Source of the DNA: Candidatus Eremiobacteria bacterium
GTDB taxonomy: Bacteria > Vulcanimicrobiota > Vulcanimicrobiia > Vulcanimicrobiales > Vulcanimicrobiaceae
Direction: 5' to 3'
Length of the DNA: 64,000 nucleotides
Assembly (NCBI GenBank): GCA_963737065.1
Contig: CAVTRC010000001.1
Span: 608,001-672,000, forward strand
In this document: positions 1 to 64,000 of the stretch, one piece after another
How positions within the stretch are numbered: the first letter of the stretch is position 1
Layout: every line of letters begins with the position of its first letter
Program-made: the position numbers and the translations under genes
The notes under the pieces: generated by a model
Databases searched by the model: none
What the model was told of the DNA's origin: nothing
The model's input: the letters and a program-made list of their open reading frames with translations, nothing else

Positions 1-616
<616 letters not shown>

Positions 617-626
<10 letters not shown>

Positions 627-1945
627 GAGTAGTCCTCCAACACGTCGCCCAGCGTACGAATCCCGTCGCGCAACTCTTCGCGCGCAATCGTTAGCGGCGG
701 CGTGACCAAAATCAGATTGTACCGGCCGAATGCATAGACGCCGCGATCGCGCAGTTTGGCGAGAATCGCGCCCATCGGTCCAGGATCCGGGCCTTGCCAC
801 GGGACGATCGGCTCGCGCGTCCCCCGGTCTTTGACCAACTCTACCGCCCAGAATGCGCCGACGCCGCGTGCATCGCCGACAACCGGGGCACGTTCGGCCA
901 GCTCAGCAAGATCGTCGCGCAGCCATCCTTCGATCTCTCGTGCTCGCTCGAACAGATGCTCGGATTCGTATGCGTCGAGCGCCGCATTTGCGGCGGCAAT
1001 CGCAAGCGGATGTCCCGAGTACGTGTGCCCGCATGGTAACGGACGCGTATCGAAATGCTGCGCCAAGGTTTCGCGCACGAGCACGCCGCCGAGCGGCACG
1101 TACGCCGACGTCGCCGCTTTCGCAAACGTCATCATATCCGGCTCGACGCCGAAGCGAACCGCCGCAAACGACGCTCCCGTTCTTCCGAACCCGGTCATGA
1201 CTTCATCGAAGATCAACACGATCGCATGGCGCGAACAGAGATCGCGAACGCGTTGGAGGTACTCGACCGGCATTGCAATGGCGCCGTTCGTTCCAACGAC
1301 CGGCTCGATAAGCAGTGCGGCGATCGCGTTTGGATTTTCGTACGTCAGCAGCAATTCGAGATGCGCGATCGCGCGCTCGATCTCCAGGTCGGGATCCCGC
1401 GTATCGAACGGACTGCTATAGAGATTCGGCGCAAAAAAACGCACGACGCCCGGAAGGCCCGGCTCGTTTGGCCAACGGCGATTTTCTCCGGTGAGCGTTC
1501 CCGCTCCGGGCGCCGAGCCGTGAAACGAACGGTATGCGGTCAGCACTTTGTGACGTCCGGTGATCGCGCGCGCCATTTTTACCGCGTCTTCGTTCGCCTC
1601 GCCGCCGCCCGTCGTAAAGAACGCGCGGGCGCCTTCCTTCCAAGGCGCATGCGACGACAATCGTTGCGCGTAACGTGCGCGCGCGGCATTGAAGAACTGC
1701 GGCGACGCATAGCACAGCCGCGCGGCCTGCTCGCCGATCGCGCGCACGACGAGCGGATGCGCGTGCCCGAGATTGACGGCGACAAGGCCGGCCGAAAGAT
1801 CGAGATAGCGTTTTCCGTCCACATCGTACAGGTACGAGCCCTCGCCCCGCTCGATCGACGGCATATCGATCGCGCCTTGCGCCGACCACGGCGTAAGCAC
1901 GTGGCGACGATGCACCACCGCAATATCATCGAGCGTGGAGGTCAT
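617..1945 (-). CDS. Class III PLP-dependent aminotransferase (omega-amino acid/beta-alanine/taurine type)
   Basis: GEANEDAVK, SFHG, LIFDEVMTGFGRTG, DMMTFAK and GHTYSGHP motifs. Confidence 0.9.
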
Positions 1946-3297
1946 GATGGTTCTCCGACCGTTTTACGGCGTGTCATCGCGTAGAGCACCAGCCCAAGCG
2001 CGAGATAGAGCAGAAACACATACGGGAAGACGTTCGTCGGCGGCGGCGGCACCGGATAGAATAACGTGATCGCTGCGGCGAGCAGAAACGCGCATGACCC
2101 AAGCGAGGCGACGATGTGGACCGGCTTCAACTCGCCGACGCGTTTGAGCAGTCTTGGCGCAGCGATCGAAATGATCAGATACACCGCGATAAAGCTCAGC
2201 GAACTCAGCGTTCCGCAGAAATTGAAAATATCGATCGGCGCAACGCCACCACGGTACATCGCAACACCGATCGCAAACATTGCGATGACGACGGCGGCGA
2301 GCGCGACGTGCGGCGTGTGAAAGCGCGGATGCACGGACGCGAAAATCTTCGGCAACAGCCCGTCTTCCGACATCGGCAGCACGATGCGTGCCGACGTGTT
2401 TACGCACGCGAGCGCAACGGAAAAGGAACTGCAAATCGCTCCGATCGCGATCGGGATCTTCAAGTAGCCCGCATCGAGCATGTCCGCGAGGTTCCAGAGC
2501 GGCATGCTCAACTGATCGAGCGGCGGTTTCGAACCGCGCAATCCGAGGATCTCGGCGTACATCGCAAACACGAAAAACGTTGCAGCGATGAGCACGCTGA
2601 AGATTACCGCACGGGGAATGGATTTGAGCGCGTTGCGCGCTTCGTCGCCAAACGCCGTCGCGCTCTCGAAGCCGACGAAACTGAAGATTGCGGTTGCGAT
2701 ACCGAGACCGATGCTCGCTTTACCGACGCCCTCGAGACGAATCTGAGGGATGTCGATGATGCCGTGTTTGAGGAAAACGGTGACGATCAACACGCAGATG
2801 ATCGACACGGAGATCGTCTCGAGCACGAGCATGACGACGGTCGAAAGCGCGACGTCACGCACCGCGAGAAGCCAGCACACGAGCGCCAGCACAACCATTA
2901 CCGCCACGGCGGGAATGGGAACGCCGAGCGCGTGCGCGAGGCCGCCGATGAACAGCGGTTGCGCTCCGAACTGCGCCGCGCCGACGAAAATGTACGCCCA
3001 CACCAAGCTCCAACCGGCGAGCGTTCCGACTGCCGGTCCTAACTCTTTGGCAGCATACAAGAACATCGATCCCGAGCCGGTCGCGCGCTTGGCGAAGTGG
3101 TTGAGATTCACCGCAACGAGCAGTAGCATCACGGCGGCAAAAACATACGCCGCCCACGAGCCGTTTCCGGCGGCGCCGAACATGTACGGCGCGATGAGCA
3201 CGGGCGTCATGCTGAGGCCGATCAGCGCAAGCGATGCGGCGAGGACCTCGATGAAGGACAGCGATCCCGCGCGCAGACGGTTCTGATGTTGCTCCAT
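1942..3297 (-). CDS. APC-family amino acid/polyamine permease
   Basis: About 12 hydrophobic segments, FSFVGFESATAFGDEARN motif, overlaps the aminotransferase start. Confidence 0.88.
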   Translation of the reverse strand: MEQHQNRLRAGSLSFIEVLAASLALIGLSMTPVLIAPYMFGAAGNGSWAAYVFAAVMLLLVAVNLNHFAKRATGSGSMFLYAAKELGPAVGTLAGWSLVWAYIFVGAAQFGAQPLFIGGLAHALGVPIPAVAVMVVLALVCWLLAVRDVALSTVVMLVLETISVSIICVLIVTVFLKHGIIDIPQIRLEGVGKASIGLGIATAIFSFVGFESATAFGDEARNALKSIPRAVIFSVLIAATFFVFAMYAEILGLRGSKPPLDQLSMPLWNLADMLDAGYLKIPIAIGAICSSFSVALACVNTSARIVLPMSEDGLLPKIFASVHPRFHTPHVALAAVVIAMFAIGVAMYRGGVAPIDIFNFCGTLSSLSFIAVYLIISIAAPRLLKRVGELKPVHIVASLGSCAFLLAAAITLFYPVPPPPTNVFPYVFLLYLALGLVLYAMTRRKTVGEPS

Positions 3298-3421
3298 TCT
3301 CCACTAGCCTAGCGAACGCAGATGCGCCGAGCCATAGTGCTCGCCGACAAAACTTCTCGCTTTTTCTGTGCAGCGTGCCAAAGGCAGGTCGTCCGTGTCG
3401 CTGTGAATCATTACCGCACCG

Positions 3422-4813
3422 TTGAAAGGACTCTTCGCTCGACAGCCTTTGGCGTGGATTTCACGCGAACAGGACGGTCCGACGCTACGGCGCGCGCTCG
3501 GGTGGCCGGCACTTACGGCAATCGGCCTCGGTACGATGCTCGGCGGCATCTTTCCGACGATCGGCGCCGGCGCGCACGCTGCCGGTCCGGCGGTGATTCT
3601 TGCTTTCACGCTCTCCGGACTCGTGAGCTTCTGCGTCGCGTTGTGCTACGCCGAGTTTGCATCGATGGTTCCGGTGGCGGGCAGCGCGTATACGTATGCG
3701 TACGCGACGCTCGGTGAGGTCGTCGCGTGGGTCATCGGTTGGGACTTGATTCTCGAATACGGCCTGTCCCTTGCGCCGACCGCATCGTCATGGTCCGACT
3801 ATGCGCAGCATCTGCTCGCGAACGTCGGAGTGACGCTTCCGCAGTGGTCGCAAACCGCGAACCTCGGCGCCGGCCGAATCGACGTCATAGCAGCGCTCGC
3901 CGTTGCCGTTATCACGGCGCTCCTCTGCATCGGAATTCGTGAATCATCGCGCGTGAACGCGACGCTGGTCGTGTTTCAAATTTTTACGATGCTGTTGTTC
4001 GTTGCTGCAACGATCGGCTTCGCGCGTCCCGTGAATCTGCACCCGTTCGCGCCGTTCGGCGAACGCGGCGTACTGACGAGTACGGCATTGGTTTTCTTCG
4101 CGTACATCGGGTTCGACACCGTGACCGTCGCGTCGGAAGAAGCGCATGATCCGGTGCGCGACGTGCCGATCGGCATCATCATTGCGCTCGCGATCGGAAC
4201 GCTGCTCTACGTGGCGCTGACGTATTGCACGGTAGCCGTCCTGCCGTTTGCGAAATTGAGCGACGGTGCCGCCATGCTGGACGCGCTCGGCGCCGTCAAT
4301 CACAATCGCGCCGTGTATTGGCTCGTTGCTTTAGGCGGTCTCGCAGGGAACACCACCGTGATGTTGACGTCGCTGCTCGGCCAAGTACGGATCTTTTACG
4401 TGATGTCGCGCGATCGTCTGCTTCCGCCGCAAGTCGCGAAGATCCATCCGCGTTTTCGCACGCCGGCGACGATGACGGCAATCACCGGCGCGATCATTGC
4501 GGTTCTCGCAGCGGTCTTGCCGCTGACCGAACTGCTGACGCTCGTGAACATCGGCACGCTCGCGGCATTCGCGATCGTCTGCGTCGGCGTGCTCGTTCTG
4601 CGAATAACGCAACCACAAGCGAAGCGGCCGTTTCGCGCGCCGCTCGTGTGGCTCTTTTCGATTCTCGGCGCCGTGTCTTGCGGCTATTTGATCTTCGGCC
4701 TGCAGCTGCCGACGTGGCTGCGCTTCGGCATATGGTTCGTCATCGGCATCGTCATCTACGCCGTCTACGGCTATCGCAAGAGCCATCTTCGGACGCTCAC
4801 CCAGACGCGGTAA
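3422..4813 (+). CDS. APC-family (cationic amino acid type) permease
   Basis: GLGTMLGGIF, CYAEFASMVPVAGSAYTY, FFAYIGFD motifs. Confidence 0.9.
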   Translation: MKGLFARQPLAWISREQDGPTLRRALGWPALTAIGLGTMLGGIFPTIGAGAHAAGPAVILAFTLSGLVSFCVALCYAEFASMVPVAGSAYTYAYATLGEVVAWVIGWDLILEYGLSLAPTASSWSDYAQHLLANVGVTLPQWSQTANLGAGRIDVIAALAVAVITALLCIGIRESSRVNATLVVFQIFTMLLFVAATIGFARPVNLHPFAPFGERGVLTSTALVFFAYIGFDTVTVASEEAHDPVRDVPIGIIIALAIGTLLYVALTYCTVAVLPFAKLSDGAAMLDALGAVNHNRAVYWLVALGGLAGNTTVMLTSLLGQVRIFYVMSRDRLLPPQVAKIHPRFRTPATMTAITGAIIAVLAAVLPLTELLTLVNIGTLAAFAIVCVGVLVLRITQPQAKRPFRAPLVWLFSILGAVSCGYLIFGLQLPTWLRFGIWFVIGIVIYAVYGYRKSHLRTLTQTR

Positions 4814-4837
4814 CGGCGTCAGCGCCTTTAGCGCCCG

Positions 4838-5191
4838 CTAATCGCGGTTTTTGCGCTGATGCAGCGCGAAACGGTTGCCGTCGGGATCCTTCGCGATACA
4901 GACCCAGCACGGCGGAAATTCATGCACGCCGGTGATGTCGACGCCATTCCGGCACAGACGCTCGCGTGCGGCTTGGATGTCATCGACTTCAAACGCTACG
5001 CCCGTGCAGGATCCCGGCTCATAACCCGGCGGATCGCCGTCGACCGCGAACACGGTCGAACCAACGTTGAACTCAACGTATCGTTCGTTGAACGCTTCAC
5101 CTTCCGGCAAACCGACGATATCGCGATAGAACGCAACGGCTCGCGGTACGTCGCGTACCGAATACGCAATGAAGGCAACGTCTGTTATCAC
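4838..5191 (-). CDS. VOC/glyoxalase family protein
   Basis: VRDVPRAVAFYRDIVGL...VAFEVDDI...KDPDGNRFALHQ. Start placed at GTG 5191 after a GAGG RBS. Confidence 0.85.
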   Translation of the reverse strand: MITDVAFIAYSVRDVPRAVAFYRDIVGLPEGEAFNERYVEFNVGSTVFAVDGDPPGYEPGSCTGVAFEVDDIQAARERLCRNGVDITGVHEFPPCWVCIAKDPDGNRFALHQRKNRD

Positions 5192-5204
5192 GCAATTCCT
5201 CTCG

Positions 5205-6375
5205 TTATTCTCCCGCGCCGGCCGGCGCGAGTAGTTCAAACGCTCCCTGTGCGGCCACACGTTCGCCCGGACGCACCCCTCCGCTTATCTGCGCCGTCGA
5301 ACCGTCTTCATGGACGATCTTCAACCGTGCGCTGTTCGAACTTCACCGAGCCATCTTTCTGTTTCGCTTGAACGAACACGACATTATCTCCGCTCTGCGG
5401 ATCTTGCACGATTGAACTTTGCGGGATCAGCAACCCGCGCACGTGCGCCACGGTGATTTTTGCGGTGATGGCGTTTCCGGAAACCGTACCCGGCGGTACA
5501 CCGCTCACGACCACGGTTGCCGACTGCGTCGACGGATCGACGGACGGAACGACGGCCGTTACGCGTCCGGCTGACGTGTCGGGCGTGCCGGTGACCGCCA
5601 ACGCGACGGGATCACCGACTGCAATACGCGCTGCATCCGCTGAAGGAACTTGCAGCGTTGCTTGTGCTTGTTGCACCGGACCGACGGACACGACGGCAAC
5701 CGTCGGATCCACCGCTTCGCCGGCACGTCGCGAGATTGCGGTAACGATGCCGTCAACCGGGCTGCGAAGCTCCGCGCGAGACAGATCGGTGTTTGCGAGT
5801 TCCGCCTTCGCGGCAGCGCTCGCTGCTTGCGCAACGGCCGCCGTGCCGTTCGCGCCGGCCGCGCGCGCGTCCGCTTCGTCGGCCGCGAGCTGCGCACGCG
5901 CGTCGTCGATATCTTTCTTCGCGGAAACGCCGGCGCGATACAGGTTTTCTGCACGCGTCACAGCCGCGCGATCGACGGCGACCTTCGTGGAATACCGGTC
6001 GACCGCGGCCGCGCGCGCCTGCGCGCTTGCGGCTTGCGCGTCGGCCGCCGCTTGCTGTGCCGCCAACGAGAGGGAACGCGTATCGAGCGTTGCGAGCGTT
6101 TCGCCGGCGGATACTCGATCGCCCACGTGAACGTTGATAGCGCCGATCGTACCGGCGATCGGAAACGAGAGCTGCGTGGCCGTGCCGGCCGGTGCGCCGA
6201 TCGATCCCGATTCGCTCAGCACGACGGCATACTCGCCGAACTTCACCGTCGCAAGCTGCACCGCAGGCGCGGCCGACGTTTCGGCCGGAACATGCGACGG
6301 CCGGTGCGTCAGCACCCAAAAGCCGGCAATTGCCACGACGATCATCGCGACGCCGACCCACATCCAACTACGCAT
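5205..6375 (-). CDS. RND efflux periplasmic adaptor (MFP), with an apparent +1 frameshift near 5323
   Basis: Lipoyl/hairpin motifs (VHVGDRVSAGETLATLD, LRSPVDGIV). ORF stops at 5308, but the expected C-terminus (KIVHEDGSTAQISGGVRPGERVAAQGAFELL) continues in another frame to TAA at 5205. Confidence 0.85.
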
Positions 6376-7591
6376 CGTTCGATCCGATCAAGAGCCGCAA
6401 CGTCGCTTGCGCTTGCGCTTGAGCGTATAGCGCCGAGATGTCGGCAACGAGTGCCTGCACGTACGTCGCGCGCGCCGTTTCTACATCCAAACTCGAACTG
6501 GCGCCGTTGCGATAGCCGATTTGCGTCGCTTTGAAGGCCGCGTCTGCTTGATCGAGCGCGCGCTGTGCGGCAGCGAGTGCGGACGTCTCCGCCTGATAGG
6601 AGCGAACCGCCGCGCTGACTTCCGTCGTTACTTGGCGTTGCGTTTTGTCGAACAGTGCCTGCGCCTGCATTAGACGCGCTCGTTCTGCGAGGACACGGTC
6701 GTGCGCCGCACCGCCGACCGGAAGCGTCGCATTGAGGTTCATACTCGGACCGTGCACGTTGACGCCGGTATCGACACCGGACGTAAAACCGCCGCTGACC
6801 GTAACGACCGGCAATCCGCCGCGCTGCGCGACCGCAACCGCATGCTCTTCCGCCGTAACGTTCTGACGTGCGGATGCGACTTCGGGCCGGTTCACGAGCG
6901 CTTCTTGCACGGCGACGTCCGGCGTCAGCGTTACGGAGACCGGTTCCGGCATAGGTGACGCCGTCGTACGCAGCGACGCAGCTTGGAGGCCCGTTTCCGT
7001 TGCAAGTGACGCGTCCGCGTTATCCGTATCGGCCTGCGCGCGCGCCGAATCGGCCTCCGCCTGCGCGACCGCGACCGATGCGCGCACGACGTCCAAACGC
7101 GGAACGTCGCCGTTCTTATAGCGAAGTTGCGCCGCGCGAAGGTCACCGCGCGCGCCGTCGAGCGCGACACGACGCGCATGCAGCGTCGCGCGCGCCGTAA
7201 GCGCCGAATAGTAGAGGCCGATCACGTTGATGCGTTCCGTCCGCTGCGTGCTTGCGAGCTCGAATTGCGCCGAACGCAACGACGCGTTGGCTTGCGCGAT
7301 GAGCGGGGAATATGCAACCAGATCGCCGAGGGTGACCTGCGCGCCGACGGTCGTCAGGCGCTGTGCGATCGTTTCGTCATTGTTCCCGCCTTGCGGCGCT
7401 TCGGCGTACGTCGCGACCAACGCCGGTCCATAACTCGCGCGCGCGGCATCGAACAGCGCCTGCTGTTCGGCAACCTTGCCGTTTGCAACGGCGACGTCGG
7501 GAGATCGGACGAGCGCTTCGGTTTGTGCTCGATCGAGTGAGAGTCCCGCAAACGATTGCAACAACACCGCGACCGCGAGGACCCAGCTCAT
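6368..7591 (-). CDS. TolC-family outer membrane efflux protein
   Basis: Signal peptide and duplicated OEP repeats (RYKNGDVPRLDV, YRNGASSSLDV); lies between the RND permease and MFP. Confidence 0.88.
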   Translation of the reverse strand: MSWVLAVAVLLQSFAGLSLDRAQTEALVRSPDVAVANGKVAEQQALFDAARASYGPALVATYAEAPQGGNNDETIAQRLTTVGAQVTLGDLVAYSPLIAQANASLRSAQFELASTQRTERINVIGLYYSALTARATLHARRVALDGARGDLRAAQLRYKNGDVPRLDVVRASVAVAQAEADSARAQADTDNADASLATETGLQAASLRTTASPMPEPVSVTLTPDVAVQEALVNRPEVASARQNVTAEEHAVAVAQRGGLPVVTVSGGFTSGVDTGVNVHGPSMNLNATLPVGGAAHDRVLAERARLMQAQALFDKTQRQVTTEVSAAVRSYQAETSALAAAQRALDQADAAFKATQIGYRNGASSSLDVETARATYVQALVADISALYAQAQAQATLRLLIGSNDA

Positions 7592-10500
7592 GCAATCGCC
7601 TCGCGCATCGCTGCAACATGTTCCTTACTAGAAAAACCGGCGTAGAGAACGGGAATGACGACGAGCGTGAACGCCGTGGCGGTAGACAATCCGCCGATCA
7701 CAGCGATGGCGAGCGGCTTCTCCATCGCCGCACCGGAACCGATACCGAGTGCGAGCGGCAACAGCCCTCCAATCGCCGCAAACGTGGTCATCAGAATCGG
7801 ACGCAGACGCGTACGTCCGGCGATGACGAGCGCCTCTTCCACGGAATCGCCGGCAACGCGCCGCCGGTTCGCGACGTCGATCAGCAAGATGCCGTTCTTT
7901 ACGACGATGCCGACGAGCAACAGCAAGCCCATAAAGGACGACACGTTGAACGGCGTTGCCGTCACCCACAACCCAAGCGCTACGCCGATGAGGGCAAGCG
8001 GAATTGCGGTCAGGATAACGAGTGGTAAGCGATACGAACCAAACGTCGCCAGCATGACGGCAAAGACGAGCGCAACGGCGATCGCGATGACGATGCCAAA
8101 CTCTCGGAAGGAACTCTGCTGCGCGGCATATTCGCCGGCGATCGTCGTGCGATAGCCAGGCGGCAACTGCGCGCTCGCAATCGCTCTTTTCACGCCGGCG
8201 ATGACGGTCGACAGATTTGCACCGGAGATCGTCGCCGTGATGAGCATCTCACGCTGACCGTTGTTTTCCGTAATCGTCGTGGATAGTTGGGCCGGCGCAA
8301 TGCGCGCGAGGGACGGCAACGCGACGACGCCGTTCGGCGTATTGACCGTATGCTCGTTCAACGCTGCACCGCTGCCGCCGATCGTGATGCGCACGGGCAC
8401 AAGCATGTTTGCGCCGGGAATCGTCGTCGCGACCGATCCTTGCGTTTGCGCGGCAAGCGCGTTCGTGAGCGATCCCGACTGGATGCCAAGCTGCGCCAGA
8501 CGCCGCTGATCGGGAGCGACGCGAATCGTCGGATCCGTGTAGACGACTCCTGAGAACGTGTCGGTCACACCGTTCACTTTTCCGATCGCACTCGCGATAA
8601 CGTTCGCATATTTCACGAGCGTCGCTTGATCGGGCCCCTGCAGTTCGATCTCGAGCGGCGCCGGCGCGCCGCTGACGTCGTTGATCATGTCTTCGAGAAT
8701 CTGGTGAAAGTCGAGCTGCGCTCCGGGAAACGCGCCCGTCAACACATCGCGAAGGCGGTCGCTGACGGTTTCATACCCCACGCGTTCATTTGCCGGCTTG
8801 AGGCGCACGCGCAGGATGCCTTGATTTTGCGGGATCGGTGAAATGCCGTTCGTGTCGACGCCCGTCCAGCGGCCGACCGAAGCGACCGCGGGATCACGCA
8901 ACACGAGCTCTTCCATTCGCTGCGCCGCGGCGCCCGATGCCTGAAGGCTCGTGCCGACCGGCAGCTGGTACGCGATTTCGAATTGGCCTTCATCGAGTTT
9001 CGGCAGAAAATCGCTCGGCAAACGACTGAGCAGCAGTACCGTAATGACGAGGACGACAAACGAACCGCCGTACACGATGCGACGGTTCGCGAGCGTCCAG
9101 CGTAAGAGCGATTCGTAGCGCTCGAGGACGCGTCCGATGACATCGTCCTTGCCTTCGCGATCTTGATCTCGCGCGCGAATCAACCACTTCGCGAGCGCGG
9201 GCGCAAGAAACAGCGCGAGCGCGAGCGAAACGATCAGCGATGACGCCAGCGTCAATGCAAGCGCGCGAAAGAAAAAACCGCTGACGCCCGAGAGCAGCGC
9301 GAGCGGAATGAACACCACAACCGTCGTGGTTGTCGACGCCGCCATCGCTCCACCGATTTGCGACATCGATTCTCTGACGACTTCCGCCACGTTCGGAGGG
9401 CCCGCGGGCTTCGCGCGGCTCGTGTCGTGCCATGCGCGATGCCAATTGCGCGCTATATTTTCGACGACGACGATCGCGTCGTCGATAATCAAACCGACCG
9501 CGATCGCGAGACCGCCGACGGACATCAGGTTGAGCGTCTCACCCGTTTCACCGACGACGAAGACCGCGATCGACATGGCAATCGGAATGACGATCGCCGC
9601 AACGAGCGTCATGCGCAAATTGCGCAGGAACACAAAGATTACGAGAATCGCGAGCACCGCGCCGATGAGAATCGCGTCACGGAGCGACGCCTGCGATTCC
9701 TTCACGAGCACGGTCTGATCCCAGAAGCGCGTGAGACGCGCGCCCGCGGGGAGAGCGCGCGAGAGCGCATCGGCCCGTTGCGCGACGTCACCCGCCATCT
9801 TCACCGCGTCGGACCCGGGCAGCGCGTAGAAACTCATGATAACCGCGGGTTCGGCATCGAAGCTGACGTCATTGACCTTCGGCGCGACGCCGAGCGTGAC
9901 CGCACCGAGCGCACCGATCGGAACGCTGCCGTTTTTCTTCGTCGGCACCGTGATGCGCGAAAGATCGGCGGCCGTGCGGATGTTTGCGTCTACGACCACG
10001 ACGTTGCGTACATAATGTGCGATCTGCAACCCGACCGGCGTTACTTGCGTCGCTTGCGCCAGCGCGGTATCGACGTCATCCGCCGTCAAACCGTATTGTG
10101 CGAGCGCGCTCGGGTTCAAATCGACGTGAAATTCACGATCCGGACCGCCTGTTACGGAAACACGCGCAAGTCCGGGAGCACCGTAAAATCGCGGGACCAT
10201 TGACTGCTGAGCGAGTTCCCGCAACAGCGTCTGCGACATCGTGGACGACGTAAGCGCATACGAAACGATCGGCTCACGATTCGGATTGATGATCGACGCT
10301 TGTACGTTGACGTTGGGCGGAAGGGCAGTTTGCGCTTGCGCGATCGCTTGATCGACGTACGTGAGATCGCCTTGCACGTTGGTCTTCGGATCGAACTCGA
10401 CGATCAGTTCAGCATTGCCCTGCTCCGACGTCGTAAGGACGCGCGTAACCGACGGCAATCCCTGAAACGCCTGTTCGAGCGGCAGGCTGACCGCGGTTCG

Positions 10501-10677
10501 TACCTGATCCGGCGGCAAATTTCCAACGCTCGCCACTACGTCGATCCGCGAAAAGCTCATGTTCGGAAAGATGCTCGCCGGAATCGTCGTGTATGCGTAC
10601 ACGCCGAGCGCCGTGAGAACCGCTACGACAAAGACGACGACTTTTTCGTACCGGGCTCCGAAGGCCGCGAAATTCAC
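7588..10677 (-). CDS. RND efflux permease (AcrB/CusA/CzcA family)
   Basis: 1029 aa; GLIIDDAIVVVENI, GIVVKNGILLID, RLRPILMT motifs. Confidence 0.93.
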   Translation of the reverse strand: MNFAAFGARYEKVVVFVVAVLTALGVYAYTTIPASIFPNMSFSRIDVVASVGNLPPDQVRTAVSLPLEQAFQGLPSVTRVLTTSEQGNAELIVEFDPKTNVQGDLTYVDQAIAQAQTALPPNVNVQASIINPNREPIVSYALTSSTMSQTLLRELAQQSMVPRFYGAPGLARVSVTGGPDREFHVDLNPSALAQYGLTADDVDTALAQATQVTPVGLQIAHYVRNVVVVDANIRTAADLSRITVPTKKNGSVPIGALGAVTLGVAPKVNDVSFDAEPAVIMSFYALPGSDAVKMAGDVAQRADALSRALPAGARLTRFWDQTVLVKESQASLRDAILIGAVLAILVIFVFLRNLRMTLVAAIVIPIAMSIAVFVVGETGETLNLMSVGGLAIAVGLIIDDAIVVVENIARNWHRAWHDTSRAKPAGPPNVAEVVRESMSQIGGAMAASTTTTVVVFIPLALLSGVSGFFFRALALTLASSLIVSLALALFLAPALAKWLIRARDQDREGKDDVIGRVLERYESLLRWTLANRRIVYGGSFVVLVITVLLLSRLPSDFLPKLDEGQFEIAYQLPVGTSLQASGAAAQRMEELVLRDPAVASVGRWTGVDTNGISPIPQNQGILRVRLKPANERVGYETVSDRLRDVLTGAFPGAQLDFHQILEDMINDVSGAPAPLEIELQGPDQATLVKYANVIASAIGKVNGVTDTFSGVVYTDPTIRVAPDQRRLAQLGIQSGSLTNALAAQTQGSVATTIPGANMLVPVRITIGGSGAALNEHTVNTPNGVVALPSLARIAPAQLSTTITENNGQREMLITATISGANLSTVIAGVKRAIASAQLPPGYRTTIAGEYAAQQSSFREFGIVIAIAVALVFAVMLATFGSYRLPLVILTAIPLALIGVALGLWVTATPFNVSSFMGLLLLVGIVVKNGILLIDVANRRRVAGDSVEEALVIAGRTRLRPILMTTFAAIGGLLPLALGIGSGAAMEKPLAIAVIGGLSTATAFTLVVIPVLYAGFSSKEHVAAMREAIA

Positions 10678-12059
10678 TCCCCCATTGTGGTTCGCGCAGA
10701 TGACGCATCGATGAACGGCAGGGTCAGCGTAACACGCGCGCCGTGCGGAGCCACATTTGCGAGCGTCAGATTGCCGCCGTGCGCGCGCACGATTGCATCC
10801 GCGATCGAAAGGCCGAGACCGGTTCCGCCGCGTGGTCGCGCAGGATCAGCTCGCCAGAACCGCTCCGTTGCATGGGCGAGACCTTCTTCGGTGAAGCCGG
10901 GGCCGTCGTCCTCGACACGAACATTGACGTCCGGGCTGCCGGCGCGGCGCACGATCCGTACGGCAACGCGGTGGTGCGCGAAGTCGAGCGCGTTGTGAAT
11001 GACGGATGCGACGGCACGTTCCAAGGCTTGCGCGTCGCCGTTCACAAGGGTCTCCCGCGCATCGGTTTCGATCGTGATGTTGCGCGTTGCGGCAGCCGGT
11101 TCGAAGCGCTGGACGGTAAGCGCGATGACTTCGGCGATATCAACCGGCTCGAACGTCATTCGTGCGGAATCAGCGCGCGCGGCGACGAGCAGCGCATCGA
11201 CGAGCGCATCGATGCGATCCACTTCGTATACGATCGTGTGCAACGCTTCGCGGTACTCTCGACTCGTGCGATCCTTGGCAAGTGCGACATCCGCTTCGGC
11301 ACGGATTACGGCGAGCGGCGCGCGCAGCTCGTGCGATGCATCCGCGGTAAAGCGACGCTGCCGCAGGAACGCGCCTTCGAGGCGGTCCAACATCCGATCG
11401 AACGCGGAACTCAGACGTCCCAATTCACCGACGCCTTGCGCGCCAACCCGTTGTGAAAGATCGTGCGCTTCGATTTCGGTTGCGAGGGTCGTGAAGCGTT
11501 CCAGCGGCGCGAGCGCGCGGCGCGCAAGCGTCGCCGATAAGACGACGACGACGCCGCCAACGCCCAGCGCCGCGAGCACCATCGCGACGATCGCAAAACG
11601 ATCGAACTCGTCAATGAACGCGCTGCCTTCCCAGACCGCGACGATCCCATACGCGGTCCCACCGCGCTGGATCGCGGAAATCGCAATCCGTACGTCGGTG
11701 TTGCCCGACCGTACCGTATAATTACCGTTCGACGGGTGTGAGCTCGCAAGGCGCACGATCGCCGGCGGCACGCTCGGAGAGGACGACAAATAGACGCGGC
11801 CGTCATTTGTAAAGACGGCGACCTGCATGACGCCGGCCATCGCATCGAGCAATTGGCCGCGATCCTCCGCATCGAGGTGCACCTCGCCGTCATGAACGTC
11901 GGTGATCGCGGTCGACGCAGCCGCCGCCGTGTCGAGACGCGCATCGAGCGAACTGCGCAGTGAACGGTCGATTGCGGTGAGCGACACGATCGCGATGATA
12001 CCGACGGCGACGAAGACGGCGATCCCGTACGTCCACGCCAGGCGCGTACGCAGGCTCAA
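10674..12059 (-). CDS. Sensor histidine kinase (HAMP-HisKA-HATPase)
   Basis: FTADASHELRAPL H-box, DDGPG, GGTGLGLSI; two TM segments. Confidence 0.93.
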   Translation of the reverse strand: MSLRTRLAWTYGIAVFVAVGIIAIVSLTAIDRSLRSSLDARLDTAAAASTAITDVHDGEVHLDAEDRGQLLDAMAGVMQVAVFTNDGRVYLSSSPSVPPAIVRLASSHPSNGNYTVRSGNTDVRIAISAIQRGGTAYGIVAVWEGSAFIDEFDRFAIVAMVLAALGVGGVVVVLSATLARRALAPLERFTTLATEIEAHDLSQRVGAQGVGELGRLSSAFDRMLDRLEGAFLRQRRFTADASHELRAPLAVIRAEADVALAKDRTSREYREALHTIVYEVDRIDALVDALLVAARADSARMTFEPVDIAEVIALTVQRFEPAAATRNITIETDARETLVNGDAQALERAVASVIHNALDFAHHRVAVRIVRRAGSPDVNVRVEDDGPGFTEEGLAHATERFWRADPARPRGGTGLGLSIADAIVRAHGGNLTLANVAPHGARVTLTLPFIDASSARTTMGE

Positions 12060-12730
12060 CCCGCGCGCTCCATCCGGTAGCCGATGCCGCGAACCGTTTG
12101 CAGGAGCGGCGGTTCACCCGCCGCGTCGATCTTCACGCGCAGACGCCGGACGTACACGTCGACGACGTTCGACGTCGTTTCGCTCGTGCGATTCCAGAGC
12201 GCGGTTTCGATCATCGGACGCGTGAGCACGCGCCCCGCATTGCGCATGAAGTATTCGAGGAAGGCGAGTTCGCGCGCCGTAAGGTCGATCTCGCGATCTC
12301 CACGGGTCACGCGGCGCGTCGAAAGATCGAAGCTCAGATTCCCGATCGTGAGCAACGCCGGCGCAGGCGGCGCTTCGCGCCGCGCGACGCTTCGCAGACG
12401 CGCTTCGAGTTCCCGCATCGCGAACGGCTTGCGAATGTAATCGTCCGCGCCTGCGTCAAGTCCGGCGACCACGTCCTCGGTTTCGTCGCGCGAGGTGGCA
12501 ACTACAATCGGCGTTGCGACGCGCGACGAGCGCAGCGCGCGCAACACCTCGAGCCCGTCGCGTCCCGGTAAGTTCAAATCGAGGACGATCGCGTCGTACT
12601 CCGGCTCGCATGCAAGCGCGAGTCCCGCGTCGCCGTCCCCGGCGACATCGACGACGTGTCCTTGGTCTTGCAGCCCGCGGCGCATCGCATCCGCGAGCCG
12701 ATCGTCGTCTTCTACGATCAGTAATCGCAC
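12056..12730 (-). CDS. OmpR-family response regulator
   Basis: LIVEDD, LDLNLPG, GADDYIRKPF, VDVYVRRLR, TVRGIGY. Confidence 0.95.
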   Translation of the reverse strand: MRLLIVEDDDRLADAMRRGLQDQGHVVDVAGDGDAGLALACEPEYDAIVLDLNLPGRDGLEVLRALRSSRVATPIVVATSRDETEDVVAGLDAGADDYIRKPFAMRELEARLRSVARREAPPAPALLTIGNLSFDLSTRRVTRGDREIDLTARELAFLEYFMRNAGRVLTRPMIETALWNRTSETTSNVVDVYVRRLRVKIDAAGEPPLLQTVRGIGYRMERAG

Positions 12731-12743
12731 GGTGCGTCGCGCG

Positions 12744-14243
12744 TTATTTCGCTAACCCAGCCGCGATCTTCGATCCGTTTGGTGAGCCGAGGCCGGTGCA
12801 TGCATCCCAGCCTTTTGCAGCGGAGAATGTGCCGTTATTTCCGCTCGTGACGTCATTGAAATCGGTTTCGTCGCCGTAGAGCTGCGCGTTGATGAAGCCG
12901 GCCGGCGTGCCGCGCGATGCATTGACGAGCGCGATGAGGGCGCTCCACAGTGGAGCGACGGCGCTCGTTCCACCGAACACCGAATCTTGTCCATCAACGC
13001 GGACGTTGTAACCCGTTTGGGGATCTGCATCGCCTGCGACGTCGGGAACCCCGCGATTCTTGAGCGGCGTCGCCGTACCGTTTTCGGTCACGTTGAGCTT
13101 TTGCTGCCACGCCGGCAACGCGAATACCGCACTGACGCCGCCGCCGGTTGCTCCGCCCGACGTGCCGCCGTTCCACACGGTTTCCGCGGTGAGTTTTGCC
13201 CCGCTGCTCTGTACGGTGGTCCCGCCGCACGCCACCACGTGCGGGCTCGACGACGGAAAATCCACATGATCCTGTCCGTCTGAAACGCCGTCGCTCGAAC
13301 CGTTGTCGCCCGATGCGCAGCATACCGTGATGCCGAGCGTGCCTGCGTCTTGGAATGCGCTATCGAACGACGTCATCGCCTGCTGCGTCCACGTTGATTC
13401 CGGACCGCCCCAACTGATGGACACGATCGTCGGTTTGTTCGTCGTGTCGTGCAATGCCGTGGTGATCGCGTCGAGAAATCCCGCATCCGTGTTCGGCGCA
13501 AAATACACGGCAATGGTGGCGCCCTGCGCAACGGCGCCCGCGATTTCGACATCGAGCATCACTTCGCCGTCGGGACCGTCAACTTGTCCGGTCGGCGCGT
13601 TCGTTGCTCCGTCGACCGGCACTGCGACAACGTTCGGCATCTTCAAACCTAGACCTGAAAAATATGTCTGTAAGTCAGATTCCACGTAGCCGCCGCCGAG
13701 CTCGATGAGCGCGATGCACTGACCTTCGCCGGTCGACGTCGTAGGAAAATCATAGAGCGACGCCACTTGCACCGGCGAATAGGACGTCGCCGGAGCCGTG
13801 GCCTGCCGGAAATGCGTTTCTGCTTGCGGGCGATTGTCGAGCCCCAAGACCGCTTTCACGACTCCGTCCAGCTCATCGGGAAGGTGAACAAGCCCGGTGC
13901 GTCCGCGATATTGTCCGCCCTCATATTCGAAAATTTGGAGCGCGACGTTGAACGCGTTGTTGAATTGCTGCACCGTACCCGCGAGACGCACGGTGCGACG
14001 CGGCGAGTGCTGCTCGACCACCTGCAGTCCGTGCGCCTGCGCAAACTGCGTCACGGCTTTCATGTCGCGATCGTCCGCGCCGCACGCATGCGCGAACTCA
14101 TCGCGCGTCATACGCTGCTGCGCCGGCGCATTCGCCTTCGGCCGCAGTACGACAGTGATCTCGAAGCGCTCGGATGGATCGGCATTACGAACGGCCCGCG
14201 CGCCTCGGTACGGTATCCGCTCACTGCCGGCAATAGGCCGCAT
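12744..14243 (-). CDS. S53 family (kumamolisin/sedolisin) serine peptidase with prodomain
   Basis: GEVMLDVE (ExxxD), SISWG, ASGDNG, GGTSAVAP, GWDACTGLGSP. Confidence 0.93.
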   Translation of the reverse strand: MRPIAGSERIPYRGARAVRNADPSERFEITVVLRPKANAPAQQRMTRDEFAHACGADDRDMKAVTQFAQAHGLQVVEQHSPRRTVRLAGTVQQFNNAFNVALQIFEYEGGQYRGRTGLVHLPDELDGVVKAVLGLDNRPQAETHFRQATAPATSYSPVQVASLYDFPTTSTGEGQCIALIELGGGYVESDLQTYFSGLGLKMPNVVAVPVDGATNAPTGQVDGPDGEVMLDVEIAGAVAQGATIAVYFAPNTDAGFLDAITTALHDTTNKPTIVSISWGGPESTWTQQAMTSFDSAFQDAGTLGITVCCASGDNGSSDGVSDGQDHVDFPSSSPHVVACGGTTVQSSGAKLTAETVWNGGTSGGATGGGVSAVFALPAWQQKLNVTENGTATPLKNRGVPDVAGDADPQTGYNVRVDGQDSVFGGTSAVAPLWSALIALVNASRGTPAGFINAQLYGDETDFNDVTSGNNGTFSAAKGWDACTGLGSPNGSKIAAGLAK

Positions 14244-14289
14244 AAGAGTTCCAGTGTACCTCGTGCGGACGGCGAATTGAATACCGGCA

Positions 14290-14941
14290 ATGCTGCAAAT
14301 TATCTATCTCGTGATCTTGCTTGCCCTCATTGTCCCTCAACGCGCGGTCGTCGAAAACGTCGTCACCTCGAATCGCGATCCCGCAGTAGATATTGAGCTG
14401 CCGAAATCGGCGCGGTACGTGGGCACGGACCGGTGGATTCTCTTCGGCATTGCAAACTGTGAATTATTCGCGTTTGTTGAGGCCGATCGCGACAAGCGCG
14501 TCAAGCGTCTCTACTGGGTGCAGTTCGAAAGCTACCTCCCCTCACTGCGCGCCCTGCATCACACCTACGATTCGAAAGATCGCGCGGTGATGGGCGGCAT
14601 GGAGTTTTTCGTTGATACCTGGACTGAGAGCAGCACGCCCTCCACGCCGGATACAAAAGCAATCGCGAGGATTCTCAAGGCCAAGGGCTACGAGGCGCCG
14701 GCGGGGCTTGATTCCGGATCGGATACGCAACACATCGATGCGCTCATTGCATCGAAGGGGTACGCGCTCCCGCCGACCTTGTCGTCGGTTCGCTTCGTGC
14801 ACACGCTCGACGAAGCGCGCAAAGAATTGATGATTCATCTACAGTGAGGCATCCCCTACGGGTCATCTGCCGACGGACCAACAAAAACATGGCCTCGTTC
14901 GACGCGCTGAAAGCGCGCTCATCATCAAACCGCGACACTAG
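14290..14941 (+). CDS. Hypothetical exported protein, with an apparent +1 frameshift near 14834
   Basis: Hydrophobic N-terminus. ORF stops at 14847, but removing one T gives KELMIIYSEASPTG...KPRH* ending at TAG 14941. Confidence 0.55.
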
Positions 14942-14961
14942 CGTGGCTGCTGCACGAGTGC

Positions 14962-17031
14962 TTATTTCACCGGGAGGCCACGATACTCCAGAAGCGGGCC
15001 GATCTGCGGATCGCTCCCGTAGAACGCGCGAAACATGGGTCCGTAGTCCTCAGAGTGTCCCTTTGAGAGAATCATGTCGCGGAAGCGCCGGCCGTTCGCC
15101 CGCGTCATGCCGCCGTGGTCCACGAACCATTGGAACGTGTCGTCGTCGAGCATTTCGCTCCACATGTACGCATAGTAGCCCGCAGCATAACCGCTCGCCC
15201 AAATGTGCGCGAAGTAACTGGAGCGGTAGCGCGGCGGAACGTTTGGGAAATCCGTTCGCGACGATGCGAGCGCATGCGTTTCGAACGTATCGACGTTTTG
15301 CTTCGGGGCGCTTGCAGGCAGCGTATGCCACGCCATATCGAGTTCGTCAGCGGCAAGGCTCTCGCCGAGCGTGTATCCTTGACCGAACTTCTGCGACTGC
15401 TCGATCTTGTCCATCAGCGCTTGCGGCATCGGCCGCCCGGTCTTGTAGTTCACCGCGTAATGCTGGAGCACCGCCGGATAAAATGCCCAGTGCTCGTTGA
15501 ATTGCGAGGGATATTCGACGAAATCGCGAGCGGTTTGCGCGCCGGAAAGCGACGGGTACTCTTGGTCCGCGAAGAACGCGTTGAGCGCGTGACCGAACTC
15601 GTGGAACATTCCGTGAACTTGGTCGGCCGTTAGCAATACCGGTTGCCCGGACGGCGGCTTCGGTATGTTCTCGACGTTGTAGACGACCGGCTTTGTGCCG
15701 AGCATCTTCGATTGCTGCACGAGGCTGCTCATCCAAGCACCGCCTTGTTTATTATCGCGCTTGAAAAAATCAAAATACATCAGCGCGAGCGGCGAACCGT
15801 CTTTGTCGTAAACTTCGAAGACGCGCACGTCCGCTTGCCATACCGGGATGTCTTTGCGCTCCTTGAACGTGATCCCGTAGAGCTGATTGGCCGCGTAAAA
15901 AAGTCCGTTGTGCAAGACATTGTCGATCTCGAAATACGGGCGCACGTCGTTCTCGTCCAGGTCGTACCTCGCCTTACGCACTTGACCGGCGTACTTCTGC
16001 CAGTCGTACGCCTGCAGTTGGAAATGCTGTCCGTCTTTATCGATCGCTGACTGCAGTTGAGCAGCGTCCGACTCAATTTTCGCGCGGGTCGGCGCGATCA
16101 ACTGCGCGAGAAAACGTTGCACCGCCTCGGGCGTTTTGGCCATCTGATTCGTCAGCGCATACGCGGCGTAATCCGGATATCCGAGCAACGCCGCCTTTTT
16201 GGCGCGCAACTGCGCCATCGTCGCAATCGTCTCGCGCGTGTCGTTCTCGTCGTCTTTTTCCGTGCGCGTCCACGAGTGCTCGAAAAGTTCTTGACGCGTG
16301 GCGCGATCGTCGAGCGTTGCAAGCGCGGGCTGCTGCGTTGTATTCTGCAACGGGATCAGGTAGCCGCCCGGGTCTTTGCGCGCCTCTGCCGCCTGCGCTG
16401 CGGCGGCAATGGCAACCTCGCTCAATCCGGCGAGCCGCGATGTATCGTTCACTACGAGCGCGCCGGCCTTTGTGCCGGCCAGCAGTTTTCGTTCGAAGAC
16501 CGTCTGCAACGTGGAAAGCTGCTCGTCGAGGTGGCTCATCTGCGCTTTATCGGCCGCGCTCAACTTCGCACCGGCGTGCACGAACTCGGCGTGGGTGACG
16601 CGCACGAGCTGCTGTGACTCGGGGTCGAGATGCAGCGACGCAAGCTCGTTGTACACTTTTTGAAAGCGTGCGAACAGCTTCGCATTCAGATAGATCGCAT
16701 CAAAATGCGCCGCCAGCTTCGGTTCTTCTACTTCATCGATATGCTGGAGCGCCGGATCGGTATTGGCGCCCGTGACACAGTTAAATGCTGCGAGGACACG
16801 CGTAAGAAGCCGCCCCGACTTTTCCAACGCAACATAGGTGTTGGCAAACGTCGGCGGCGCGGGATCGTTGGCGATAGCTTCGGCCTCGCGCATCTGCTCC
16901 GCCATTCCCGCTTCGATCGCCGGCTCGTAATTCTGGTCCGCGATCTTGTCGAACGGAGGCGCTTGGAACGGCAAGGTGCTTGGTGAGAAAAACGGGTTTG
17001 CCAAAGCAAACACGAGCGCGAAATGCAGCAT
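14962..17031 (-). CDS. dcp: M3 family peptidyl-dipeptidase Dcp
   Basis: NPFF N-terminus, KQGGAWM, FHEFGHAL zinc motif, RDFVEYPSQ, YAAGYYAYMWSE. Confidence 0.9.
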   Translation of the reverse strand: MLHFALVFALANPFFSPSTLPFQAPPFDKIADQNYEPAIEAGMAEQMREAEAIANDPAPPTFANTYVALEKSGRLLTRVLAAFNCVTGANTDPALQHIDEVEEPKLAAHFDAIYLNAKLFARFQKVYNELASLHLDPESQQLVRVTHAEFVHAGAKLSAADKAQMSHLDEQLSTLQTVFERKLLAGTKAGALVVNDTSRLAGLSEVAIAAAAQAAEARKDPGGYLIPLQNTTQQPALATLDDRATRQELFEHSWTRTEKDDENDTRETIATMAQLRAKKAALLGYPDYAAYALTNQMAKTPEAVQRFLAQLIAPTRAKIESDAAQLQSAIDKDGQHFQLQAYDWQKYAGQVRKARYDLDENDVRPYFEIDNVLHNGLFYAANQLYGITFKERKDIPVWQADVRVFEVYDKDGSPLALMYFDFFKRDNKQGGAWMSSLVQQSKMLGTKPVVYNVENIPKPPSGQPVLLTADQVHGMFHEFGHALNAFFADQEYPSLSGAQTARDFVEYPSQFNEHWAFYPAVLQHYAVNYKTGRPMPQALMDKIEQSQKFGQGYTLGESLAADELDMAWHTLPASAPKQNVDTFETHALASSRTDFPNVPPRYRSSYFAHIWASGYAAGYYAYMWSEMLDDDTFQWFVDHGGMTRANGRRFRDMILSKGHSEDYGPMFRAFYGSDPQIGPLLEYRGLPVK

Positions 17032-17058
17032 GTGTACGGTCCTTCGACGGGTTTCGGG

Positions 17059-17844
17059 CTACGATGAGAGCGGTTCGGCGGCGAGCGTCGCGGTCAGCGG
17101 ATTCGGTTCCCCGGTAATGCGCGCGACGTTCCGGTGAAACGGACTCAGATCAGCGTTTGTCACGTAGCGCGCAGTTCCCGCTTCAGTCGGAACGTGACCG
17201 CGCGAGAGGAAATCGGCGACGCGATCGGCTTGAACGAAGGCCGGATCGATCCGCAAAACGCGATCGCCGAGCGCTGCGGCGAAATGACGGTCGAGCACCG
17301 GATAATGCGTACAAGCCAAAACAACGGCATCGAGATCGCTCGGGAGTTGCGCGCACACCTCCGATACCGCCCGACGCGGCTCCGTACCGTCGATCTTCCC
17401 CGATTCGACGAGCGGTACGAGCAGTGGCGCCGGCACTTCCCACACTTCGCTCCCCGGAATCGCGTTTCGGATCCGGCGCCCATATGCGCCCGAACGCACC
17501 GTTGCCGACGTCGCGACGACGCCGATGCGCCGCGCGCCCGCGTGCTGCAACGCGATCGTCGCTGAATCGAGCAGGTCGAAGACTTCGGCATTCGTCGGCG
17601 GCCAGCCATATGCGTCGGCGATCGCGCACGATGTGTTGCACCCCATGACGATTGCGTCGGGCGCGTGCGCATCGAGCCACGCGAGATTCGCTTCGAGCAG
17701 CGCAAGTAACTCATCGTTCGCGCGTTCGCCATACGGAACGTGCGCTTGATCTGCGAAGTAAACGATATCGACGTGCGGCAAACGTTCGCGCACCCGGCGC
17801 ACGACGGTGAGGCCGCCGAGTCCCGAGTCAAAAACGCCGATCAC
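17059..17844 (-). CDS. murI: Glutamate racemase
   Basis: IGVFDSGLGGLTV, PYG, GCNTS, LACTHYP. Confidence 0.95.
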   Translation of the reverse strand: MIGVFDSGLGGLTVVRRVRERLPHVDIVYFADQAHVPYGERANDELLALLEANLAWLDAHAPDAIVMGCNTSCAIADAYGWPPTNAEVFDLLDSATIALQHAGARRIGVVATSATVRSGAYGRRIRNAIPGSEVWEVPAPLLVPLVESGKIDGTEPRRAVSEVCAQLPSDLDAVVLACTHYPVLDRHFAAALGDRVLRIDPAFVQADRVADFLSRGHVPTEAGTARYVTNADLSPFHRNVARITGEPNPLTATLAAEPLSS

Positions 17845-19838
17845 TGCGCGTTGCCTGAAAGCGGGTACTGCGCGGTGTAGCGATCGATGCCGTCCGCGAT
17901 CCCTTCAGCGACCTTTTGCCGCCAATCCGGCGATGTGAGCTTTGCATAGTCATCGGGGTTGGAGAGGAACGCCGTTTCGATCAAGATCGCCGGCATGTTC
18001 GCATGCAGCGTGACGTAGTATCGCGCTTTGATCGTTCCATCATCCTTCGTGCCTAACATCGGAACGAGCGTACGATCGACGATGTCCGCAAGCGGCACAT
18101 CATTGGATTTTGAATAATATGTCGTCGTACCGTTGGGTCCGCTGTTGATATACGCGTTCGCGTGGATGCTGATGAATAATCGCGCACCGGAGCGGTTGGC
18201 GATATCGTCGCGAGCCTGTAGATCGCCGGCAGCCGAGCTGTGATAGCCCATCTGCTCCGCTTCCGCTTGGCTCGTGGGCGTTCCATCGACGTCGTGATCG
18301 ACCGTTCGCGTCATGATCACTTGCCAGCCGCGCGCGATCAACACGGCGCGAAGCCGCTTCGCCATATCCAGCGTCAGATCTGCTTCGGACACGCCGCCGT
18401 GAATCGTCCCGCGATCTCCACCGCCGTGTCCGGGATCGATCACGATCAGTTTCCGGTTCATCGGCACATAGCTGCTCCGGCCACCGCCGAATTTCCATGG
18501 CGTGCTGTCGTTGGTATTCGACGCAGCCGTCTGTTGACCGTAATCTTCCGGCGGTACCGGTGTGACGAGCGTTTGAGGTTCGTTCGCGGAGACGACGGAG
18601 CCAACGCTTCCCGTTCCGCTGCGCACTTCATCGGCGACCGTGTTGCTCCCGATGTTGATGACGATGCCCGTTGCGGACGGAGAAACGGAGAGTTGGTTCG
18701 TTCCCGTGAGCGAAAGCGCAATCCGCACCGTTTGCGAATCGAGTTGCCGAGCGCGCATTGCGGTAAGGGGATCGCTCTCGCTCTCGTCGCGCGCTCCGCT
18801 CTGCAATTGCGCGCTCTTGATATCAATCCAGAACCTATTGTCCGGTTCGCGCAGCCGATGCCACTCGTACGACGCATTGCCGCTGACCGCGATCGTGACC
18901 GTTGCGCCGGCTCGCGTTTGCTGCACCGCGATGCCGGTCACGTTTGCGGCGCCGGAATTGTCGATCGGGGCCGGCGTCACGGACGAAGTCGCCGGCGCGG
19001 AATTCCCGGAGGGAACGCCTGCGGGCTGCTGCACCGGAGGCGGCGGCACGTTCGATGACACCCTTGCAGCGACGAGCGGCGGCGCGCTCCCGTTCGCGCC
19101 GAAGCCGACTTCGAAATCGCCGTTGTTGCTGCGCGGAGCATCGTGACGCGCGTTTGGCGCGGGGCTCAATACGAGCGTCGTGCGCGGGTCGCGAATCGAA
19201 CCGCTCGTCGTAATGTCCATCGAGCGAATGCCGCCGGCCTGGATGTCGCGCGATCCATCGATCGACGAAGCCACTCCGTCAAACTCATAAACGACGCGGT
19301 CGGCCGCGTCGGAGACCACGCGCGGATGCAACGCAATGGCCGCATGCGCAACGAGGATCGCCTGTGATCCCGACCCCTGCACGTCGACGGACGTCAGCTG
19401 CGGCTGCAGCACCGCCGTGCCGCCGTCGTTTCTTTCTGCGAGCGAAAGCCCATGAAGCAGATCTTCAAACGGAAGAAAAACTTCATTGCTCTGCACGAAC
19501 GGCGCGAACGCCGCCGTCGCGGAGAGCAGGCCCATGTCATACCGTTTCTGCCCGACCGCAAAATTGAGAACGAGCGGTTGCGGTGTCGAGATCAAAACAT
19601 AACGCTCACCCGCGTGCCAGGTGAGCGTTGCGCCGAGCGACTTCAAGAGGCCGCGAAATCCCGGATCGTTGACGCCGACGGCCGTGCCGGCCGCGGTTCG
19701 TACCAGATGGGTGAATGTCAGCGTTTGCGTTTCGAACGCGTAAGAGGCGCTGTCCGCTCGTACCACTCCGGTAAAGAGCAGCGCGAGCAGCGCGACCGCG
19801 CTACCAGTCCGAACGACGAAGCGGCGTGTCGAGTTCAA
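17841..19838 (-). CDS. N-acetylmuramoyl-L-alanine amidase (Amidase_3 with N-terminal AMIN-like domains)
   Basis: IVIDPGHGG, FISIHANA, PAILIETAFLSN. Start uncertain (TTG 19838 chosen). Confidence 0.9.
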   Translation of the reverse strand: MNSTRRFVVRTGSAVALLALLFTGVVRADSASYAFETQTLTFTHLVRTAAGTAVGVNDPGFRGLLKSLGATLTWHAGERYVLISTPQPLVLNFAVGQKRYDMGLLSATAAFAPFVQSNEVFLPFEDLLHGLSLAERNDGGTAVLQPQLTSVDVQGSGSQAILVAHAAIALHPRVVSDAADRVVYEFDGVASSIDGSRDIQAGGIRSMDITTSGSIRDPRTTLVLSPAPNARHDAPRSNNGDFEVGFGANGSAPPLVAARVSSNVPPPPVQQPAGVPSGNSAPATSSVTPAPIDNSGAANVTGIAVQQTRAGATVTIAVSGNASYEWHRLREPDNRFWIDIKSAQLQSGARDESESDPLTAMRARQLDSQTVRIALSLTGTNQLSVSPSATGIVINIGSNTVADEVRSGTGSVGSVVSANEPQTLVTPVPPEDYGQQTAASNTNDSTPWKFGGGRSSYVPMNRKLIVIDPGHGGGDRGTIHGGVSEADLTLDMAKRLRAVLIARGWQVIMTRTVDHDVDGTPTSQAEAEQMGYHSSAAGDLQARDDIANRSGARLFISIHANAYINSGPNGTTTYYSKSNDVPLADIVDRTLVPMLGTKDDGTIKARYYVTLHANMPAILIETAFLSNPDDYAKLTSPDWRQKVAEGIADGIDRYTAQYPLSGNAQ

Positions 19839-20355
19839 GATGTCCCCCCGGGAGCGTATCCACTTTTCGGCCCTCGATCGTAATCTGGACCGCATTGATC
19901 GGTGGAATTCCCGTTAGCGTGTACACGAGCCCTTTGAACTCGCCGTTTTCCGCGAACGATCCGCCGCCTGATGCCGTCACTTCTTTCGAAAGATCGACCG
20001 TTGCCGTCGTTCCGTTAACGAGAACGTTCTCTACGTGCGTTCCGGTCGGAAAGCGAATCGCTTGAACTTCGCTCGGTGGACCGGCCACGGATTGGACCGC
20101 GGCATAGAGGGCCACATTGTGAAGATGTTCGGTCGCGCTTTCGCCGGGCTGCGCAGGACGAAGCGAAACCGTCCACGTGCCCAAGCTCGAACCGTCGATT
20201 TTCGTATAATACACCGTCACGTGTCCGCCGCCCGGATTCGCACCATGCCGGTGCAGCACGAACCACGCGCCGGCGGCTACAACGATCACGAGGACGACGA
20301 CGAGCAGAGCGCCCGAACGCCTCACGGTTTGCTGACTCCTCCGGCCATGCTCCAC
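19801..20355 (-). CDS. GerMN domain protein
   Basis: N-terminal TM; FPTGT...ATVDLSKE...GG...E...LVYTLT...VQITIEG...GHLEL pattern. Confidence 0.85.
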   Translation of the reverse strand: MEHGRRSQQTVRRSGALLVVVLVIVVAAGAWFVLHRHGANPGGGHVTVYYTKIDGSSLGTWTVSLRPAQPGESATEHLHNVALYAAVQSVAGPPSEVQAIRFPTGTHVENVLVNGTTATVDLSKEVTASGGGSFAENGEFKGLVYTLTGIPPINAVQITIEGRKVDTLPGGHLELDTPLRRSDW

Positions 20356-20681
20356 CCGACGTAGACGTTATAGAGCACGAGCAGCAGCCCCGCGATCGAG
20401 AACGCCATTGCGGTGCCGTTGCCGCCGGCGCGCTTGCTGAATCGCAACGATACGCCGTAGCACGCGAGAATCAGAACCGCCGCGACGATGTGAAACCATA
20501 CGCGCGGCGGCAACGGAACGCGCGATGCGCCCAATATTCCGGCGACGATGAGGCCGGTGACGAATTGCAGCGCGGCAACCGCGTTGACGACCCGGCGTCC
20601 CTGGGCGTTCCAACTAAAGATGATCGCGCACAACGCGAGCAAAAACGCAACGACGAGATGAACTTCGAGAACGACGCTCAT
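20322..20681 (-). CDS. Hypothetical membrane protein (4 TM)
   Basis: Four hydrophobic segments; overlaps the GerMN start. Confidence 0.65.
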   Translation of the reverse strand: MSVVLEVHLVVAFLLALCAIIFSWNAQGRRVVNAVAALQFVTGLIVAGILGASRVPLPPRVWFHIVAAVLILACYGVSLRFSKRAGGNGTAMAFSIAGLLLVLYNVYVGWSMAGGVSKP

Positions 20682-20781
20682 AGGGCGCTTCTGCGGTATC
20701 GTGCAGCGAGCGTCCTTCCTGCCGGCAACCTGCGGCAAGGGACCGGGATGCGCGAATCACGCCGCCGTAAAGACTTCGATC

Positions 20782-21504
20782 ATGACCGCAACACGCACGG
20801 AGTACGTTACGGTGCCCGTCTCGGACGGCACGATCATGAACGCTTTTGTCGCGCGCGCCGGCGCACCGGAGCGCGCACCCGGAATCGCCGTCTTTCAAGA
20901 GGCGTATGGCGTCAATGACCACATCCGCGACGTTGCGCAACGTTTCGCCGCGCTTGGTATGGTCGCCATCGCACCGGAACTTTTTCATCGCAGCGCCGCA
21001 TCCGGTTTTACGGCGAAGTACGGCGATCTCGATGCCGTGCGCGAGCACATGAACGCAATGACGCGCGAGGGGTTGGAAGCCGACATCGACGCGACGTTTA
21101 CGTGGCTCGCCGGCGATCGGAACGCCGATTCGGGTGCAATGGCCGCTGTCGGCTTCTGTATGGGCGGCCGCGTCGCGTACCTAGCGAACTCGCGTATCAG
21201 CTTGCGCGCCGCGGTGTCGTTTTATGGCGGAAGGATCGCGCCGGATCTGCTTCCGCTTGCGTACAAACAACGTGGACCGATTCTCATGTTCTGGGGCGGA
21301 CTCGATTCGCATATTCCGCCCGAACAGTACCGCGCCGTCGCCGACGCACTAACGGACGCGAAAGCGACGCACGAACAGGTCGTGTTCAGCCAAGCCGACC
21401 ACGGTTTCTTCTGCGATCAACGCCCCAGCTATAATGCGATCGCCGCGCGACAAGCTTGGGTGATGATGAACGAGTTTTTCGGCTCGTACGGCGCCCTGAC
21501 GTAA
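20782..21504 (+). CDS. Dienelactone hydrolase family protein
   Basis: QEAYGVN, GFCMGG nucleophile motif, ADHGFFCDQR. Confidence 0.92.
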   Translation: MTATRTEYVTVPVSDGTIMNAFVARAGAPERAPGIAVFQEAYGVNDHIRDVAQRFAALGMVAIAPELFHRSAASGFTAKYGDLDAVREHMNAMTREGLEADIDATFTWLAGDRNADSGAMAAVGFCMGGRVAYLANSRISLRAAVSFYGGRIAPDLLPLAYKQRGPILMFWGGLDSHIPPEQYRAVADALTDAKATHEQVVFSQADHGFFCDQRPSYNAIAARQAWVMMNEFFGSYGALT

Positions 21505-21582
21505 GCTCGTAGATCGATGGGACGGTTGCAAGCAAGCGAACGTTAACGTTTATCGCAGCCCGGTAACGCGCACATGTGAGGA

Positions 21583-22110
21583 ATGGATTATAAAGCAATC
21601 GTCTCCGATGATGTGACCGAACTAATCCTCGACGACCATGCGACGTTTCGCCGGCTCTTCGCGCGGGTCGCGGAGCAAAACACCGAGGACGATCTGCGGC
21701 ATTTATGGTTTGAACTCGGTCCGTTGCTGTGCGCGCACGCGGTTGCCGAGGAGGATTCGTTTTATCCGGCGTTGCTGAAGGCTGCTCACGACGACGACGA
21801 CGTTGCCGACGCGATCAAGGACCACAACGAAATTCGGGACGCCGTTCGCGATGCCGACCGATATGATGTCGGCAGTGACGAGTGGCGAAGTGCCGTCGAT
21901 CGCGCTCGCCGTGCGAACGACGATCACATGCGCGAAGAGGAAAGCGGACCACTGCCTGCGGCGCGTCGCTCGATGGATATGGAGCAACGCATCGCGCTCG
22001 GCTTGCACTTTTTACGCTTGCGCAATGCGTTTCCAAGCGGGAAAGCCGGCGCCGACGATCACGACAAAGACCCGCAAACATTCGTGCGTGAACATGAAAC
22101 GGCCGATTGA
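21583..22110 (+). CDS. Hemerythrin/HHE cation-binding domain protein
   Basis: DH...HAVAEEDSFYP...DHNEI...HMREEE pattern; GAGG RBS. Confidence 0.85.
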   Translation: MDYKAIVSDDVTELILDDHATFRRLFARVAEQNTEDDLRHLWFELGPLLCAHAVAEEDSFYPALLKAAHDDDDVADAIKDHNEIRDAVRDADRYDVGSDEWRSAVDRARRANDDHMREEESGPLPAARRSMDMEQRIALGLHFLRLRNAFPSGKAGADDHDKDPQTFVREHETAD

Positions 22111-22120
22111 TACACGCTGT

Positions 22121-23159
22121 TCATGGCGTCGTATCGTCGAAATCGTGTAACTGGGCTGCCGCGTCGATACTGCTCGCCGCATCCCAAGCAAACGTCGGGA
22201 GCCAATGCGTTTCGCTGTAGTATCCGGATGTCACGCGCCCGACGCTCGCGCCGTAGAGCCGTCGCGCATGCGTCGAGGAGTTCGACGTCTTCTAACGCAG
22301 CGGCGATCCGCGCGAGCGCTCCGGCGCGCGAGAGGTTGAGGCCGTGCAGATGAACGATATGGCCGTCGTCAACGTCCGGAATCGTCACCGCGGACAGAAT
22401 CGCCGAGCGCGCGGACAGGCTCGGTAAAAAGGTACTCCACCACGTTGCAAATTCGTTCACCGCAAGGGCGCGCCGCATGAGATCGGCCTCCGCCAGGCCC
22501 GGCGAAAGAAAATCATTGCCGCTGCGCTCGAAGTGCGCCGGCCAATCGCGATCCTGCGAAAACCACGCACGTGCACGATCGGCGATCGTTGCGGACAGAT
22601 CCGTAAAGCCGAGCGTTTGCGATGCGTCGAACATCAGCCCCAGCGAGAACGCCGTATTGGAATGAACGCCATGCCGAACCGGTAGCGGCAACACATCGAG
22701 CCATCGCATCGCGGTCGCTGCAATGCACTCGGCCAGTGCTCGCAATCCCGGGCCCCGTTGTGCGACGAGCGAACGCGTGGATCGCTCTGCAGCCGCCGCC
22801 AGCACCATCGCCCAAGCCCATCCGTACGGGCGTTCGTACGCCGCGCGCCGGCGGAGGTACGCTATCTCCGCATCGACGTGCGTACGTTGGAGGTTTGCAG
22901 CAACCGCTTCTTCTAACGTTCCGATCGCTTCCGGCGTTTCGCCGCATTTCGATGCAGCGTGCTCGATTAACTGAATTGCGGTCCAATGCGAATGCGCGCT
23001 GGAGTGCCAATCGAACGAATTTCCAAAGGCCGGATGCGCCGCGAACGGATCGTGTGGCGGCTCGCCCGCAAACGCAAGATGCGAATCATGGTAAGGATAC
23101 GCGGTCGTGATATTCGCCAAGACGACCGGGACGATGTGCGGTGCGAGTTCTTCGATCAT
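22121..23159 (-). CDS. DUF2891 family protein, with an apparent +1 frameshift near 22271
   Basis: HPAFGNSFDWHSSAHSHW, YERPYGWAW, HSNTAF, DFLSP, HLHGLNLSRA. The C-terminal YYSETHWLPTFA lies in the shifted frame; ATG overlaps the DUF979 stop. Confidence 0.85.
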
Positions 23160-24121
23160 GAGAACGGAAAGATCAGCATGAAGCAGATGTTCGCGATGAG
23201 CAGTACGACGGCGGTCGGTATTTGAACTTTGATCTGCGCGTACTTGTCGCGCATCTCGAGCAACGCCGGCGGTACCAAATTGAAGTTTGCCGCCATCGGC
23301 GTGCACAGGGTTCCGCAAAATCCCGAAAGCATACCGATGGCAAAGAGCGGCGCGGGATGTGCGCCCATGCGCGTCACGAGCAACGGCCAGCCGACCGCGG
23401 CCGTCATGATCGGAAACGCGGCAAACGCGTTGCCCATGATGATCGTGAAGATCGCCATGCCGATCGCATACACCAATACGGCGAAAATGCGGGAGTGCTC
23501 GGGAACGATGTTGTGCGCGATCGTCCCGACTTGCGTCCCGACGCCCGCCTGCGTAAACAACAGCCCGAGCGTGGCAAGCATTTGTGGAAGCAATGCCGCC
23601 CAACCAATCGCTTCGAGCAGGCGGCGCCCTTCGGTCATCGCGATCCCGGGGTGTTTCGGACGTAAGATGATCGTCGCAACGACGAGCGCAGCGATCGTTG
23701 CAACGCCCAGCCCCACGAGCGTCTGTGCCCCGGCTGCGAAGAGCGCGTGGCCGCCGATCGCCATGCGACCCAGAACGACACTCACGAAAACTGTAACCGC
23801 CGGAATCGTAAGCGCGGGAACGAACAGTAAATTGCCTCTGCGCGACGCGCTCGCTCTACGTTCGGACTCACTCGTCGTGCGAACCGTTCCCGCGCCTGTT
23901 AATCCGAACCCGGCGATGAGGGCCATCGCGATCACCGCGACGCCGAGCAGCCACGGTGGTAATGTGGAAATGAAGCTGCCGTACCACATCGACGCGCCGA
24001 GTAGACACCAAAACAGCGAATTCGTCCAACGCTTCGGATGCTGACGATCGAACGCGATCTGCACGCCGACGATAAAGAAAAACGCGCCGAGAAGCCAGTA
24101 GATCCAGTCAGCGCCGATCAC
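23156..24121 (-). CDS. DUF979 family membrane protein (putative 5-oxoproline transporter subunit)
   Basis: IGWAALLPQMLATLG, FTIIMGNAFAAFP, GFCGTLCTPMAANFN. Confidence 0.88.
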   Translation of the reverse strand: MIGADWIYWLLGAFFFIVGVQIAFDRQHPKRWTNSLFWCLLGASMWYGSFISTLPPWLLGVAVIAMALIAGFGLTGAGTVRTTSESERRASASRRGNLLFVPALTIPAVTVFVSVVLGRMAIGGHALFAAGAQTLVGLGVATIAALVVATIILRPKHPGIAMTEGRRLLEAIGWAALLPQMLATLGLLFTQAGVGTQVGTIAHNIVPEHSRIFAVLVYAIGMAIFTIIMGNAFAAFPIMTAAVGWPLLVTRMGAHPAPLFAIGMLSGFCGTLCTPMAANFNLVPPALLEMRDKYAQIKVQIPTAVVLLIANICFMLIFPFS

Positions 24122-24813
24122 GGCGAGACGCGCTCCGGACGCGCGTCGTTGGCCATCTCCGCGAGCCGCTTGTCGAGTCGCAGCAGGCGGAAGCCGTGAA
24201 CGAGGAAGGCCGCAATCGCGGTTGGCGCGGCCCAAATCGCGATCTGCAGCGGATCGAGCTTCAAATGATAGCTCGCATCGACGTAGCTCGCAATGAGCAA
24301 TACCGAACCGATTGCAACGAAACAATCCTCGCCGAAAAATACGCCGATCGTATCTGCGGCCGCACTATGCGCTTTGATCGTCTCCGTTACGCGTTCGGGC
24401 AATTCACCATGCTTGCGCATCGCCGCGCCTTCGGCCATCGGATAGATCACGGGCCGCACCATCTGCGGCGTGCCGCCGATGCTCGTCAATCCCAATGCGG
24501 CGCTGAGTTGGCGGACGAATAAATACAGCAACAGTAGCCGGCCGGCGGTGAGCGCTGCCGCCTGCGAGATCAGTGCCTTTGCGCGCTGTTGCAAACCGTA
24601 TCGTTCTAAGATTCCGATAACGGGTAACACGACGAACGCGATCGTCACGGAGCGGCTACTCGCGAACCCGGTTCCGAACGCGTCCAGGACGTGCAATGGA
24701 CTAACGCCGCCGAGCAAGGCGGAAACGATACCGGCGACCGTGACGACGAGGAGCGGATTGAAACGCAGCGCGAACCCGATGACGACGAGGAGCACGCCGA
24801 GCAAAACGATCAT
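24118..24813 (-). CDS. DUF969 family membrane protein (putative 5-oxoproline transporter subunit)
   Basis: GFALRFNPLLVV, LPVIGILERYGL, MVRPVIYPMAE, FFGED. Confidence 0.88.
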   Translation of the reverse strand: MIVLLGVLLVVIGFALRFNPLLVVTVAGIVSALLGGVSPLHVLDAFGTGFASSRSVTIAFVVLPVIGILERYGLQQRAKALISQAAALTAGRLLLLYLFVRQLSAALGLTSIGGTPQMVRPVIYPMAEGAAMRKHGELPERVTETIKAHSAAADTIGVFFGEDCFVAIGSVLLIASYVDASYHLKLDPLQIAIWAAPTAIAAFLVHGFRLLRLDKRLAEMANDARPERVSP

Positions 24814-24942
24814 CCCGTCCGATACGCCGTGCCGCCCCGCACCCCCGGCCCCTCTTCTGCCGCCGGTTTTTAAAGCGTTCGCAATGTTGCCGCGCGGACG
24901 CTGCGGCCGAGCGAGCGTCCGGCCGATAGTTGCTGTAGAGCG

Positions 24943-26562
24943 GTGAAGTTATCACTCATCGCGGCGCTTCTATTTGTCGTACTCGCGCCGCATACGAACG
25001 CAATCGACGTACTGTCGCATAGCGAAGCTGCGACCGGGTCGCTCACGCGCGCGCAAGTGCTGCGCGGCGACGGTACGTTCGTCTCGTTCAAACACTTCGC
25101 GATGCCCGATGACGCGACGGACCTATGGCTGCGTTTTCGCGTCCGCGTTGCGAGCAACGCTCCGTCTCAATGGGCCCTTTCCACGCCCGGTTTCGTCGCC
25201 CACGCGTCGTTTTACGTGCCGCGCCCTGACGGGAACTACGACGAAATCCGCAGGGGAGCGGCTGAGCCGTTCGTTGAGGCGGAGGGTGCTTTTCCGCGTA
25301 CCGGTATTACGTTCGACACGCGCGACATCGGTGACCGGCCGTTTTACGTGCACCTGCAGTACCATCAAGATCAGCCGCTACAGCTGACGTTGATTCCTGA
25401 GCGAAGCGCGGTTGATACGGCGCTGCTCGGCCGTCTGGTATTCGGCGTCTTCTTCGGCGTAATGATCGCCGTCGGTCTCGTGAACTTCTACATGGGGTTG
25501 GTACTGCGCGATCGCGGCGCGTTGCTGTGCCTGTTCTATATCGTGACGATCGCGTGTAACGGCGTGCTGACGAGCGGCGTCGGCGGCGTGTATCTCTGGC
25601 CGAAGCTCTCGATCGATCCGGTCATTGCCCTCTCATTTACCGATGCGTTGTCGTTTATCGCGTTCTTGCTGTTCGTTCGCACGTTCCTTGGTACGCCGGC
25701 ATCGTTGCCCGTCCTCGACAAACTGCTCATTGCGGTCTTCGGTATCGTCGCGATCACGGCACTCCCAATCAACTTTGGCCGCGTCATCGACGGGCTTGCA
25801 CCGCTTTTGCTGATCGCCGGCATGGCGCTCGTCATCCTTGCAGCTGCGCTATGCACCCGAAGAGGAAACCGTTCAGCATGGATCTTTCTCTTTGGGTTTA
25901 TCCCGGTAGCCATCGGGTACTTCACCCGCGAGATTCAGCTTGCGTGGATCATTCAGGCCATCGTCTTTTCGCTTGCGATCGTCGAGCGCGTCCGCACGCT
26001 TGCGATCGAAAAGCAACACGCGGAAGTGGCGAATCAGCGCCTGCGCACGCTCGCATATTATGATCCGCTGACCAACGTGTTAAATCGTGCGGCATTCAAC
26101 GAGCGGTTGGAAAGCGCGATCCACCGCGCCGCGGAACGTCACGAAACCGTCGCGCTGTTTTATCTCGACCTCGATGGTTTCAAAAGCGTCAACGATTCGT
26201 ACGGACATCAGACGGGCGACCTGGTGCTTCAAGTCCTCGTTGCGCGACTGCGCAACGCGGTTCGCGAATCGGACGAGATCGCGCGGCTCGGCGGTGACGA
26301 GTTTGGAGTCATTGCTCACGCTTCAGCGAGCGAAGCGTCGGTAATACGAGACAACGTCGCGCGAATCTTAGAGACGCCGATGACGGTGGCGAATCACGAA
26401 ATCAGGCTGGGGTTGAGCATCGGCGAAGCAGCGTACCCGCGCGACGGACGCACGGGTGACGAACTGCTTGCCGCGGCGGATCACCGCATGTACGCGATGA
26501 AAGTCGCCCGGCAGCGAATCACAAAATCGTTATTCCGTACCACTGAAGAATCGCGCGCATAA
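24943..26562 (+). CDS. Diguanylate cyclase with 7TM-DISM sensor region
   Basis: Signal peptide, extracellular domain, multiple TMs, DPLTNVLNR, DLDGFKSVNDSYGH, RxxD I-site (RESD) and an intact GGDEF. Confidence 0.92.
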   Translation: MKLSLIAALLFVVLAPHTNAIDVLSHSEAATGSLTRAQVLRGDGTFVSFKHFAMPDDATDLWLRFRVRVASNAPSQWALSTPGFVAHASFYVPRPDGNYDEIRRGAAEPFVEAEGAFPRTGITFDTRDIGDRPFYVHLQYHQDQPLQLTLIPERSAVDTALLGRLVFGVFFGVMIAVGLVNFYMGLVLRDRGALLCLFYIVTIACNGVLTSGVGGVYLWPKLSIDPVIALSFTDALSFIAFLLFVRTFLGTPASLPVLDKLLIAVFGIVAITALPINFGRVIDGLAPLLLIAGMALVILAAALCTRRGNRSAWIFLFGFIPVAIGYFTREIQLAWIIQAIVFSLAIVERVRTLAIEKQHAEVANQRLRTLAYYDPLTNVLNRAAFNERLESAIHRAAERHETVALFYLDLDGFKSVNDSYGHQTGDLVLQVLVARLRNAVRESDEIARLGGDEFGVIAHASASEASVIRDNVARILETPMTVANHEIRLGLSIGEAAYPRDGRTGDELLAAADHRMYAMKVARQRITKSLFRTTEESRA

Positions 26563-26798
26563 GCGAAACGCTCGCGGACGAAGTGACGGTGGCCGGGGAA
26601 GATCGTGGACCCTTGATAGGCGCCCGCATTTCCTTTGCTCGGTAAAGCGATCAGAAGGCGCGCCTTTGGGCGCTCGCTCCCCCCGACGGGAAGGCGATTG
26701 TCACCCTTGCCGCCAAGTTTGAAATTTGACTTTGTTGACGAAGCCGAAATTAATGGTGACGTTTTTTCGGGTTCTACCGTAAAGTCAAAGACAGACTC

Positions 26799-28112
26799 AT
26801 GGCGAACTTCGAAGAACGCTTCTGGCCCCCGGATCCAACGCTTGACACAGGCATCGGCATACCACGTCGCGATCGACGAGGTGGCACGTACCTCGCATAT
26901 CGGCCTGACCTACTCTCTGGTCGGAGCTTTTCCTTGGGCGGCCCGGAAGCCGCCGACGTCGCTGATGCTGAGCGCGCCATTATTGAGCTCGACCGCTCAT
27001 CGACCACATTGGCCGACACCGAGGCACTTGCGCGTCTATTGTTGCGCGCTGAGTCCGTCGCCTCATCTCACATCGAGGGTTTGCAGATCGGGCCTAGCCG
27101 GCTACTCCGGGCCGACGCAGCACGCTCCGAAGGTGACGCGTTAAAAGACGACATTGCGATCGAAGTTCTTGCAAACATCGATGCGATGACGTTCGCAATA
27201 CGCGAAATCACGAACAACCCCATCGTTACGCGTGAATTGCTGCTCGAGACGCATCGCCGTCTACTTGCGCCTACGCGTATTGCGGAGTACGGCGGCAACT
27301 TTCGGACGCAGCAAAACTGGATCGGTGGCAGCGATTACAATCCGCTCTCCGGGGCGTTTGTGCCGCCACGTCCGGATCTCGTTCCGGGCCTTATGGATGA
27401 TCTGATCGCCTTCTGCAACGGGCATGCATTGCCGACCGTTGCACAAGCCGCTATCGCACACGCGCAGTTTGAAACCATTCATCCGTTCGCAGATGGCAAC
27501 GGCCGGATCGGACGCGTATTGATCCACCTAGTCTTTCGTCGGCGCGGCTTGACGAGCGTCGTGTCGCCACCTGTTTCTCTTATTCTGGCAACCCGTGCGC
27601 GTGATTATATAGCCGGGCTCAGCTCTACGCGGTACGACGGCCCAGCGGATTCTCCGCAGGCCTCTGAAGGTTTAAATCGCTGGATGGGAACGTTTGCTGC
27701 TGCGTGTACGCGAGCGGCAGCAGATGCGTCGGCCTTTGAGAAGCGGATTGCGGCGATCCAGTCGGCGTGGCGCGAACGCCTTGGCAGCGTTCGTAGCCAT
27801 TCGGCCGTCTTGCGCATCATTGAGATGCTTCCCGGGACACCGCTCACGACAGTTTCAAACCTCCAGCAGAGGACAGGCAGCGCGCTATCGAGCATCACTG
27901 AAGCCGTCGCACGACTAGAAAAAGCTGAAATCCTTCGCCCGGTCAGCCTGGGACGCAAACGTCGCCTACTGTACGAGGCGCGCGAGATCATGGACGCGTT
28001 CACGGATTTGGAGCGCCAACTGGCGTCCCCGGCGGACGATACGCACATAGAGGCACCGGTACGTGCCGCACCGCGTCGCCCTCAAGCCGTTCGGCGACCG
28101 GCGCGTGAATGA
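26799..28112 (+). CDS. Fic family protein (N-terminal SxxxEG inhibitory motif, C-terminal HTH-like region)
   Basis: HPFADGNGRIGR catalytic motif; SSHIEG; FRTQQNWIGG. Confidence 0.92.
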   Translation: MANFEERFWPPDPTLDTGIGIPRRDRRGGTYLAYRPDLLSGRSFSLGGPEAADVADAERAIIELDRSSTTLADTEALARLLLRAESVASSHIEGLQIGPSRLLRADAARSEGDALKDDIAIEVLANIDAMTFAIREITNNPIVTRELLLETHRRLLAPTRIAEYGGNFRTQQNWIGGSDYNPLSGAFVPPRPDLVPGLMDDLIAFCNGHALPTVAQAAIAHAQFETIHPFADGNGRIGRVLIHLVFRRRGLTSVVSPPVSLILATRARDYIAGLSSTRYDGPADSPQASEGLNRWMGTFAAACTRAAADASAFEKRIAAIQSAWRERLGSVRSHSAVLRIIEMLPGTPLTTVSNLQQRTGSALSSITEAVARLEKAEILRPVSLGRKRRLLYEAREIMDAFTDLERQLASPADDTHIEAPVRAAPRRPQAVRRPARE

Positions 28113-28147
28113 TCGATTGCGCGCGCGAAAAAACGATAGTTCCAAAA

Positions 28148-28195
28148 TCAATTTTGCTTGCTGGCCAGTTCAAAAAAATTAGCGAGCAAAATTGA
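28148..28195. terminator. Inverted repeat between convergent fic and doc, probable terminator
   Basis: TCAATTTTGCTTGCT (28148-28162) / AGCGAGCAAAATTGA (28181-28195), one mismatch. Confidence 0.5.
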
Positions 28196-28232
28196 ATCGA
28201 GTCGCTTGTTTGCCGGGTCTTGACCGTCAGGA

Positions 28233-28631
28233 TTACGCTACGCGCACGGACTTGTTTCGAATCCAGTCAGCCAGCTCTGCGGCGCCGATTGTTCCGCTCG
28301 CTGCAGCGAGTATGACAGGAAGCATCTCCTCGTCGGTAGCTGTCAGCTCATAGCCATTTAGGTCGAGGAAAAGTTCGAGAAGCACTGCCCCGACTCGCTT
28401 ATTGCCGTCTACGAAAGGATGGTTCTTTATTACACGCAGCGCGTACAACGCGGCCAGCTCTGCGACGTCAGGATCTAAATAGGAAGCTGCACTTCTCGGA
28501 CGATCGAGGGCAGATGCTAAGAGGGCCCAGATCCCGAATCCGAGCGCTCCCCCGTGTTCTGAGATCTGGGCCTCATGAATTGCATGGACGACATCGTCGT
28601 CAATCCAGATAAAGCTATTTTGCGAGTTCAC
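28233..28631 (-). CDS. doc: Death-on-curing (Doc) family toxin
   Basis: IH...HGG...LLASALDRP, NHPFVDGNKRVG Doc motif, FLDLNGY. Confidence 0.85.
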   Translation of the reverse strand: MNSQNSFIWIDDDVVHAIHEAQISEHGGALGFGIWALLASALDRPRSAASYLDPDVAELAALYALRVIKNHPFVDGNKRVGAVLLELFLDLNGYELTATDEEMLPVILAAASGTIGAAELADWIRNKSVRVA

Positions 28632-28677
28632 GCAATACCGAACGGCGCTTCTTCATGATCCTTTCGGCGGCTTCCAA
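28615..28677 (-). pseudogene. C-terminal remnant of an AbrB/MazE-type Doc antitoxin
   Basis: LEAAERIMKKRRSVLRELAK* overlaps the doc start and resembles the C-terminus of Doc-associated antitoxins. An in-frame stop lies upstream and there is no N-terminal DNA-binding domain. Confidence 0.6.
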
Positions 28678-28685
28678 CGGAAACC

Positions 28686-28719
28686 GAAATAGCTGAACGA
28701 ATAATCATTCATTCAGCTA
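28686..28719 (-). terminator. Rho-independent terminator downstream of tmRNA
   Basis: Minus strand TAGCTGAATGAAT-GATT-ATTCGTTCAGCTA followed by TTTCGGTTT, about 10 nt after the CCA end. Confidence 0.7.
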
Positions 28720-28730
28720 CAGCGAACGTT

Positions 28731-29084
28731 TGGTGGAGCTGTCGGGGTACTGCCCCCCGAGTCCGAAAAGCCTGCCCGGCGCGTTCTCCAAGCTCAGCTT
28801 TGACTTTGACTTACTCGCGCGTACGTCTCAAAGCGGGACTTACCGCGCGCAGCAGATTCTTGATCTCGTACGGACGTCGAATCACGCGTCCGTACCAGCC
28901 CGAGTTCATGACCGGAGAGCAGAGCGGTTCGGGCCGACCCTCCGCGTCCGGTGACTAGCCTAAATTAGGCAGCCAGTGCGTATTCGTTGTTGGCAGATAT
29001 TGCCGTGCGATCGTTTTAGGAGAGCTCGCAACTCCGCTTGCTAACGCCGGCCACGGATCTTCCCGTCGAGCCTAGTTCAGCCCC
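28731..29084 (-). ncRNA. ssrA: tmRNA (one-piece), tag peptide ANNEYALAA
   Basis: 5' GGGGCTGAACTAGGCTCGAC and 3' CAGCTCCACCA form an Ala-type acceptor stem. Internal GCC AAC AAC GAA TAC GCA CTG GCT GCC TAA (28994-28965). Length 354 nt. Confidence 0.95.
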
Positions 29085-29165
29085 ATAGGATTCCGCTTCG
29101 CGGAATCCGTTGCGGTTTTGGGTTCCGCCCAAAATCCGCGTAGGCGCCGCGAGACCGGAGTACCT

Positions 29166-29174
29166 ACTATAACA
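29166..29174 (-). promoter_or_regulatory. Extended -10 element of ssrA
   Basis: TG-T-TATAGT on the minus strand, about 80 nt upstream of the mature tmRNA 5' end. Confidence 0.5.
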
Positions 29175-29217
29175 CACCACACAAGCGTTCGGTTTCCGCC
29201 CGGACGATGCATCGGAT

Positions 29218-29592
29218 CTATACGCGCGCGGTAGGCTCGCGCCGCGACAGCGGCATCGTCACGAGCGTTCCGACGATCATCATGATGATCGCGCCGACGA
29301 GCGTCGATTCCCACGCCGGCCACGGATAGCCCGTCGTATGCAATCCCGGCGAGAGCCAAACGGTGAGCGCGAACAGTATCCAGTTGATGACGATCGTAAA
29401 TAGGCCGAGCGTAAGAAACGTCAACGGTAGCGAGATCAGCCTGAGAACCGGTCCGATCAGCGCGTTCACGATGCCGAAAATGATCGCTGCCCAAATGGCG
29501 TCGGTCCACGCGTTCAAGTGGAAACCCGGAATGTACGTGGCAATCGCCCATAACGCGATCGCGGTAATGATGAAACGCAAGAGCCAGTGCAT
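29218..29592 (-). CDS. 4-TM YvlD/phage holin superfamily IV membrane protein
   Basis: GIVNALIGPVLRLISLPLTFLTLGLFTIVIN motif. Confidence 0.85.
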   Translation of the reverse strand: MHWLLRFIITAIALWAIATYIPGFHLNAWTDAIWAAIIFGIVNALIGPVLRLISLPLTFLTLGLFTIVINWILFALTVWLSPGLHTTGYPWPAWESTLVGAIIMMIVGTLVTMPLSRREPTARV

Positions 29593-31595
29593 TATGCCTC
29601 TCCTACTCTGCGGGGGCTGAGCAGTTCACTTTTGATCTGTGCTGCAAGCGATGGCGTCATTCCCTTCACCGCGGCGATCTCGTCGATCGAAGCCCGTTTG
29701 ATCGCCGCAACGGAGCCGAATGTCGCGAGCAGACGCTTTCGCCGGACGGGTCCGACACCGGCAAGCGCATCGAGCGCGGAACGCGTCATCGCTTTCGCAC
29801 GCCGCTGGCGGTGATACGTCACCGCGAACCGGTGCGCCTCGTCGCGAATGCGCATGATCAAATGTAAGCCGGCGCTGTTCGGGGGAAGGACGATCGGATC
29901 GGGATTCCCGGGCACGTAGAGCCACTCGTGTTCTTTCGCGAGGCCGGCGATCGGAATGCCCGTCATGTCCATGTCTTCGAGGACCTCGACGACCGCACTC
30001 AATTGCCCCTTGCCGCCGTCGATCAGCAACAAGTCCGGCGTCTTGTTGAACTTTTCTTTTTTGGCGATTTGGCGCTCGGGCGACGTCACTTCCCGATCGG
30101 TTTCGTGACGTAGATAGCGCAATCGCCGGCGCAGCGTCTCCTGCATCATTGCGAAATCGTTTGGCCCGCGATCGTACTGAATTTTGAACTTGCGGTAATC
30201 GCTCTTTTTTGCTCGCCCTTCTACGAAGACGACCATCGATGCGACGGGATTCGTGCCTTGAATGTTCGAGATGTCATAACACTCGATGCGATGCGGAACT
30301 TCGGGAAGTTCCAGGGCGTCGGCGAGTTCGGTGAGCGAATGTGCCTGCGCGCTCTCCTGCACTTCTTGATGCGCGAGAAACGCCTTGAGATTCTGTTCGG
30401 CGTTCTTTTGCACGAGACGCATGAACTCGGCGCGTTCGCCGCGTTGCGGATGCAGAATGCGCACGCGCTGGCCTTTGAGCGCCGACAGCCACGATTCGAG
30501 CAGCGGCAGCTCTTCGCCCGGCATCGTCTGCACGAGCACCTCCTTCGGCACCGCGGCGGCGCTCGTCGATCTGCGCCGCGCGCGCGCTTTTTCAGGCACC
30601 GGCACCACATTGTCGCGTGCGACGCGCGCGGGCAACGCCGAAACACCGTTGCCTTCAGGAGCGCTCGCCGTTCGCGCGGTGTAGAACTGCTTGAGGAATT
30701 CGTCCATCAACACGGCGTCGGTTTGCTCGTACACGCCGTCGAGCACGAAATTCTCTTGCGCGATCAATTTGCCGCCGCGCACCATGAAGACTTGCACGCA
30801 CGCTTGCCCCTGTGCGCGGGCCGTCGCAATCAAGTCCATATCGATGCGCGATCGCCAGACGACTTTCTGGCCTTCCGTGACGCGGCGGACGTGCACGATG
30901 CGATCGCGAAGGCGCGCGGCCGCCTCGAAGTTATACTGTTCCGCCGACTGCTGCATCTCGGTTTGCAGTCGCGCAAGCAGCGAGTCTTGCTTACCTTCTA
31001 AGAACAGGACGACCTCATCGATCATCGCCTCGTACTCGCTTTCGGTCTGATAGCCGACGCACGGTGCGAGACAGCGTTTGATGTGATACTGCAAGCAGGG
31101 GCGCTTACGCCGGCCGTCGATCGGCTCGCGGCACGTGCGTAGGGGAAAGACGAGCCGCACGAGATCGATCAGTTCGCGCAAACCGTGCGCGTTCGTATAC
31201 GGACCGAAGTAGCGCGCGCCGTCATCTTTCACCATGCGCGTGAAGACGACGCGCGGAAACGATTCGTTCGTTACCTTGAGATAGGGATAGCGCTTGTCGT
31301 CGCGCAGACGTACGTTGAACGGCGGCTGATGACGCTTGATCAAGTTCGCTTCCAAAATCAGCGCCTCAACCTCATTCGTGACAACGATGGTTCGGACGTC
31401 CGCGACACGTTCGACCATTGCTTGCGTCCGAATATGGTGGCTCGCCGAGTCCTGGAAGTACGAACGCACGCGGTTACGTAGCGACACCGCCTTCCCAATG
31501 TAAAGAATATCGCCGCTTACGCCTATCATTTGATAGACGCCGGGTGCATCAGGAACCTGGGCGAGACGCTGCTCGAGCGTGGTCGTTACCTGCAT
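29592..31595 (-). CDS. uvrC: Excinuclease ABC subunit C
   Basis: PGVY/YIGKAVSLRNRVRSYF GIY-YIG, IECYDIS, PDLLLIDGGKGQL, IRDEAHRFA, HhH C-terminus. Confidence 0.97.
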   Translation of the reverse strand: MQVTTTLEQRLAQVPDAPGVYQMIGVSGDILYIGKAVSLRNRVRSYFQDSASHHIRTQAMVERVADVRTIVVTNEVEALILEANLIKRHQPPFNVRLRDDKRYPYLKVTNESFPRVVFTRMVKDDGARYFGPYTNAHGLRELIDLVRLVFPLRTCREPIDGRRKRPCLQYHIKRCLAPCVGYQTESEYEAMIDEVVLFLEGKQDSLLARLQTEMQQSAEQYNFEAAARLRDRIVHVRRVTEGQKVVWRSRIDMDLIATARAQGQACVQVFMVRGGKLIAQENFVLDGVYEQTDAVLMDEFLKQFYTARTASAPEGNGVSALPARVARDNVVPVPEKARARRRSTSAAAVPKEVLVQTMPGEELPLLESWLSALKGQRVRILHPQRGERAEFMRLVQKNAEQNLKAFLAHQEVQESAQAHSLTELADALELPEVPHRIECYDISNIQGTNPVASMVVFVEGRAKKSDYRKFKIQYDRGPNDFAMMQETLRRRLRYLRHETDREVTSPERQIAKKEKFNKTPDLLLIDGGKGQLSAVVEVLEDMDMTGIPIAGLAKEHEWLYVPGNPDPIVLPPNSAGLHLIMRIRDEAHRFAVTYHRQRRAKAMTRSALDALAGVGPVRRKRLLATFGSVAAIKRASIDEIAAVKGMTPSLAAQIKSELLSPRRVGEA

Positions 31596-31695
31596 GATCG
31601 TGTTCTGGTAAATTTGTTCGAGGCCGGGGCCGCTTTCGCTTTGAAGTCTGAGAGACGGGGGCCAAGCCGATCGGCTCGAAAGGCCCTTCTATGAA

Positions 31696-32310
31696 ATGCG
31701 GCATGCGCTAACGGAGGACGTCTTGCGTCGTACATCAGGGTTTCTCGCGCTTGTTCTCGCGTGCACGATCTCCGCGTCGCCGGCAAGCACCGATCTTCTG
31801 CAAGCCGCGCTCGATCCGAACCCGTCGCTCAATGCGTACACGGCCACGGCGGAACTCGACGTTACGTTACACGCCGGACTGCCCGTGCGAAAAAGATTTA
31901 CCGGTACAATGTACTACAACCGGCCGACGGAGCGGCTCGTTCTCGACAACGCGAAGGGAGCGCTAAGCAAATACAAGGACATGCGCACGACGCTGCCGTC
32001 AAAGGATGAGATGTTGCGCGATTATACGTTACTCTCCACCGGCGACGACGGCGCGGTATCGCGATTCGTATTCTCGCCAAAGGCGCCGAACGGCCGCGTT
32101 CAATCCGTTTCCATTGCGGTAACGGATGCAACGCGATTGATCCACGATGCGCGCTGGAAATACGCGAACGGCAGTTCGCTCGTGATTACGCCACAGTTCG
32201 AAAACGTCCGCGGGTATCATCTCGCTCTGCGCGAGGATATCGCAGCGCGATTTCCCGGCTACAGCGTCGACGCAACGCTTAACTTATCGAACTACACGTT
32301 TGCGCGGTAA
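31696..32310 (+). CDS. Hypothetical exported protein (possibly LolA-like fold)
   Basis: Signal-peptide-like N-terminus and beta-rich body; start uncertain. Confidence 0.55.
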   Translation: MRHALTEDVLRRTSGFLALVLACTISASPASTDLLQAALDPNPSLNAYTATAELDVTLHAGLPVRKRFTGTMYYNRPTERLVLDNAKGALSKYKDMRTTLPSKDEMLRDYTLLSTGDDGAVSRFVFSPKAPNGRVQSVSIAVTDATRLIHDARWKYANGSSLVITPQFENVRGYHLALREDIAARFPGYSVDATLNLSNYTFAR

Positions 32311-32329
32311 TCTTCGTGCGAATCGGACA

Positions 32330-32944
32330 CTATGCTTGACGGCGTTCGGCGCGCTTGCGCAGTACGAGCCACAGCGCAACCATGACGAGCACGGCGCCGG
32401 CGGCGACGAACAGGCCGCCTTTGTGCAACAGCGGTGTAAGCGAGTCGATATGATCGCCGGCTTCGAATCCGACCAGCACGAGCAAACCGCAGAAACCGAG
32501 TGAACCGAGCGCATACCATAAATAGAACTGCGCGAGGTTCATTTCCGCGAGACCGGCCGGAATGGAAACGACCCCGCGAATGAACGGAACGAACCGGCAA
32601 ATGAAGATCGCGAAGCTGCCGTAACGTTCGAAGAATCCGTGTACCCGATTCAAATTCTCGTGTGTGAGGTGCACGAATCTGCCATACTTATCGATCAGCG
32701 GTCGCCCCCCGAAACGCCCGATTAGGTAACCGGCCGTTGCGCCTGCGAGTTCTCCGATCACCGTGATGACGATCGTGAGCCAAAGACTTGCGAGGTGACC
32801 CGTGGCCGTGAGCGCCCCGGAGAGCGGCAACACGACTTCGCTGCCGATTGGCGCGCCGATGTTTCCGAGCGCCATGACGATGAAGAGGCCGCCGTATCCA
32901 TAATGATCCACGAGCGAGACAATGACATCCTGGAGATGCGCCAA
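32330..32944 (-). CDS. DedA family membrane protein
   Basis: PIGSEVVLPLSG, GYLIGRFGGR, FFERYG, RFVPFIR...SIPAG. Confidence 0.92.
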   Translation of the reverse strand: MAHLQDVIVSLVDHYGYGGLFIVMALGNIGAPIGSEVVLPLSGALTATGHLASLWLTIVITVIGELAGATAGYLIGRFGGRPLIDKYGRFVHLTHENLNRVHGFFERYGSFAIFICRFVPFIRGVVSIPAGLAEMNLAQFYLWYALGSLGFCGLLVLVGFEAGDHIDSLTPLLHKGGLFVAAGAVLVMVALWLVLRKRAERRQA

Positions 32945-32947
32945 GGG

Positions 32948-33346
32948 TTACTCCGCCGGGGTTGCCGACTGCGCGGCACGCCGCAAAACTTCCGCCGCTA
33001 AACTTCCGCCTTCGGCCCGCAATGCGACGAGAAGGTCTGCCGGTTCCACGGGCCGCTCACCGGCGTGCTCTTCGGCGAGTGCGACGATTTTACGGACGCG
33101 CGGCGTGACGAGAATCCCTTCCCACAATCGGTCTTCCGCGGCGCCGAGCGCGCGGCGAATTTCCGCGTGCAGTTCCCGAATATCGATGCCCGACGTTTTC
33201 AAGTCTTCGAAAATTTGCGCGTCGCGTTCTTCGAGCAGCGCGAGCATCAGGTGCTCGGCACCAACGTAGTACTGATTGTGGTTACGGCACTCTTGCTCTG
33301 CTGCACGCAGCACGCGCTTCGACGCCGGACTAAATCTCGCGAACAC
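32948..33346 (-). CDS. Stand-alone Clp protease N-terminal (ClpN repeat) domain protein
   Basis: MFARFSPASKRVLRAAEQE...YVGAEHLMLALL...TPRVRKIVALA; no AAA domain. Confidence 0.85.
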   Translation of the reverse strand: MFARFSPASKRVLRAAEQECRNHNQYYVGAEHLMLALLEERDAQIFEDLKTSGIDIRELHAEIRRALGAAEDRLWEGILVTPRVRKIVALAEEHAGERPVEPADLLVALRAEGGSLAAEVLRRAAQSATPAE

Positions 33347-33429
33347 GATCCCTTAACAATCAGATGGGGCTCGCGACGGGTCTCCGTCGCAAGCCCCAGT
33401 GGTTCGGCTAGCAAACCCTGTTGAAACTA

Positions 33430-33503
33430 TCGGGGCGACTGGATTCGAACCAGCGACCTCTTCGTCCCGAACGAAGCGCTCTACCAAGCTGAGCCACGCC
33501 CCG
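33430..33503 (-). tRNA. tRNA-Pro (CGG), CCA not encoded
   Basis: CGGGGCGTGGCTCAGCTTGGTAGAGCG-CTTCG-TTCGGGA-CGAAG-AGGTCGCTGGTTCGAATCCAGTCGCCCCGA cloverleaf. Confidence 0.96.
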
Positions 33504-33606
33504 GCAAAACTCCCGTTAATTCTGATCTTCAGGGGCTCCTCCTTCAGTAGTCTCATGGAATTCACAGGGGAGCTACAGGACGCGCAAAGAACGCTACTCC
33601 TCGCTC

Positions 33607-34278
33607 ATGAGATACCTTATCGTCGGGTGCGGTCGCGTCGGCTCCGCGCTCGCGAAGTTACTCGACGCAGACGGTCATGAAGTGATCGTCGTCGATGAGA
33701 ATCCAGCCGCTTTCAAGCGCTTGGGCGCAAAATTCAAAGGTCACGTCGTCGTCGGTACCGGTATCGACTATGACCTTCTCAAACGATCGGGCGCTCAAAG
33801 CTCCGACGGCTTCGTTGCGGTTACCGACGGCGACAACCGCAACATCATGGCCGCGCTGATCGCACAGCGCATGTTCAAAATTCCACGCGTCGTCTGTCGG
33901 ATCTACGATCCGCCACGCGGACAAATGTATCGTGAACTCGGCGTGCAAACGGTCGTGCCGACGACCGTCGGTGCAAAGCTAATTCGCGACACGTTAATGG
34001 AAGCGCCGTGGGATCCCATGCATTCGTTTGATTTCGGAAAACTCACGTCGCTATCAGCGGTGATCGGTAACCCGCACGCCGGAGCACGCGTCGCGGATCT
34101 CGAGCGAGAGGGGCTCGTGCGAATCGGTGCCGTTCGCCGCGGCACCTCCGTGTTCGTCGCTTGCAACGATACGCTTCTTGAAGAAGGCGACGAGATCAAC
34201 GCGATCGTCGCGCCCGAAGCGATCAGCGAATTCGCAAAGATGTTCCACGGCGCAACACCGGAAGCAAAAACGGCATAA
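33607..34278 (+). CDS. TrkA/KtrA family potassium uptake regulatory (RCK) protein
   Basis: IVGCGRVG Rossmann motif, AVTDGDNRNI, TrkA_C-like tail. Confidence 0.9.
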   Translation: MRYLIVGCGRVGSALAKLLDADGHEVIVVDENPAAFKRLGAKFKGHVVVGTGIDYDLLKRSGAQSSDGFVAVTDGDNRNIMAALIAQRMFKIPRVVCRIYDPPRGQMYRELGVQTVVPTTVGAKLIRDTLMEAPWDPMHSFDFGKLTSLSAVIGNPHAGARVADLEREGLVRIGAVRRGTSVFVACNDTLLEEGDEINAIVAPEAISEFAKMFHGATPEAKTA

Positions 34279-34288
34279 GAACGCAAAC

Positions 34289-34984
34289 ATGTTTATCATC
34301 ATCGTCGGCGGCGGAAAAGTCGGTTCCTACTTGACGCGCGCGCTGCTGAATCAGAATCACGAAGTCGTCGTCGTCGAAAAGAACGATAAAAAAGCCAAAC
34401 AACTCGACACGCTTATCGACCGTCAAGTAACAATGGCAGGCGACGGCTGCGATCCGTTCGTCCTGGAGGCCGCCGGCGTCGCGCGCGCGGACGTTGTCGT
34501 GGCTGATACCGGAGACGATGAAGACAATCTCGTCGTAGTGCTGCTCACGAAGAAAAAATCGAAAGCGCGTTGCATCGCCCGCGTGAACAACCCGCGCAAT
34601 AGACAAATTTTTGATTCCCTCGACCCCGAAGACCCCGTCACGGTCATCTCATCCACCGAGATCATCCTTGACGTCCTGAACGAGCACGTCAACGCCGCGA
34701 GCTACTCGGCAGCCCTCGAAACGATGCATCTCTTCGGACGCGGAAATTTGAGCCTAGTTCGGATAAGTGTACCCGAGGGTTCACCCGCCGCCGGACGCAC
34801 AATCTCCGAAATCGCACTTCCGCGCAATAGCGTGCTCGTCGCAATCGAACGCGAGCAGGTGGAAGACATGCTAATCCCAACCGGCGACACGCAACTACAG
34901 CCCCGCGATCGCATCGTGGCCGTCGTGAAGAACGGCGCCGGCGAAAAGCTGCAAGCGATCTTCGCGGACGGCAAACGCCGCTGA
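34289..34984 (+). CDS. TrkA/KtrA family potassium uptake regulatory (RCK) protein, second copy
   Basis: IIVGGGKVG, TGDDEDNLV, IARVNNPRN, IPTGDT. Confidence 0.9.
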   Translation: MFIIIVGGGKVGSYLTRALLNQNHEVVVVEKNDKKAKQLDTLIDRQVTMAGDGCDPFVLEAAGVARADVVVADTGDDEDNLVVVLLTKKKSKARCIARVNNPRNRQIFDSLDPEDPVTVISSTEIILDVLNEHVNAASYSAALETMHLFGRGNLSLVRISVPEGSPAAGRTISEIALPRNSVLVAIEREQVEDMLIPTGDTQLQPRDRIVAVVKNGAGEKLQAIFADGKRR

Positions 34985-35004
34985 CGTTGCGCGACAACGG
35001 AAGG

Positions 35005-35850
35005 ATGCACTTCGGCACGTTTGCGGCTGCGATCGTGCTGTATTGTTGTGCCGGCGCCGTACCGGCGATCGCTCAAACACCCCCCTCACCGTCGCCCGCA
35101 GCTACTACGACGCCGGTGCCCGACCCGTGCGGCTCAATCATCTCAATTGTCACCCGTCCATCGGTGTCGACGAGCGTCTGTACCGTACGTGAGGGACACG
35201 CCGACGTCGAAAACGGCTATACGAATAGCACGACGACGGGCTCCGGTGGCGGCAGCACGATAAGTTACCCGCAGTCGCTCGTCCGCGTGGGCGTCGGCCC
35301 ACACATGGAAATATCGTTTTCGCCGCCATCGTTCAACCGTACGTCGGTCGGCGGCGCGATCGCGTCCGGATCGAGCGATATGAGCGGCGGCGTCAAGTGG
35401 GAGCTCGGATACAACGCGAAGGCATCCTGGGGTGCTAACGTGCAGGTCTCCGCGCCGACAGGCGATCCCGCGTTTACCGCGGGCGCGACACAATACACCG
35501 GAAACGTGAATTGGTCGTATACGCTGAGCCCGGTATGGAGCGCGAGCGGTACGCTCGGTTTTAACTCTTTGTCAGCCCTCAATGCCGGCGGACGATACCA
35601 AAGCTACGGCGTGTTCATACCGTCCATAGTTCTCACGCTGTCCTTGCCCGCCGGGTCTGCCGCCTTCGGAGAATACGCATACTTCAGCCACGCAGGCCCT
35701 GGACTCGCGGCACGCAGCGTGATCGACTTTGGCTACGTGCACGATCTCGGGTCGCACGTCCAACTTGATGTGGAGTACGGTTTTCAGCCCACACTCATCA
35801 ACGGTCAAAGGTCACACTACGTCGGAGCCGGCGTGTCGTTCATGAACTAA
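35005..35850 (+). CDS. Exported protein, putative outer-membrane beta-barrel (MetA-pathway/transporter-like)
   Basis: Signal peptide, RPS...TV..G...E.GY N-terminal motif, alternating beta-strands, C-terminal GAGVSF. Confidence 0.6.
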   Translation: MHFGTFAAAIVLYCCAGAVPAIAQTPPSPSPAATTTPVPDPCGSIISIVTRPSVSTSVCTVREGHADVENGYTNSTTTGSGGGSTISYPQSLVRVGVGPHMEISFSPPSFNRTSVGGAIASGSSDMSGGVKWELGYNAKASWGANVQVSAPTGDPAFTAGATQYTGNVNWSYTLSPVWSASGTLGFNSLSALNAGGRYQSYGVFIPSIVLTLSLPAGSAAFGEYAYFSHAGPGLAARSVIDFGYVHDLGSHVQLDVEYGFQPTLINGQRSHYVGAGVSFMN

Positions 35851-36952
35851 TACTCCTGCGTGCCCGCACGCGCCCGGCGCGCGAAACGACCGCCGGTACG
35901 GTCAGCGTACTCGAGATAATCGTCACAATCGCGACGGTGAAGCTCGCGATAACGATCGCTTCGCGGTCGGGGACATCGAGCGGTAGCGCGATCGCAAGTG
36001 CGAGCGAGAGCGCCCCGCGCAATCCCGCGACGCGAACGACGGCGAGCCACTGCCGAGGAAAGCGGGCAGGCAGCAAGAGCACGGAGATCGCTGCACGAGC
36101 GATTGCTACGCCGGCCAGTGCGGCGATAACGAACGTAATGCTGCCGGCAATTCGCGCCACCGAAAGCGCCGCTCCGATGAGAAAAAAAACGACGACATTG
36201 GCGATCAGCGCGGCGACGTCCCAAAACCGGTCAACATCGTCAGCGAGCGCTACGGTAACCCACCTCCGCTCGAAGTAGCGCAGCGCGATGCCGCACGAAA
36301 TAACGGCAAAGATGCCCGAGATGTGAACCAACTCGCCGGCAAAGTACGTCCCGTACGTGCAAACGACCGTCGTGAGAATTTGAAGGATCGCGCTATTTCG
36401 ATTTCGCAGCGTTCGTGCCGCCAAAAAGGCGACGCTTATCCCGAATGCGATTCCGGCAAGGGAACCAACAAGTGCAGACAACGAGGTAAACGCGACGTGC
36501 CCAGGCGTTAGGTTTGCGCTCATCACGATGGCGAGAACCGCCCGATACAGCACAACGGCGACTGCATCGTTGAAGAGCGATTCGCATTCCACGATCGTGC
36601 GAAGCGTACGTGGTACCGGCAATCGCCGGAAGACGGCGACGACCGCGATCGGGTCCGTTGCACTCAAGATCGCACCCGCGAGGAGTGCGGCTGGGAACGG
36701 CGCGCCGGCGATCGACAATGCCGCGGCAATAATGAGCGCCGTGAGTGCGACCCCGGGGACAACCAGAATAAAAATCGCGCGCCATTGACGCCGCATTGCA
36801 CGATAATCGAGATTCCATGCGGCCTCGAAGAGGAGCGCGGGTAATAGCGCGTAGAGCGTGATTGAACGAAAGGCGTCCGTCAGTTGTCCGGGCGCGAAGA
36901 CTCCGTACGCGACGCCGGCCGCCGTGACCGCCGCAATCTGCCACAGCTTCAA
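35840..36952 (-). CDS. CPA1 family Na+/H+ antiporter
   Basis: LPALLFEAA, GAILSATDPIAV, ESLFNDAVAVV, GLRGALSLALA. TTG start overlaps the radical SAM stop. Confidence 0.9.
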   Translation of the reverse strand: MKLWQIAAVTAAGVAYGVFAPGQLTDAFRSITLYALLPALLFEAAWNLDYRAMRRQWRAIFILVVPGVALTALIIAAALSIAGAPFPAALLAGAILSATDPIAVVAVFRRLPVPRTLRTIVECESLFNDAVAVVLYRAVLAIVMSANLTPGHVAFTSLSALVGSLAGIAFGISVAFLAARTLRNRNSAILQILTTVVCTYGTYFAGELVHISGIFAVISCGIALRYFERRWVTVALADDVDRFWDVAALIANVVVFFLIGAALSVARIAGSITFVIAALAGVAIARAAISVLLLPARFPRQWLAVVRVAGLRGALSLALAIALPLDVPDREAIVIASFTVAIVTIISSTLTVPAVVSRAGRVRARRSISS

Positions 36953-38157
36953 TGCGTGTGCGTGAAGTTTCCGATGCCGATGCCGCACGCGGCGATCGCG
37001 TCGATTGCCGCGCGCATTCCCGTAACGCGGCGCGGGCGCCGGACGGCGCTGAAGTACCAGTCGGGATCGATATTCAGCGTTCGCGTTTGAACCATCGCTA
37101 CGCGCACATCGCGAAGGAATGAAGTCATCGCCGAAACTTCCTCTTCCTCGTCGGTGATTCCGGGGTGCGTAAGCAGGTTCAAGCTCACGCGCAATCCGCG
37201 CGATACCGCGAGGCGGATCGAATCGAGCACGTCGTGTAATCCGTATCCGATAGGACGATAGTATGCCTTGTAGACGCGGGGACGAAAGGAGTTGAGGCTG
37301 ATTCGAACCGCCTGGAGTCCTGCATCGATACAACGTTCAAGCGCGGACGGCATGCTGCCGTTGGTATTGAGATTGATCGTTCCATTTCTGCGCGCGTCGC
37401 GGATGTTTTCGATCGCGCGCGCGATCGTTAACGAGCGCAAGAGCGGTTCGCCTTCGCAGCCCTGACCGAACGAGACGATTCCGTGCTCGACGCGTTCCAA
37501 ATGGTGGATCGCGACGCGCGCGAGTTCATCGGCCGTCGTTTCGTACGTGATGCGTGATTGGGGCGACTCCAAGCCCGCTTCCGGTTCCTGCTCGGAAATG
37601 CAGCCGACGCAACGCGCATTGCACTTCGGGGATACGGGAAGTGCCGCTTCACCGCGTTCGAGAAACACGTTCTGCGCCGTGAAGCATCCGTACTCACGCG
37701 AACACAGCGCGACTTGGGCGAGCGCGCGGTTTCCCGGGTCGCGAGCGATGCGCTCGTGAAGGAGCCGCTCGAGTTGACCTTGCGCAAAATACCGCGGCTG
37801 CCAATCCTCGCTCTCGTCGGTCTGCATCGCGGCGACGTAGAGCGCGTCATCAACGACGCATGCGAACGTGTACCCGAAGAGCGGCAGCGTCGGCGCAGTC
37901 TCTTCTTTTGCGTACGCTGGAACGAGTAGACGCGTGTAACCTGCGGGAAGAATTGCGGCGACGGCATACTCGTCGGCGGATCCGCCGTGCACCGTTAGCA
38001 CGCGACGCCCGGGCAACATCATTTCGACCGTTCCCGGCGGCGCGGGGATCAGTTCGTCGCGCCGCGGCTCGCGAACGATTCCTCCGTCGGCAAGCGGCGT
38101 TCGCGTGTCATCGTAGTAGATGCGCCCTTCACGGTCGCAATACGCAAGGCCGATCAT
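36949..38157 (-). CDS. Radical SAM protein of unknown function
   Basis: CNARCVGC (CxxxCxxC), SFGQGCEGEP, NLNTNG, RISLNS. Confidence 0.88.
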   Translation of the reverse strand: MIGLAYCDREGRIYYDDTRTPLADGGIVREPRRDELIPAPPGTVEMMLPGRRVLTVHGGSADEYAVAAILPAGYTRLLVPAYAKEETAPTLPLFGYTFACVVDDALYVAAMQTDESEDWQPRYFAQGQLERLLHERIARDPGNRALAQVALCSREYGCFTAQNVFLERGEAALPVSPKCNARCVGCISEQEPEAGLESPQSRITYETTADELARVAIHHLERVEHGIVSFGQGCEGEPLLRSLTIARAIENIRDARRNGTINLNTNGSMPSALERCIDAGLQAVRISLNSFRPRVYKAYYRPIGYGLHDVLDSIRLAVSRGLRVSLNLLTHPGITDEEEEVSAMTSFLRDVRVAMVQTRTLNIDPDWYFSAVRRPRRVTGMRAAIDAIAACGIGIGNFTHTH

Positions 38158-38160
38158 CGC

Positions 38161-38958
38161 TCACACGCGGTCGGTGACGCGCACGGTGATCGTCGTGTCG
38201 AAAACGTGCTCGGCAGGCCCCGTCATAAACGCACGTCCCGCCGCATCGATTGCGACGAGCAAATCGCCGCCCGGCACATGGATCGCGACCGGCGAAACGA
38301 CGCCTCCGCGCGCGATACCGGCCGCCGCGCATGCCACCGCGCCCGTTCCACAAGCCAGCGTGAATCCCGCACCGCGCTCGTAATGGCGCACCCGCATCGC
38401 GTGCCGGTCGTCGATCACCGCGACATGAATGTTTGTGCCGGCGGAAAACACCGCGTCGCGCTGGAGGTCTTCACCCAAAGCGACGAGATCAGCATCGTCA
38501 AGCGATGAACGAAAGAGCACGACGTGCGGGTTACCAACATCGACGGCGACCGCATCACCGATCGGAACTGCGACATCGAGCAGACGCGGGGCGCCGATTT
38601 CGACACGCACGCGATAAATTTCGCCGCGATCGATCACCGACGTGTGAATCGGTCCCGCCGCTGTTTCAATGACCAAACTGGCGCCTTCGCCCCGTTCGTC
38701 GAGATAGCGCGCGACGCAGCGAACGCCGTTGCCGCACATTTCCGCTTCACTCCCATCCGCGTTGATGACGCGCATCGACGCGCTCGCGCTCGATGAATCG
38801 CCGATGACCAGTAGGCCGTCGGCACCGATACCCGTGTGGCGATCGCAGAGACGGCGCGCGAGCGCGGCAAAATCGTCAAAAGAGAGTGCTCGCGCATCCA
38901 AGACGATGAAGTCGTTGCGCGCGCCGTGCATTTTCGTCACGGCAACGCGTTGGTTCAC
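38161..38958 (-). CDS. dapF: Diaminopimelate epimerase
   Basis: KMHGARNDF, GADG, NADGSEAEMCGNGVRC, VGNPH, ERGAGFTLACGTGA. Confidence 0.96.
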   Translation of the reverse strand: MNQRVAVTKMHGARNDFIVLDARALSFDDFAALARRLCDRHTGIGADGLLVIGDSSSASASMRVINADGSEAEMCGNGVRCVARYLDERGEGASLVIETAAGPIHTSVIDRGEIYRVRVEIGAPRLLDVAVPIGDAVAVDVGNPHVVLFRSSLDDADLVALGEDLQRDAVFSAGTNIHVAVIDDRHAMRVRHYERGAGFTLACGTGAVACAAAGIARGGVVSPVAIHVPGGDLLVAIDAAGRAFMTGPAEHVFDTTITVRVTDRV

Positions 38959-39203
38959 GACGAAACGCCGCTCTCCACGACCGGCGGTTCCGGCGCGACC
39001 GCCACGGCAGCCGATGGCGAAATCGTGGAAATTGCGTGCTTGTAGATCAAGTGCGTTTTCCGCTCGTATTCGAGCAGCACCGTGAATGGATCGAAGCCCT
39101 TCACCGTCCCGCGCAATTGAAAGCCGTTCATCAGGTACACCGTAACCTGCGTGCCGGCGCGTCTGCATTCGGCGAGAAACGTGTCCTGAAGGCTGATCGC
39201 CAT
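38955..39203 (-). CDS. hfq: RNA chaperone Hfq
   Basis: LQDTFL...VTVYLMNGFQLRG.VKGFD.F...LIYKHAISTI; downstream of miaA. Confidence 0.96.
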   Translation of the reverse strand: MAISLQDTFLAECRRAGTQVTVYLMNGFQLRGTVKGFDPFTVLLEYERKTHLIYKHAISTISPSAAVAVAPEPPVVESGVSS

Positions 39204-39213
39204 ACGGGTCCGT

Positions 39214-40101
39214 TTAAGCCCAGCCGAGCAATTCCCTTGCCGCGCACTCGACGCCGTCAGACGGCAGCCAATGGGTCTCCGGCTCGCGGCGAAACCAGGC
39301 GCGTTGACGGCGCGCGTACCGGCGCGTAGCGCGCGCAAGCGTCGCGCGCAACTCTTCACACGTGCTCCATCCGCGCGCGTACGCGAGCGCTTGCGGATAA
39401 CCGAGGGCCGTCGCGGCAACCGCGTCCGCTCCGACGCGCTCCGCTTCGTCGACGAGTCCGTCGCGCAGCATTTCGTCGGTGCGCGACGCTATTCTTCGAT
39501 CGTTCTCCACCAGCGGCACGTCGAGAAAAATTTTCAGGAAGCGCGTTGCACGCTCGCCGGAAGCCGGCGAGGCATCGTGTGCGCTTTGCGGAGCAAGCGT
39601 AATCTCCAACGCGCGAAGGACACGATACGTATCTTGCGGATCGAGCGCTTCTGCTCGCATCGCGTCGTGACGGCGTAACCATTCGTGCAAAAACTCCGCC
39701 GGATGAGCCTTCGCCTCGAGCGCGAGCCGTTCTCGAAGCGCGTCATCATACTGCGCTGCAAGGCGAACGTCGCCGGTGAGCGCACGTACGTAAAAGCCGG
39801 TGCCGCCCACGACAATGACCCGACGGCCGCGCGCATGAATGTCGCGTATAATTGCCCGCGCCTCGCGCGCGAATCGTCCGGCGGAATACCGCTCGCGCGG
39901 CTCGAGAAAACCGATGAGATGGTGCGGAACATCGGCAAGCTGCTCGCGCGTCGGTGCCGCCGTGCCGATCGGCATATCGCGATACACTTGCCGGGAATCG
40001 GCTCCGATAATTTCAGCATCGAACGTCTTTGCGAGCGCGATCGCAAGATCCGTTTTCCCGCAGGCCGTTGGCCCGGCGAGCACGAGAACGCCGTCGCTCA
40101 C
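39214..40101 (-). CDS. miaA: tRNA dimethylallyltransferase
   Basis: GPTACGKT, DSRQVY, VGGTGFY, TRRYARRQ.WF. Confidence 0.96.
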   Translation of the reverse strand: MSDGVLVLAGPTACGKTDLAIALAKTFDAEIIGADSRQVYRDMPIGTAAPTREQLADVPHHLIGFLEPRERYSAGRFAREARAIIRDIHARGRRVIVVGGTGFYVRALTGDVRLAAQYDDALRERLALEAKAHPAEFLHEWLRRHDAMRAEALDPQDTYRVLRALEITLAPQSAHDASPASGERATRFLKIFLDVPLVENDRRIASRTDEMLRDGLVDEAERVGADAVAATALGYPQALAYARGWSTCEELRATLARATRRYARRQRAWFRREPETHWLPSDGVECAARELLGWA

Positions 40102-41789
40102 ATCCGTTTGAACATTTTCGCGAGGTCGTCGGGCGCGAGACGTACCATCGTCGGACGCCCGTGCGGGCAATGCATCGGGTTCGCACACACCTGCAGACGT
40201 TCGACGAGCGTCGTCATCTCTTCGGTTGCAAGGCGTTCGCCCGCAACGGTGACGGAGTGGCACGCGAGCGACGCCCAGACTCGTTCTCGAACGTCGCGCG
40301 CTTTCGCTTCGCCGGTCAAGTCTTCGAGGAAACCGGTCAGATCGAAGGCGCGCGCGCCGTAGCCGGCCGGTGTCGCCGTAATCCGGAACGTCTGTTCTCC
40401 GAACGGCTCGACCTCGAGTCCCGCTTCGCGCAGCATTTCACGCGCGCTTTCGAGTGCGACGGTCTGCGACGCATCGAGTTCCACGACGACCGGGACGAGC
40501 AACGGTTCAACGTGCGCACCCTCTAGCGCGCGCGACACAATGGTCTCGTATGCGATTCGCTCGTGCGCCGCATGCTGGTCGACGACGAGCAGTGAATCGC
40601 CGTCGCTAGCCAAGATATAGGTGCGGTGCAGCTGGGCCAATACGCGCAACCGGTGTCCCGGGACGTCCTGCGCATCAGCGGCAACGCCGTCATCGAAGAG
40701 CGATTGCACGTGCGCGAGCGACGCATCGATACCAGCCGGAGCGATCGACACGCGCGCGGACGGTACGGTGGCATCGCGAAACCGCTTCGTCGCATGGTTG
40801 CGTAGCGTCGCTGCGATCGCTCGCCGAACGGCGTCGAAAACTTGATTGCCGTAACGCAAGCGTACGTCGCTCTTCGTCGGGTGCACGTTTGGGTCAACGT
40901 GCCCGGGCGGAAGATCGAAGAACAGCACGCCGAACGGATGACGTCCGACCATTGCAAACGTCGAGTAGCCGGCGATCCACGCGCCCGCCATGAGCGTACT
41001 GCGCAACAGACGCCCGTTGACGAACAGCAATTGCATGCGCCGGTCCCCGCGATCGCTGCCGGGCGCGCTTATGAATCCGCGCACGCGGCCGTGCACCATG
41101 CGTGCGGCGTCGTCTTCGAGCGCAATCAGTGACGACGCGGCTTCCCTGCCGAACACCATGGCCAATCGCTCGCGGGCAGCGCCTGTCGACGGCATAATCC
41201 ATACGTCCTTGCCGTCGTGGCGGAGCGTGAACGTTACATGTGGATACGCGAGAGCGAACGTCGAGAGCCATGCTGAGATGCGCGTGAATTCCGCGCCGGC
41301 AGATTTAATAAACTCGCGACGTACCGGTACGTTTGCGAACAGCTCTTCCACGACGACGTGCGTTCCGCGAGGTGACGCCACCGGCTCGATGCCGTCGGCT
41401 CGTTCCGCATGCGCAAGCACGCGCGATCCGATCTCCGCATCGCGTGTCCGCGAACGCAGTTCGACGCGTGAGACGGCCGCGATCGATGCGAGGCCCTCAC
41501 CGCGAAACCCGAGCGTCGCAACCGTTTCCAGATCGGACGCGCCGGTAAGCTTGCTCGTTGCGTGCCGGCGCACCGCGAGCGGAAGCTCGTTCGGCGCAAT
41601 GCCGCGACCATCGTCAATAACCTCGATGCGATCGAGACCGCCGCGTTCGATGTTCACGGTCACGCGCGTCGCATCCGCATCGACCGCATTTTCGACGAGC
41701 TCCTTCACGACCGACTGCGGCCGTTCGATCACTTCTCCAGCCGCGATTTGGCCGATCGTCACCGGGTCGAGCAAACGGATCGTGGACAT
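40098..41789 (-). CDS. mutL: DNA mismatch repair endonuclease MutL
   Basis: QIAAGEVIERP, GFRGEGL, DQHAAHER, CPHGRP. Confidence 0.97.
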   Translation of the reverse strand: MSTIRLLDPVTIGQIAAGEVIERPQSVVKELVENAVDADATRVTVNIERGGLDRIEVIDDGRGIAPNELPLAVRRHATSKLTGASDLETVATLGFRGEGLASIAAVSRVELRSRTRDAEIGSRVLAHAERADGIEPVASPRGTHVVVEELFANVPVRREFIKSAGAEFTRISAWLSTFALAYPHVTFTLRHDGKDVWIMPSTGAARERLAMVFGREAASSLIALEDDAARMVHGRVRGFISAPGSDRGDRRMQLLFVNGRLLRSTLMAGAWIAGYSTFAMVGRHPFGVLFFDLPPGHVDPNVHPTKSDVRLRYGNQVFDAVRRAIAATLRNHATKRFRDATVPSARVSIAPAGIDASLAHVQSLFDDGVAADAQDVPGHRLRVLAQLHRTYILASDGDSLLVVDQHAAHERIAYETIVSRALEGAHVEPLLVPVVVELDASQTVALESAREMLREAGLEVEPFGEQTFRITATPAGYGARAFDLTGFLEDLTGEAKARDVRERVWASLACHSVTVAGERLATEEMTTLVERLQVCANPMHCPHGRPTMVRLAPDDLAKMFKRM

Positions 41790-41813
41790 GGGTGCCGAAA
41801 ACGTTCACCAATC

Positions 41814-42326
41814 ATGAATCCGCGCCTGTATCGCTGCGCGCTCGGCACGCCGTTCGGCGAAATGCAGATCGGGGTCGATTCGTACGGCGTCTTGATCGAA
41901 GTGTCACTACCGAACCGCGGACCGTTCTGCGATTCCCGTGTTGAAATGCCTTCGGCCGCTGAGGCAGGTATGGAGCGCGCGCGTTCGCAGTTGCTGGAAT
42001 ACTTCGGCGGCACGCGACGCACGTTCGATCTTTCGCTCGATGCGCGCGGCACGGAATTCGAGCGCTCGATATGGAAGCGGCTGGGCGCGATTCCCTACGG
42101 AGAAACGACGTCATACGGAGCGATCGCAAGCGAATTGCGATCGATCAACGGCGCGCGTGCCGTTGGTCGCGCCAACGGCGCGAATCCGATTCCAATCGTC
42201 ATTCCGTGTCATCGCGTCATCGGCAGCAACGGCGAACTGACCGGCTTCGGCGGCGGTCTTTCGCTCAAACGCGCCCTGCTCGAATTCGAGGGCGCGATCG
42301 CGCCTCAACCCCTGCGCTTGTTGTAG
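41814..42326 (+). CDS. ogt: Methylated-DNA-protein-cysteine methyltransferase
   Basis: IPYGETTSYG, ARAVGRANGANP, IPCHRVIG active site. Confidence 0.93.
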   Translation: MNPRLYRCALGTPFGEMQIGVDSYGVLIEVSLPNRGPFCDSRVEMPSAAEAGMERARSQLLEYFGGTRRTFDLSLDARGTEFERSIWKRLGAIPYGETTSYGAIASELRSINGARAVGRANGANPIPIVIPCHRVIGSNGELTGFGGGLSLKRALLEFEGAIAPQPLRLL

Positions 42327-42338
42327 CGGCCGTTTAAG

Positions 42339-44825
42339 CTAATCGGTTCGCAGAAACGAAAGTTGCACTTCCGTCGGCGTCGCACGCGCGATGCGGCGAC
42401 GCAACGGAACTTGCTGTTCGACATCCGCTTTGCCGCCGAGCGCGTCGGCAATTTCTCGTGCGCGCTCGATGACGGGCATCGGCAAACCGGCCATCTTCGC
42501 AACCTCGATGCCGAACGAACGCGACGAGCTTCCCGCCTGCACGCGATGCGAAAACACCGGAGCCCCGCCGCGCGCGGTATTCTCGACGGCGGTAATGTGA
42601 TAGTTCGCGACGAGCGCCCAATGCTCGGCGAGCGCGCAGAGCTCGTGAAAATGCGTCGCAAAAAGCACCATGGGCGATTGGGCTTCGAGACCGAGCAAGA
42701 ATTCGCAGATCGCCTGAGCGATCGAAAGGCCATCGATCGTTCCGGTGCCGCGTCCCACTTCGTCGATCAGCAACAGCGAGCGGCGCGTGCAGCGCCGCAG
42801 AATGTTGGCAGCTTCCGCCATCTCCATATAAAACGTTGATTGGCCCGACGCGAGATCGTCGCCGGCGCCGATGCGCGTGAAGATCCGGTCGACGACGCCC
42901 AGCCGCATCGCGCGCGCAGGGACGTACGACCCCAGTTGCGCCATGATCACGAGCAAACCAATTTGTCGCAGATACGTCGATTTGCCGCCCATGTTGGGGC
43001 CGGTAAGGAGAATGAACCGATGCCCACCGGCTTCCAGATGCGCGTCGTTCGGAACGAAGTTCGTGCGCAGGACCGCTTCCATTACCGGGTGCCGCCCATC
43101 GTCGACGCTGAGGATGCTTTCCTCGACGAACTCCGGTCGCACGTAGCCCCGTTGCGCGGCGCACTGCGCGAGCGCGCAGAGGACATCGATCTCGGCGATT
43201 GCGTCCGCCGCCGCGAGCAACGCTTCCGCTTGCGTCGCGACGCGCTCCAGAAGTTCTTCATACAGCCGCGCTTCGAGCTGTTCTTGACGCGATTGCGCGC
43301 CGGAAATCGCCAGCTCCAGTTCCTTGAGCTCCGGCGTGATGAATCGCTCGCCGGTCGTCAGCGTTTGCTTGCGAACGTAATCCGCCGGAACCGAAGCGGT
43401 GTGGCCCTTCGAGACCTCAATTGCATAGCCGAATGCGCTTGCGTATTTGATCCTCAGCGACTTGATTCCGGTACGCTCGCGCTCGCGCTCTTCCAGTTGC
43501 GAGAGCTTCGAGCGCGCCTCGGTACGCAAGGCGACGCATTCCGCGAGTTCCGCATGTGCGTCCGGACGAATGACGCCGCCATCGCCGACCGCAGCCGGAG
43601 GTTCATCGACGACCGTGCGCTGCAAGTCATCGAGCAAGATATCGAAGTTGTCGATCCGCTCGACCAGCACGGCAAGTCGCGGCGGTACGACCTGACGTAG
43701 CGGACGAATGACGTCCAGGGTGCGCCGCAGCGACACCAGATCGCGCGGCAACGCGCGGCGGAATCGCGCTTTCTGCGCGATGCGTTCCAAATCGAAACAT
43801 CCTTTGAGAATTTCACGAATCGCTTCGCGCCGCGCGTGTTCGCCGAGCAACGTTGCTACGGCGTCTTGCCGTGCCGCAATTTCGCGCGAATCGACGAGCG
43901 GCGCTAGGATCCACCGTGCAAGCATGCGCGAGCCCATCGTCGTCGCACATTCGTCGAGGGTAGCGAGTAGCGTCGCTCGCGGGTTCTGCCCTTGCGCACG
44001 CGTCAGTTCCAGGTTTTTGCGCGTCGAGGGATCGAGCGCGAGGAATTCCGCGCGACGATAGAACGTGGGCGAGTGGAGACCGTCGCTGCCATTCGTAATG
44101 CCGGTGCGCTTGACGAAGGCCGTCAACGCATCGAGCGCGCGATGAATCGCGAAAGATTCGTCGAGCGAAAATCCGTCGATTCCGGCGCGCGGCCGCGCTT
44201 CGACCAACCCGAGCGACGGCGCGGCGAGCCGCGCACCAACGGGCTCGAGCGCCGCCGAGAGCGTTGCACGAATGTCGGCCGGGACATCGCCCACGATCTC
44301 GGATGGGCCGATACGCGCGAGCTCGGCGAGCATTTCGTCGTACGCCGCTTCACCCGAAATTGCCGTCGCGGCGGAGTACCCGGTCGACACATCGGCATAT
44401 GCGAGCGCAAACGAATCATTGAGCAGCGACAACGCCGCCAAGTAATTGTTCTGCTTGCCGTCGAGTAGTTGCTCTTCAACGAGCGTACCGGGCGTAACGA
44501 TGCGCACGACATCGCGGCGCACGAGTTTGTTCGGCACGGGAACTTCAAGTTGCTCCGCGAGCGCGATAATGAAACGCTGCTGCACGAGTTTATGCAAATA
44601 CCCGGAGAGCGCGTGGTGTGGGACGCCCGCCATGGCGACGCGCCGGCCCGCGCCGGCTTCTTTACTGGTCAGCGCAATCTGCAACGCGCGCGCGATCGTT
44701 TCCGCATCCTCTCCGTACGCTTCATAAAAATCGCCGACGCGGCTAAGCAAAATTGCATCGGGATGTTTCGACTTCATCCCAAAGTACTGCTCCAGCATCG
44801 GCGAGTACTTGACCGCTTCGCTCAT
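42339..44825 (-). CDS. mutS: DNA mismatch repair protein MutS
   Basis: GDFYE, GPNMGGKSTYLRQ, STFYMEM, DEVGRGT, FATHFHEL. Confidence 0.97.
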   Translation of the reverse strand: MSEAVKYSPMLEQYFGMKSKHPDAILLSRVGDFYEAYGEDAETIARALQIALTSKEAGAGRRVAMAGVPHHALSGYLHKLVQQRFIIALAEQLEVPVPNKLVRRDVVRIVTPGTLVEEQLLDGKQNNYLAALSLLNDSFALAYADVSTGYSAATAISGEAAYDEMLAELARIGPSEIVGDVPADIRATLSAALEPVGARLAAPSLGLVEARPRAGIDGFSLDESFAIHRALDALTAFVKRTGITNGSDGLHSPTFYRRAEFLALDPSTRKNLELTRAQGQNPRATLLATLDECATTMGSRMLARWILAPLVDSREIAARQDAVATLLGEHARREAIREILKGCFDLERIAQKARFRRALPRDLVSLRRTLDVIRPLRQVVPPRLAVLVERIDNFDILLDDLQRTVVDEPPAAVGDGGVIRPDAHAELAECVALRTEARSKLSQLEERERERTGIKSLRIKYASAFGYAIEVSKGHTASVPADYVRKQTLTTGERFITPELKELELAISGAQSRQEQLEARLYEELLERVATQAEALLAAADAIAEIDVLCALAQCAAQRGYVRPEFVEESILSVDDGRHPVMEAVLRTNFVPNDAHLEAGGHRFILLTGPNMGGKSTYLRQIGLLVIMAQLGSYVPARAMRLGVVDRIFTRIGAGDDLASGQSTFYMEMAEAANILRRCTRRSLLLIDEVGRGTGTIDGLSIAQAICEFLLGLEAQSPMVLFATHFHELCALAEHWALVANYHITAVENTARGGAPVFSHRVQAGSSSRSFGIEVAKMAGLPMPVIERAREIADALGGKADVEQQVPLRRRIARATPTEVQLSFLRTD

Positions 44826-44944
44826 CGTGAAGCGTGTCTAGTTAGGTGCCTCTTGGCACGGCCCCTAGCCGTCCGATATGTTTCCTGTGGACAAGCGTAC
44901 AACGCATCGTTTCAACACGCTGACGCGCGCGGCGAGATCAGCAG

Positions 44945-46342
44945 CTAGAGCAAACTAACGACAGGCTGCGCTATGCGCACGCCGGCGTCGTCGAAGCGCT
45001 GGGACCGTCGAACAACGGTTCCGGTGCATCCCCAGACGTGCGCAGTTGCCACATCGACATCGAGCCACGGCTCTCGCGCGTAGAGCGCTGGATCATAGTC
45101 GTCCGGCATCGGCGCAATCACCGTGACGTTATCGAGTGTCTTTGCCGCGAGCTTCGTCTCGTCTTTCTTTGAAGGACCAACGATGAGCGCGCGAACGGTC
45201 GTTCCGACCTTGCGATCGTGATAAGCGCGCGTCGACGCATTCTGCGCGTCGAGCAATCGTTTGAAACGCTCCGCCGCGACGTCGCCAGGCACTTGCGACC
45301 AACGCGCGGCCGGTGTTCCGCGGCGGATCGAGTAGATGAACGTAAACGCGTTACTGAAGACATTCGTCTTTACGTAGTCGAGCGTTGCTTGGAAATCCGT
45401 CTCCGTCTCGCCCGGGAAGCCGACGATGATGTCCGTCGTGATTGCCCAGTCGGGCAGATAGCGATGGATCGATTCTACTTTGTCGCGAAACTGCGCCATC
45501 GTATATTTGCGGTTCATCCGGCGTAGTATAGCGTCGCTTCCCGACTGCAAGGGCAAATGGACCCGCGGATTGAGTTGGCGAACCGCGGCGAGATCGGCAA
45601 CGATTTTTTCGGTAAAATCCTTGGGATGCGGTGAGATGAACGTCAGCCGTTCCAATCCGCGCACGGCGCCGACCGCTTTGCACAGATCGCCAAAGTCCTC
45701 ACGGGTTGCCGGATCTTTCCACGCGTTGACCGTTTGTCCGACAAGCATCACTTCGCGCGCGCCCGACGCAATCAGACCCTCGACTTCCGCGACGATCTCG
45801 CGCAGCGGCCGGTGATCGAAGCGTCCGCGAACGTGCGGCACGATGCAGAACGTACAATAGTACGAACAACCGCGCTGCACCGTCACGAAGCCGCGCAGAT
45901 GTGAAAACGCATCGGTCACCGCGTCGGCGGAACCGCCGAGCGGCATCAACAACGCGCGCTCGCCGGTGAAATCGATTTCGTCAAATGATGCGTGCCAGGA
46001 CTGCAGTTGGTCGCCCAACTGCACCAATTCTTTCGTGCCGAACACCGCATCGACGTGCGGCGCGAGTGTTTGCATGCGGTCGCGATCTTGTTCCGCCAAG
46101 CAGCCCGTCACGACGAGACGGACATCGGGATCAGCGTCCTTGAGCACCTTGAAGTGGTTCATACGCCCGTACGCACGCCGCTCCGCGTTGTCACGCACCG
46201 TGCACGTGTTGAGCACGACGACATTCGCTTTTTCGGGGTTCGATGCGATCTCGTAGCCGGCGGAAGCGGCACGATCCGCGATGTATTGCGAATCGGCTTC
46301 GTTCATCTGGCAGCCGAACGTCTCGATGTAAATTGTTGCCAT
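44945..46342 (-). CDS. miaB: tRNA-2-methylthio-N6-dimethylallyladenosine synthase
   Basis: TFGCQMNEADS, NTCTVR, GCSYYCTFCIVP, HLPLQSGS, DIIVGFPGET. Confidence 0.95.
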   Translation of the reverse strand: MATIYIETFGCQMNEADSQYIADRAASAGYEIASNPEKANVVVLNTCTVRDNAERRAYGRMNHFKVLKDADPDVRLVVTGCLAEQDRDRMQTLAPHVDAVFGTKELVQLGDQLQSWHASFDEIDFTGERALLMPLGGSADAVTDAFSHLRGFVTVQRGCSYYCTFCIVPHVRGRFDHRPLREIVAEVEGLIASGAREVMLVGQTVNAWKDPATREDFGDLCKAVGAVRGLERLTFISPHPKDFTEKIVADLAAVRQLNPRVHLPLQSGSDAILRRMNRKYTMAQFRDKVESIHRYLPDWAITTDIIVGFPGETETDFQATLDYVKTNVFSNAFTFIYSIRRGTPAARWSQVPGDVAAERFKRLLDAQNASTRAYHDRKVGTTVRALIVGPSKKDETKLAAKTLDNVTVIAPMPDDYDPALYAREPWLDVDVATAHVWGCTGTVVRRSQRFDDAGVRIAQPVVSLL

Positions 46343-46420
46343 AGCTGGGTCGAGGGGGCGCTGTTCGCTCCCTTCCGAATGGAACCCCCCGTGCAAACCA
46401 TTGAGCCCGCCGGCGGCAGC

Positions 46421-47779
46421 ATGCTGCGGCCGGCGACCGTCGCGATCGTCGGACGGCCAAACGTCGGGAAGAGCGCGCTCTTCAACCGCTTGATCGGCCA
46501 GCGTCTCGCGATCGTCGAAGACACGCCGGGCGTGACGCGCGACCGGTTGTACGCGATCTGCGAGTGGCGAGGCCGGACGTTTAGCGTCGTCGACACGGCC
46601 GGCATAGATCCGGATGCGGATATGGCGCACGGCGACGCGTTTGCCGAAGCCACGCGCCGTCAAGCCGAAGCCGCTGCGCACGAAGCCGATGCAATCGTCT
46701 TCGTCGTGGATGCGCAATCCGGACTCCATCCGCTCGACGAAGACGTCGCAAAGATTTTGCGCTCGCTGCGCCGGCGTGTCGTACTCGTTGCGAATAAAAC
46801 GGAGTCACCGAGCGCGCTCGCGTCGGTGCATGCCGAGTTTTCGCGCCTCGGCTTTGGTGAACCGGTCTCGGTTTCGGCGATTCACGGCGAAGGCACCGGC
46901 GATCTGCTGGATCGCATCGTCGAACTTCTTCCGTCGCAAGCGCCGAACGCAATGGCCGAAGATGAACTCGCGCTCGCCATCATCGGGCGTCCGAACGTCG
47001 GAAAGAGTTCGCTCCTCAATTCCTTGATCGGTGAAGAACGAGCGATCGTCTCCGACGTGCCGGGCACGACGCGCGATGCGATCGATTCGGTCTTTCCGTG
47101 GCACGACCGGAACATTCGACTCATCGACACTGCCGGCGCTCGCAAGAAACCCGAAGCGCATGGCGCGATCGAATACTACGCGGCGCTGCGTTCCCTCAAC
47201 GCAATCTCCCGCTGTGACATTGCAATTCTCGTCTTCGATTCGATGGCCGGCGTGACGGCGCAAGACCGCCGCCTCGCCGGACTCGCAATCGAAGAGCGCA
47301 AAGGCCTGATCATCGTCGGCAACAAGTGGGATCTCGCGCGCGAGCAACAAGGCGAGTTCAGTCAGGGTGAACTCGCAAACGTCATTCACGATCTCATTCC
47401 GTTCGCAAAATTCGCGCCCATCACGTTTTTGTCGGCCAAGACGAAACGCCGGTTGGGAAGCCTCATGCCGCTCGTCAATCGAGTCGCAGAGAATTTGAAT
47501 CGCCGCATTGCCACCGCGCCCCTCAACGCATTGATCCGCGACGCCGTGCTGGCCCATCCTGCACCGGCAAGCGGCGGCAAACTGTTCAAGGTCTACTACG
47601 CGACGCAACCCGCCGTCCATCCGCCGGTCTTTGTCTTCTCATGTAACGATCCGGATCTGGTCCAAGCATCATACAAACGATTTCTGGAAAACACGATCCG
47701 CCAGCACTTCGATTTCGAAGGCGTGCCGCTAACGCTTGAATTCCGTCCGCACCGCGAGCATGAGGCGTTCCACGCGTGA
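46421..47779 (+). CDS. der: Ribosome biogenesis GTPase Der (EngA)
   Basis: Two GRPNVGKS P-loops, DTAG motifs, KH-like C-terminus. Confidence 0.97.
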   Translation: MLRPATVAIVGRPNVGKSALFNRLIGQRLAIVEDTPGVTRDRLYAICEWRGRTFSVVDTAGIDPDADMAHGDAFAEATRRQAEAAAHEADAIVFVVDAQSGLHPLDEDVAKILRSLRRRVVLVANKTESPSALASVHAEFSRLGFGEPVSVSAIHGEGTGDLLDRIVELLPSQAPNAMAEDELALAIIGRPNVGKSSLLNSLIGEERAIVSDVPGTTRDAIDSVFPWHDRNIRLIDTAGARKKPEAHGAIEYYAALRSLNAISRCDIAILVFDSMAGVTAQDRRLAGLAIEERKGLIIVGNKWDLAREQQGEFSQGELANVIHDLIPFAKFAPITFLSAKTKRRLGSLMPLVNRVAENLNRRIATAPLNALIRDAVLAHPAPASGGKLFKVYYATQPAVHPPVFVFSCNDPDLVQASYKRFLENTIRQHFDFEGVPLTLEFRPHREHEAFHA

Positions 47780-48456
47780 GCGGTGAAACGTTCGTGGTCT
47801 TTCACGATCACGTCGGACTGACGTACGTTCTGACCGCCGTCGTCTCGTTTCTCATTGGGTCGATTCCGTTCGGGTACTTGATCGGGCGATTCTTTTATCG
47901 CACCGACCTGCGTCAGTCGGGCTCGGGAAATATCGGCGCAATGAACGCGTTACGAACGCTCGGCAAAGGCGGCGCGCTTTCCGTGCTCATCCTCGACGCA
48001 CTGAAGGGCGCGATACCGGTGCTGATCGCGCTGCATCCCGACGCGATTGATTTCCGCTCGACACACCTCCTCTGGTCGCATACCGATGTCTACGCGGCGC
48101 TCGCTGCAACCTTCGCAGTGCTCGGACATTGCTTCTCGCCTTGGCTGGGATGGAAAGGCGGGAAAGGCGTCGCGACGTCGTTCGGAGCGATCTTCGCGCT
48201 TAGCTGGGCCGCCGGACTCTTCGCCGTTCTCGGCTGGGTTGTCGGCGCGTTGCTGGTGACGCGCTATTCGTCTGTCGGTTCGATGCTTGCAAACATCATC
48301 GCGCCGTTTGCGCTGTTCTATTTTACGCGCTCATCGGCCGAGGCGGCGTACGGTGTGTTCGTTGCGTTCTTCGTCATGTGGACGCATCGTGAAAACATCA
48401 TACGTCTTCGAACCGGTACGGAGAACAGGATTTCGCTTTCCCGGAAGGCGTCGTAG
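47776..48456 (+). CDS. plsY: Glycerol-3-phosphate acyltransferase PlsY
   Basis: GSIPFG, GSGNIGA.N, DALKG, GH...KGGKGVAT, HRENI.RL. Confidence 0.95.
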   Translation: MSGETFVVFHDHVGLTYVLTAVVSFLIGSIPFGYLIGRFFYRTDLRQSGSGNIGAMNALRTLGKGGALSVLILDALKGAIPVLIALHPDAIDFRSTHLLWSHTDVYAALAATFAVLGHCFSPWLGWKGGKGVATSFGAIFALSWAAGLFAVLGWVVGALLVTRYSSVGSMLANIIAPFALFYFTRSSAEAAYGVFVAFFVMWTHRENIIRLRTGTENRISLSRKAS

Positions 48457-48482
48457 GAGCGAAACCCGTATTGTGGCGGGTC

Positions 48483-49046
48483 ATGATTTCGTCGAACGAC
48501 CTCCGCAACGGCGTCACGATCGTCGTTGACGGCAACCTCTGGACCGTCATCGAATTTTTGCACGTCAAACCAGGCAAGGGTGCGGCCTTCGTCCGCACGC
48601 GTTTGAAGAACGTCAAAACAGGGACAACGCTCGAACGGACGTTTCGCGCGGGCGAAAAACTCGAGCGCGCAACGGTGGACAATCGCCGAATGCAGATGCT
48701 CTATAATGACGCCGAAGGTTTCCACTTCATGGATCAGGAGTCGTTCGAGAATTTCACCATCCAGCGCGAACTCATCGGCGACCCCGCCGATTTTCTCAAA
48801 GACGGCATGGTCGTCGACGTGCAGTTACACGAAGGGCTTCCGATCGGCGTCGATCTTCCGCCGCACGTCGAACTGCGCGTGACGCAAACCGACCCCGGGT
48901 TCAAAGGCGACACCGCCACGAACACCGGCAAGCCCGCGAAGCTTGAGACCGGTGCGACCGTCAACGTACCGCTTTTTGTCAATCCGGACGACCTCATCCG
49001 GATAGACACGCGCGACCGGCGCTACATCGGTCGCGTCAACGCGTAG
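48483..49046 (+). CDS. efp: Elongation factor P
   Basis: HVKPGKGAAFVR, TDPGFKGDTA, VPLFV. Confidence 0.97.
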   Translation: MISSNDLRNGVTIVVDGNLWTVIEFLHVKPGKGAAFVRTRLKNVKTGTTLERTFRAGEKLERATVDNRRMQMLYNDAEGFHFMDQESFENFTIQRELIGDPADFLKDGMVVDVQLHEGLPIGVDLPPHVELRVTQTDPGFKGDTATNTGKPAKLETGATVNVPLFVNPDDLIRIDTRDRRYIGRVNA

Positions 49047-49084
49047 TCGATGTAGTCGCGCGCAATACGCATAGTTTAACCGGC

Positions 49085-49858
49085 ATGCTCCTCACGATCG
49101 AACTCTTTGGCGCAGCGTTTTTCGCGAGCGTCTTCGGATCGATGGTGGGCTTAGGCGGCGGTTTCATTCTCGTACCGATTATGCGCCTCGTCTTCGGCCT
49201 CGCTCCGGCGGAAGCGGCGGGAACCTCGCTCGTTCTCGTTACGGCGAATAGCGCGTCGGGCGCATTCACCTATCTCTTGCAAAAGCGCGTAGACGTCAAG
49301 CTCGGGTTGACGTTCGCCGCGGGCGGGTTGCCGGGCTCGATCGCCGGCGCAATCATCACCAAACACATCGCGCCGCGCGACTTCGACTGGGCGTTCGGGA
49401 TTTTTCTCATCCTGGTCGCCGTCGACATGATCTTCAATGCGGCAAAGCGCGTCGGGGCACGCGTCGAAACGAACGTCGGTTTACGGAAAGCGATGTCGTT
49501 CCGCGCAGCCCTCACGATAGGCTTCGTCGTCGGCTTGGTGTCGAGTCTCTTCGGCATCGGCGGGGGCGTGATCGTCGTACCGTCGCTGCTGTATTTCTCG
49601 AGTTTGCCGGCGCACGCGATCAGCGCAACGTCGCACTTCGTGATCGTGCTAACGTCGCCGGTGGGCCTGATCGCACACGGCTTTCAGCACGACATTAACG
49701 TCGCCTATGTCATCCCGCTTGTCGCCGGCGGCCTCTGCGGCGGACCGATCGGCGCGCGCCTCTCCGTGCGTTTGAAATCTCCGCAGTTACTGATAATCGT
49801 CGGCGTTGCGCTCGTCTGCGTGGCGCTTTCGCTCGGTCTACGGCATGTAATTCACTAA
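49085..49858 (+). CDS. TauE/SafE (sulfite exporter) family protein
   Basis: Repeated GLGGG...VP and GIGGG...VP motifs; multiple TMs. Confidence 0.88.
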   Translation: MLLTIELFGAAFFASVFGSMVGLGGGFILVPIMRLVFGLAPAEAAGTSLVLVTANSASGAFTYLLQKRVDVKLGLTFAAGGLPGSIAGAIITKHIAPRDFDWAFGIFLILVAVDMIFNAAKRVGARVETNVGLRKAMSFRAALTIGFVVGLVSSLFGIGGGVIVVPSLLYFSSLPAHAISATSHFVIVLTSPVGLIAHGFQHDINVAYVIPLVAGGLCGGPIGARLSVRLKSPQLLIIVGVALVCVALSLGLRHVIH

Positions 49859-49904
49859 GACGTCCGCGCGCCACGGGGATGAATCCGATCTCGTCGTGCG
49901 TCCG

Positions 49905-50594
49905 TCAGCGGCAACGATTGACGAGCGGTTGAACGAGCGCGCGCACTTCCGACTCTTCGACGCCGATTCTATACTGTGTGAGCGCGACGTCGACGGCAAT
50001 GTTTCCGTACGCGTCCGCCGAGATCAAATTACCATACGAGAAGTCTTTCGGAGCGCGGAGCCGCGTTTCACTTGCTTGTGTCGTTTGAACGGTGCGGTCT
50101 TGTTGCGCGTCGGGACGGACCATCGCTGCCATGGGATTCTTGAAGTTTTCAATGTCCGCAAGCTCCTGTGTGTCGGCCGTCCCCGAAAACTCGTTCAGTG
50201 AGTCCGCCTGAAGGTCCGCAACCACCGATAGCCGCGCACCGAGCGAAGCAACTTCGTGCGCTTCTTGAGGATCCTTGAGCGCGACGGTTGCGAGTTTTTC
50301 GAGCAGCGCATGGATCTTGATGTTGTTTGCGGCTACGTCGTCGACGACGTCCAAAAGGTGCACGTTATCCGCTTCAACCCATCCGTCGCTCTGCGCGACG
50401 TCCATTTTGGCCATGTCTTGTAAGAGCTCGCGCCCTCGGTCGATCATGCCGTCCTGAATAAAAAGGCCTTGGATCGACGGCGCGACGATCGTGCGCACGG
50501 CATTGCACAGTACCGACGTTTTCGTCGTCACGATGATCGGCAGCGGAGTCGCCGGCGCGGCGGGAACGACTACGGCAAGTAGTAACGCGAGCAT
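49905..50594 (-). CDS. Hypothetical exported helical protein
   Basis: GAGGGA RBS before MLALLLAVVVPAAPA; Cys near each end. Confidence 0.6.
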   Translation of the reverse strand: MLALLLAVVVPAAPATPLPIIVTTKTSVLCNAVRTIVAPSIQGLFIQDGMIDRGRELLQDMAKMDVAQSDGWVEADNVHLLDVVDDVAANNIKIHALLEKLATVALKDPQEAHEVASLGARLSVVADLQADSLNEFSGTADTQELADIENFKNPMAAMVRPDAQQDRTVQTTQASETRLRAPKDFSYGNLISADAYGNIAVDVALTQYRIGVEESEVRALVQPLVNRCR

Positions 50595-50756
50595 CGTACT
50601 TCCCTCATATGATTGCGCTGCTCTGCGCGAACGCTTCGCGATTGCGCTCGGTGACGCGTGATAGGTACCATGCCGGGGTTTTGCTCGTGGCGCGTAACAC
50701 GTCAACGGCTCCCGCGAAAGTCACCTGTGTAAAGAGTCCGTAAACTATTAGGACCA

Positions 50757-50841
50757 GAGGCCCAAAGCACCCGCAAGTTCGCGGTGCGGCGACCCGATGC
50801 TCTACGTATTAGGAGTCGGGTTTGGGCTTCAGCGTAAACCC
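50757..50841 (+). other. Candidate structured RNA (three-way junction) upstream of a small ORF
   Basis: GAGGCCCAAA/TTTGGGCTTC closes the hairpins GCACCCGC/GCGGTGC and CCCGA..CTCTA/TAGGAG..TCGGG. Confidence 0.4.
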
Positions 50842-50859
50842 ATATGAGGAGACAACGGA

Positions 50860-51012
50860 ATGCAAGACGCCCCTGACGACATGTGCGTTATCGAAGAATG
50901 GATGCTCGAACTCCTTGAAGACGATCGTCCGATCGAGTATGCCTTCAGGCCGAAACAGGTCAGCGACGGATTACATTGGATGTATCGCGCGTCGCTCATC
51001 CGGCACAACTAA
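50860..51012 (+). CDS. Small hypothetical protein (50 aa) MQDAPDDMCVIEEWMLELLEDDRPIEYAFRPKQVSDGLHWMYRASLIRHN
   Basis: Strong GAGGAG RBS 8 nt before ATG; below the ORF-track length cut-off. Confidence 0.55.
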   Translation: MQDAPDDMCVIEEWMLELLEDDRPIEYAFRPKQVSDGLHWMYRASLIRHN

Positions 51013-51230
51013 CGGCGTTATGCGGTGACGGCGTTGGGGTCGCTATCAATTATGTTGAGTGCGACTCTCACGATCGCGTGATTTTATAGGTGGCGTAAAG
51101 GAAGCGATAACTTGCGGTTAGTCGCCGCCTCGCAAGCGACCGCCTGTGATATTGTAAGACCCGTTCAAGCGTTGGCGCTCTGATTGTTTTTAGAGCGCGG
51201 CGCACGTTCTTGCGTTAAAAAGGGGGCGCC

Positions 51231-51713
51231 ATGTATTGGTACTGCCGGGCATTTCTTTTGTCTTTTTTTGCAATCGTCGGCACGACGGCGGCGATGGCGG
51301 CCGCACCGAACGTCACGCTGCGGCTCGACGCCGCACTCGTTCACGTCGTAAACGGCAAGGTGACGACATCGGCTGTCGATCGTCCGCTCAAGGCCGGTGA
51401 CGTGATCGAATATCGCATCGTTGCGCGTAATGCCGGCAATGCCTCGGCGTTGGCGTTTTCGCCCCTAGGGAAAGTTCCCGCGCATACCGAGTTTTTGCAA
51501 AATGAAGGCGCGAGTCGCGCGGCGCGCGCTTCATATACGCTCGATGGAACGCATTGGTCGGAACATCCCATGGTCCGTGCAGTGAAATCGTCGGGACACG
51601 TCGTTATGGAACCGGCGCCGCGCTCGCTCTATCGCGCGGTGCGATGGACGCTCTCGGGCGCGCTCGTGCCGTCGCAAACGGCGACGTTCGCGTATGAAGT
51701 GCGCGTGCAATGA
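51231..51713 (+). CDS. Small exported DUF11-like single-domain protein (putative chaperone/cap of a fibre system)
   Basis: Signal peptide; KAGDVIEYRIVARNAG...PLGKVPAHTEF...VRW...TFAYEVRVQ*. Confidence 0.8.
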   Translation: MYWYCRAFLLSFFAIVGTTAAMAAAPNVTLRLDAALVHVVNGKVTTSAVDRPLKAGDVIEYRIVARNAGNASALAFSPLGKVPAHTEFLQNEGASRAARASYTLDGTHWSEHPMVRAVKSSGHVVMEPAPRSLYRAVRWTLSGALVPSQTATFAYEVRVQ

Positions 51714-54187
51714 AACTCCACCGGTCTCTTGCGGCGGCGGGCGCGTTTGCGCTCGCCGTTCAACTCACGTCGCCGCTCACGGTTAATGCCGCGAACGGCC
51801 ACGACGACCCCGGAACGCAGGTGACGAACACCGCGAACGCAGTCTATAAAGACGCCGGCGGAAACTCGTACACCACCACCTCCAATACGGTAACGGTGAC
51901 GGTGCAAAACGCGCCGACTCTAACGAATACGCCGGGCACCGGTTCCCCGTATGCGCCGGGACAGGTCGTAACCGACACGTTCGTGCTCACGAACACCGGT
52001 AACGGCGCGGGCACGTTCCAAGTCTCCGATACGTCATCCGCGCCTACGGCGAGCTCCGATGCGGTGCTCGGCGGAAGCGATGCGGCAGCGGCGACGCTCG
52101 GCAACGGCGCGGCGACGTGCACGACACCCGCCGGCTCGCAATCGGCGCCGTGCAAATACGCGGCGACGGTCGGCGGCACGACATACTATTTCACGAGCCT
52201 CAATGGAACGAGCGACAACAACTCGCTCGACTATTGGCTACTCCACACGAATCCGGCGACCGCCGCAGGTTCGTCGATCACCGTCTCCGTGTACTACGCG
52301 CTCGCGACGAGTGCTTCGACGCCCGCGACGGTAACATCGAGCATCTACGCATCGGTGGCGTATCCTGCCGCAGGCAGTGCGCCTGCTACGACGTCGTCCT
52401 CTGTCAACGCAACGGAGTCGAATACCGTTACCGCGGACGCGCGCCTCGACTTGTACAAGGCGAGCAGTCAGAATCCGGCGACCGGCGACATCACGTACAC
52501 GGTCTCTGCGCACAACGGAGGCGCGTTTGCCGCGAAGGATCTGCAATCGGTGAAAGCGCTGCTCGGCAGTGCGACTGCGGGCGTGCTGATCTCCGACAAG
52601 GTTCCGCAGTTCGGTGGGTCGCCGCTTTCGCTCAGCAATTCGGGCACGGTCACCGTTACGCCGAACGCGACGTATGGATTTGCGACCGGCGCGACGGCCG
52701 ACCTGTATTACTCGACGTCGGCAACCGGTACGACTAGCTGGACGAAAGCGACAGGAAATCTTCCGACGGACGGCAGCGTAACCTACGTTGCAATCTTCAT
52801 TCACGGTGGGACCTGCACGAGCGCCGGATACGAGCTGTGCGCGGACACCGGTCATGCGACGACGCCCGGTAACAGCAACGTTGCCTCCGCTGCGGCGATT
52901 GCGTTCTCGTTCACGGTCGTTCAGCCGAGTGGGCCCGGATCGGCCAACGCGAACGCAGTCAAAAACCTCGCGAACGGTGTCATCGGCGACAACCAGTCGA
53001 CGGAGCACATACTCGGACCGGGCATTCCGGGCGGAACGGCCGATACGCCATCGGCGACGCCCATCACAACGAGCGGTCAAGGCATAAACAACACCACGAA
53101 CACCTCGACGAACGGCGCGTCCAATCAGATCGGAAATCAAGCCCTTGCGTCGTACGCGCCGCAAAACGGTCCGTTCGGACAACCGGCCGCCGTTGGGTCG
53201 TATGACGGCGTCGTCGGATCGAATGGATCCAACGATTTCACAGCGTTTCCTTTCGGTCTCGCGGGCGATAGCGTCGTTAATACGAGTACGACGGTGGGAT
53301 CACCGGTAACCGCGGCAACGCTGGGCTCCGCGCAAACGATCTGCGTCGCGCATACGCTCAAAAACAACGGGAATCACGACGACTCGTTCAACATCGTCGC
53401 CACCGTTCCAACGGCATACCAGGTTCCGTCGACCAGCGGTGGAACTGCGGTCGCCGGCTGGAAGACCGGCGTTTATTCCGATGCGGCGTGCAGCGCCGCG
53501 CTCGGCGGATCGACCGACGGATCGCCGGCGGCGACCGCATCGAACGTTGCGATCGCCTCGGGCAACTCGCTCAACTATTACGTGAAATACGTCATTCCAG
53601 CGGGAGTGAAGTACTTCTACCGCTTTGACGCTTCGATCGTTGCGACCAGTGTCGGCAGCGGTTCGCAAAGCGACTCGACGCACGATGAACTTTACTCGGG
53701 ATTCGTCGCGCTCACGAAATCGCAGAATGTCACGAGCAACGGTTGCCCTTCGGGTGTGTCGCCGTCGTATGCAGCCGGCACCGTCTGTCCGACCGGCGTG
53801 ATCGCCTACACGGTCGACTATCGCAACCTCGTGATGGGCACGAGCAGCACCAACATCTCGTTCAACGCGTGCACGACGCAAGCGGGATCGTTGCAGATAA
53901 CGGATGACGGCACGCTCTCGACATCCAGCTCGACGACCACCGTCGCCAATTGGGCATCGTTTGCATCAATGACGGCCGCTCCGTCGGACTCGAGCGCCTC
54001 GTCGTCGTTCACGTACGCCACCGGCGTTCCCGCGGCCGGCGCAAGCCCGACGTGGAGTGCGGCGGCGACGAAGTTTGTCGACACGGTCGGTGGCTCGTCG
54101 TTCCAACTCGTTCCAAAAAACTACAGCGGTCCGTCGGCAACGCAAGGCAATCAGGGGACGGTGACGTTCTCCATCGCGGTGAAGTAA
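51710..54187 (+). CDS. Large exported Ser/Thr/Gly-rich multi-Ig/DUF11-like protein (putative major fibre subunit)
   Basis: Signal peptide, N-terminal PGTQVTNTANAVYKD...SNTV hairpin, Ig-like repeats (LTNTGN, LKNNGN), C-terminal LTK...YTVDYRN...ITDDG...VTFSIAVK. Confidence 0.8.
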   Translation: MKLHRSLAAAGAFALAVQLTSPLTVNAANGHDDPGTQVTNTANAVYKDAGGNSYTTTSNTVTVTVQNAPTLTNTPGTGSPYAPGQVVTDTFVLTNTGNGAGTFQVSDTSSAPTASSDAVLGGSDAAAATLGNGAATCTTPAGSQSAPCKYAATVGGTTYYFTSLNGTSDNNSLDYWLLHTNPATAAGSSITVSVYYALATSASTPATVTSSIYASVAYPAAGSAPATTSSSVNATESNTVTADARLDLYKASSQNPATGDITYTVSAHNGGAFAAKDLQSVKALLGSATAGVLISDKVPQFGGSPLSLSNSGTVTVTPNATYGFATGATADLYYSTSATGTTSWTKATGNLPTDGSVTYVAIFIHGGTCTSAGYELCADTGHATTPGNSNVASAAAIAFSFTVVQPSGPGSANANAVKNLANGVIGDNQSTEHILGPGIPGGTADTPSATPITTSGQGINNTTNTSTNGASNQIGNQALASYAPQNGPFGQPAAVGSYDGVVGSNGSNDFTAFPFGLAGDSVVNTSTTVGSPVTAATLGSAQTICVAHTLKNNGNHDDSFNIVATVPTAYQVPSTSGGTAVAGWKTGVYSDAACSAALGGSTDGSPAATASNVAIASGNSLNYYVKYVIPAGVKYFYRFDASIVATSVGSGSQSDSTHDELYSGFVALTKSQNVTSNGCPSGVSPSYAAGTVCPTGVIAYTVDYRNLVMGTSSTNISFNACTTQAGSLQITDDGTLSTSSSTTTVANWASFASMTAAPSDSSASSSFTYATGVPAAGASPTWSAAATKFVDTVGGSSFQLVPKNYSGPSATQGNQGTVTFSIAVK

Positions 54188-54191
54188 CGAC

Positions 54192-56297
54192 GTGAACCGC
54201 TTCGGTTGGATCGCGGCGATCGTGCTGTGCGCTCTTGCAGCACAGCACGTCGCCGCGTCCCCGACCGGCGGAACGAGCATCGTGAACGAAGCGTCCGCAA
54301 CGTATAGCGATGTCTTCTCGCACGCCTATCAGACCACTTCCAATGCGATCGTCTCGCAAGTCGTGAGCCTCTCGTCGCTCGTCGTCTCGCCGAAACAAAA
54401 TGCGGCGGCACCGGCGTCGGATACGGTTGCGGTGAACGCATCCGCCACGCGCGTCTTCACGATCACCAACACATCGAACATCACCGACGCGTATCGCATC
54501 ACGAGTCTCCAGACGGGGCCACTCGGCGTTACGTCGATTGCATGGATCACACCGCCGGGATCGCTCGCCACGGCGGTCAACGGGAGTGCATCGCCCCAGA
54601 TCGGGCCCGGTTCATCGATCTCCGTTCGCGTGACGCTTTCTACGAGCGGACTCAACGTCGGCCAGTCGGTTCCGATCGCGCTCACCGCGCAGACGACGGT
54701 GACGCAGACCGGAAACGGTCTCGCGCACGATAGCGGTATGGAATGGGTGATCGGTGCGACGGGCCCGCACTTTTCGGGGCCGGCCGGTGCAAACACCACC
54801 GTCCTGAAGACCGTAAATAATGCGAGGCAGGTACAGACCCAACCGGGCGCAACCGTGACATTTCACATTGCTGCACTCAATAGCGGCGGCGCCGCGGCGA
54901 CGAACGTGCAGATCAGCGATCCGGTACCGGCGGGGTTGCGGGTTGATCTGTCATCGGCAGAGTTGAACGGTCAACCCGCGGGCGCGCAAGCGTCACTGAG
55001 CGGAAACACAATCGTGTTTCGCGTTCCGTCGATCGGCGCCCAGCAAAGCGTCGATGCGACGTTCAACGCGATCCTTCCGCCGGGAGAATCGCTCGGCGAG
55101 TCCTTCGTGAACGTCGCGACGACAGCCGCAGACGGCATTCCCGCAACCGCAACGACTCCCGCCGATGTTTTTTCTGGTTCATCGAACATCGTCTTCGATG
55201 GTTTTGCGGGTGCTGGACATCCGATCGCCGGCGCGGTTATCGCGCTGCTCGATGCGAACGGGAAACCGGTCGGAATCAACGCGCCGAATCCGTCGGTTAC
55301 CGGACCGGACGGCAAGTACGCGCTCCCGCTTTCAGTTCAACTGATTCCCGCAGCGGGCGCGCATTTTACGCTGACGATTTCGGCACCGTCGTATCTAAAC
55401 CGGCGCATCACCCTGGTGATTACGCCCACCGCGAACGGGTTCTACAACGTCTCCGAAACATCGGCTGACGCGCAACCGATCGCGGCGGCCGGCGGCTTCA
55501 CCCTCACGATGAACAACGTTCATCTTCAAGACGTCTTCGGGCTGTTCGGCAACCTGCCGCTCTTCGCGCTCAGAACGATCTCCGTCACGAAGACGTCCGA
55601 CAAACAAGCGGCGTCTGCGGGGGACCGGGTGATCTTCACACTCGGTCTGCAAAATCAAACGACGTTTGGAATCGCGAACGTTCGTGTCGTCGATACGATG
55701 CAAGCCGGATTTGCGTATCTGAACGGAACGGCGAGAGTTGACGGGCTTCCACTCGAACCGCTGGTATCTGGACGCACGCTTTCGTGGGTCTTTTCATCGA
55801 TTGCACCGGCGCAGATGCACACGATCACCTATGGCGCAACGATCGTGCCCGGCGTTGCTGCGGGAAGTACCCTTGCGAACAGCGTTTCGGTGAACGGCAG
55901 CGCGGCGATCGGCGGCGTGAATACCGGCGCTTCCGCAAGTACGAGCGTGATGGTCATCGACGGCGTGCTTTCCATGCGCCGCGTCGTGACCGGTAGAGTA
56001 TTCTTCGACGACGCGCATCGCGGTTATTTCGTGCGCGGCGACCGCGCGATCTCCAGCGTTCGCGTCGTCCTTGAAGACGGTTCGTTCGCGATCACCGATT
56101 CCGGCGGCGCGTTTTCGTTTCCGTCCGTTCGCCCCGGATTGCATGTCGTGCGAATCGATCCGCTGACGTTGCCGGCGTCCGCGCGCGCACAGAGTGATGC
56201 GCCGATGAATTCCAGTCGCTCGTACGAGCAGCTATTGCACGGCGTGCTCGACGACGGAACGATGGAAGACGTCGAATTTGCGGTGGCACCGCGATGA
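54192..56297 (+). CDS. Exported protein with two DUF11 domains and a C-terminal SdrD-B/Cna-B-like domain (putative base/adaptor)
   Basis: GGTSIVNEASATYSD...SNAI; LKTV..PGATVTF...SDPVPAG; VTKTSD..AGDRVIF...VDTM; GRVFFDD...TDSGGAFSF...PG. Confidence 0.8.
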   Translation: MNRFGWIAAIVLCALAAQHVAASPTGGTSIVNEASATYSDVFSHAYQTTSNAIVSQVVSLSSLVVSPKQNAAAPASDTVAVNASATRVFTITNTSNITDAYRITSLQTGPLGVTSIAWITPPGSLATAVNGSASPQIGPGSSISVRVTLSTSGLNVGQSVPIALTAQTTVTQTGNGLAHDSGMEWVIGATGPHFSGPAGANTTVLKTVNNARQVQTQPGATVTFHIAALNSGGAAATNVQISDPVPAGLRVDLSSAELNGQPAGAQASLSGNTIVFRVPSIGAQQSVDATFNAILPPGESLGESFVNVATTAADGIPATATTPADVFSGSSNIVFDGFAGAGHPIAGAVIALLDANGKPVGINAPNPSVTGPDGKYALPLSVQLIPAAGAHFTLTISAPSYLNRRITLVITPTANGFYNVSETSADAQPIAAAGGFTLTMNNVHLQDVFGLFGNLPLFALRTISVTKTSDKQAASAGDRVIFTLGLQNQTTFGIANVRVVDTMQAGFAYLNGTARVDGLPLEPLVSGRTLSWVFSSIAPAQMHTITYGATIVPGVAAGSTLANSVSVNGSAAIGGVNTGASASTSVMVIDGVLSMRRVVTGRVFFDDAHRGYFVRGDRAISSVRVVLEDGSFAITDSGGAFSFPSVRPGLHVVRIDPLTLPASARAQSDAPMNSSRSYEQLLHGVLDDGTMEDVEFAVAPR

Positions 56298-59200
56298 AGC
56301 GGTTGGGAAGAGCGTTGCAGTGTGCGGGCGCCGCGCTTATGGTCGCGTCGTTTATGACGTCGATGACGACCCGCGTTTCCGATGCCGATACGGCGGCCGG
56401 CGCGGCGACGGCAACGTTCGTCGCGCCGAACCCGGGCAGCGCTGCGCCGATCGGCGCAACCAACGTCATCATCTCGACCCAACTCGGCAGTTCGATCGAG
56501 TTGCTCGACGACGGCGAACTCGTCGACGGAAAGCACCTCGGTAAGCGAACGTTCAACAAATCGACCGGCGAGGCGCAATGGTTTTTCTACGGCGTCACAT
56601 TGCACCCGGGACCGAACGAACTCGTCGCGACCGCGCTCCGCGCGCCCGGGTTACGTGGAACGCCGGCGACATTGACCGTCTATGGACCCGGTGACGCGCA
56701 GACAATTCGCGCGGAGTTCGGATCGCATTTACGTGCCGATGGAAAAACGATCGCTCCGCTCAATATTACGGTCAGCGACCGGTACGGCAATGCTGCGGCG
56801 CCCGCGCAACGTGTGGACGTGCGAATTTTGCGCGGAAACGTAACCTTCGGCGATCTGCCGAAAGACGGTACGAACGCCGCACCGGCGTCGCCGGACGTTC
56901 TCACTTCGCCCGCGCCGCAGGGCGCGCTTTCCGCGCAAGTGCCGCTTCCCGTCGGTGGATATCTGTCGCTTCCCGTCGTGTCGGGAACGCTCGCCGGCGC
57001 ATTCGACATCGAGGTACGCGTCGGCAACGCGTATCTTCGGCGTTCGTTCTACGTCGAGCCATACGTTCGCCCCGCATTCGTTACGGGGCTTGCGTCGGTC
57101 GGCGTCGGCGCCGTCCCGGGTGACGTCGACGGCGACGGTATCGAAGACGGCGGCGGAGCGCGCCGCGAGCGCGCAGCGATTTTCGCAACGGGAGCCGTTG
57201 GACGCACGCTCGTGACCGCCGGCTACGAATCGCAAAACCGTCTGTCGCCCGTTTCGTCTCTCGGTGCGCCGGTCGATTCGCCCAATAGCCGTCCGTATTT
57301 GACGTACGGCGACAGCTCGACGATCGCACAGCCGTATCGCTCGCAAGATCACTTCTACGCGCGCGTGGATCGCGGAAGGTCGAGCGCATTGTGGGGGCAG
57401 TACGTTGCGGACGTCGGGCCACCGGACGTGGGCGGATATCAGCAGCTCTTGAACGGCGCGAAGGTCGATGTGTCGCTCGGTGCGAGCGGACGCGCGCGTG
57501 TAACCGCGTTTACCGCGCGCAATCAGCAAGCGTTCATTTCGACGATTCTTCCGTTGACGGGACTCGCCACGCTTTCCGCACCGCTTCACCCCGACATCGT
57601 CGTCGGCTCGGATCTGCTGCAGTTGGTGACGCTCGACCGCGCGACGGGTTTGATGATTCGAGAGACACCACTCTTGCGAAACGTCGACTACACAATCGAT
57701 TACGCGACGGGCATCCTGCGTTTCATCAACGTACCGCTACCGTACGACCCGCAGTTCAATCCGCAAGTCGTCTCGCTGCAATACGAATACCAGGGGCCGG
57801 GCGTCGCATCACAGACGACCGGTGCGCAGGTCAGCTACGCGCTTTCCCTCGACGGCCGCACGACGGCCCGTGCAGGTTACGTCAACGACGCAACCGGAAC
57901 GCAAAATTTCGCGCTCGTCACACAATCGCTAGCGCGGACATGGGCGAACGGATCGTTTACCGTTTCTCATGCTTCCAGCGCCGGGTTCGTTCCGAGCGCC
58001 GGAAGCTCGACGCAACTGGGCGCGGCGACCGTGGTGCCGCATAACGGCGAAGCGATCTCCGTCGCGCTCGATGAACGGAATGCCACGAATGCCGTTGCGC
58101 TCGGATATCAGTCGACTAGCGCGGGTTATAACGATCCGTTCGGTGGATTCAGCTCGCCCGGAACGCGCGCATATCGTGCGATCTATTCACTCGGCACGGC
58201 GCGTGCCGGTCAACTGCAAATGAACCTCTCGGGTGAAAGTAACACCGGCATCGGAGCGGCAAGCAGCGAGCTCGACGGTGCGGTGACGTACCTGCGCGCC
58301 CTCACGTCCCGCTTGACGATGAGCGCGGGCGTTGCCGAGCATCGCCAAACGATCGGGGCGCAGCCGTCGGCGTCTCCCGCTGCGAACGTCGCATTAGCGA
58401 ATACGCAGCAGACGCAGGCGCAGGCATCCCTCACCTACCGCATGCCGGAGCGTCTCGGCATTTCGGTTTCGGAATCCGACACGCTGCGCGGCAGTGATGC
58501 GGGCTCAACGCAACCGTCTCAGACGCAACTCGAAGCGACGTACGACTTGCCAAAGCGCGGCCGTTTGTTCTTCCGCGAACTTTGGAGCGATCAACCGTCG
58601 GCGACGTTTGCGAATTCAACGGCAAATCTCAATATCGCGTCGGGCTCGACCCATTCGATGCAATTCGGGGTCGAACAGCCGCTCTCGGCGGCAACGACGG
58701 TTAGCTCGCAATACGTCATCGATCAAGTCGCGTCGGGCGTGAATATCTATGCCGCGGCAGGCATTGACGAACGCGTGCATCTCGGCAAAGCAATTGCCGG
58801 AAACTTGACGTTGCAATCGGCAAACGCAGTTGGCGCGGGAGCGGAGGGATTCACCGTTCTCGGTGCCGCGCTCACATACGCGCCGGCGAGCGGGAAGTTT
58901 CGCAGTTCGGTTTCGTATCAAGATCGAACGGGCGCGTCGTCCGGATCGACCGTTTCCGCGGCAATCGCAGGTCATATCAGCGACGCTCTCTCAGCGGTGG
59001 GCTTCATTCAACGCGCATACGGCAACGGGATCAACGCGATCGACGATCGGTTGTCGGTTGCGTATCGTCCGCGCGCCGACGATCGCCTCATCTCACTCTT
59101 CGATTACGAGCGAGGCAACGAGACCGGGCTCGCCGGTGAAGCGGCGAACGTCGCCTCGTTCGAAGAGTTGTTTCGCATGACGCAGACCTTTGAACTCGCC

Positions 59201-59527
59201 GGCCGGTTTGCATACAAATTCGACGGCGGCGGCGAGTACGCGGCGCGCACCGTGCTGTGGTTGGGACGCGCAACGCAGCATGTCGGCTCGCGCGGTGATG
59301 TCGCGCTCGAGGCGCGGACGGCCATCGTTCCGGGCGCGACCGGCGCACGCACGACCGCCGTCGCCGCCGAAGCCGGCGAGACCATTGGGCGCACGGCGCG
59401 CGCCGCGGTTGGTTACAACATCGCCGGAAGCGTCGATCCGTCGCTGCTCGGCGTCCCGCAACGCAAAGGCATCTACATAACCTTCACAACGCTGATCGAT
59501 CGTATCTTCGGGTGGGGAAAACCATGA
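56294..59527 (+). CDS. Large exported protein: Ig-like N-terminal domains plus predicted outer-membrane beta-barrel
   Basis: Signal peptide; LHPGPNEL, LRADG Ig/invasin-like motifs; YGDSS; DYTIDYATG.LRF; long run of amphipathic beta-strands ending KGIYITFT. Confidence 0.75.
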   Translation: MKRLGRALQCAGAALMVASFMTSMTTRVSDADTAAGAATATFVAPNPGSAAPIGATNVIISTQLGSSIELLDDGELVDGKHLGKRTFNKSTGEAQWFFYGVTLHPGPNELVATALRAPGLRGTPATLTVYGPGDAQTIRAEFGSHLRADGKTIAPLNITVSDRYGNAAAPAQRVDVRILRGNVTFGDLPKDGTNAAPASPDVLTSPAPQGALSAQVPLPVGGYLSLPVVSGTLAGAFDIEVRVGNAYLRRSFYVEPYVRPAFVTGLASVGVGAVPGDVDGDGIEDGGGARRERAAIFATGAVGRTLVTAGYESQNRLSPVSSLGAPVDSPNSRPYLTYGDSSTIAQPYRSQDHFYARVDRGRSSALWGQYVADVGPPDVGGYQQLLNGAKVDVSLGASGRARVTAFTARNQQAFISTILPLTGLATLSAPLHPDIVVGSDLLQLVTLDRATGLMIRETPLLRNVDYTIDYATGILRFINVPLPYDPQFNPQVVSLQYEYQGPGVASQTTGAQVSYALSLDGRTTARAGYVNDATGTQNFALVTQSLARTWANGSFTVSHASSAGFVPSAGSSTQLGAATVVPHNGEAISVALDERNATNAVALGYQSTSAGYNDPFGGFSSPGTRAYRAIYSLGTARAGQLQMNLSGESNTGIGAASSELDGAVTYLRALTSRLTMSAGVAEHRQTIGAQPSASPAANVALANTQQTQAQASLTYRMPERLGISVSESDTLRGSDAGSTQPSQTQLEATYDLPKRGRLFFRELWSDQPSATFANSTANLNIASGSTHSMQFGVEQPLSAATTVSSQYVIDQVASGVNIYAAAGIDERVHLGKAIAGNLTLQSANAVGAGAEGFTVLGAALTYAPASGKFRSSVSYQDRTGASSGSTVSAAIAGHISDALSAVGFIQRAYGNGINAIDDRLSVAYRPRADDRLISLFDYERGNETGLAGEAANVASFEELFRMTQTFELAGRFAYKFDGGGEYAARTVLWLGRATQHVGSRGDVALEARTAIVPGATGARTTAVAAEAGETIGRTARAAVGYNIAGSVDPSLLGVPQRKGIYITFTTLIDRIFGWGKP

Positions 59528-61050
59528 CGCGGCTATTGATGCGTCTCGTGGTCGCGGCGGCGTTCGCGATCGTGACGTGCGCGTTTGCGAGCGCCTCGAC
59601 GATCATGGTCTTGAGCGACAGCGCGGGCGTCTATTTGATCGATTCCGCGACCGGCAAAGTCGTTCAGTCGTACGGCAACCTCTTCTCCGGAAGCAGCGCG
59701 CAGGACGTCGCTGAAGACCTCAACGGCAACCTGTACGTGACCGATAGCTCCGGCAACCTCCGAAAGGCGACGTTCAACGCGAACGCCGGATCGTCGACCG
59801 GCGCGTATGCCGCGGCGACCGTCGTCGGCGCGATCCCCGGATATACTTCCGCGGTTGCGCGTCTTGCGTGGGATCCCACCACGTTGTATTGCGCGACCGG
59901 CTGCCTCGTGACGATGAACAGCAGCGGAAATTCGCTCGATTGGATCAATCCGGCGACGGCCGCCATCGTAAAAAGCGTCGCGGTGAGTCCGGCCATCTCG
60001 GGTGGCGGCGACCTTGTCATCGACCCCACTGCGGTGAACAACGCGGCCGTCTACGTCGTCTCCGGAAAAGCGTTTTACAGCGTCAATCCGTCGACGGGCG
60101 CGTCGACCTCGATCGCGACGTTTTCGTGGCCGGGGCTCACGGCGAATCTGACGGGACTTGCGCTCCTGGCGAACGGCGATCTGGTTGGATGCGAACAAAA
60201 AGGCAGCGGAACGGCCTGGACGCTTTGGGAATTCACGACCGCCGGAGCGCTCGTCACGAGCCAAACGGGCATTAGCACCGGAAGCGACGTGGTGAACGAC
60301 CTCGCTTCGGTTCCGGCGACGTTCACGACGTCGAAAACCGGCACCGCGAATGCGGGCCTCGGCGACACGATGATTTATACCGTCACATTGAAGAACACGA
60401 GTTACTTCACCGTGCCGACGGCCGCGATGACCGACCCATATCCTTCGACGATCAGCGTTTTATCGTCGCCGGCGCCGTCGTGCAGTGTTTCCGGCGGCGG
60501 CAGTTGCACCGCGACGCTGAACCCGAGCGCAAGCCCTTCGCCCGACGTTGTCGCAAGCGTTACGAACTTGGCCGCCGGCGCAACCGCCACGATGACGTTC
60601 GAAGGTTCACCGAGCGCGAGTGCGAGCGGGACCGTCTCGAACACGGCAAACTCGAGCGTTCCGTTCGATCCCAACGAGTACGGCGGCTCGACCGCTGCAA
60701 CGAACACCATCAACACAACGATCACGGCGTCCGAATTTGCGAAACAGGTAGCAAACATCACGGAGGGCCTTGCGCCGGGCACGAGCTTGATCGGCAAACC
60801 GGGTGATGTCGTGGAATACACCCTGACGTTCACGAACCGCCGCGGCTTTTCGCTGGCGTCCTTTCAAATCAACGACCCGGTGCCGACGGGAACGACGTAC
60901 GTCGCAAACAGCGCAACGTGCATAAGTCAGCCCGCGGGGCTCACCTGCGCGCCGTCGCAGTCAGGCGGCGTCGTGTCGTTTGTTTACACCGGCACGAGCT
61001 TGGCCGCCAACGGCGTCGTCAGCGCAAAGTTCCGCGTAACGATCAACTAA
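59524..61050 (+). CDS. Exported beta-propeller plus two DUF11 domains (putative tip adhesin)
   Basis: Signal peptide; propeller-like repeats (DVAEDLNGNLYV, GDLVIDP, GLALLANGDL, DLAS); SKTG..GDTMIYTV..TDPYP..VSNTA; AKQV..PGDVVEYTL..NDPVP..KFRVTIN*. Confidence 0.8.
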   Translation: MTRLLMRLVVAAAFAIVTCAFASASTIMVLSDSAGVYLIDSATGKVVQSYGNLFSGSSAQDVAEDLNGNLYVTDSSGNLRKATFNANAGSSTGAYAAATVVGAIPGYTSAVARLAWDPTTLYCATGCLVTMNSSGNSLDWINPATAAIVKSVAVSPAISGGGDLVIDPTAVNNAAVYVVSGKAFYSVNPSTGASTSIATFSWPGLTANLTGLALLANGDLVGCEQKGSGTAWTLWEFTTAGALVTSQTGISTGSDVVNDLASVPATFTTSKTGTANAGLGDTMIYTVTLKNTSYFTVPTAAMTDPYPSTISVLSSPAPSCSVSGGGSCTATLNPSASPSPDVVASVTNLAAGATATMTFEGSPSASASGTVSNTANSSVPFDPNEYGGSTAATNTINTTITASEFAKQVANITEGLAPGTSLIGKPGDVVEYTLTFTNRRGFSLASFQINDPVPTGTTYVANSATCISQPAGLTCAPSQSGGVVSFVYTGTSLAANGVVSAKFRVTIN

Positions 61051-61058
61051 CGAAGGCC

Positions 61059-62486
61059 CTACTTCGGGTACGTCATCTCTTTGGGCACGACGTACGTATC
61101 GAATTCGTCCGGCGTTACATGGCCGAGTGCGAGCGCCGCGTCTTTCAGCGTCGTTCCTTCGTGATGCGCCTTCTTCGCGATCTCGGCGGCTTTGTCGTAC
61201 CCGATCTTCGGCGAGAGCGCGGTGACCGTCATCAACGATTCACCGAGATACTTCTTGATCACGCGTTCATTTGCTTGAAGTCCCTCGACCGCGTGCTCGC
61301 GGAACATCGTGCACGTGTCGCGCAGCAAGTGACAGCTGTGAAGGAAGTTCGCAATCATCACCGGGTTGAACACGTTGAGCTCGAAGTTGCCCTGAGACGC
61401 GCCGAAACTGATCGCGGTATCGTTGCCGTAGACCTGCGCGACCACCATCGTCATCGCTTCCGATTGTGTGGGGTTGACTTTGCCGGGCATGATCGAGCTG
61501 CCCGGCTCGTTCTCCGGCAGAATCAGTTCGCCGATACCGGCGCGCGGGCCCGATGAGAGCCACCGGATGTCGTTCGCAATCTTCATCAGCGCAGCGGCAA
61601 GCGTCTTGAGCGCGCCCGACGCAAAAACGAAGTCATCGTGCGAGGCAAGAGCGGTGAATTTATTCGGATGCGAGCGGAACGGAAGGGCGGTCAATTCGGC
61701 GATCTTACGCGCCATGCGCTCCGCGAACTCCGGATGCGCGTTGAGGCCCGTACCGACGGCGGTGCCGCCGATCGCGAGATCGTAGAGGTGATTGTTCGCT
61801 TCATTGATCGCGACGATCGCGCGGTCGAGTTGCGTGACGTAGCCTGAGAACTCTTGACCGAGCGTCAGCGGGGTCGCATCCTGCAAGTGCGTGCGGCCGA
61901 CCTTCACGAGCTCTTTCCACTGCTCGGCTTTTTGCTCCAGCGCATCGCGCAATTTCACGACCGCGGGCAGCATCTGCACGACCGCTTCCGCAGCGGCCAT
62001 GTGCATCGCCGTCGGAAACGTATCGTTCGACGACTGGGACATGTTGACGTGGTCGTTCGGATGGACCGGTTTCTTCGAACCCATCTCGCCGCCGCCGATC
62101 TCGATCGCGCGGTTCGAGATGACTTCGTTGACGTTCATATTGGTTTGCGTGCCCGAACCGGTCTGCCAAATGCGAAGCGGGAAATGCGCGTCGAGTTTTC
62201 CGGCAATGACTTCATCGGCCGCCGCAACGATGAGCTTCGTCTTTTCGTCGTCGAGTTTTCCGAGATCGTGATTGACGAGTGCCGCAGCTTTTTTCAGCTG
62301 CGCCATTGCAACGATCACTTGCTTCGGCATCACGTCGCGCGGCCAGCTCCCGTCGCCGATGTCGAAATGGATGAGCGAGCGCGCCGACTGCGCGCCGTAA
62401 TACTTGTCTGAAGGAACGTCGATTTTGCCCATCGAGTCGCTCTCGACGCGCTTCTTTACGTGTCCGTTCGTTTCACTCGTCGTCAT
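61059..62486 (-). CDS. fumC: Class II fumarate hydratase
   Basis: [33 protein letters not shown]. Confidence 0.97.
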
Positions 62487-62596
62487 GGCCCGAATATCTT
62501 GGCCGTCATCCCGGCGCTTCCGCCTTGACTAAGGTCGCTCGACCGGCTTCTGCGGCACCTGTCGCCGAAGGAAGCACGGGAAAGGTCGGCGAGCGT

Positions 62597-63145
62597 CTAA
62601 CGGCCCCTCTGCGCCGCTTTTCGCCCGTCGACGGTCGTTCCGACGAGGTCCATCGACGTGATTTCATAGATGCTGAGCGGAAAGTTCGGATTGAACCGCC
62701 GTTTGTCGCAGCGCGGACAGCTCGCGGGCTTCCCCGGCTTCTTTCGCCGGAGCACTTCGAACGCGCAATGTTCGCAGCGTAAGACGTAACGCTTGCTCGA
62801 CTCATTGAGCGGCCGCACGTTGCCGAGATCGTGATAGATCGACGCTAGTCCGCACTCGCGCATTTTCTTCTTGAAGCGCAATCCATGACCCGTGTCGCGA
62901 AACTTCGCATAACACCATGCATGCACCATTTCATGCAGCAATGTCTCTTCCAACGCCCCGGGATATTTGTCGAAATGTTTCGGCGAAAGCTCGATGAGAA
63001 GCGGATGTCCCCTGTACGAGATGCGCCCGGCGGAGTTCGAAAACCGGGCATTGTACCGAATACGGCAGTCGGGCACTTCGCCGTTGAAATGCTCGTAATT
63101 CAAACGAGCGAACAGCAATTGAAGATCTGCTTCGGACGGCATCAC
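62597..63145 (-). CDS. SprT-like zinc metalloprotease domain protein with C-terminal Zn ribbon
   Basis: TLLHEMVH, GHG..FK, CxxC...CxxC. Confidence 0.85.
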   Translation of the reverse strand: MMPSEADLQLLFARLNYEHFNGEVPDCRIRYNARFSNSAGRISYRGHPLLIELSPKHFDKYPGALEETLLHEMVHAWCYAKFRDTGHGLRFKKKMRECGLASIYHDLGNVRPLNESSKRYVLRCEHCAFEVLRRKKPGKPASCPRCDKRRFNPNFPLSIYEITSMDLVGTTVDGRKAAQRGR

Positions 63146-63182
63146 GGATGACTTTCTTCAACGTGCGTCCAAACGATTCTTC

Positions 63183-63608
63183 GTGCCAGATCAATCCGGA
63201 CGCGGCCTTCCGCCGCGGATCTACGTTCCGATCGTCGCAGTCCTCGCCATCGCTTTCCTCGGCGTAATGTTTTACCTCGTCGCGGTCGGTTTCGGTGTAA
63301 CGGGTTCAGTCTTCGGCAACGCAGCGCCGAATGGAACGCAAGCTCAGGCGCCGTCTTCGGGAACGAACGTGCAAGGTGGTGGACCGCCGCCCGCGGTGAT
63401 GCTACAGGTCCAGACGCTCAAAGCACGCGTCGCCGCACATCCAAAAGACGACGTCGCGTTGACGCAGCTCGGCGATCTCTATCTCGCGGCGAACAAGTTC
63501 CAACAAGCGATTCCGCTCTACCGGCGTGCGCTCGATGCGAACCCGCGAAACGTTGCCGCGCAGACCGGGCTCGCGCAAGCGCAAGAGGACCTTCGTCAAT
63601 CGCAATGA
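63183..63608 (+). CDS. Membrane-anchored TPR protein
   Basis: N-terminal TM; P.D..AL..LGDLY....F.QAI..YRRAL..NP.N TPR. Confidence 0.8.
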   Translation: MPDQSGRGLPPRIYVPIVAVLAIAFLGVMFYLVAVGFGVTGSVFGNAAPNGTQAQAPSSGTNVQGGGPPPAVMLQVQTLKARVAAHPKDDVALTQLGDLYLAANKFQQAIPLYRRALDANPRNVAAQTGLAQAQEDLRQSQ

Positions 63609-64000
63609 GGCTCTACATTAGCGCCGACATGGAAGGTACGGCCGGCGTCTGTTCCTGGGCGCAGGTCGATCCGTGCAACGTCCACGAGTATCCCGTGTAC
63701 CGCCGGTATATGAGCCGCGAAGTCGCCGCCGCGATCGCCGGCGCGCGCGAATCGCAGCCGTGCGACGTGACGATCAACGACTCGCACTGGGATATGCGAA
63801 ATCTCGTGTGGGACGAGTTGCCGGAGGACGTTCGCGTCATCTCCGGACGCAAACCGCTCTCGATGGCGCACGGCGCGCAAGATCGGTTTGATGCTGCATT
63901 CTTCACCGGATACCACAGCGCAGCCGGTACAGCCGGCTCCGTGCTCGCGCATACATATTCGAACGAAGTGATGTATAACGTCTACGTTAACGGAAAGGCG
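63605..64000 (+). CDS. M55 family D-aminopeptidase (DppA), 5' part (runs off window end)
   Basis: Not in ORF track. Translation MRLYISADMEG...INDSHWDMRN...FFTGYHS...LAHTYS. Confidence 0.9.
   Translation, partial: MRLYISADMEGTAGVCSWAQVDPCNVHEYPVYRRYMSREVAAAIAGARESQPCDVTINDSHWDMRNLVWDELPEDVRVISGRKPLSMAHGAQDRFDAAFFTGYHSAAGTAGSVLAHTYSNEVMYNVYVNGKA

Follow-up and report, generated by a model that had tools for sequence, protein, structure and literature searches.

What would a bacterium build from five neighbouring genes whose predicted products end in domains that stop short of their last hairpin, or begin with a hairpin that belongs to no domain of their own? This question is raised by an operon in a 64,000-nucleotide stretch of DNA (the window) from the genome of an uncultured soil bacterium of the Eremiobacterota. 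A sequence-only reading had proposed that the encoded subunits join head to tail by donor-hairpin complementation, and this proposal is supported by the conservation, recurrence and docking prediction described below, all of which are in line with it. We consider it fairly probable that the operon gives a double-membraned bacterium a modular, covalently jointed surface fibre, in the form of either a pilus or a split fibrillar adhesin. A bolder version, in which the locus represents a new and widespread class of pilus that operates without ATP, sortase or usher, uses a barrel of around 40 strands for both export and anchoring and employs p160 as a dead-acceptor chaperone, is put forward more tentatively and falls somewhat short of an even chance.

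Five coupled genes and their domain parts

Genes g1 to g5 form one operon at 51231-61050 on the + strand (Table 1). All five ORFs are present in the ORF list at the coordinates first reported for them, g1/g2, g3/g4 and g4/g5 meet in ATGA start/stop overlaps, and g2 and g3 lie 4 nt apart, which matches the initial description of five co-oriented and coupled genes with signal peptides. The signal peptides were called by eye from hydrophobic N-termini with A-x-A-type sites, and the AF2 models of p825 and p1077 each have a low-confidence N-terminal helix. The genes flanking the operon are housekeeping genes. Two ORFs upstream of it, of 266 aa (49905-50705, minus strand) and 50 aa (50860-51012), were considered as parts of the system and rejected because neither has a relative in any of 129 related loci.

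The genome encodes Omp85/BamA (71.5 bits), which points to an outer membrane in the host. Profile searches of the whole 95%-complete genome gave no match to sortase (PF04203; positive control, 3 Gram-positive genomes) or to a PapC/FimD-type usher (PF00577; positive control, E. coli), so that the absence of both from the neighbourhood of the operon, as noted earlier, extends to the entire genome. The system is patchily distributed: 41 of the 201 genomes sampled from the phylum have it, and neither of two further genomes from the genus does (0 of 2).

Table 1. Positions of the five genes and of their domain parts (nucleotides are those of the window; residues are those of the respective protein)
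Feature	Position	Strand	Description
g1, p160	51231..51713	+	160 aa; signal peptide and single DUF11-like Ig domain that stops ahead of the closing hairpin
g2, p825	51710..54187	+	825 aa; candidate shaft: signal peptide, donor hairpin, D1-D3, truncated acceptor D4
p825 donor hairpin	51815..51904, residues 36-65	+	invariant Asn40 = codon 51827-51829
p825 Ig/pilin-like domains	D1 66-242, D2 245-480, D3 482-665	+	AF2 model
p825 acceptor D4	53699..54184, residues 664-825	+	Lys670 = codon 53717-53719; Asp732 = codon 53903-53905
g3, p701	54192..56297	+	701 aa; candidate base/anchor; lacks C-terminal acceptor
p701 donor hairpin	residues ~26-58, nt 54267-54365	+	donor Asn32
p701 complete isopeptide-type domains	residues 202-310, 463-570	+	domain searches
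g4, p1077	56294..59527	+	1077 aa; predicted outer-membrane protein: two Ig domains, then giant beta-barrel
p1077 invasin/intimin-like Ig domains, two	residues 39-255	+	invasin 1cwv Z 13.2, rmsd 1.5 over 93 residues
p1077 barrel	residues 262-1068, nt 57077-59497	+	~40 predicted strands (AF2)
p1077 small insert	residues 436-485	+	highly conserved, within barrel gene
g5, p512	59524..61050	+	508 aa from ATG; longest ORF from GTG 59512; candidate tip
p512 complete DUF11 domain	residues 277-390 from GTG 59512	+	Pfam DUF11 41 bits
p512 truncated acceptor	residues 406-512, nt 60727-61047	+	with Lys and Asp; DUF11 profile alignment

Pfam searches of each of the five proteins were read to E up to 0.1, with 24.6 bits as the curated cut-off for DUF11 (PF01345). 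DUF11 was found above this cut-off in p701 (62.5 bits) and p512 (41 bits) and below it in p160 (16.7 bits), which has weak DUF11, DUF7927 and TIGR01451 matches. One of the complete p701 domains (202-310) is an RrgB-type isopeptide domain by NCBIfam, and the protein also carries CarboxypepD_reg/SdrD_B-like domains. In p825, Pfam DUF11 has no match, and the earlier description of this protein as a DUF11 subunit therefore fails by sequence, though in fold it is close to CLIPPER proteins and to the shaft domains of Gram-positive pilins: VIA matched p825 to TTHA1873 (Z 10.2), BcpA (10.1), RrgB (8.9) and the CLIPPER structure 9ifr (8.2; D1, rmsd 3.1 over 117 residues), and both D1 and D2 resemble domains of RrgB, BcpA, SpaD and CLIPPER proteins. 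A profile of p825 retrieved nothing among PDB sequences at E up to 1. Its C-terminus is the strand that precedes the missing hairpin. Similarly, the last domain of p512 covers positions 15-84 of the 114 in the DUF11 profile before the protein stops 16 residues on, and can be aligned by eye to the internal domain of p512 until the strand ahead of the N-T-A motif. The N-terminal repeat domain of p512 is propeller-like by eye, and the protein has no donor hairpin.

The remaining protein, p1077, is predicted to form a closed antiparallel outer-membrane beta-barrel in a host that has BAM. Its AF2 model, with a moderate pLDDT of 72.4, is all-beta over residues 262-1068, with strands counted from the DSSP list. 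Porins and LptD align with residues 260-1068 (VIA, Z 11-13), the alignments of porin, FadL and FhaC run from the first strand to the last (Z 10-11), and Foldseek against the PDB gave weak barrel matches to LptD and MtrB (TM 0.15-0.30) together with matches of the Ig domains. No Pfam family was found in p1077, including the autotransporter and intimin barrel families, a profile of the barrel retrieved nothing among PDB sequences at E up to 1, and the SprA model TIGR04189 reached just 11.3 bits over 24 residues, against a cut-off of 200. The barrel had first been called usher-like, which is apt by analogy but not by descent or size: it is not a relative of PapC and is far larger than an usher, and no usher chain is among the 50 VIA-align matches listed for p1077. 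The barrel family comprises 3,290 cluster representatives, the largest of which (~2,900-3,300 aa) have other domains at the N-terminus and resemble one-chain adhesins that have the C-terminal barrel in common. In the operon, p1077 would function as anchor and probably also as export pore.

A triad divided between proteins

A profile of the N-terminal hairpin matched only p825 (32-69, 56 bits) and p701 (24-61, 48 bits) among the 13,798 ORFs of the genome, and C-terminal acceptor domains were found genome-wide only in p160, p825 and p512. The inventory is thus closed, with 2 donors and 3 C-terminal acceptors that all lie inside this operon. Profiles and alignment thereby confirm the original observation that three proteins end in truncated domains and that two start, after the signal peptide, with an orphan hairpin. 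Inspection by eye shows the orphan hairpins to be clear homologues of the hairpin that closes complete internal domains. Since these truncated and orphan ends recur in 125 related loci, they cannot be dismissed as chance or artefact.

The complete internal domains of p701 and p512 contain Lys, Asp and Asn all within one chain (by eye), which indicates that this lineage uses isopeptide chemistry. In the terminal domains, the triad is not found within one domain; acceptors have Lys and the acid, and donors have the Asn only. This division is conserved, as the sequence-only reading had required of its donor and acceptor residues. The donor Asn is kept in 168/174 donors (the 6 of 174 that lack it are all anchors), compared with just 121/174 for the second Asn of the hairpin. 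Among shaft-type acceptors, Lys is present in 98/102 (the other 4 being alignment gaps) and Asp/Glu in 100/102, and p512-type acceptors have Lys and Asp in 10 of 10 cases. A third acceptor type has Asp in 65/67; its Lys column falls at the gapped edge of the profile and is aligned in just 28/67, which makes the Lys count uninformative for this type. Where anchors lack the Asn, those cognate g2 acceptors that were identified keep the acid and, where readable, the Lys; these acceptors can also take g2 hairpins, and the comparison is uninformative as a test of co-loss. Within the p825 relatives, T36, N40, A44, Y46 and D48 of the hairpin are invariant (27 sequences), as are K670 and G734 of D4. 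Donor hairpins start at a median of residue 35, and the single one of 174 that starts beyond residue 150 belongs to an over-extended ORF. The conservation of Lys and acid without an Asn in cis, and of an Asn without a domain of its own, is hard to explain without pairing in trans.

The 125 loci comprise 49 from Eremiobacterota and 76 metagenome loci with a barrel ORF; the latter encode relatives of proteins labelled by their sources as Acidobacteriota/Pyrinomonadaceae, with anchor and barrel as one protein. The five-part donor/acceptor layout, for which a neighbourhood search across phyla had been suggested, therefore recurs in a second lineage that is labelled as another phylum. In loci with enough upstream DNA, g1, g2 and g3 were found in 32, 30 and 30 of 34 Eremiobacterota loci (out of 49) and in 43, 38 and 39 of 43 metagenome loci (out of 76), respectively. 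An acceptor-only g5 follows the barrel in all 48 metagenome loci with downstream DNA and in 20 of 37 Eremiobacterota loci, and is missing beside the barrel in the other 17. The p825-like layout, a donor with a C-terminal acceptor, is present in 76 proteins across loci.

These comparisons also bear on the two ends of the proposed chain. In the g5 proteins, the adhesin-like N-terminal part varies greatly and spans 322 to 2,295 aa; these proteins always end in an acceptor and never have a donor, which supports the assignment of p512 as a candidate acceptor-only tip. At the opposite end, p701 was assigned as a donor-only base and indeed has a hairpin and no C-terminal acceptor. In Eremiobacterota, p701 and p1077 are separate proteins with the break in a linker rather than within a domain. 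In the Acidobacteriota-labelled relatives, a single polypeptide comprises the p701-like part and the barrel and retains the N-terminal hairpin, and this fusion lends the base assignment independent support.

The p160 protein fits this scheme in part. The claim that it is a truncated isopeptide-type domain is correct for the fold and not for the chemistry, as the conserved Lys and Asp are absent from an alignment of 33 sequences (the window and 32 orthologues); at least one type of joint can therefore not be covalent. It is nevertheless very well conserved, being the g1 product counted above in nearly all loci with enough upstream DNA. No PapD-family match was found in the Pfam search of p160 at E up to 0.1, and by its sequence the protein is a truncated DUF11-like acceptor and not a strand donor. 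It thus appears to be a non-covalent, non-catalytic acceptor which, having neither Lys nor Asp, would bind a hairpin only reversibly and might act either as a chaperone that holds hairpins or as a cap. Of these roles, we favour that of a periplasmic holder of donor hairpins over that of a distal cap.

The predicted joint and its competing readings

We infer that each joint would be a single CnaA-like CLIPPER/DUF11 domain shared by two polypeptides. The last domain of the upstream partner would contain the Lys strand and the catalytic Asp/Glu but not the final beta-hairpin, and the next protein would supply that Asn-bearing hairpin in trans, directly after its signal peptide. Insertion of the hairpin would complete the fold in a manner akin to donor-strand complementation but with two strands and would unite Lys, acid and Asn, with an autocatalytic Lys-Asn isopeptide bond as the most likely lock of the joint. 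The order would run from p512 as tip through one or more copies of p825, which would homopolymerise, to p701 as base, positioned at the giant barrel; the model would further place the fibre outside the cell and give its growth a direction.

That a donor peptide docks with a C-terminal domain, one of the expectations of the sequence-only reading, is supported by structure prediction. The complex of p825 650-825 with p825 31-72 was predicted with ipSAE values of 0.77, 0.78 and 0.78, whereas the highest of 3 controls scored 0.00; the ipSAE mark is reached by 116/157 solved complexes and 2/215 mismatched pairs, a calibration that is rough here, with a custom alignment. At least 90% of contacts are shared between the fragment runs, with a partner pLDDT of at least 76 and 121-125 low-error contacts. 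In this confidently predicted interface, the hairpin (residues 35-52 and 56-68) is docked in D4 (664-672, 727-732 and 734) alongside the strands that bear the Lys and the acid, and K670, D732 and N40 are all included. The interface rebuilds the fold of solved intact CnaA/CLIPPER domains, a likeness that the score may reflect, and as a prediction it fits docking in trans or in cis alike.

Docking in cis would mean that the p825 hairpin completes its own D4, that pairing with p512 or p160 is left to p701 alone, and that no fibre forms. The AF2 monomer of p825 (pLDDT 87.3) is compatible with this arrangement, given a pTM of 0.69 that is rather high for four domains and a hairpin pLDDT (68-74) close to that of the docked peptide (76). 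However, the hairpin adjoins D1 without a linker, as at ordinary junctions of tandem domains, so that cis docking requires a closed ring of four domains. Furthermore, many loci encode proteins that carry a p825-type D4 as acceptor but have no donor hairpin, and these must be served in trans. As weak additional evidence, none of the VIA matches covered residues 37-64 and 666-825 together, and overall we regard closure in cis as improbable. Still less credit is due to the idea that there is no complementation at all, with the C-terminal domains being complete short Ig folds, the hairpins mere caps, and the operon encoding independent secreted adhesins beside an outer-membrane protein. Some DUF11-like families are indeed compact seven-strand domains and the triad is not present in all DUF11 domains, according to the available text of PMC12617251, and Pfam is blind to the p825 hairpin, the p701 hairpin and p825 D4 when each is searched alone (no match at E up to 10). 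Yet the resemblance of the hairpins to the closing hairpins of internal domains, the conservation of complementary residues on separate chains and the confident interface with its many low-error contacts, which the controls did not reproduce, all argue against it.

A more serious competitor, which we consider unlikely rather than implausible, accepts the joints and denies the polymer: p512 (or p160), one p825 and p701 at the barrel would make up a split adhesin of fixed composition. The order g1, g2, g3(+g4) mirrors one tandem-domain protein cut inside two of its domains, the one-chain look of the largest barrel-family members offers a ready parallel, and the 2 donors and 3 acceptors can be satisfied without a p825-p825 joint. 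Against a fixed composition, the p825 hairpin is predicted with high confidence to fit p825's own type of acceptor, the g2 and g3 hairpins match a single common profile, which leaves no visible bar to p825-p825 joints, and g5 proteins of other loci bear a p825-type acceptor. The chain might also be periplasmic and tether the barrel to the wall or inner membrane without any external fibre. Beta-barrels normally have both termini on the periplasmic side, and in fused forms the chain is located N-terminal to the barrel; an OmpA peptidoglycan-binding domain occurs in one relative, and terrabacterial diderms use barrel-linked tethers. This location is nonetheless highly improbable in our view, considering that the g5 N-terminal parts vary as would be expected of exposed tips under diversifying pressure, that a patchy accessory distribution ill suits a role in envelope integrity, and that a barrel of ~40 predicted strands far exceeds the needs of an anchor. 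The modular surface fibre thus remains our preferred reading.

Relation to known fibres and barrels

The proposed fibre resembles chaperone-usher pili (type 1 and P pili, FimH-FimG-FimF-FimA-FimI with FimC and FimD; background in the available texts of PMC11821415 and PMC9715654) in several respects. Both would have an acceptor-only tip, a donor-and-acceptor shaft and a donor-only terminator, and both operons encode a dedicated outer-membrane barrel. In these pili an incomplete Ig fold takes up the N-terminus of the following subunit, and the confidently predicted interface suggests an analogous arrangement here, with a hairpin in place of the strand. They differ in that the operon has no PapC usher and p160 has no PapD-type match, that the small conserved protein p160 is an acceptor instead of a strand donor, that the donor is a two-strand hairpin replacing the C-terminal end of a CnaA-like domain rather than a single groove-filling strand, and that the joint is probably covalent. 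The barrels differ as well, with 24 strands in the usher compared with ~40 predicted for p1077.

Covalent joints between subunits have precedents. For BsaA of Clostridium perfringens (TasA family), "donor-strand exchange and lock" has been described, in which an N-terminal segment enters the next subunit and an acid catalyses an inter-chain Lys-Asn isopeptide, supported by the mutants N35A, K74A and E56A (available text of PMC11580942). The operon would share N-terminal insertion and a Lys-Asn bond between chains, as suggested by its residues and the predicted interface. However, BsaA is, as presented in that text, a one-domain homopolymer of TasA/camelysin fold from a Gram-positive bacterium without an outer membrane; it lacks a barrel and a tip/base inventory and does not divide a pre-existing isopeptide domain, and none of the five proteins has a TasA/camelysin (Peptidase_M73) match in Pfam at E up to 0.1. 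The archaeal thread filament Saci_0406 combines donor-strand complementation with inter-subunit isopeptides, from Asn57 to the N-terminal amine of subunit n+2, into a very stable fibre (available text of PMC9715654); it is archaeal, has no Pfam domain, and homology to the operon proteins was not detected.

Sortase pili and CLIPPER adhesins (PMC12617251; PDB 9IFR) share domain folds and autocatalytic Lys-Asp-Asn chemistry with the operon proteins, but their autocatalytic bonds are, in the available text of the survey, intramolecular and their subunits are joined by sortase; split or truncated domains and strand complementation have 0 occurrences each in that text. The operon proteins in contrast come from a genome without a sortase match and end on a beta-strand, and inspection of their C-termini by eye revealed no LPXTG plus hydrophobic tail. 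In SpyTag/SpyCatcher and related engineered split isopeptide domains, a peptide with one reactive residue docks and forms a spontaneous inter-chain isopeptide, using man-made splits of CnaB-type domains, in SpyTag/SpyCatcher with a Lys-Asp pair (available texts of PMC6539128 and PMC8878318), whereas the split proposed here would be natural, CnaA-like, Lys-Asn and fibre-building. A literature search, with most subscription journals outside its scope, found no paper on split DUF11/CLIPPER domains, on this barrel family or on such a fibre.

If the proposed fibre is real, it would constitute a sixth route to bacterial surface fibres beside chaperone-usher, type IV, type V, curli and sortase pili and the first covalent surface fibre of double-membraned bacteria. 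It would account for thousands of genes annotated as "DUF11 / SdrD B-like / hypothetical" in abundant, poorly known soil phyla, and would provide protein engineering with natural co-evolved tag/catcher pairs together with a non-covalent "dead catcher".

The barrel can be compared with two further systems. Like autotransporters and intimin/invasin, the fused relatives join an Ig-repeat passenger and a barrel in one polypeptide, and the barrel-adjoining Ig domains of p1077 resemble those of invasin/intimin (Z 13.2). Type V barrels have 12-16 strands, in contrast to the ~40 predicted for p1077, which matches no autotransporter or intimin barrel family. SprA of the T9SS has 36 strands and is called the largest known barrel in the available text of a preprint (10.64898/2026.03.07.710327), and the predicted size of the p1077 barrel is comparable to or above this value. 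The p1077 barrel may exceed all known single-chain outer-membrane pores in size, a possibility relevant to the export of folded, crosslinked domains across an outer membrane.

Organization of the operon and its inventory of donors and acceptors

The five genes g1 to g5, encoding p160, p825, p701, p1077, and p512, overlap by ATGA at the g1/g2, g3/g4, and g4/g5 junctions and are spaced by 4 nt at g2/g3, and so make up one translationally coupled operon. The sequence-only reading had described them as co-oriented, overlapping or near-abutting genes with signal peptides; the ORFs and junctions agree with this, and a hydrophobic, signal-peptide-like N-terminal segment was seen by eye in all five proteins. 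Housekeeping genes flank the operon on both sides, with MiaB-like radical SAM, EngA/Der, PlsY, EF-P, and TauE on one and fumarase, SprT-like, and TPR genes on the other. The genome belongs to Eremiobacterota, and its closest proteins and loci carry the source labels Candidatus Aquilonibacter, Baltobacteraceae, and Vulcanimicrobiota. The 526-nt gap upstream of g1 contains an ORF of 50 aa that has a good ribosome-binding site and no relative across 129 related loci. A divergent ORF of 266 aa, hydrophobic in an N-terminal segment, has no Pfam family and is not conserved beside related operons.

Coordinates of the operon genes and of other features discussed in the text (window positions unless a genome contig is named)
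Feature	Position	Strand	Remark
g1, p160	51231-51713	+	ORF
g2, p825	51710-54187	+	ORF
g3, p701	54192-56297	+	ORF
g4, p1077	56294-59527	+	ORF
g5, p512	59524-61050	+	ORF; 508 aa counted from ATG
Insert in p1077	57599-57748		p1077 residues 436-485
50-aa ORF	50860-51012	+	upstream of g1
266-aa ORF	49905-50705	-	divergent
1,127-aa DUF11-like protein	G000:C1:1478678-1482061	-	same genome, outside the window

The operon encodes two kinds of partial domain, namely donors (N-terminal closing hairpins with an Asn) and acceptors (C-terminal domains cut before this hairpin). Among the 13,798 ORFs of the genome, a profile of the N-terminal hairpin matched p825 (56 bits), p701 (48 bits), and no other; these two had been said to begin with an isolated hairpin. 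With profiles of the truncated C-terminal domains, matches at a C-terminus were confined to p160, p825, and p512, in line with the three proteins claimed to stop just before the Asn hairpin. Two donors and three acceptors thus make up the full set of the genome, every one of them in the operon. By eye, the terminal domain of p512 aligns with the protein's own complete internal domain up to the strand preceding the N-T-A motif, and the internal domain continues into a hairpin plainly homologous to the mature N-termini of p825 and p701; the last domain covers positions 15-84 of the 114 of the DUF11 profile, and the protein ends 16 residues further on. The description of the subunits as DUF11 proteins (now named CLIPPER; PMC12617251) stands for p701 and p512, which exceed the Pfam cut-off, but p825 is DUF11-like by fold and not by Pfam, where neither p825 nor p1077 has a DUF11 match and p160 stays below threshold. 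An RrgB-type isopeptide domain was found in p701 (NCBIfam). By the profiles that we built, the genome's only other DUF11-like protein has 1,127 aa; its DUF11-like domain is internal, and donor and C-terminal acceptor are both absent.

Recurrence of the layout and the barrel family

The five-part architecture, for which a gene-neighbourhood search had been proposed, recurs both in Eremiobacterota and in metagenome loci. A barrel profile retrieved 49 loci from public genomes, mostly labelled Eremiobacterota/Vulcanimicrobiota, with a few differing MAG labels and several records without a phylum label, while a profile of relatives from a second lineage, in which p701-like anchor and p1077-like barrel form one polypeptide, retrieved 80 metagenome loci (barrel ORF in 76); relatives of these fused proteins are labelled Pyrinomonadaceae or Acidobacteria by their sources. 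By automatic classification, counting g1 to g3 among loci with enough upstream DNA and g5 among those with at least 3 kb downstream, g1 is present at 32/34 Eremiobacterota and 43/43 metagenome loci, g2 with donor and C-terminal acceptor at 30/34 and 38/43, g3 with a donor and no acceptor at 30/34 and 39/43, and an acceptor-only g5 after the barrel at 20/37 and 48/48. Missing components look, where inspected, like frameshifted or split ORFs and, for g5, also like genes sited elsewhere; p512-like genes lie about 7 kb upstream of g1 at L033, L035, L042, and L050. Donor hairpins start at a median of residue 35, and the single start beyond 150 stems from an over-extended ORF. The g5 proteins range from 322 to 2,295 aa with unrelated N-terminal parts, and 31 of the 33 listed ORFs in this position end, by eye, in a truncated acceptor and carry no donor, the exceptions being one out-of-frame ORF and one with a different end.

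Within the phylum, the distribution of the system is patchy (41/201 sampled genomes, 36/171 good-quality genomes, and 26/80 genera), and neither of the two other genomes of the same genus has it. On one contig, the barrel gene occurs in two tandem copies about 15 kb apart (L046 and L047). The gene ahead of each copy encodes a protein of about 2,450 aa with another domain at its start and the N-terminal hairpin missing; neither g1 nor g2 was found at these loci, which look like a less split or unsplit variant within the same phylum. In the lineage where anchor and barrel are fused, metagenome loci often have an NtrC-like activator or response-regulator gene a few kb upstream of the operon (L058, L067, L089, and L106; by eye, from N- and C-terminal sequence), which might point to sigma-54 control. 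L089 also has type IV pilin-like genes downstream.

In our model of p1077 (folded with 25 relatives; pLDDT 72.4, pTM 0.62), two Ig domains precede about 40 beta-strands over residues 262-1068, as counted from the DSSP list. For the Ig domains, the matches are invasin and intimin (1cwv, Z 13.2, rmsd 1.5 over 93 residues); for the remainder, they are porins, FadL, FhaC, and LptD (Z 10-13), with several alignments extending from the first strand to the last as would be expected of a single closed barrel. If the count of about 40 holds, the predicted barrel would exceed the 36-strand SprA, called the largest known barrel in a preprint (10.64898/2026.03.07.710327). The match of p1077 to SprA (11.3 bits against a cut-off of 200) is not meaningful, and p1077 has no Pfam family and no PDB relative by sequence. 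Its most conserved stretch is not barrel wall, being instead a small four-strand insert from which came the search patterns that succeeded in both lineages; this insert may act as a plug or in subunit docking. BamA is present in the genome, and the absence of sortase and PapC noted for the neighbourhood extends to the whole genome, where a search found no usher and no sortase.

The barrel profile reaches 3,290 cluster representatives at E <=0.001 and 1,356 at E <=1e-30. Among the best 150 of the 3,290, 62 have at least 1,400 aa with the barrel at the C-terminus and DUF11, SdrD_B, and Big_1 domains ahead of it, so that these long members are in effect g3 fused to g4. The N-terminal hairpin was detected in 27 of the 55 Met-starting long members with a profile trained on Eremiobacterota, and by eye it is also present in several others, some of which have another residue instead of the Asn. 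In the largest members (about 2,900-3,300 aa), other domains stand at the start, and these proteins look like one-chain versions. Second-lineage loci read g1, g2, fused g3g4, and g5. Through this fusion p701 is physically linked to the barrel, in support of the role of base that had been proposed for this donor-only protein.

The split isopeptide triad and predicted docking

Complete internal domains of p701 and p512 contain, by eye, all three triad residues within a single chain. Across homologues, the donor Asn and the acceptor Lys and acid are conserved as the sequence-only reading would have it: Asn occupies the column of p825 Asn40 in 168/174 donors (the second Asn of the hairpin is retained in 121/174 only), and shaft-type acceptors have Lys in 98/102, the remaining 4 being alignment gaps, and Asp or Glu at the Asp732 column in 100/102. 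Both residues are found in 10/10 p512-type acceptors, and a third acceptor type has Asp in 65/67, its Lys column lying uninformatively at the profile edge. Six anchor-type donors (L036, L089, L099, L104, L108, and L120) carry Ser, Ile, Val, or Ala instead of Asn. In those matching shaft acceptors that were identified, the acid is retained, as is the Lys wherever its column is readable; the base joint may be non-covalent at these loci. The sequence-only reading needs correcting for p160, which has the truncated fold with neither Lys nor acid conserved, yet shows the strongest conservation among the small components of both lineages. p160 cannot lock a joint; because it surpasses the other small parts in conservation and its gene comes first, we tentatively prefer a role as reversible holder of donor hairpins to one as distal cap.

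In the model of p825 (folded with 27 orthologues; pLDDT 87.3, pTM 0.69), a hairpin (residues 37-64, pLDDT 68-74) is followed by three Ig-like domains (D1 to D3) and the acceptor domain (D4). D1 matches TTHA1873 (Z 10.2), RrgB (8.9), and CLIPPER 9ifr (8.2) and D2 matches BcpA (10.1), SpaD, FimA, and Cna (VIA-align), which are the domain types of Gram-positive pilus shafts. When p825 650-825 was folded with the donor peptide p825 31-72, as had been suggested, ipSAE came to 0.77, 0.78, and 0.78, whereas the highest of 3 controls scored 0.00; in the tool's benchmark, the ipSAE mark was reached by 116/157 solved complexes and 2/215 mismatched pairs, counts that apply only approximately here because custom alignments were supplied. 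Contacts agreed to at least 90% between runs, with partner pLDDT of at least 76, and the predicted interface joins 664-672 (including K670), 727-732 (including D732), and 734 of the acceptor to 35-52 (including N40) and 56-68 of the donor.

Proposed assembly, alternatives, and known systems

The operon reads like a tandem-domain adhesin cut within two of its domains, each piece having its own signal peptide. Subunits would cross the inner membrane via Sec, the giant barrel would let folded Ig-type domains through, and the joints would re-form by hairpin insertion before a Lys-Asn bond locks them. The product would carry p512 at its tip, then one or more p825, and then p701 at the barrel. Growth could proceed at the base, the mode of chaperone-usher pili, or distally in the manner of curli-type extracellular assembly, the acceptor of a newly secreted subunit then capturing the exposed N-terminal hairpin; the final topology would be identical.

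Several less likely arrangements compete with this proposal. The pieces might make up a fixed 1:1:1 split adhesin or a periplasmic tether, the hairpin might close in cis, or there might be no complementation at all. The predicted docking of the hairpin with D4 fits cis and trans alike, and its high score may reflect likeness to solved intact domains, because the prediction rebuilds their fold. Pairing in trans with isopeptide chemistry finds its strongest argument in the retention of Lys and acid without the Asn, and of the Asn without the domain. The sequence-only observation is confirmed, apart from the corrections for p160 and p825; as far as computation goes, the reading as donor-hairpin complementation is supported, and we lean, with some reserve, towards hairpin complementation and a covalent lock between subunits as the core mechanism.

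No published description of such a system was found in the literature searched, which covered few subscription journals, and within that scope we regard the system as not described. Chaperone-usher pili follow a similar logic, but the operon fails their family tests. BsaA of C. perfringens ("donor-strand exchange and lock", PMC11580942) and archaeal threads (PMC9715654) resemble the proposed chemistry but do not share the fold family, and a diderm host with a dedicated barrel is particular to the operon. CLIPPER/DUF11 and sortase pilins, conversely, belong to the same fold grouping with autocatalytic bonds that are intramolecular, and split domains go unmentioned in the CLIPPER survey (PMC12617251). 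The proposed joints would, in effect, be a natural counterpart of SpyTag/SpyCatcher.

Follow-up and report, generated by a model that had tools for sequence, protein, structure and literature searches.

A putative self-locking surface fibre of Candidatus Eremiobacteria built from subunits with a split Ig-like domain

P0001, a secreted protein encoded in a five-gene operon of a Candidatus Eremiobacteria bacterium, is likely the shaft subunit of a surface fibre that is built by donor-hairpin complementation and secured by a covalent lock. The fibre is most likely an undescribed, cell-surface one of Gram-negative soil bacteria, and its chain can probably lock covalently without any enzyme. The operon lies in a window of 64,000 nt (GCA_963737065.1, contig CAVTRC010000001.1, 608,001-672,000; positions below are those of the window) and reads:

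51231..51713, + strand: P0002, 160 aa, secreted, with a DUF11-like domain
51710..54187, + strand: P0001, ORF of 825 aa, proposed shaft subunit
54192..56297, + strand: P0003, 701 aa, donor-only, proposed base subunit
56294..59527, + strand: P0004, 1077 aa, a very large beta-barrel behind a signal peptide and two Ig-like domains
59512..61050, + strand: P0005, 512 aa, acceptor-only, proposed tip

The stop of P0002 overlaps the start of P0001, which is present as a single copy in the window's own genome according to a paralogue look-up. Promoters and terminators predicted in 50500-61400 do not rise above shuffled sequence (one promoter-like site against a mean of 2.4, ten terminator-like sites against 12.6). 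After a signal peptide (residues 1-27), P0001 continues with a donor hairpin, the complete Ig-like domains 1 to 3 and domain 4, an open acceptor:

51809..51907, + strand: N-terminal donor hairpin, residues 34-66, carrying Asn40 and followed by a conserved QNAP linker
51908..52435, + strand: domain 1, residues ~67-242, a complete CLIPPER/DUF11-like Ig domain without the isopeptide Lys
52442..53143, + strand: domain 2, residues ~245-478, a CnaA-like pilin domain with its own triad Lys250/Asp296/Asn419
53156..53659, + strand: domain 3, residues ~483-650, a beta-sandwich
53663..54184, + strand: domain 4, residues 652-825, the open acceptor domain, with Lys670, Asp732 and the pair C679/C693 and without an Asn strand

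Counted by script along the ORF, VTNTA begins at residue 38 and places Asn40 at nt 51827-51829, VALTK begins at residue 666 (Lys670, nt 53717-53719) and ITDDG at residue 730 (Asp732, nt 53903-53905). The residues and coordinates in a preliminary description, made from the letters of the DNA, are all correct by this count. Its internal domain with a full triad is also present, in the motifs LDLYK (Lys250), ISDKVP (Asp296) and VKNLA (Asn419), and domain 2 probably closes an internal isopeptide bond. In the last domain, by comparison, the triad is not contiguous: Lys670 and Asp732 are followed by the end of the chain at residue 825. Cysteines stand at 137, 148, 369, 377, 545, 594, 679, 693 and 721, and include the closely spaced pairs 137/148, 369/377 and 679/693 that had been remarked upon. 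The leader ends in ...LTVNA/ANG without a cysteine lipobox, and the C-terminus, ...VTFSIAVK, has neither LPXTG nor a membrane anchor.

The assembly mechanism that we infer covers the making of the bond, its placement between copies, the fibre's polarity and path through P0004, and the part played by P0002. It would begin with Sec export and removal of the signal peptide, leaving a free two-strand hairpin (34-66) at the N-terminus of P0001. The C-terminal CnaA/DUF11-like domain (652-825) would lack exactly those last two strands. The hairpin of one subunit would enter its neighbour between strand 666-672, which carries Lys670, and strand 727-732, which carries Asp732, and complete the fold; Asn40 would then be brought beside Lys670 and the acid, and a Lys-Asn isopeptide bond would form spontaneously. 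Spontaneous bonds of this kind occur inside ordinary CnaA/CLIPPER domains. P0005, with an open domain and no hairpin, would start the chain as the distal tip; P0003, with a hairpin and no open domain, would end it and tie the fibre to the giant outer-membrane barrel P0004; and P0002, an open DUF11 without Lys or Asp, may hold hairpins reversibly in the periplasm. Operon logic suggests that bonding takes place between copies of P0001 and not within one, because P0003 has the hairpin without the open domain while P0005 and its counterparts have the open domain without the hairpin. P0001 had been put forward as the only protein of the operon able to self-polymerise, and it is the only one with both halves; the refinement is that P0003 and P0005 should join its chain as base and tip.

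The notion that the Asn strands missing from the C-terminal domain are found at the N-terminus is supported, though not proven, by docking, by conservation and by the donor-only and acceptor-only partners. Docking of residues 31-70 on 650-825 gives ipSAE values of 0.77, 0.75 and 0.75, compared to 0.00 for the best of three controls; the ipSAE mark of the run is passed by 116 of 157 solved complexes and by 2 of 215 mismatched pairs, and a re-docked split domain may score well since there are solved structures of complete CnaA-like folds. At least 96% of contacts are shared between the runs, and the partner pLDDT is at least 76. In the docked model, strand 42-47 pairs with 727-732, residues 666/668 contact 46/44/42, and the interface on domain 4 comprises residues 663-672, 727-732 and 734, so that K670, D732 and N40 all fall within the modelled interface. 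The register would place Asn40 by Lys670 and 732-734, a closeness extrapolated from the register, the N40-K670 pair not being among the 25 least-error contacts listed for the model. Domain 4 is modelled with a pLDDT of 79-80 when the hairpin is present versus 66-71 with unrelated partners, and the pLDDT of the hairpin drops to 37 with an unrelated acceptor. Taken as a whole, the split-domain reading is backed by computation, which supports it short of proof.

Conservation was assessed in 48 full-length homologues of P0001 out of 80 fetched loci. The preliminary description had named loss of N40, K670 or D732 among homologues as grounds for abandoning its proposal; N40 is kept in 48/48, K670 in 46/48 (two lack it) and an acid at position 732 in 46/48. 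Since that acid is E in 33 sequences and D in 13 (another residue in 2), the catalytic acid of domain 4 is best given as position 732, D or E. Position 733 holds D in 40 sequences and N in the other 8, and G734 is invariant (48/48). In the hairpin, S58 and N59 are kept in all 48 and Y46 and D48 in 47 each; V65 and P69 are found in 48/48, and residues 51-75 form the best-conserved 25-residue segment of P0001 (mean column identity 0.73). The internal triad of domain 2 is retained at K250 in 44/48, at D296 in 46/48 and at N419 in 43/48. C679 is the sole invariant cysteine (48/48); the pairs 137/148 and 369/377 recur in 12-14 of the 48.

A motif drawn on the hairpin matches 48/48 P0001-like and 53/58 P0003-like proteins and is absent from the tip proteins (0/45), the P0002-like proteins (0/57) and the P0004-like proteins (0/63) of the 80 genome loci; this distribution over the two hairpin-bearing proteins and none of the others puts the hairpin far from chance. 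Among the P0003-like proteins that the motif misses, the Asn is still visible in 3/5, leaving 2/58 in which it is lacking.

Family models give little hold on P0001. No Pfam or NCBIfam model matches the whole protein (Pfam E <= 0.1), pieces 28-70 and 650-825 match no Pfam family even at E <= 10, and the DUF11 model (PF01345) is matched by the neighbours P0003 and P0005 (62.5 and 41 bits) while P0001 goes unmatched. Foldseek with the whole model returned only generic multi-Ig matches, with TM-scores of 0.09-0.15. Structural alignment by VIA-align is more telling for the separate domains: domain 1 resembles TTHA1873 (Z 8.7, rmsd 3.3, 127 aligned), RrgB (Z 8.6) and the CLIPPER structure 9ifr (Z 7.4, 117/123 aligned, model range 66-241); domain 2 resembles BcpA (Z 8.4), PitA (8.3) and SpaD (7.6); and domain 3 resembles the PorA N-terminal domain (Z 8.2, rmsd 3.8, 127 aligned, model range 483-665). 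The possibility that the hairpin is part of domain 1 was rejected, the 9ifr alignment showing domain 1 to be complete from residue 66. Domain 4 is not among the 50 best structural matches of the P0001 model. Against the complete DUF11 profile, domain 4 aligns weakly (hhalign Prob 35.6 over 20 columns), and the hairpin aligns so that N40 falls on N104 of the Asn strand, again weakly (Prob 7.4).

The partner proteins display the two halves of the split domain separately. At its N-terminus P0003 carries a hairpin with Asn32 (about nt 54267-54365), past which come complete DUF11, CarboxypepD_reg, DUF11 and SdrD_B-like domains and no open domain; in its complete DUF11, K8, D42 and N104 are invariant across 33 sequences. 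P0005 starts with a part that has only a weak, sub-threshold DUF5074 match and continues with one complete DUF11 and a last DUF11, from about nt 60724, that carries Lys411 and Asp455. The last domain spans profile positions 15-84/114, compared to 9-107/114 for the internal complete domain, and ends without the Asn hairpin; no hairpin motif occurs in the protein. P0005-like tips keep K411 and D455 in 15/15 each, and the remaining tips keep the Lys in 30/30 and the acid in 29/30, though their own chain has no Asn strand. P0002 matches the complete DUF11 with high confidence (Prob 96.9, E 1.3e-10) over columns 6-89 of 136, ending before the Asn hairpin, and the template residues K8 and D42 have no counterpart in it. 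The 80 genome loci contain 57 P0002-like ORFs. P0002 is a candidate non-covalent hairpin holder or cap.

P0004 is proposed to be the outer-membrane conduit and anchor. Its AF2 model (pLDDT 75.4, pTM 0.62) has 44 strand elements between residues 262 and 1068. By VIA-align, the barrel (260-1068) matches the D. radiodurans SlpA complex (Z 14.2), porins (Z 12-13) and the ushers FimD (Z 11.8) and PapC (10.9), and the Ig part matches intimin D00-D0 (Z 11.4). No Pfam model matches P0004, and a PDB sequence search with its profile gave nothing meaningful. The barrel family is large, with 3343 representative clusters at E <= 0.001. Among the best 150 family representatives, 59 have a P0003-like part fused to the barrel; an N-terminal hairpin is found in 34/59 of these fusions (with the Asn in 33/34) versus 0/91 barrel-only proteins. 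In some fused relatives SLH or OmpA domains stand between stalk and barrel, so the stalk may sit on either side of the outer membrane.

The order P0002-P0001-P0003-P0004 is kept in the loci of 20 relatives and in the majority of the 80 genome loci, with the tip gene in most, and the five-gene order recurs in Eremiobacterota. It also appears, with the hairpin-only protein and the P0004-family barrel joined in one polypeptide, in metagenome contigs that are related to Acidobacteriota proteins; the named relatives of the P0003-P0004 fusion are Acidobacteriota, an assignment taken from source names only. This second-phylum sample comprises 34 metagenome loci, each 18 kb or longer. All 34 contain a P0002-like gene, 31 encode a protein with both hairpin and acceptor, 32 a barrel fusion whose N-terminus carries the hairpin, and 21 a tip with the acceptor alone. 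The hairpin-plus-acceptor proteins carry the triad throughout (N 31/31, K 31/31, E 31/31).

The same observations have to be weighed against three other readings. The hairpin could fold into domain 4 of its own chain, giving a covalently closed, ring-like monomeric adhesin and leaving only P0003 and P0005 to pair. Docking on fragments is blind to cis and trans, and the fit of 31-70 on 650-825 suits either; moreover, in the monomer model the hairpin has a pLDDT of 66-87 and the pTM, 0.57, is fairly high for a string of domains, which could mean a closed ring. We nevertheless regard ring closure as unlikely. Only about five residues (QNAPT) separate the hairpin from domain 1, and in the docking model residues 63-68 are themselves packed against domain 4, so the four domains would need to bend into a ring. 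Tandem DUF11 domains are described as stalks in work on CLIPPER domains (PMC12617251). One donor-only and one acceptor-only protein are kept in the operon across two phyla, which argues that the system uses the hairpin in trans.

Hairpins might also be exchanged between subunits with no covalent bond, by strand complementation only, the Lys and acid being kept for packing. Complementation alone yields very stable fibres in chaperone-usher pili, P0002 provides an open domain without Lys or Asp in the same system, and oligomers of the BsaA variant N35A were reported to be SDS-stable until heated (bioRxiv 10.1101/2024.11.04.621531). This reading is quite unlikely in view of how well the full Lys/acid/Asn set is retained (46-48 of 48 and 31/31 sequences, across two phyla), at positions that correspond to the bond-forming ones of complete domains in the same operon (K8/D42/N104). 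Finally, P0001 could be an ordinary adhesin, monomeric and multi-domain, at the surface or in the periplasm, with N-terminal strands that belong to domain 1, as the missing Pfam match and the generic Ig arrays returned for the whole model would allow. The completeness of domain 1 from residue 66, the absence of a Lys from its first strand and the docking of the hairpin on domain 4 (0.75 vs 0.00) make this very unlikely.

The proposed P0001 fibre shares features with several known systems and coincides with none of those compared here. In chaperone-usher pili (Fim, Pap), each subunit's N-terminal extension fills the incomplete Ig fold of the subunit before it, the tip only accepts, the terminator only donates and an outer-membrane barrel is the assembly site. 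These pili are, however, non-covalent, use one donor strand and require a PapD-like chaperone and a 24-strand usher, families that are missing from the P0001 operon: no sortase, chaperone or usher homologue is found in the system, and neither PapD-like chaperone nor FimD/PapC-family usher Pfam models match P0002-P0005 or 14 P0004 homologues. The P0004 barrel, for its part, is at least as close to porins and SlpA as to ushers. SpyTag/SpyCatcher, DogTag/DogCatcher and related engineered pairs are made by cutting off a bonding strand, which then reacts spontaneously in trans. By contrast with these man-made cuts of a CnaB or RrgA domain, the split in P0001 would be natural and, with the halves at opposite ends of one protein, its product would be a polymer. 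As is proposed for P0001, sortase pili (SpaA, RrgB, BcpA) have CnaA/CnaB-type domains with internal isopeptides and covalent subunit links, but there a sortase joins the LPXTG threonine to a pilin-motif lysine. P0001 lacks LPXTG, and its host is a diderm, as Omp85 and LpxC in the window's own genome indicate, with 0 matches to sortase PF04203 in that genome (95.33% complete). Type V pili of Bacteroidota use lipoprotein FimA/Mfa precursors with proteolytic activation, unlike P0001, whose leader has no lipobox; no FimA-type Pfam match occurs in the operon proteins.

CLIPPER (DUF11) stalk domains of fibrillar adhesins resemble P0001 in the domain type and the Lys/Asp/Asn chemistry proposed for it (Lys715, Asp748 and Asn806 in 9IFR); their bond is treated as intramolecular, and the words 'donor' and 'split' are absent from the main text (PMC12617251). 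BsaA of Clostridium perfringens, a TasA family protein, assembles by 'donor strand exchange and lock', the lock being an Asn-Lys isopeptide helped by a Glu (N35, K74, E56), and mutants lose oligomers (bioRxiv 10.1101/2024.11.04.621531). There, as is proposed for P0001, an N-terminal segment enters the sheet of the next subunit before an Asn-Lys lock. The BsaA donor is a single strand from a disordered loop, whereas P0001 would donate the two final strands of a split Ig domain; in addition, BsaA has a TasA/camelysin-like and not a CnaA/DUF11-like fold and is Gram-positive, with no outer-membrane component. Pfam models of the TasA/camelysin-type fold or SipW-type signal peptidase match none of the five operon proteins. 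The archaeal thread (Saci_0406) resembles the P0001 proposal in head-to-tail, donor-strand complementation and a covalent subunit link, and has a candidate for a donor-only cap encoded next to it (PMC9715654). It differs in being archaeal, without an outer membrane, and in fold family. A literature search that lacked most subscription journals found no published description of a fibre system of the P0001 type.

A broader claim, which we consider evenly balanced between right and wrong, is that the operon represents a new, phylum-spanning pilus class: natural tag-and-catcher subunits that would polymerise and cross-link unaided by sortase or PapD-type chaperone and be tied covalently, through a donor-only stalk, to the P0004 barrel, with P0002 as a new, hairpin-holding pilus chaperone. 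If true, diderms of at least two soil phyla would make covalent fibres by a route not described for Gram-negatives, in which one Ig-like domain split across the ends of subunits would make both assembly and cross-linking enzyme-free. This would add a pilus class beside chaperone-usher, type IV, type V, curli and sortase pili, and would give a function to the large, uncharacterised outer-membrane barrel family of P0004. The split domains would also provide ready-made peptide/protein ligation pairs, evolved in nature and comparable to SpyTag/SpyCatcher.

The preliminary description read P0001, the proposed shaft protein, as carrying a donor hairpin at its N-terminus (residues 34-66, with Asn40) and an acceptor at its C-terminus (domain 4, with Lys670 and Asp732). 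The sequence bears out the positions assigned to Asn40 (nt 51827), Lys670 (53717) and Asp732 (53903), together with the internal Lys250/Asp296/Asn419, the C-terminal end ...VTFSIAVK and the presence of closely spaced Cys pairs, of which there are three (137/148, 369/377 and 679/693). The three key residues are also conserved, as the description would require. Among 48 full-length homologues out of 80 loci, Asn40 is kept in all 48, Lys670 in 46, and position 732 is acidic in 46 (Glu in 33, Asp in 13); position 733 is Asp in 40/48 and Asn in 8/48, and Gly734 is kept throughout (48/48). Conservation is highest in the N-terminal stretch, where mean column identity reaches 0.73 over residues 51-75, and N40, Y46, D48, S58, N59, V65 and P69 are invariant in the first alignment (32 homologues, 34-76% identity). 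Cys679 is the sole invariant Cys; the remaining pairs are lineage-specific, occurring in 12-14 of the 48. Close homologues carry the source names Eremiobacteraeota, Baltobacteraceae or Velthaea.

No Pfam or NCBIfam model matches P0001, whole or as pieces. Its AlphaFold2 model is all-beta (mean pLDDT 78.8, pTM 0.57), and three domains are resolved by structural comparison against one representative per PDB cluster, with the best 50 matches listed.

Domains of P0001 and their structural matches
Residues 66-242, domain 1: TTHA1873 (Z 8.7), RrgB (Z 8.6), CLIPPER/DUF11 9ifr (Z 7.4, 117/123 residues aligned)
Residues 245-478, domain 2: CnaA-type domains of the major pilins BcpA (Z 8.4), PitA and SpaD
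Residues 483-665, domain 3: PorA N-terminal domain (Z 8.2)

Domain 4 (652-825) is absent among these best 50 matches. The hairpin cannot be assigned to domain 1: that domain aligns complete starting at residue 66, and the hairpin is therefore an extra element outside it. Its sequence pattern is the one that closes complete DUF11 domains of the neighbouring proteins. By profile comparison it aligns, weakly (Prob 7.4), with columns 96-114 of the complete DUF11 of P0003, the proposed donor-only base, placing Asn40 on N104; K8, D42 and N104 of that domain are invariant across 33 sequences. Domain 4 aligns with it solely over the 'PGd-i-Y-t---N' signature (Prob 35.6).

When residues 650-825 were folded with residues 31-70, using a 32-row alignment for each, the complex scored an ipSAE of 0.75 (0.77, 0.75 and 0.75 in individual runs) whereas the highest of three control scores was 0.00; the mark applied is reached by 116/157 solved complexes and 2/215 mismatched pairs. 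The runs share at least 96% of contacts, with partner pLDDT of at least 76. Strand 42-47 pairs with 727-732, first-strand residues 666 and 668 contact 46, 44, 42 and 58, and the modelled interface includes Lys670, Asp732, Gly734 and residues 35-52. Asn40 would sit between Lys670 and 732-734, a placement that extends the register, the pair being absent from the 25 best contacts listed. Confidence in the acceptor is 79-80 with the hairpin versus 66-71 with unrelated partners, and in the hairpin 76-78 with the acceptor versus 37 with an unrelated one. The model supports completion of domain 4 by the hairpin, with a score that may owe something to complete CnaA-like folds already familiar to the predictor.

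P0001 is encoded in a run of five co-oriented genes, overlapping or abutting (51231-61050; G+C of the window ~0.61), and all five products begin with a signal-peptide-like leader.

Genes of the operon
51231-51713, + strand: P0002, 160 aa, possible hairpin holder or cap
51710-54187, + strand: P0001, 825 aa, the gene under study
54192-56297, + strand: P0003, 701 aa, proposed donor-only base
56294-59527, + strand: P0004, 1077 aa, putative barrel
59512-61050, + strand: P0005, 512 aa, proposed acceptor-only tip

Gene ends overlap by 4 nt between P0002 and P0001 (51710-51713), 4 nt between P0003 and P0004 (56294-56297) and 16 nt between P0004 and P0005 (59512-59527), which suggests coupled translation across the operon.

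The division of donor and acceptor among these proteins bears most directly on whether the hairpin acts within or between chains. P0003 has the same hairpin (Asn32) directly after its leader, followed by complete domains (DUF11, an RrgB-type isopeptide domain model, CarboxypepD_reg, DUF11 and SdrD_B-like), the DUF11 after CarboxypepD_reg having a full triad. P0005 is without a hairpin; its last DUF11 has Lys411 and Asp455 and stops at profile position 84/114, and its internal DUF11 extends to position 107, with an Asn hairpin of its own. A hairpin motif written for the purpose and run over the proteins of the 80 genome loci is found in 48/48 P0001-like and 53/58 P0003-like proteins (among the five misses, Asn is still visible in three and replaced by Ser or Ala in two), and in none of 45 tip, 57 P0002-like or 63 P0004-like proteins. 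The tips are of two kinds, 30 having domains 3-4 in common with P0001 and 15 being P0005-like, and nearly all those listed terminate right behind the strand preceding the missing hairpin. They keep the Lys (30/30 and 15/15, respectively) and the acid (29/30 and 15/15); in proteins with no Asn strand of their own, the retention of a bonding Lys and a catalytic acid makes sense only if the Asn comes from another chain. Bifunctional, donor-only and acceptor-only classes are the requirements of a linear chain, which would run from the tip through n copies of P0001 to P0003.

Docking is blind to cis versus trans, and thus compatible with closure within the chain, in which the hairpin enters its own domain 4. 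The linker between hairpin and domain 1, however, has only ~5 conserved residues, and interface residues 63-68 already pack on domain 4 in the docked model, so that such closure would force the four domains into a bent, ring-like arrangement. The best evidence for bonding between copies of P0001 rather than within one is comparative. Among relatives, one locus (L025, same genome as L081) has two tandem P0002-P0001 pairs in one operon (3193-6030 and 8812-11552), which could encode two shaft subunit types of one fibre. The N-terminal domain of one relative's acceptor-only tip (L021, 12067-14121) resembles a legume lectin (E 3.4e-12, short of the Pfam cut-off), in keeping with an adhesive tip.

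P0002 is a DUF11 domain by profile comparison (Prob 96.9, E 1.3e-10) whose last residue falls at column 89/136 of the complete domain, just short of the Asn strands, and it lacks counterparts of the DUF11 Lys and Asp. Such an open domain can accept a hairpin but cannot bond it, which suggests, as a guess, a hairpin holder or cap.

Sequence searches of Pfam, NCBIfam and the PDB found no relative of P0004. Its model (50-row alignment; pLDDT 75.4, pTM 0.62) comprises a leader helix, two Ig-like domains (41-255) and 44 DSSP strand elements in 262-1068. The Ig part matches intimin D00-D0 (Z 11.4), and the barrel matches outer-membrane barrels generally: the D. radiodurans SlpA complex (Z 14.2, 394 aligned), porins (Z 12-13), FimD (Z 11.8), PapC (Z 10.9) and, by Foldseek with low TM-scores, LptD, MtrB and SprA. 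We take the modelled P0004 to be an outer-membrane barrel of very large size, from a family without description. With its profile, 3343 representative proteins out of 1.84 billion are matched at E <= 0.001, and 1381 of them at E <= 1e-30. Fifty-nine of the best 150 representatives have at least 1400 aa. An HMM places the donor hairpin at the start of 34 of these 59 (Asn in 33/34) and at the N-terminus of none of the 91 shorter ones, and a Pfam scan of eight of these long proteins found DUF11 in 8/8 and SdrD_B in 7/8, located in their N-terminal part. P0003 and P0004 are thus a single protein in other lineages, a fusion that ties the donor-only stalk to the barrel. SLH (P0214) or OmpA (P0238) domains lie between stalk and barrel in two of the eight scanned fusions, which raises the question of the stalk's route to the surface, and of whether it gets there at all. 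Many family members are fusions of 1500-3600 aa with DUF11 stalks. Variants in the same phylum include a 2460-aa P0003-like ORF (L084, 2493-9875) overlapping a 2695-aa ORF (4727-12814) that ends in a P0004-like barrel, and a 1793-aa P0003-like protein after the barrel gene (L080, 9722-18068); no P0001-like gene is found near either.

The large ORFs on both sides of the operon read as housekeeping genes, presumably mutS, mutL, miaA, miaB, der, plsY and efp-like upstream and a fumarase-like gene downstream, as named from their translations. On the opposite strand, ~525 bp upstream of the operon, is a 266-aa ORF (49905-50705, -) whose N-terminal stretch is hydrophobic. The window's own genome (95.33% complete) has an Omp85/BamA homologue and LpxC, and a sortase was not found in it. 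LpxC is matched in two pieces in different open frames (L114 and L115, G000:C1:1522631-1523415; profile 2-43 and 41-267), for which the cause may be a frameshift, an error in sequencing or an artefact of start-site choice. The phylum's single cultured member is described as typically Gram-negative in its cell wall, outer membrane included (PMC9758169).

Of 151 genomes sampled across the phylum, 25 have P0001 homologues, the window's own genome among them, and only one of the 25 lies outside the window's class. The order P0002-P0001-P0003-P0004 holds in 20/20 loci from P0001-bearing genomes, and most of these loci also have a tip gene close by. It also holds in most of the 80 loci that the P0004 profile retrieved, which with few exceptions bear the title Eremiobacterota or Vulcanimicrobiota. 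For the fused P0142, the relatives with names are Acidobacteriota (Pyrinomonadaceae). Among the metagenome loci retrieved by this fusion, the 34 with a length of at least 18 kb have a P0002-like gene in every case, a ~680-aa protein with N-terminal hairpin and C-terminal acceptor in 31, a fusion with hairpin in 32 and an acceptor-only protein downstream in 21, several loci ending too early to tell. The 31 shaft-like proteins keep Asn, Lys and Glu without exception (31/31 each).

Spontaneously locked donor-strand fibres have been described in C. perfringens BsaA (N35-K74, with E56; bioRxiv 10.1101/2024.11.04.621531) and in an archaeal thread, where the N-terminal Asp24 amine bonds to Asn57 (PMC9715654); both have folds unrelated to that of P0001 and belong to organisms that lack an outer membrane. 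In the survey that reported the DUF11/CLIPPER structure, the bond is taken as intramolecular, and 'donor' and 'split' are absent from the main text (PMC12617251). Chaperone-usher pili have the tip/shaft/terminator logic in common with the P0001 system, but are held together non-covalently, and all of their families are absent here; sortase pili have its pilin folds, but their linking chemistry differs. No description of a P0001-type system was found in the literature searched, a scope that excludes most subscription journals. The split-domain reading of P0001 has good support from conservation, from docking and from the logic of the operon in two phyla. With bond, fibre and cell location still predicted, P0001 probably polymerises between copies, and this is the most likely reading.

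Follow-up and report, generated by a model that had tools for sequence, protein, structure and literature searches.

A donor-only protein of an Eremiobacterota operon as the probable base subunit linking a strand-swapped fibre to a very large modelled outer-membrane barrel

The window analysed here, a stretch of 64,000 nucleotides from a diderm Eremiobacterota bacterium, carries an operon of five genes (51231-61050), one of which encodes the 701-aa protein addressed in this study (Table 1). The reading frame assigned to this protein in the initial annotation was borne out, running from a GTG at 54192 to a TGA at 56297. Four bases separate it from the stop codon of the upstream gene for the 825-aa protein, and its own stop codon overlaps the start of the downstream barrel gene in an ATGA at 56294-56297, as had also been pointed out. 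A promoter/terminator scan yielded nothing beyond what shuffled sequences gave. The hydrophobic N-terminus of the 701-aa protein forms a helix in the model (residues 4-16) and has a pLDDT below 50 at residues 13-22, in line with a plain signal peptide; no lipobox is visible. The AF2 monomer model of the entire protein has a mean pLDDT of 87.8. Homologues of about 700 aa number 58 (identity 37-61%), and a sequence search of PDB chains with the 701-aa protein gave no match.

Table 1. Genes and features of the operon, in window positions; residue numbers refer to the respective protein.
Feature	Position	Strand	Basis
160-aa protein gene, single open DUF11-like domain	51231..51713	+	DUF11 profile positions 4-65 only
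825-aa shaft subunit gene	51710..54187	+	hairpin profile and acceptor alignment
Shaft donor hairpin, residues 34-66 (N40, N59)	51809-51907	+	profile E 9.2e-8
Shaft open acceptor, residues 651-825 (K670, D732/D733)	53660-54184	+	acceptor alignment
701-aa gene, probable donor-only base/anchor subunit	54192..56297	+	ORF and translation
701-aa protein: signal peptide, residues 1-22	54192..54257	+	cleavage after VAA placed by eye, no predictor
701-aa protein: donor hairpin, residues 26-58	54267..54365	+	profile matches, model strands, hhalign, conservation
701-aa protein: domain 1, Ig-like (DEv-IgG/CnaA-like), residues 61-195	54372..54776	+	structural matches, conservation
701-aa protein: CLIPPER/DUF11 domain 1, residues 200-330	54789..55181	+	triad K206 (54807), D243 (54918), N307 (55110)
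701-aa protein: transthyretin/CarboxypepD_reg-like (CnaB-like) domain, residues 333-457	55188..55562	+	Pfam PF13620, pilin matches
701-aa protein: CLIPPER/DUF11 domain 2, residues 461-589	55572..55958	+	triad K467 (55590), D501 (55692), N563 (55878)
701-aa protein: C-terminal SdrD_B/CnaB-like domain, residues 597-701	55980..56294	+	Pfam SdrD_B at 602-665, pilin matches
1077-aa barrel partner gene	56294..59527	+	AF2 model, barrel matches, porin profile
512-aa candidate tip gene	59512..61050	+	Pfam matches
512-aa open acceptor (K411, D455)	~60736-61047	+	DUF11 profile positions 15-84 of 114

Two domains of the 701-aa protein belong to the DUF11/CLIPPER family, as judged by profile matches, a CnaA-like fold in the model and the register of the Lys, Asp and Asn residues. 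Pfam DUF11 (PF01345) matched two stretches at 62.5 bits, above its cut-off of 24.6, one match covering residues 463-570, and TIGR01451 scored 57.4 bits against 24, while TIGR04226 matched residues 202-310 (E 9.5e-13). The initial annotation had listed two complete triads; all six residues were verified and lie inside the DUF11/TIGR04226 matches. The two domains align residue for residue in hhalign (probability 99.3%). K467, D501 and N563 line up with a Lys, an Asp and an Asn in 9IFR, a CLIPPER domain of solved structure (profile E 1.1e-4). On 9IFR, residues 461-589 of the model superimpose with Z 14.2 and an rmsd of 2.3 Å over 116 of 123 residues. N307 is the same in all 28 homologues compared, and each of the remaining triad residues is kept in at least 90%. 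A DUF11 domain with a solved Lys-Asp-Asn isopeptide bond is described in PMC12617251.

The complete CLIPPER domains alternate with further Ig-like folds. In domain 1, K68 is nearly conserved and N93, N96 and A100 are invariant, and residues 61-328 of the model resemble antigen I/II adhesins in their tandem C-terminal domains (Z 13.3-13.5). The CnaB-like domain matches PF13620 below the cut-off in the 701-aa protein (E 2.6e-4), and above it in fused relatives. Residues 331-701 resemble the three-domain pilins BcpA, SpaD and RrgB (Z 12.6-14.0), and residues 461-701 the middle and C-terminal domains of Gram-positive pilins, EbpB scoring Z 15.1. At the C-terminus the protein had been claimed to end in an SdrD-B-like domain rather than in an open acceptor. 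An SdrD_B-like domain is indeed matched there, weakly in the 701-aa protein (21.1 bits, cut-off 29.7) and above the cut-off in the corresponding part of fused relatives (54.3 and 50.9 bits), and it is closed, containing no acceptor; its residues G601, R602, V603, D606, H683 and G684 are invariant.

Ahead of these domains, the mature N-terminus of the 701-aa protein bears a hairpin of two strands. The motif quoted in the initial annotation was found at residues 26-57, with Asn32 encoded by AAC at 54285-54287 and the Asn of an invariant Ser50-Asn51 pair at 54342-54344. The model places strands at residues 29-39 and 45-56 (pLDDT about 84). BLASTP aligned residues 27-110 with residues 35-112 of the 825-aa protein at an E value of only 0.083; the hairpin lies within the first 54 columns of this alignment, which contain no gap, as claimed previously. 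For a genome-wide search, 27 homologues, without the window's own sequence, were made into a hairpin profile, which was run against all 29,779 six-frame segments of at least 60 aa from the 3.08-Mb genome. Its two best matches were the 701-aa protein at E 3.3e-11 and the 825-aa protein at E 9.2e-8, followed at E 0.74 by the next one. By this profile the hairpin occurs only twice in the genome, and the 701-aa protein holds the second copy of the 825-aa hairpin, as had been suggested. Since an independent profile picks only these two proteins in their own genome, a chance likeness of the two hairpins is excluded. A similar profile, with the window's own protein included, found the motif at the N-termini of both shaft and anchor in most related loci, and an iterated one at the N-terminus of 75 out of 112 long representatives of the barrel family and in none of the 31 short ones.

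By alignment, the hairpin of the 701-aa protein corresponds to the missing F-G strands, the last two, of a DUF11 domain. hhalign places N32 opposite N307 with P 0.016 and opposite N563 with P 0.018, compared to P 0.59 in a control against domain 1. Single comparisons of the hairpin are weak, both in BLASTP (E 0.083) and in hhalign (P about 0.02), and a Pfam search with the hairpin alone gave no match. The Asn32 column holds Asn in 122 of 128 hairpin matches. Asn51 is Asn in 125 of these and in 28/28 homologues, and is absent from the cis domains; Asn51 is more conserved than Asn32, and either of the two may be the one to react, if any does. Among the anchors, Asn32 is replaced by Ala in locus L035 and by Ser in L059; it is likewise Ser in the shaft of L073, and Val in P0032. 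Completion of domain 1 by the hairpin of the same chain was considered and rejected: matches to this domain begin at residue 61, and the junction between hairpin and domain 1 reads to us like the junction of tandem DUF11 domains.

With the shaft hairpin, the operon encodes two such donors, and three open acceptors. In an alignment of 29 shaft acceptors the Lys is kept in at least 90%, and the shaft protein stops after the E strand. Pfam gave no match for the window's own shaft acceptor, and the comparison with the CLIPPER domains of the 701-aa protein yielded only local matches of 15-26 columns (P 4.5e-4 and 6.5e-4). An iterated acceptor profile drifted to the general DUF11 profile, its Lys column being too noisy to count. 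The 512-aa protein consists of a propeller-like N-terminal part and one complete DUF11 domain, followed by an open acceptor whose best DUF11 stretch ends 16 residues before the end of the protein; in our reading the chain stops once the E strand is complete and no hairpin follows. The 160-aa protein has neither a hairpin nor a Lys at the acceptor position, and its 55 relatives in the loci all end after the E strand.

Of the 114 positions in the DUF11 profile, those beyond 84 are left uncovered by four out of six acceptor pieces (512-aa protein, 15-84; L037, 14-84; L066, 7-84; L074, 12-84); L040 stops earlier (16-77), and the sixth piece, the window's own shaft acceptor, has no match. In locus L034 the shaft acceptor runs straight into the anchor hairpin within a frame of 3173 codons, and here the DUF11 match extends over positions 10-114 of 114; the junction, PVAAGSTVSN, echoes the cis loop PGVAAGSTLAN in domain 2 of the 701-aa protein. 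L034 stems from a metagenome bin, and its read-through could be an assembly error. In three loci of Geobacteraceae the hairpin carries His for Asn32 and the sole acceptor Asp/Glu for Lys, a joint loss seen in one clade and in an alignment made by eye. In these same loci the hairpin is seen only on the anchor and the open acceptor only on one other protein. Any complementation must therefore occur in trans, which also follows from the 701-aa protein itself, as it has a hairpin and no acceptor.

Lys-Asn chemistry at the junction is plausible because the acceptor Lys is kept, the Asn32 column is conserved, the bond of a DUF11 domain has been solved and both residues are lost together in the three Geobacteraceae loci. 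The isopeptide bond cannot be universal, since Asn32 is replaced in the four cases given above and, in L029, Thr stands in place of the acceptor Lys of the shaft, while the hairpins of L029 keep Asn.

In the reading that we favour and consider probable, the 701-aa protein is a donor-only base subunit that links a strand-swapped, probably isopeptide-locked fibre to the barrel. Fibre subunits would end in a DUF11/CLIPPER domain that lacks the last two strands and bears the Lys and an acidic residue in its open acceptor, and the next subunit would provide the two strands in trans as an N-terminal hairpin with its Asn. Docking of the hairpin into the shaft acceptor would complete the fold, and a spontaneous Lys-Asn isopeptide bond would then probably lock the junction. 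Having both hairpin and acceptor, the 825-aa shaft could polymerise in a head-to-tail manner. Only an acceptor is present on the 512-aa and 160-aa proteins, and the 701-aa protein has only a hairpin, which would fill the last shaft acceptor and terminate the chain such that no further subunit can add. By analogy to chaperone-usher pili, the tip would come first and the base last. From this junction a stalk of closed, internally cross-linked Ig-like domains would run to the 1077-aa outer-membrane barrel, through which the subunits would have passed.

In a rival reading, which is unlikely, the hairpin would dock in the same way, and the 701-aa protein would be just an adaptor through which the barrel displays one tip protein, of 512 aa or 160 aa, with the 825-aa protein as alternative cargo and no long fibre being made. 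The Geobacteraceae loci, with only an anchor and one acceptor-only protein, indicate that a two-piece, non-polymeric form exists, and a polymer of any length is a prediction here. However, the 825-aa protein and its relatives bear both hairpin and acceptor, allowing head-to-tail polymers, and genes for the 160-aa protein, shaft, anchor and barrel are found in this order repeatedly among the sampled loci and phyla. In some loci, a relative of the 512-aa protein or another acceptor-bearing protein is encoded downstream of the barrel.

The 1077-aa partner models as a very large outer-membrane beta-barrel (residues ~262-1068) preceded by a signal peptide and two Ig-like domains (~41-255). Its AF2 monomer model has a pLDDT of 74.0, and ~38-40 barrel strands were counted from the DSSP line. 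Structural matches include FimD (Z 15.4), SlpA (Z 14.9), MtrB (Z 14.2; rmsd 6.1 Å over 387 residues) and PapC (Z 12.0), with LptD and SprA among the further ones; the likeness to FimD and PapC is tied with that to non-usher barrels. The 12-strand barrel of classical (type Va) autotransporters does not figure among the structural matches listed. A profile search with the 1077-aa protein hit a porin (E 1.2e-4). Pfam matched no family on the barrel part of this protein or of its fused relatives, two of which have a C-terminal OmpA domain, and a crude alternation score for the barrel strands was uninformative. In the ESM Atlas, the barrel matched one cluster named outer membrane protein, one named OmpA family and otherwise nameless clusters. 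BamA was found in the genome.

Fusions of anchor and barrel, predicted in the initial annotation, do occur. Both are encoded by a single ORF in 42 of 80 related loci, and among the best 150 representatives of the barrel family 112 have at least 1500 aa, i.e. they comprise both genes as one protein of ~2000 aa. The fused form, in which the passenger precedes the barrel, is the common one outside Eremiobacterota, and in most phyla anchor stalk and barrel are one polypeptide. In the Eremiobacterota lineage the split lies just behind the SdrD_B-like domain, and the barrel part has acquired a signal peptide. The fused ORFs, the long barrel relatives and the ATGA overlap in the window thus tie the 701-aa protein to the barrel, which in the split form its last domain would contact.

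The passenger-then-barrel order could also suit a self-contained, split autotransporter-like adhesin that shows its Ig-like stalk on a barrel of its own. The N-terminal motif would then serve as an export or targeting signal read by the barrel, much as the TPS domain does in two-partner secretion, rather than donate strands, and the neighbours would be separate cargo or adhesins. Two exported proteins do have the motif right at their mature N-terminus, the hairpin reaches its pLDDT of ~84 in a monomer model without a partner, and its docking is a prediction from sequence comparison. Nevertheless, we regard this explanation as quite unlikely, as it fails to account for a motif that aligns with DUF11 strands F-G with the isopeptide Asn in register, for acceptors that halt at position 84 of the 114 in the DUF11 profile, and for the L034 acceptor and hairpin jointly filling this profile. 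Moreover, the 512-aa and 160-aa proteins need export too, yet they lack the motif. Very unlikely, finally, is that the 701-aa protein plays no particular part in assembly and is an ordinary DUF11 protein of the surface or stalk type, with a decayed DUF11 repeat at its N-terminus and fusions reflecting shared localisation only: DUF11 proteins are described as very common stalks of fibrillar adhesins (PMC12617251) and sources call the relatives only DUF11 or SdrD B-like proteins, but a decayed remnant would not hold Ser50-Asn51 in every one of the 28 homologues, the motif recurs at the N-termini of two protein families across phyla, and the acceptors, shortened at one common profile position, match the hairpin.

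As a donor-only base, the 701-aa protein would resemble PapH and FimI of chaperone-usher pili, in which the last subunit sits at the base, inserts its N-terminal extension into the preceding groove and allows nothing to be added after it. FimI is described as an anchor to FimD (PMC12122975), i.e. it stays at the outer-membrane assembly barrel, and FimD and PapC pores are among the best matches of the 1077-aa barrel. PapH and FimI are unrelated in sequence to the 701-aa system, however, and donate one strand instead of a two-strand hairpin of a split isopeptide domain. Here, the link would probably be covalent and the terminator is usually fused to the barrel. The usher barrel has 24 strands according to PMC13721041, compared to the ~38-40 modelled for the 1077-aa protein. 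No match to the usher family PF00577 was obtained in the genome, which is 95.33% complete, and a Pfam search of the operon proteins gave nothing besides DUF11-type families; judged by usher and pilin extension, the 701-aa protein lies outside the class of chaperone-usher terminators. Mfa2/FimB of the type V pili of Bacteroidota are outer-membrane lipoproteins, and type V assembly needs proteolytic removal of a strand. They share with the 701-aa protein the principle of a dedicated basal subunit, described in PMC8512630 as basal anchor and elongation terminator in one, whereas the 701-aa protein has a plain signal peptide and a separate or fused integral barrel.

The proposed mode of assembly, completion of the neighbour's beta-sheet by an N-terminal segment and its locking by an intermolecular isopeptide bond, is described for the archaeal threads of Sulfolobus and the BsaA fibres of Clostridium perfringens (PMC9715654; 10.1101/2022.04.26.489512; 10.1101/2024.11.04.621531). 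Subunits of both kinds of fibre are single-domain or TasA-like and come from archaea or monoderms, which have no outer membrane, whereas in the system considered here a hairpin would complement a CnaA-like DUF11/CLIPPER fold, and an outer-membrane barrel and a dedicated donor-only base are present. With sortase-assembled pilins, such as the basal pilin EbpB and backbones of the BcpA, SpaD and RrgB type, the 701-aa protein shares the CnaB-CnaA-CnaB-like string in residues 331-701 and the internal Lys-Asn triads. Their subunits are joined by a sortase-made bond between a Lys and the C-terminus, in contrast to the strand donation proposed here. An LPXTG motif is absent from the C-terminus of the 701-aa protein, which ends in ...EFAVAPR, and no match to the sortase family PF04203 was found in the genome, placing the protein outside the sortase-dependent pilins. 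A further parallel, for the split domain, is an engineered one. SpyTag/SpyCatcher is a divided CnaB2 domain, the tag carrying one reactive residue and the truncated domain the other two, whose pieces reconstitute and bond spontaneously through Lys and Asp. Unlike this man-made CnaB pair, the one proposed here would be natural, CnaA-like, Lys-Asn bonded and used for polymerisation. Two hallmarks of such a class are present, namely an F-G-like hairpin directly after the signal peptide in the 701-aa protein and a last DUF11 domain without strands F-G in its partners; completion of the partner's domain and a bond to its Lys would be the third.

At a more general level, and with a chance that we put slightly below even, the operon may be one example of a class of diderm fibres, very widespread and so far undescribed, which are anchored to the outer membrane, polymerise by trans-complementation of naturally split CLIPPER domains in a tag-and-catcher manner and are ended by the N-terminal arm of the assembly barrel itself. 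The barrel, with ~38-40 strands, would then be a self-terminating usher, and its arm would here be split off as the 701-aa protein.

Within its own phylum the distribution is patchy, with matches in 27 of 151 genomes. The barrel family comprises 6,456 representatives at 50% identity (E <=0.001), 3,000 of which match at E <=1e-30, and its relatives bear only the database names 'SdrD B-like' or 'DUF11 domain-containing'. In the full-text literature covered, subscription journals and supplements being outside the scope, we found neither a fibre formed by swapped DUF11 hairpins nor this barrel family, and the assembly system does not appear to have been described. Two candidate precedents were dismissed: a paper on 'tafi' had matched only through DUF1102, which begins with 'DUF11', and the DUF11 'grappling hook' of Litorilinea is one giant chain rather than such a polymer.

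If the proposed reading is true, diderm bacteria including Gram-negatives own a covalent, sortase-free way to build fibres, which is unrelated in sequence to the chaperone-usher, type IV, type V and curli systems. As the carriers include cultivable genera (Polaromonas, Ramlibacter, Citrifermentans and Geomonas), it is amenable to testing at the bench. Covalent protein ligation would gain orthogonal hairpin/acceptor pairs from a natural family. In annotation, the proposed reading would account for thousands of DUF11 proteins with a seemingly truncated last domain and would assign a role to a large family of ~1000-residue barrels that lack a Pfam model.

The 701-aa protein, whose open reading frame (start codon GTG at 54192) is as the initial annotation had it, is encoded by one of five head-to-tail genes, neighbours of which overlap or are spaced by 4 to 16 bases; its stop does overlap the start of the barrel gene, in an ATGA. 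The operon is flanked by the housekeeping genes Der, PlsY and TauE, and the 701-aa protein has its homologues in Eremiobacterota/Vulcanimicrobiota bins. The host genome (3.08 Mb, 95.33% complete) carries an Omp85/BamA gene, indicating a diderm cell, and neither a sortase nor a member of the usher family was found in it.

Genes of the operon, with donor and acceptor elements, and further features (L, related loci; G, genomes of the same phylum)
Feature	Position	Strand	Hairpin (donor)	Open last domain (acceptor)
Small first gene, 160 aa	51231-51713	+	no	yes
Shaft, 825 aa	51710-54187	+	yes	yes
701-aa protein	54192-56297	+	yes	no
Domain 1 of the 701-aa protein (residues 61-195)	54372-54776	+		
Barrel protein, 1077 aa	56294-59527	+		
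Candidate tip, 512 aa	59512-61050	+	no	yes
Read-through frame	L034:2994-12512			
Geobacteraceae minimal form	L038:6090-13352			
Geobacteraceae minimal form	L051:6384-13976			
Geobacteraceae minimal form	L076:5438-13034			
Partial match in long frame	G036:C1:103969-104682			
Partial match in long frame	G144:C1:875214-875921			
Partial match in long frame	G118:C33:167969-168685			

The two complete isopeptide triads that had been read from the sequence, K206/D243/N307 and K467/D501/N563, are present and lie inside DUF11 domains (Pfam, 62.5 bits, cut-off 24.6; TIGR04226, isopeptide-forming fimbrial domain, E 9.5e-13). These domains match each other with a probability of 99.3%, Lys, Asp and Asn each in register, and a profile of the protein family matches the CLIPPER domain 9IFR, again with the three triad residues in register. 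According to the source study (PMC12617251), which renamed DUF11 "CLIPPER", the triad of 9IFR is Lys715-Asp748-Asn806. An AF2 model of the 701-aa protein (mean pLDDT 87.8) superposes on 9IFR with Z 14.2 and an rmsd of 2.3 Å over 116 of 123 residues. The SdrD_B/CnaB-like last domain is weak in the protein itself, above cut-off in relatives, and matches pilin C-terminal domains. Sources name the relatives solely by their DUF11/CLIPPER and CnaB-like (SdrD_B) domains. In domain 1, K68 stands in a VSPK(E/Q) motif kept in most homologues, and the F strand of this domain offers it no evident Asn partner; N93, N96 and A100, in ITNTSNITDAY, are invariant. The Lys equivalent to K68 is absent from domain 1 of the shaft.

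The N-terminal hairpin described earlier occupies residues 26-57, with Asn32 encoded by AAC at 54285-54287, and its gapless alignment to the 825-aa shaft was reproduced by BLASTP (27-110 versus 35-112, no gap over the hairpin), at an E value of 0.083 that does not by itself exclude chance. A hairpin profile (residues 24-62) built from 27 homologues, without the 701-aa sequence itself, was searched against all 29,779 six-frame segments of at least 60 aa of the host genome. It detected the 701-aa protein (E 3.3e-11) and the shaft (E 9.2e-8), each match beginning a few residues past the signal peptide; the third match had an E value of 0.74.

Three lines of sequence evidence, one of them the truncated acceptors described below, indicate that this hairpin is F and G, the final two strands of a DUF11 domain, separated from the remainder. 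In profile-profile alignment, the hairpin falls on the ends of both DUF11 domains of the 701-aa protein, Asn32 aligning with Asn307 (P 0.016) and Asn563 (P 0.018), which are modest values; against domain 1 the P value is 0.59. The iterated hairpin profile also matches F-G hairpins of complete internal DUF11 domains, immediately past their E strands. In locus L034 a single 3173-codon open frame comprises shaft, anchor (the relative of the 701-aa protein) and barrel, with neither a stop nor a second signal peptide at the shaft/anchor junction, and the shaft acceptor plus anchor hairpin match positions 10-114 of the 114-position DUF11 profile across it. The junction, PVAAGSTVSN, repeats PGVAAGSTLAN, the E-F loop in the second DUF11 domain of the 701-aa protein. 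The frame may be a true triple fusion or, since it comes from a metagenome bin, an assembly error; the sequence match at the junction is independent of this.

The matching gap is seen in the acceptors. The last domain of the 512-aa protein covers DUF11 profile positions 15-84 of 114 and, as we read its sequence, appears to terminate past the E strand with no hairpin following. Shafts of three proteobacterial/acidobacterial loci match positions 14-84, 7-84 and 12-84 and then end, and a fourth, in locus L040, matches 16-77. In the window itself, the shaft acceptor has diverged too far for a Pfam match; it aligns with the other shaft acceptors, shares their ending TFxVxVK, and keeps K670, a Lys in at least 90% of 29 sequences. 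Every domain of the 701-aa protein is closed, leaving its hairpin without a partner in cis, and in three Geobacteraceae loci (L038, L051, L076) the hairpin is seen on the anchor alone and the open acceptor on another protein alone. Complementation, if any, therefore occurs in trans. Only proteins with both elements can polymerise, and one with the hairpin alone would terminate the chain at the acceptor end.

Whether the joint could be covalent was judged from the residues involved. Acceptors keep the Lys and an acidic residue (D732/D733 in the window's shaft, SDATP in Proteobacteria), and the Asn32 column holds Asn in 122 of 128 hairpin matches in the loci. The three Geobacteraceae loci have His for Asn32, retaining the Ser-Asn of the second strand, and Asp, Glu and Glu where the acceptor Lys is expected in our gap-free alignment to K411 of the 512-aa protein, anchored on the PGD motif. 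This double change, in one clade and in our own alignment, points to Asn32 rather than Asn51 as the Lys partner; the link in Geobacteraceae may be non-covalent. Conservation is higher at Asn51 than at Asn32, and the cis domains lack an equivalent of Asn51. Replacement of Asn32 in four other hairpins and a shaft lacking the acceptor Lys (locus L029) count against a universal bond. The minimal form in Geobacteraceae pairs one acceptor-only protein with an anchor-barrel; in L038, the locus scanned, the latter has an extra OmpA domain at its C-terminus.

With the five window proteins as tblastn queries against 80 related loci, a relative of the 1077-aa protein came up immediately downstream in nearly all of them. 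Anchor-barrel fusions, anticipated by the initial annotation, were called by a script testing whether both matches share one stop-free frame: 42 of the 80 loci are indeed fused, 31 split, 6 incomplete and 1 unresolved. Full-length 701-aa relatives occur in 30 split loci (the 31st is L057), 28 of them from Eremiobacterota/Vulcanimicrobiota by record title. The other two, titled Verrucomicrobiia (L009) and Rhodospirillales (L023), carry the whole operon in full-length Eremiobacterota-type copies, which could reflect mis-binning or transfer. Fused proteins of ~1700-2400 aa are found in Pseudomonadota, Nitrospirota, Verrucomicrobiota, Acidobacteriota, Desulfobacterota and others, and have the window's domain order: hairpin, DUF11, CarboxypepD_reg, DUF11, SdrD_B and ~1000 residues without a Pfam model. 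Against 1.84 billion proteins, a profile of the barrel part retrieved 6,456 representatives (4,614 at E ≤1e-10, 3,000 at E ≤1e-30). Among the best 150 of these, 112 have at least 1500 aa, 7 have 1250-1499 aa and 31 fewer than 1250 aa; the N-terminal hairpin was detected in 75 of the 112 long and none of the 31 short ones.

The family has a patchy distribution within the phylum, with matches in 27 of 151 genomes, and some of these matches lie in frames of 1823-3006 aa. Those in genomes G036, G144 and G118, within frames of 3006, 2142 and 2773 aa, respectively, cover the last DUF11 and SdrD_B part only. G118 has a split copy as well as the long frame; the phylum thus contains both fused and split forms. 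The window's split is therefore a cut, specific to its lineage, in what was ancestrally one protein. It lies immediately past the SdrD_B-like domain; the barrel half, in turn, has acquired a signal-peptide-like start of its own.

The model of the 1077-aa protein (mean pLDDT 74.0, pTM 0.63) contains two Ig-like domains (~41-255) and, over residues 262-1068, ~38-40 membrane-length strands of 8-16 residues each; if all of them belong to one barrel, few single-chain barrels would be larger. Foldseek matched LptD, MtrB and SprA. VIA-align returned FimD (Z 15.4, rmsd 13.0 Å, 396 residues), Deinococcus SlpA (Z 14.9, 14.6 and 14.0), MtrB (Z 14.2, 6.1 Å, 387 residues), FimD in the FimI-bound pilus complex (Z 13.6, 7.0 Å, 322 residues) and PapC (Z 12.0, 6.6 Å, 305 residues). 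With these tied within ~2 Z units, the model supports a large outer-membrane barrel as fold class, not usher membership. The sequence profile matches a porin fragment (E 1.2e-4), and at the C-terminus of two fused relatives there is an OmpA peptidoglycan-binding domain (72.6 and 72.9 bits).

The 160-aa protein, with 55 relatives across the 80 loci, is one open DUF11-like domain terminating past the E strand. By hand count, Leu occupies its acceptor Lys position (20 residues before the G of the AGD motif), and Gln that of one proteobacterial relative; a possible role is reversible binding of donor hairpins, either as a chaperone in the periplasm or as a non-covalent cap. The 512-aa protein, a candidate tip adhesin, has a propeller-like N-terminal half (weak DUF5074 match), one complete DUF11 domain and a last one with K411 and D455, cut at profile position 84. 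In several Eremiobacterota loci its place is taken by an ORF similar to the C-terminal half of the shaft.

With the operon parts and their linkage established, we propose that subunits would be exported via Sec, the acceptor-only tip going first. At the base, the free acceptor would receive the hairpin of each new shaft subunit, and the subunit would then be locked. The anchor hairpin (on the 701-aa protein, or the barrel's own arm in fused forms) would compete with shaft hairpins for the acceptor and, on winning, end growth and fix the fibre to the barrel. Chaperone-usher pili have the same polarity, FimI/PapH filling the role proposed here for the 701-aa protein. The likeness to the terminator-anchors PapH/FimI and Mfa2/FimB, and to the isopeptide-locked donor-strand fibres of Sulfolobus threads and C. 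perfringens BsaA, lies in the proposed working; by sequence and fold the protein is outside all these families. Closed DUF11/CLIPPER and CnaB-like domains are shared with sortase pilins, but here neither a sorting signal nor a sortase was found.

No description of the system was found in the open full-text literature searched, and the first 300,000 characters of a 2026 review of bacterial surfaces contain neither "DUF11" nor "CLIPPER". The finding is real, and its initial interpretation as a donor-only fibre base or terminator is the best one, docking and bonding being what we infer from sequence. It would be a variation on a known principle, within a family that is large and uncharacterised.
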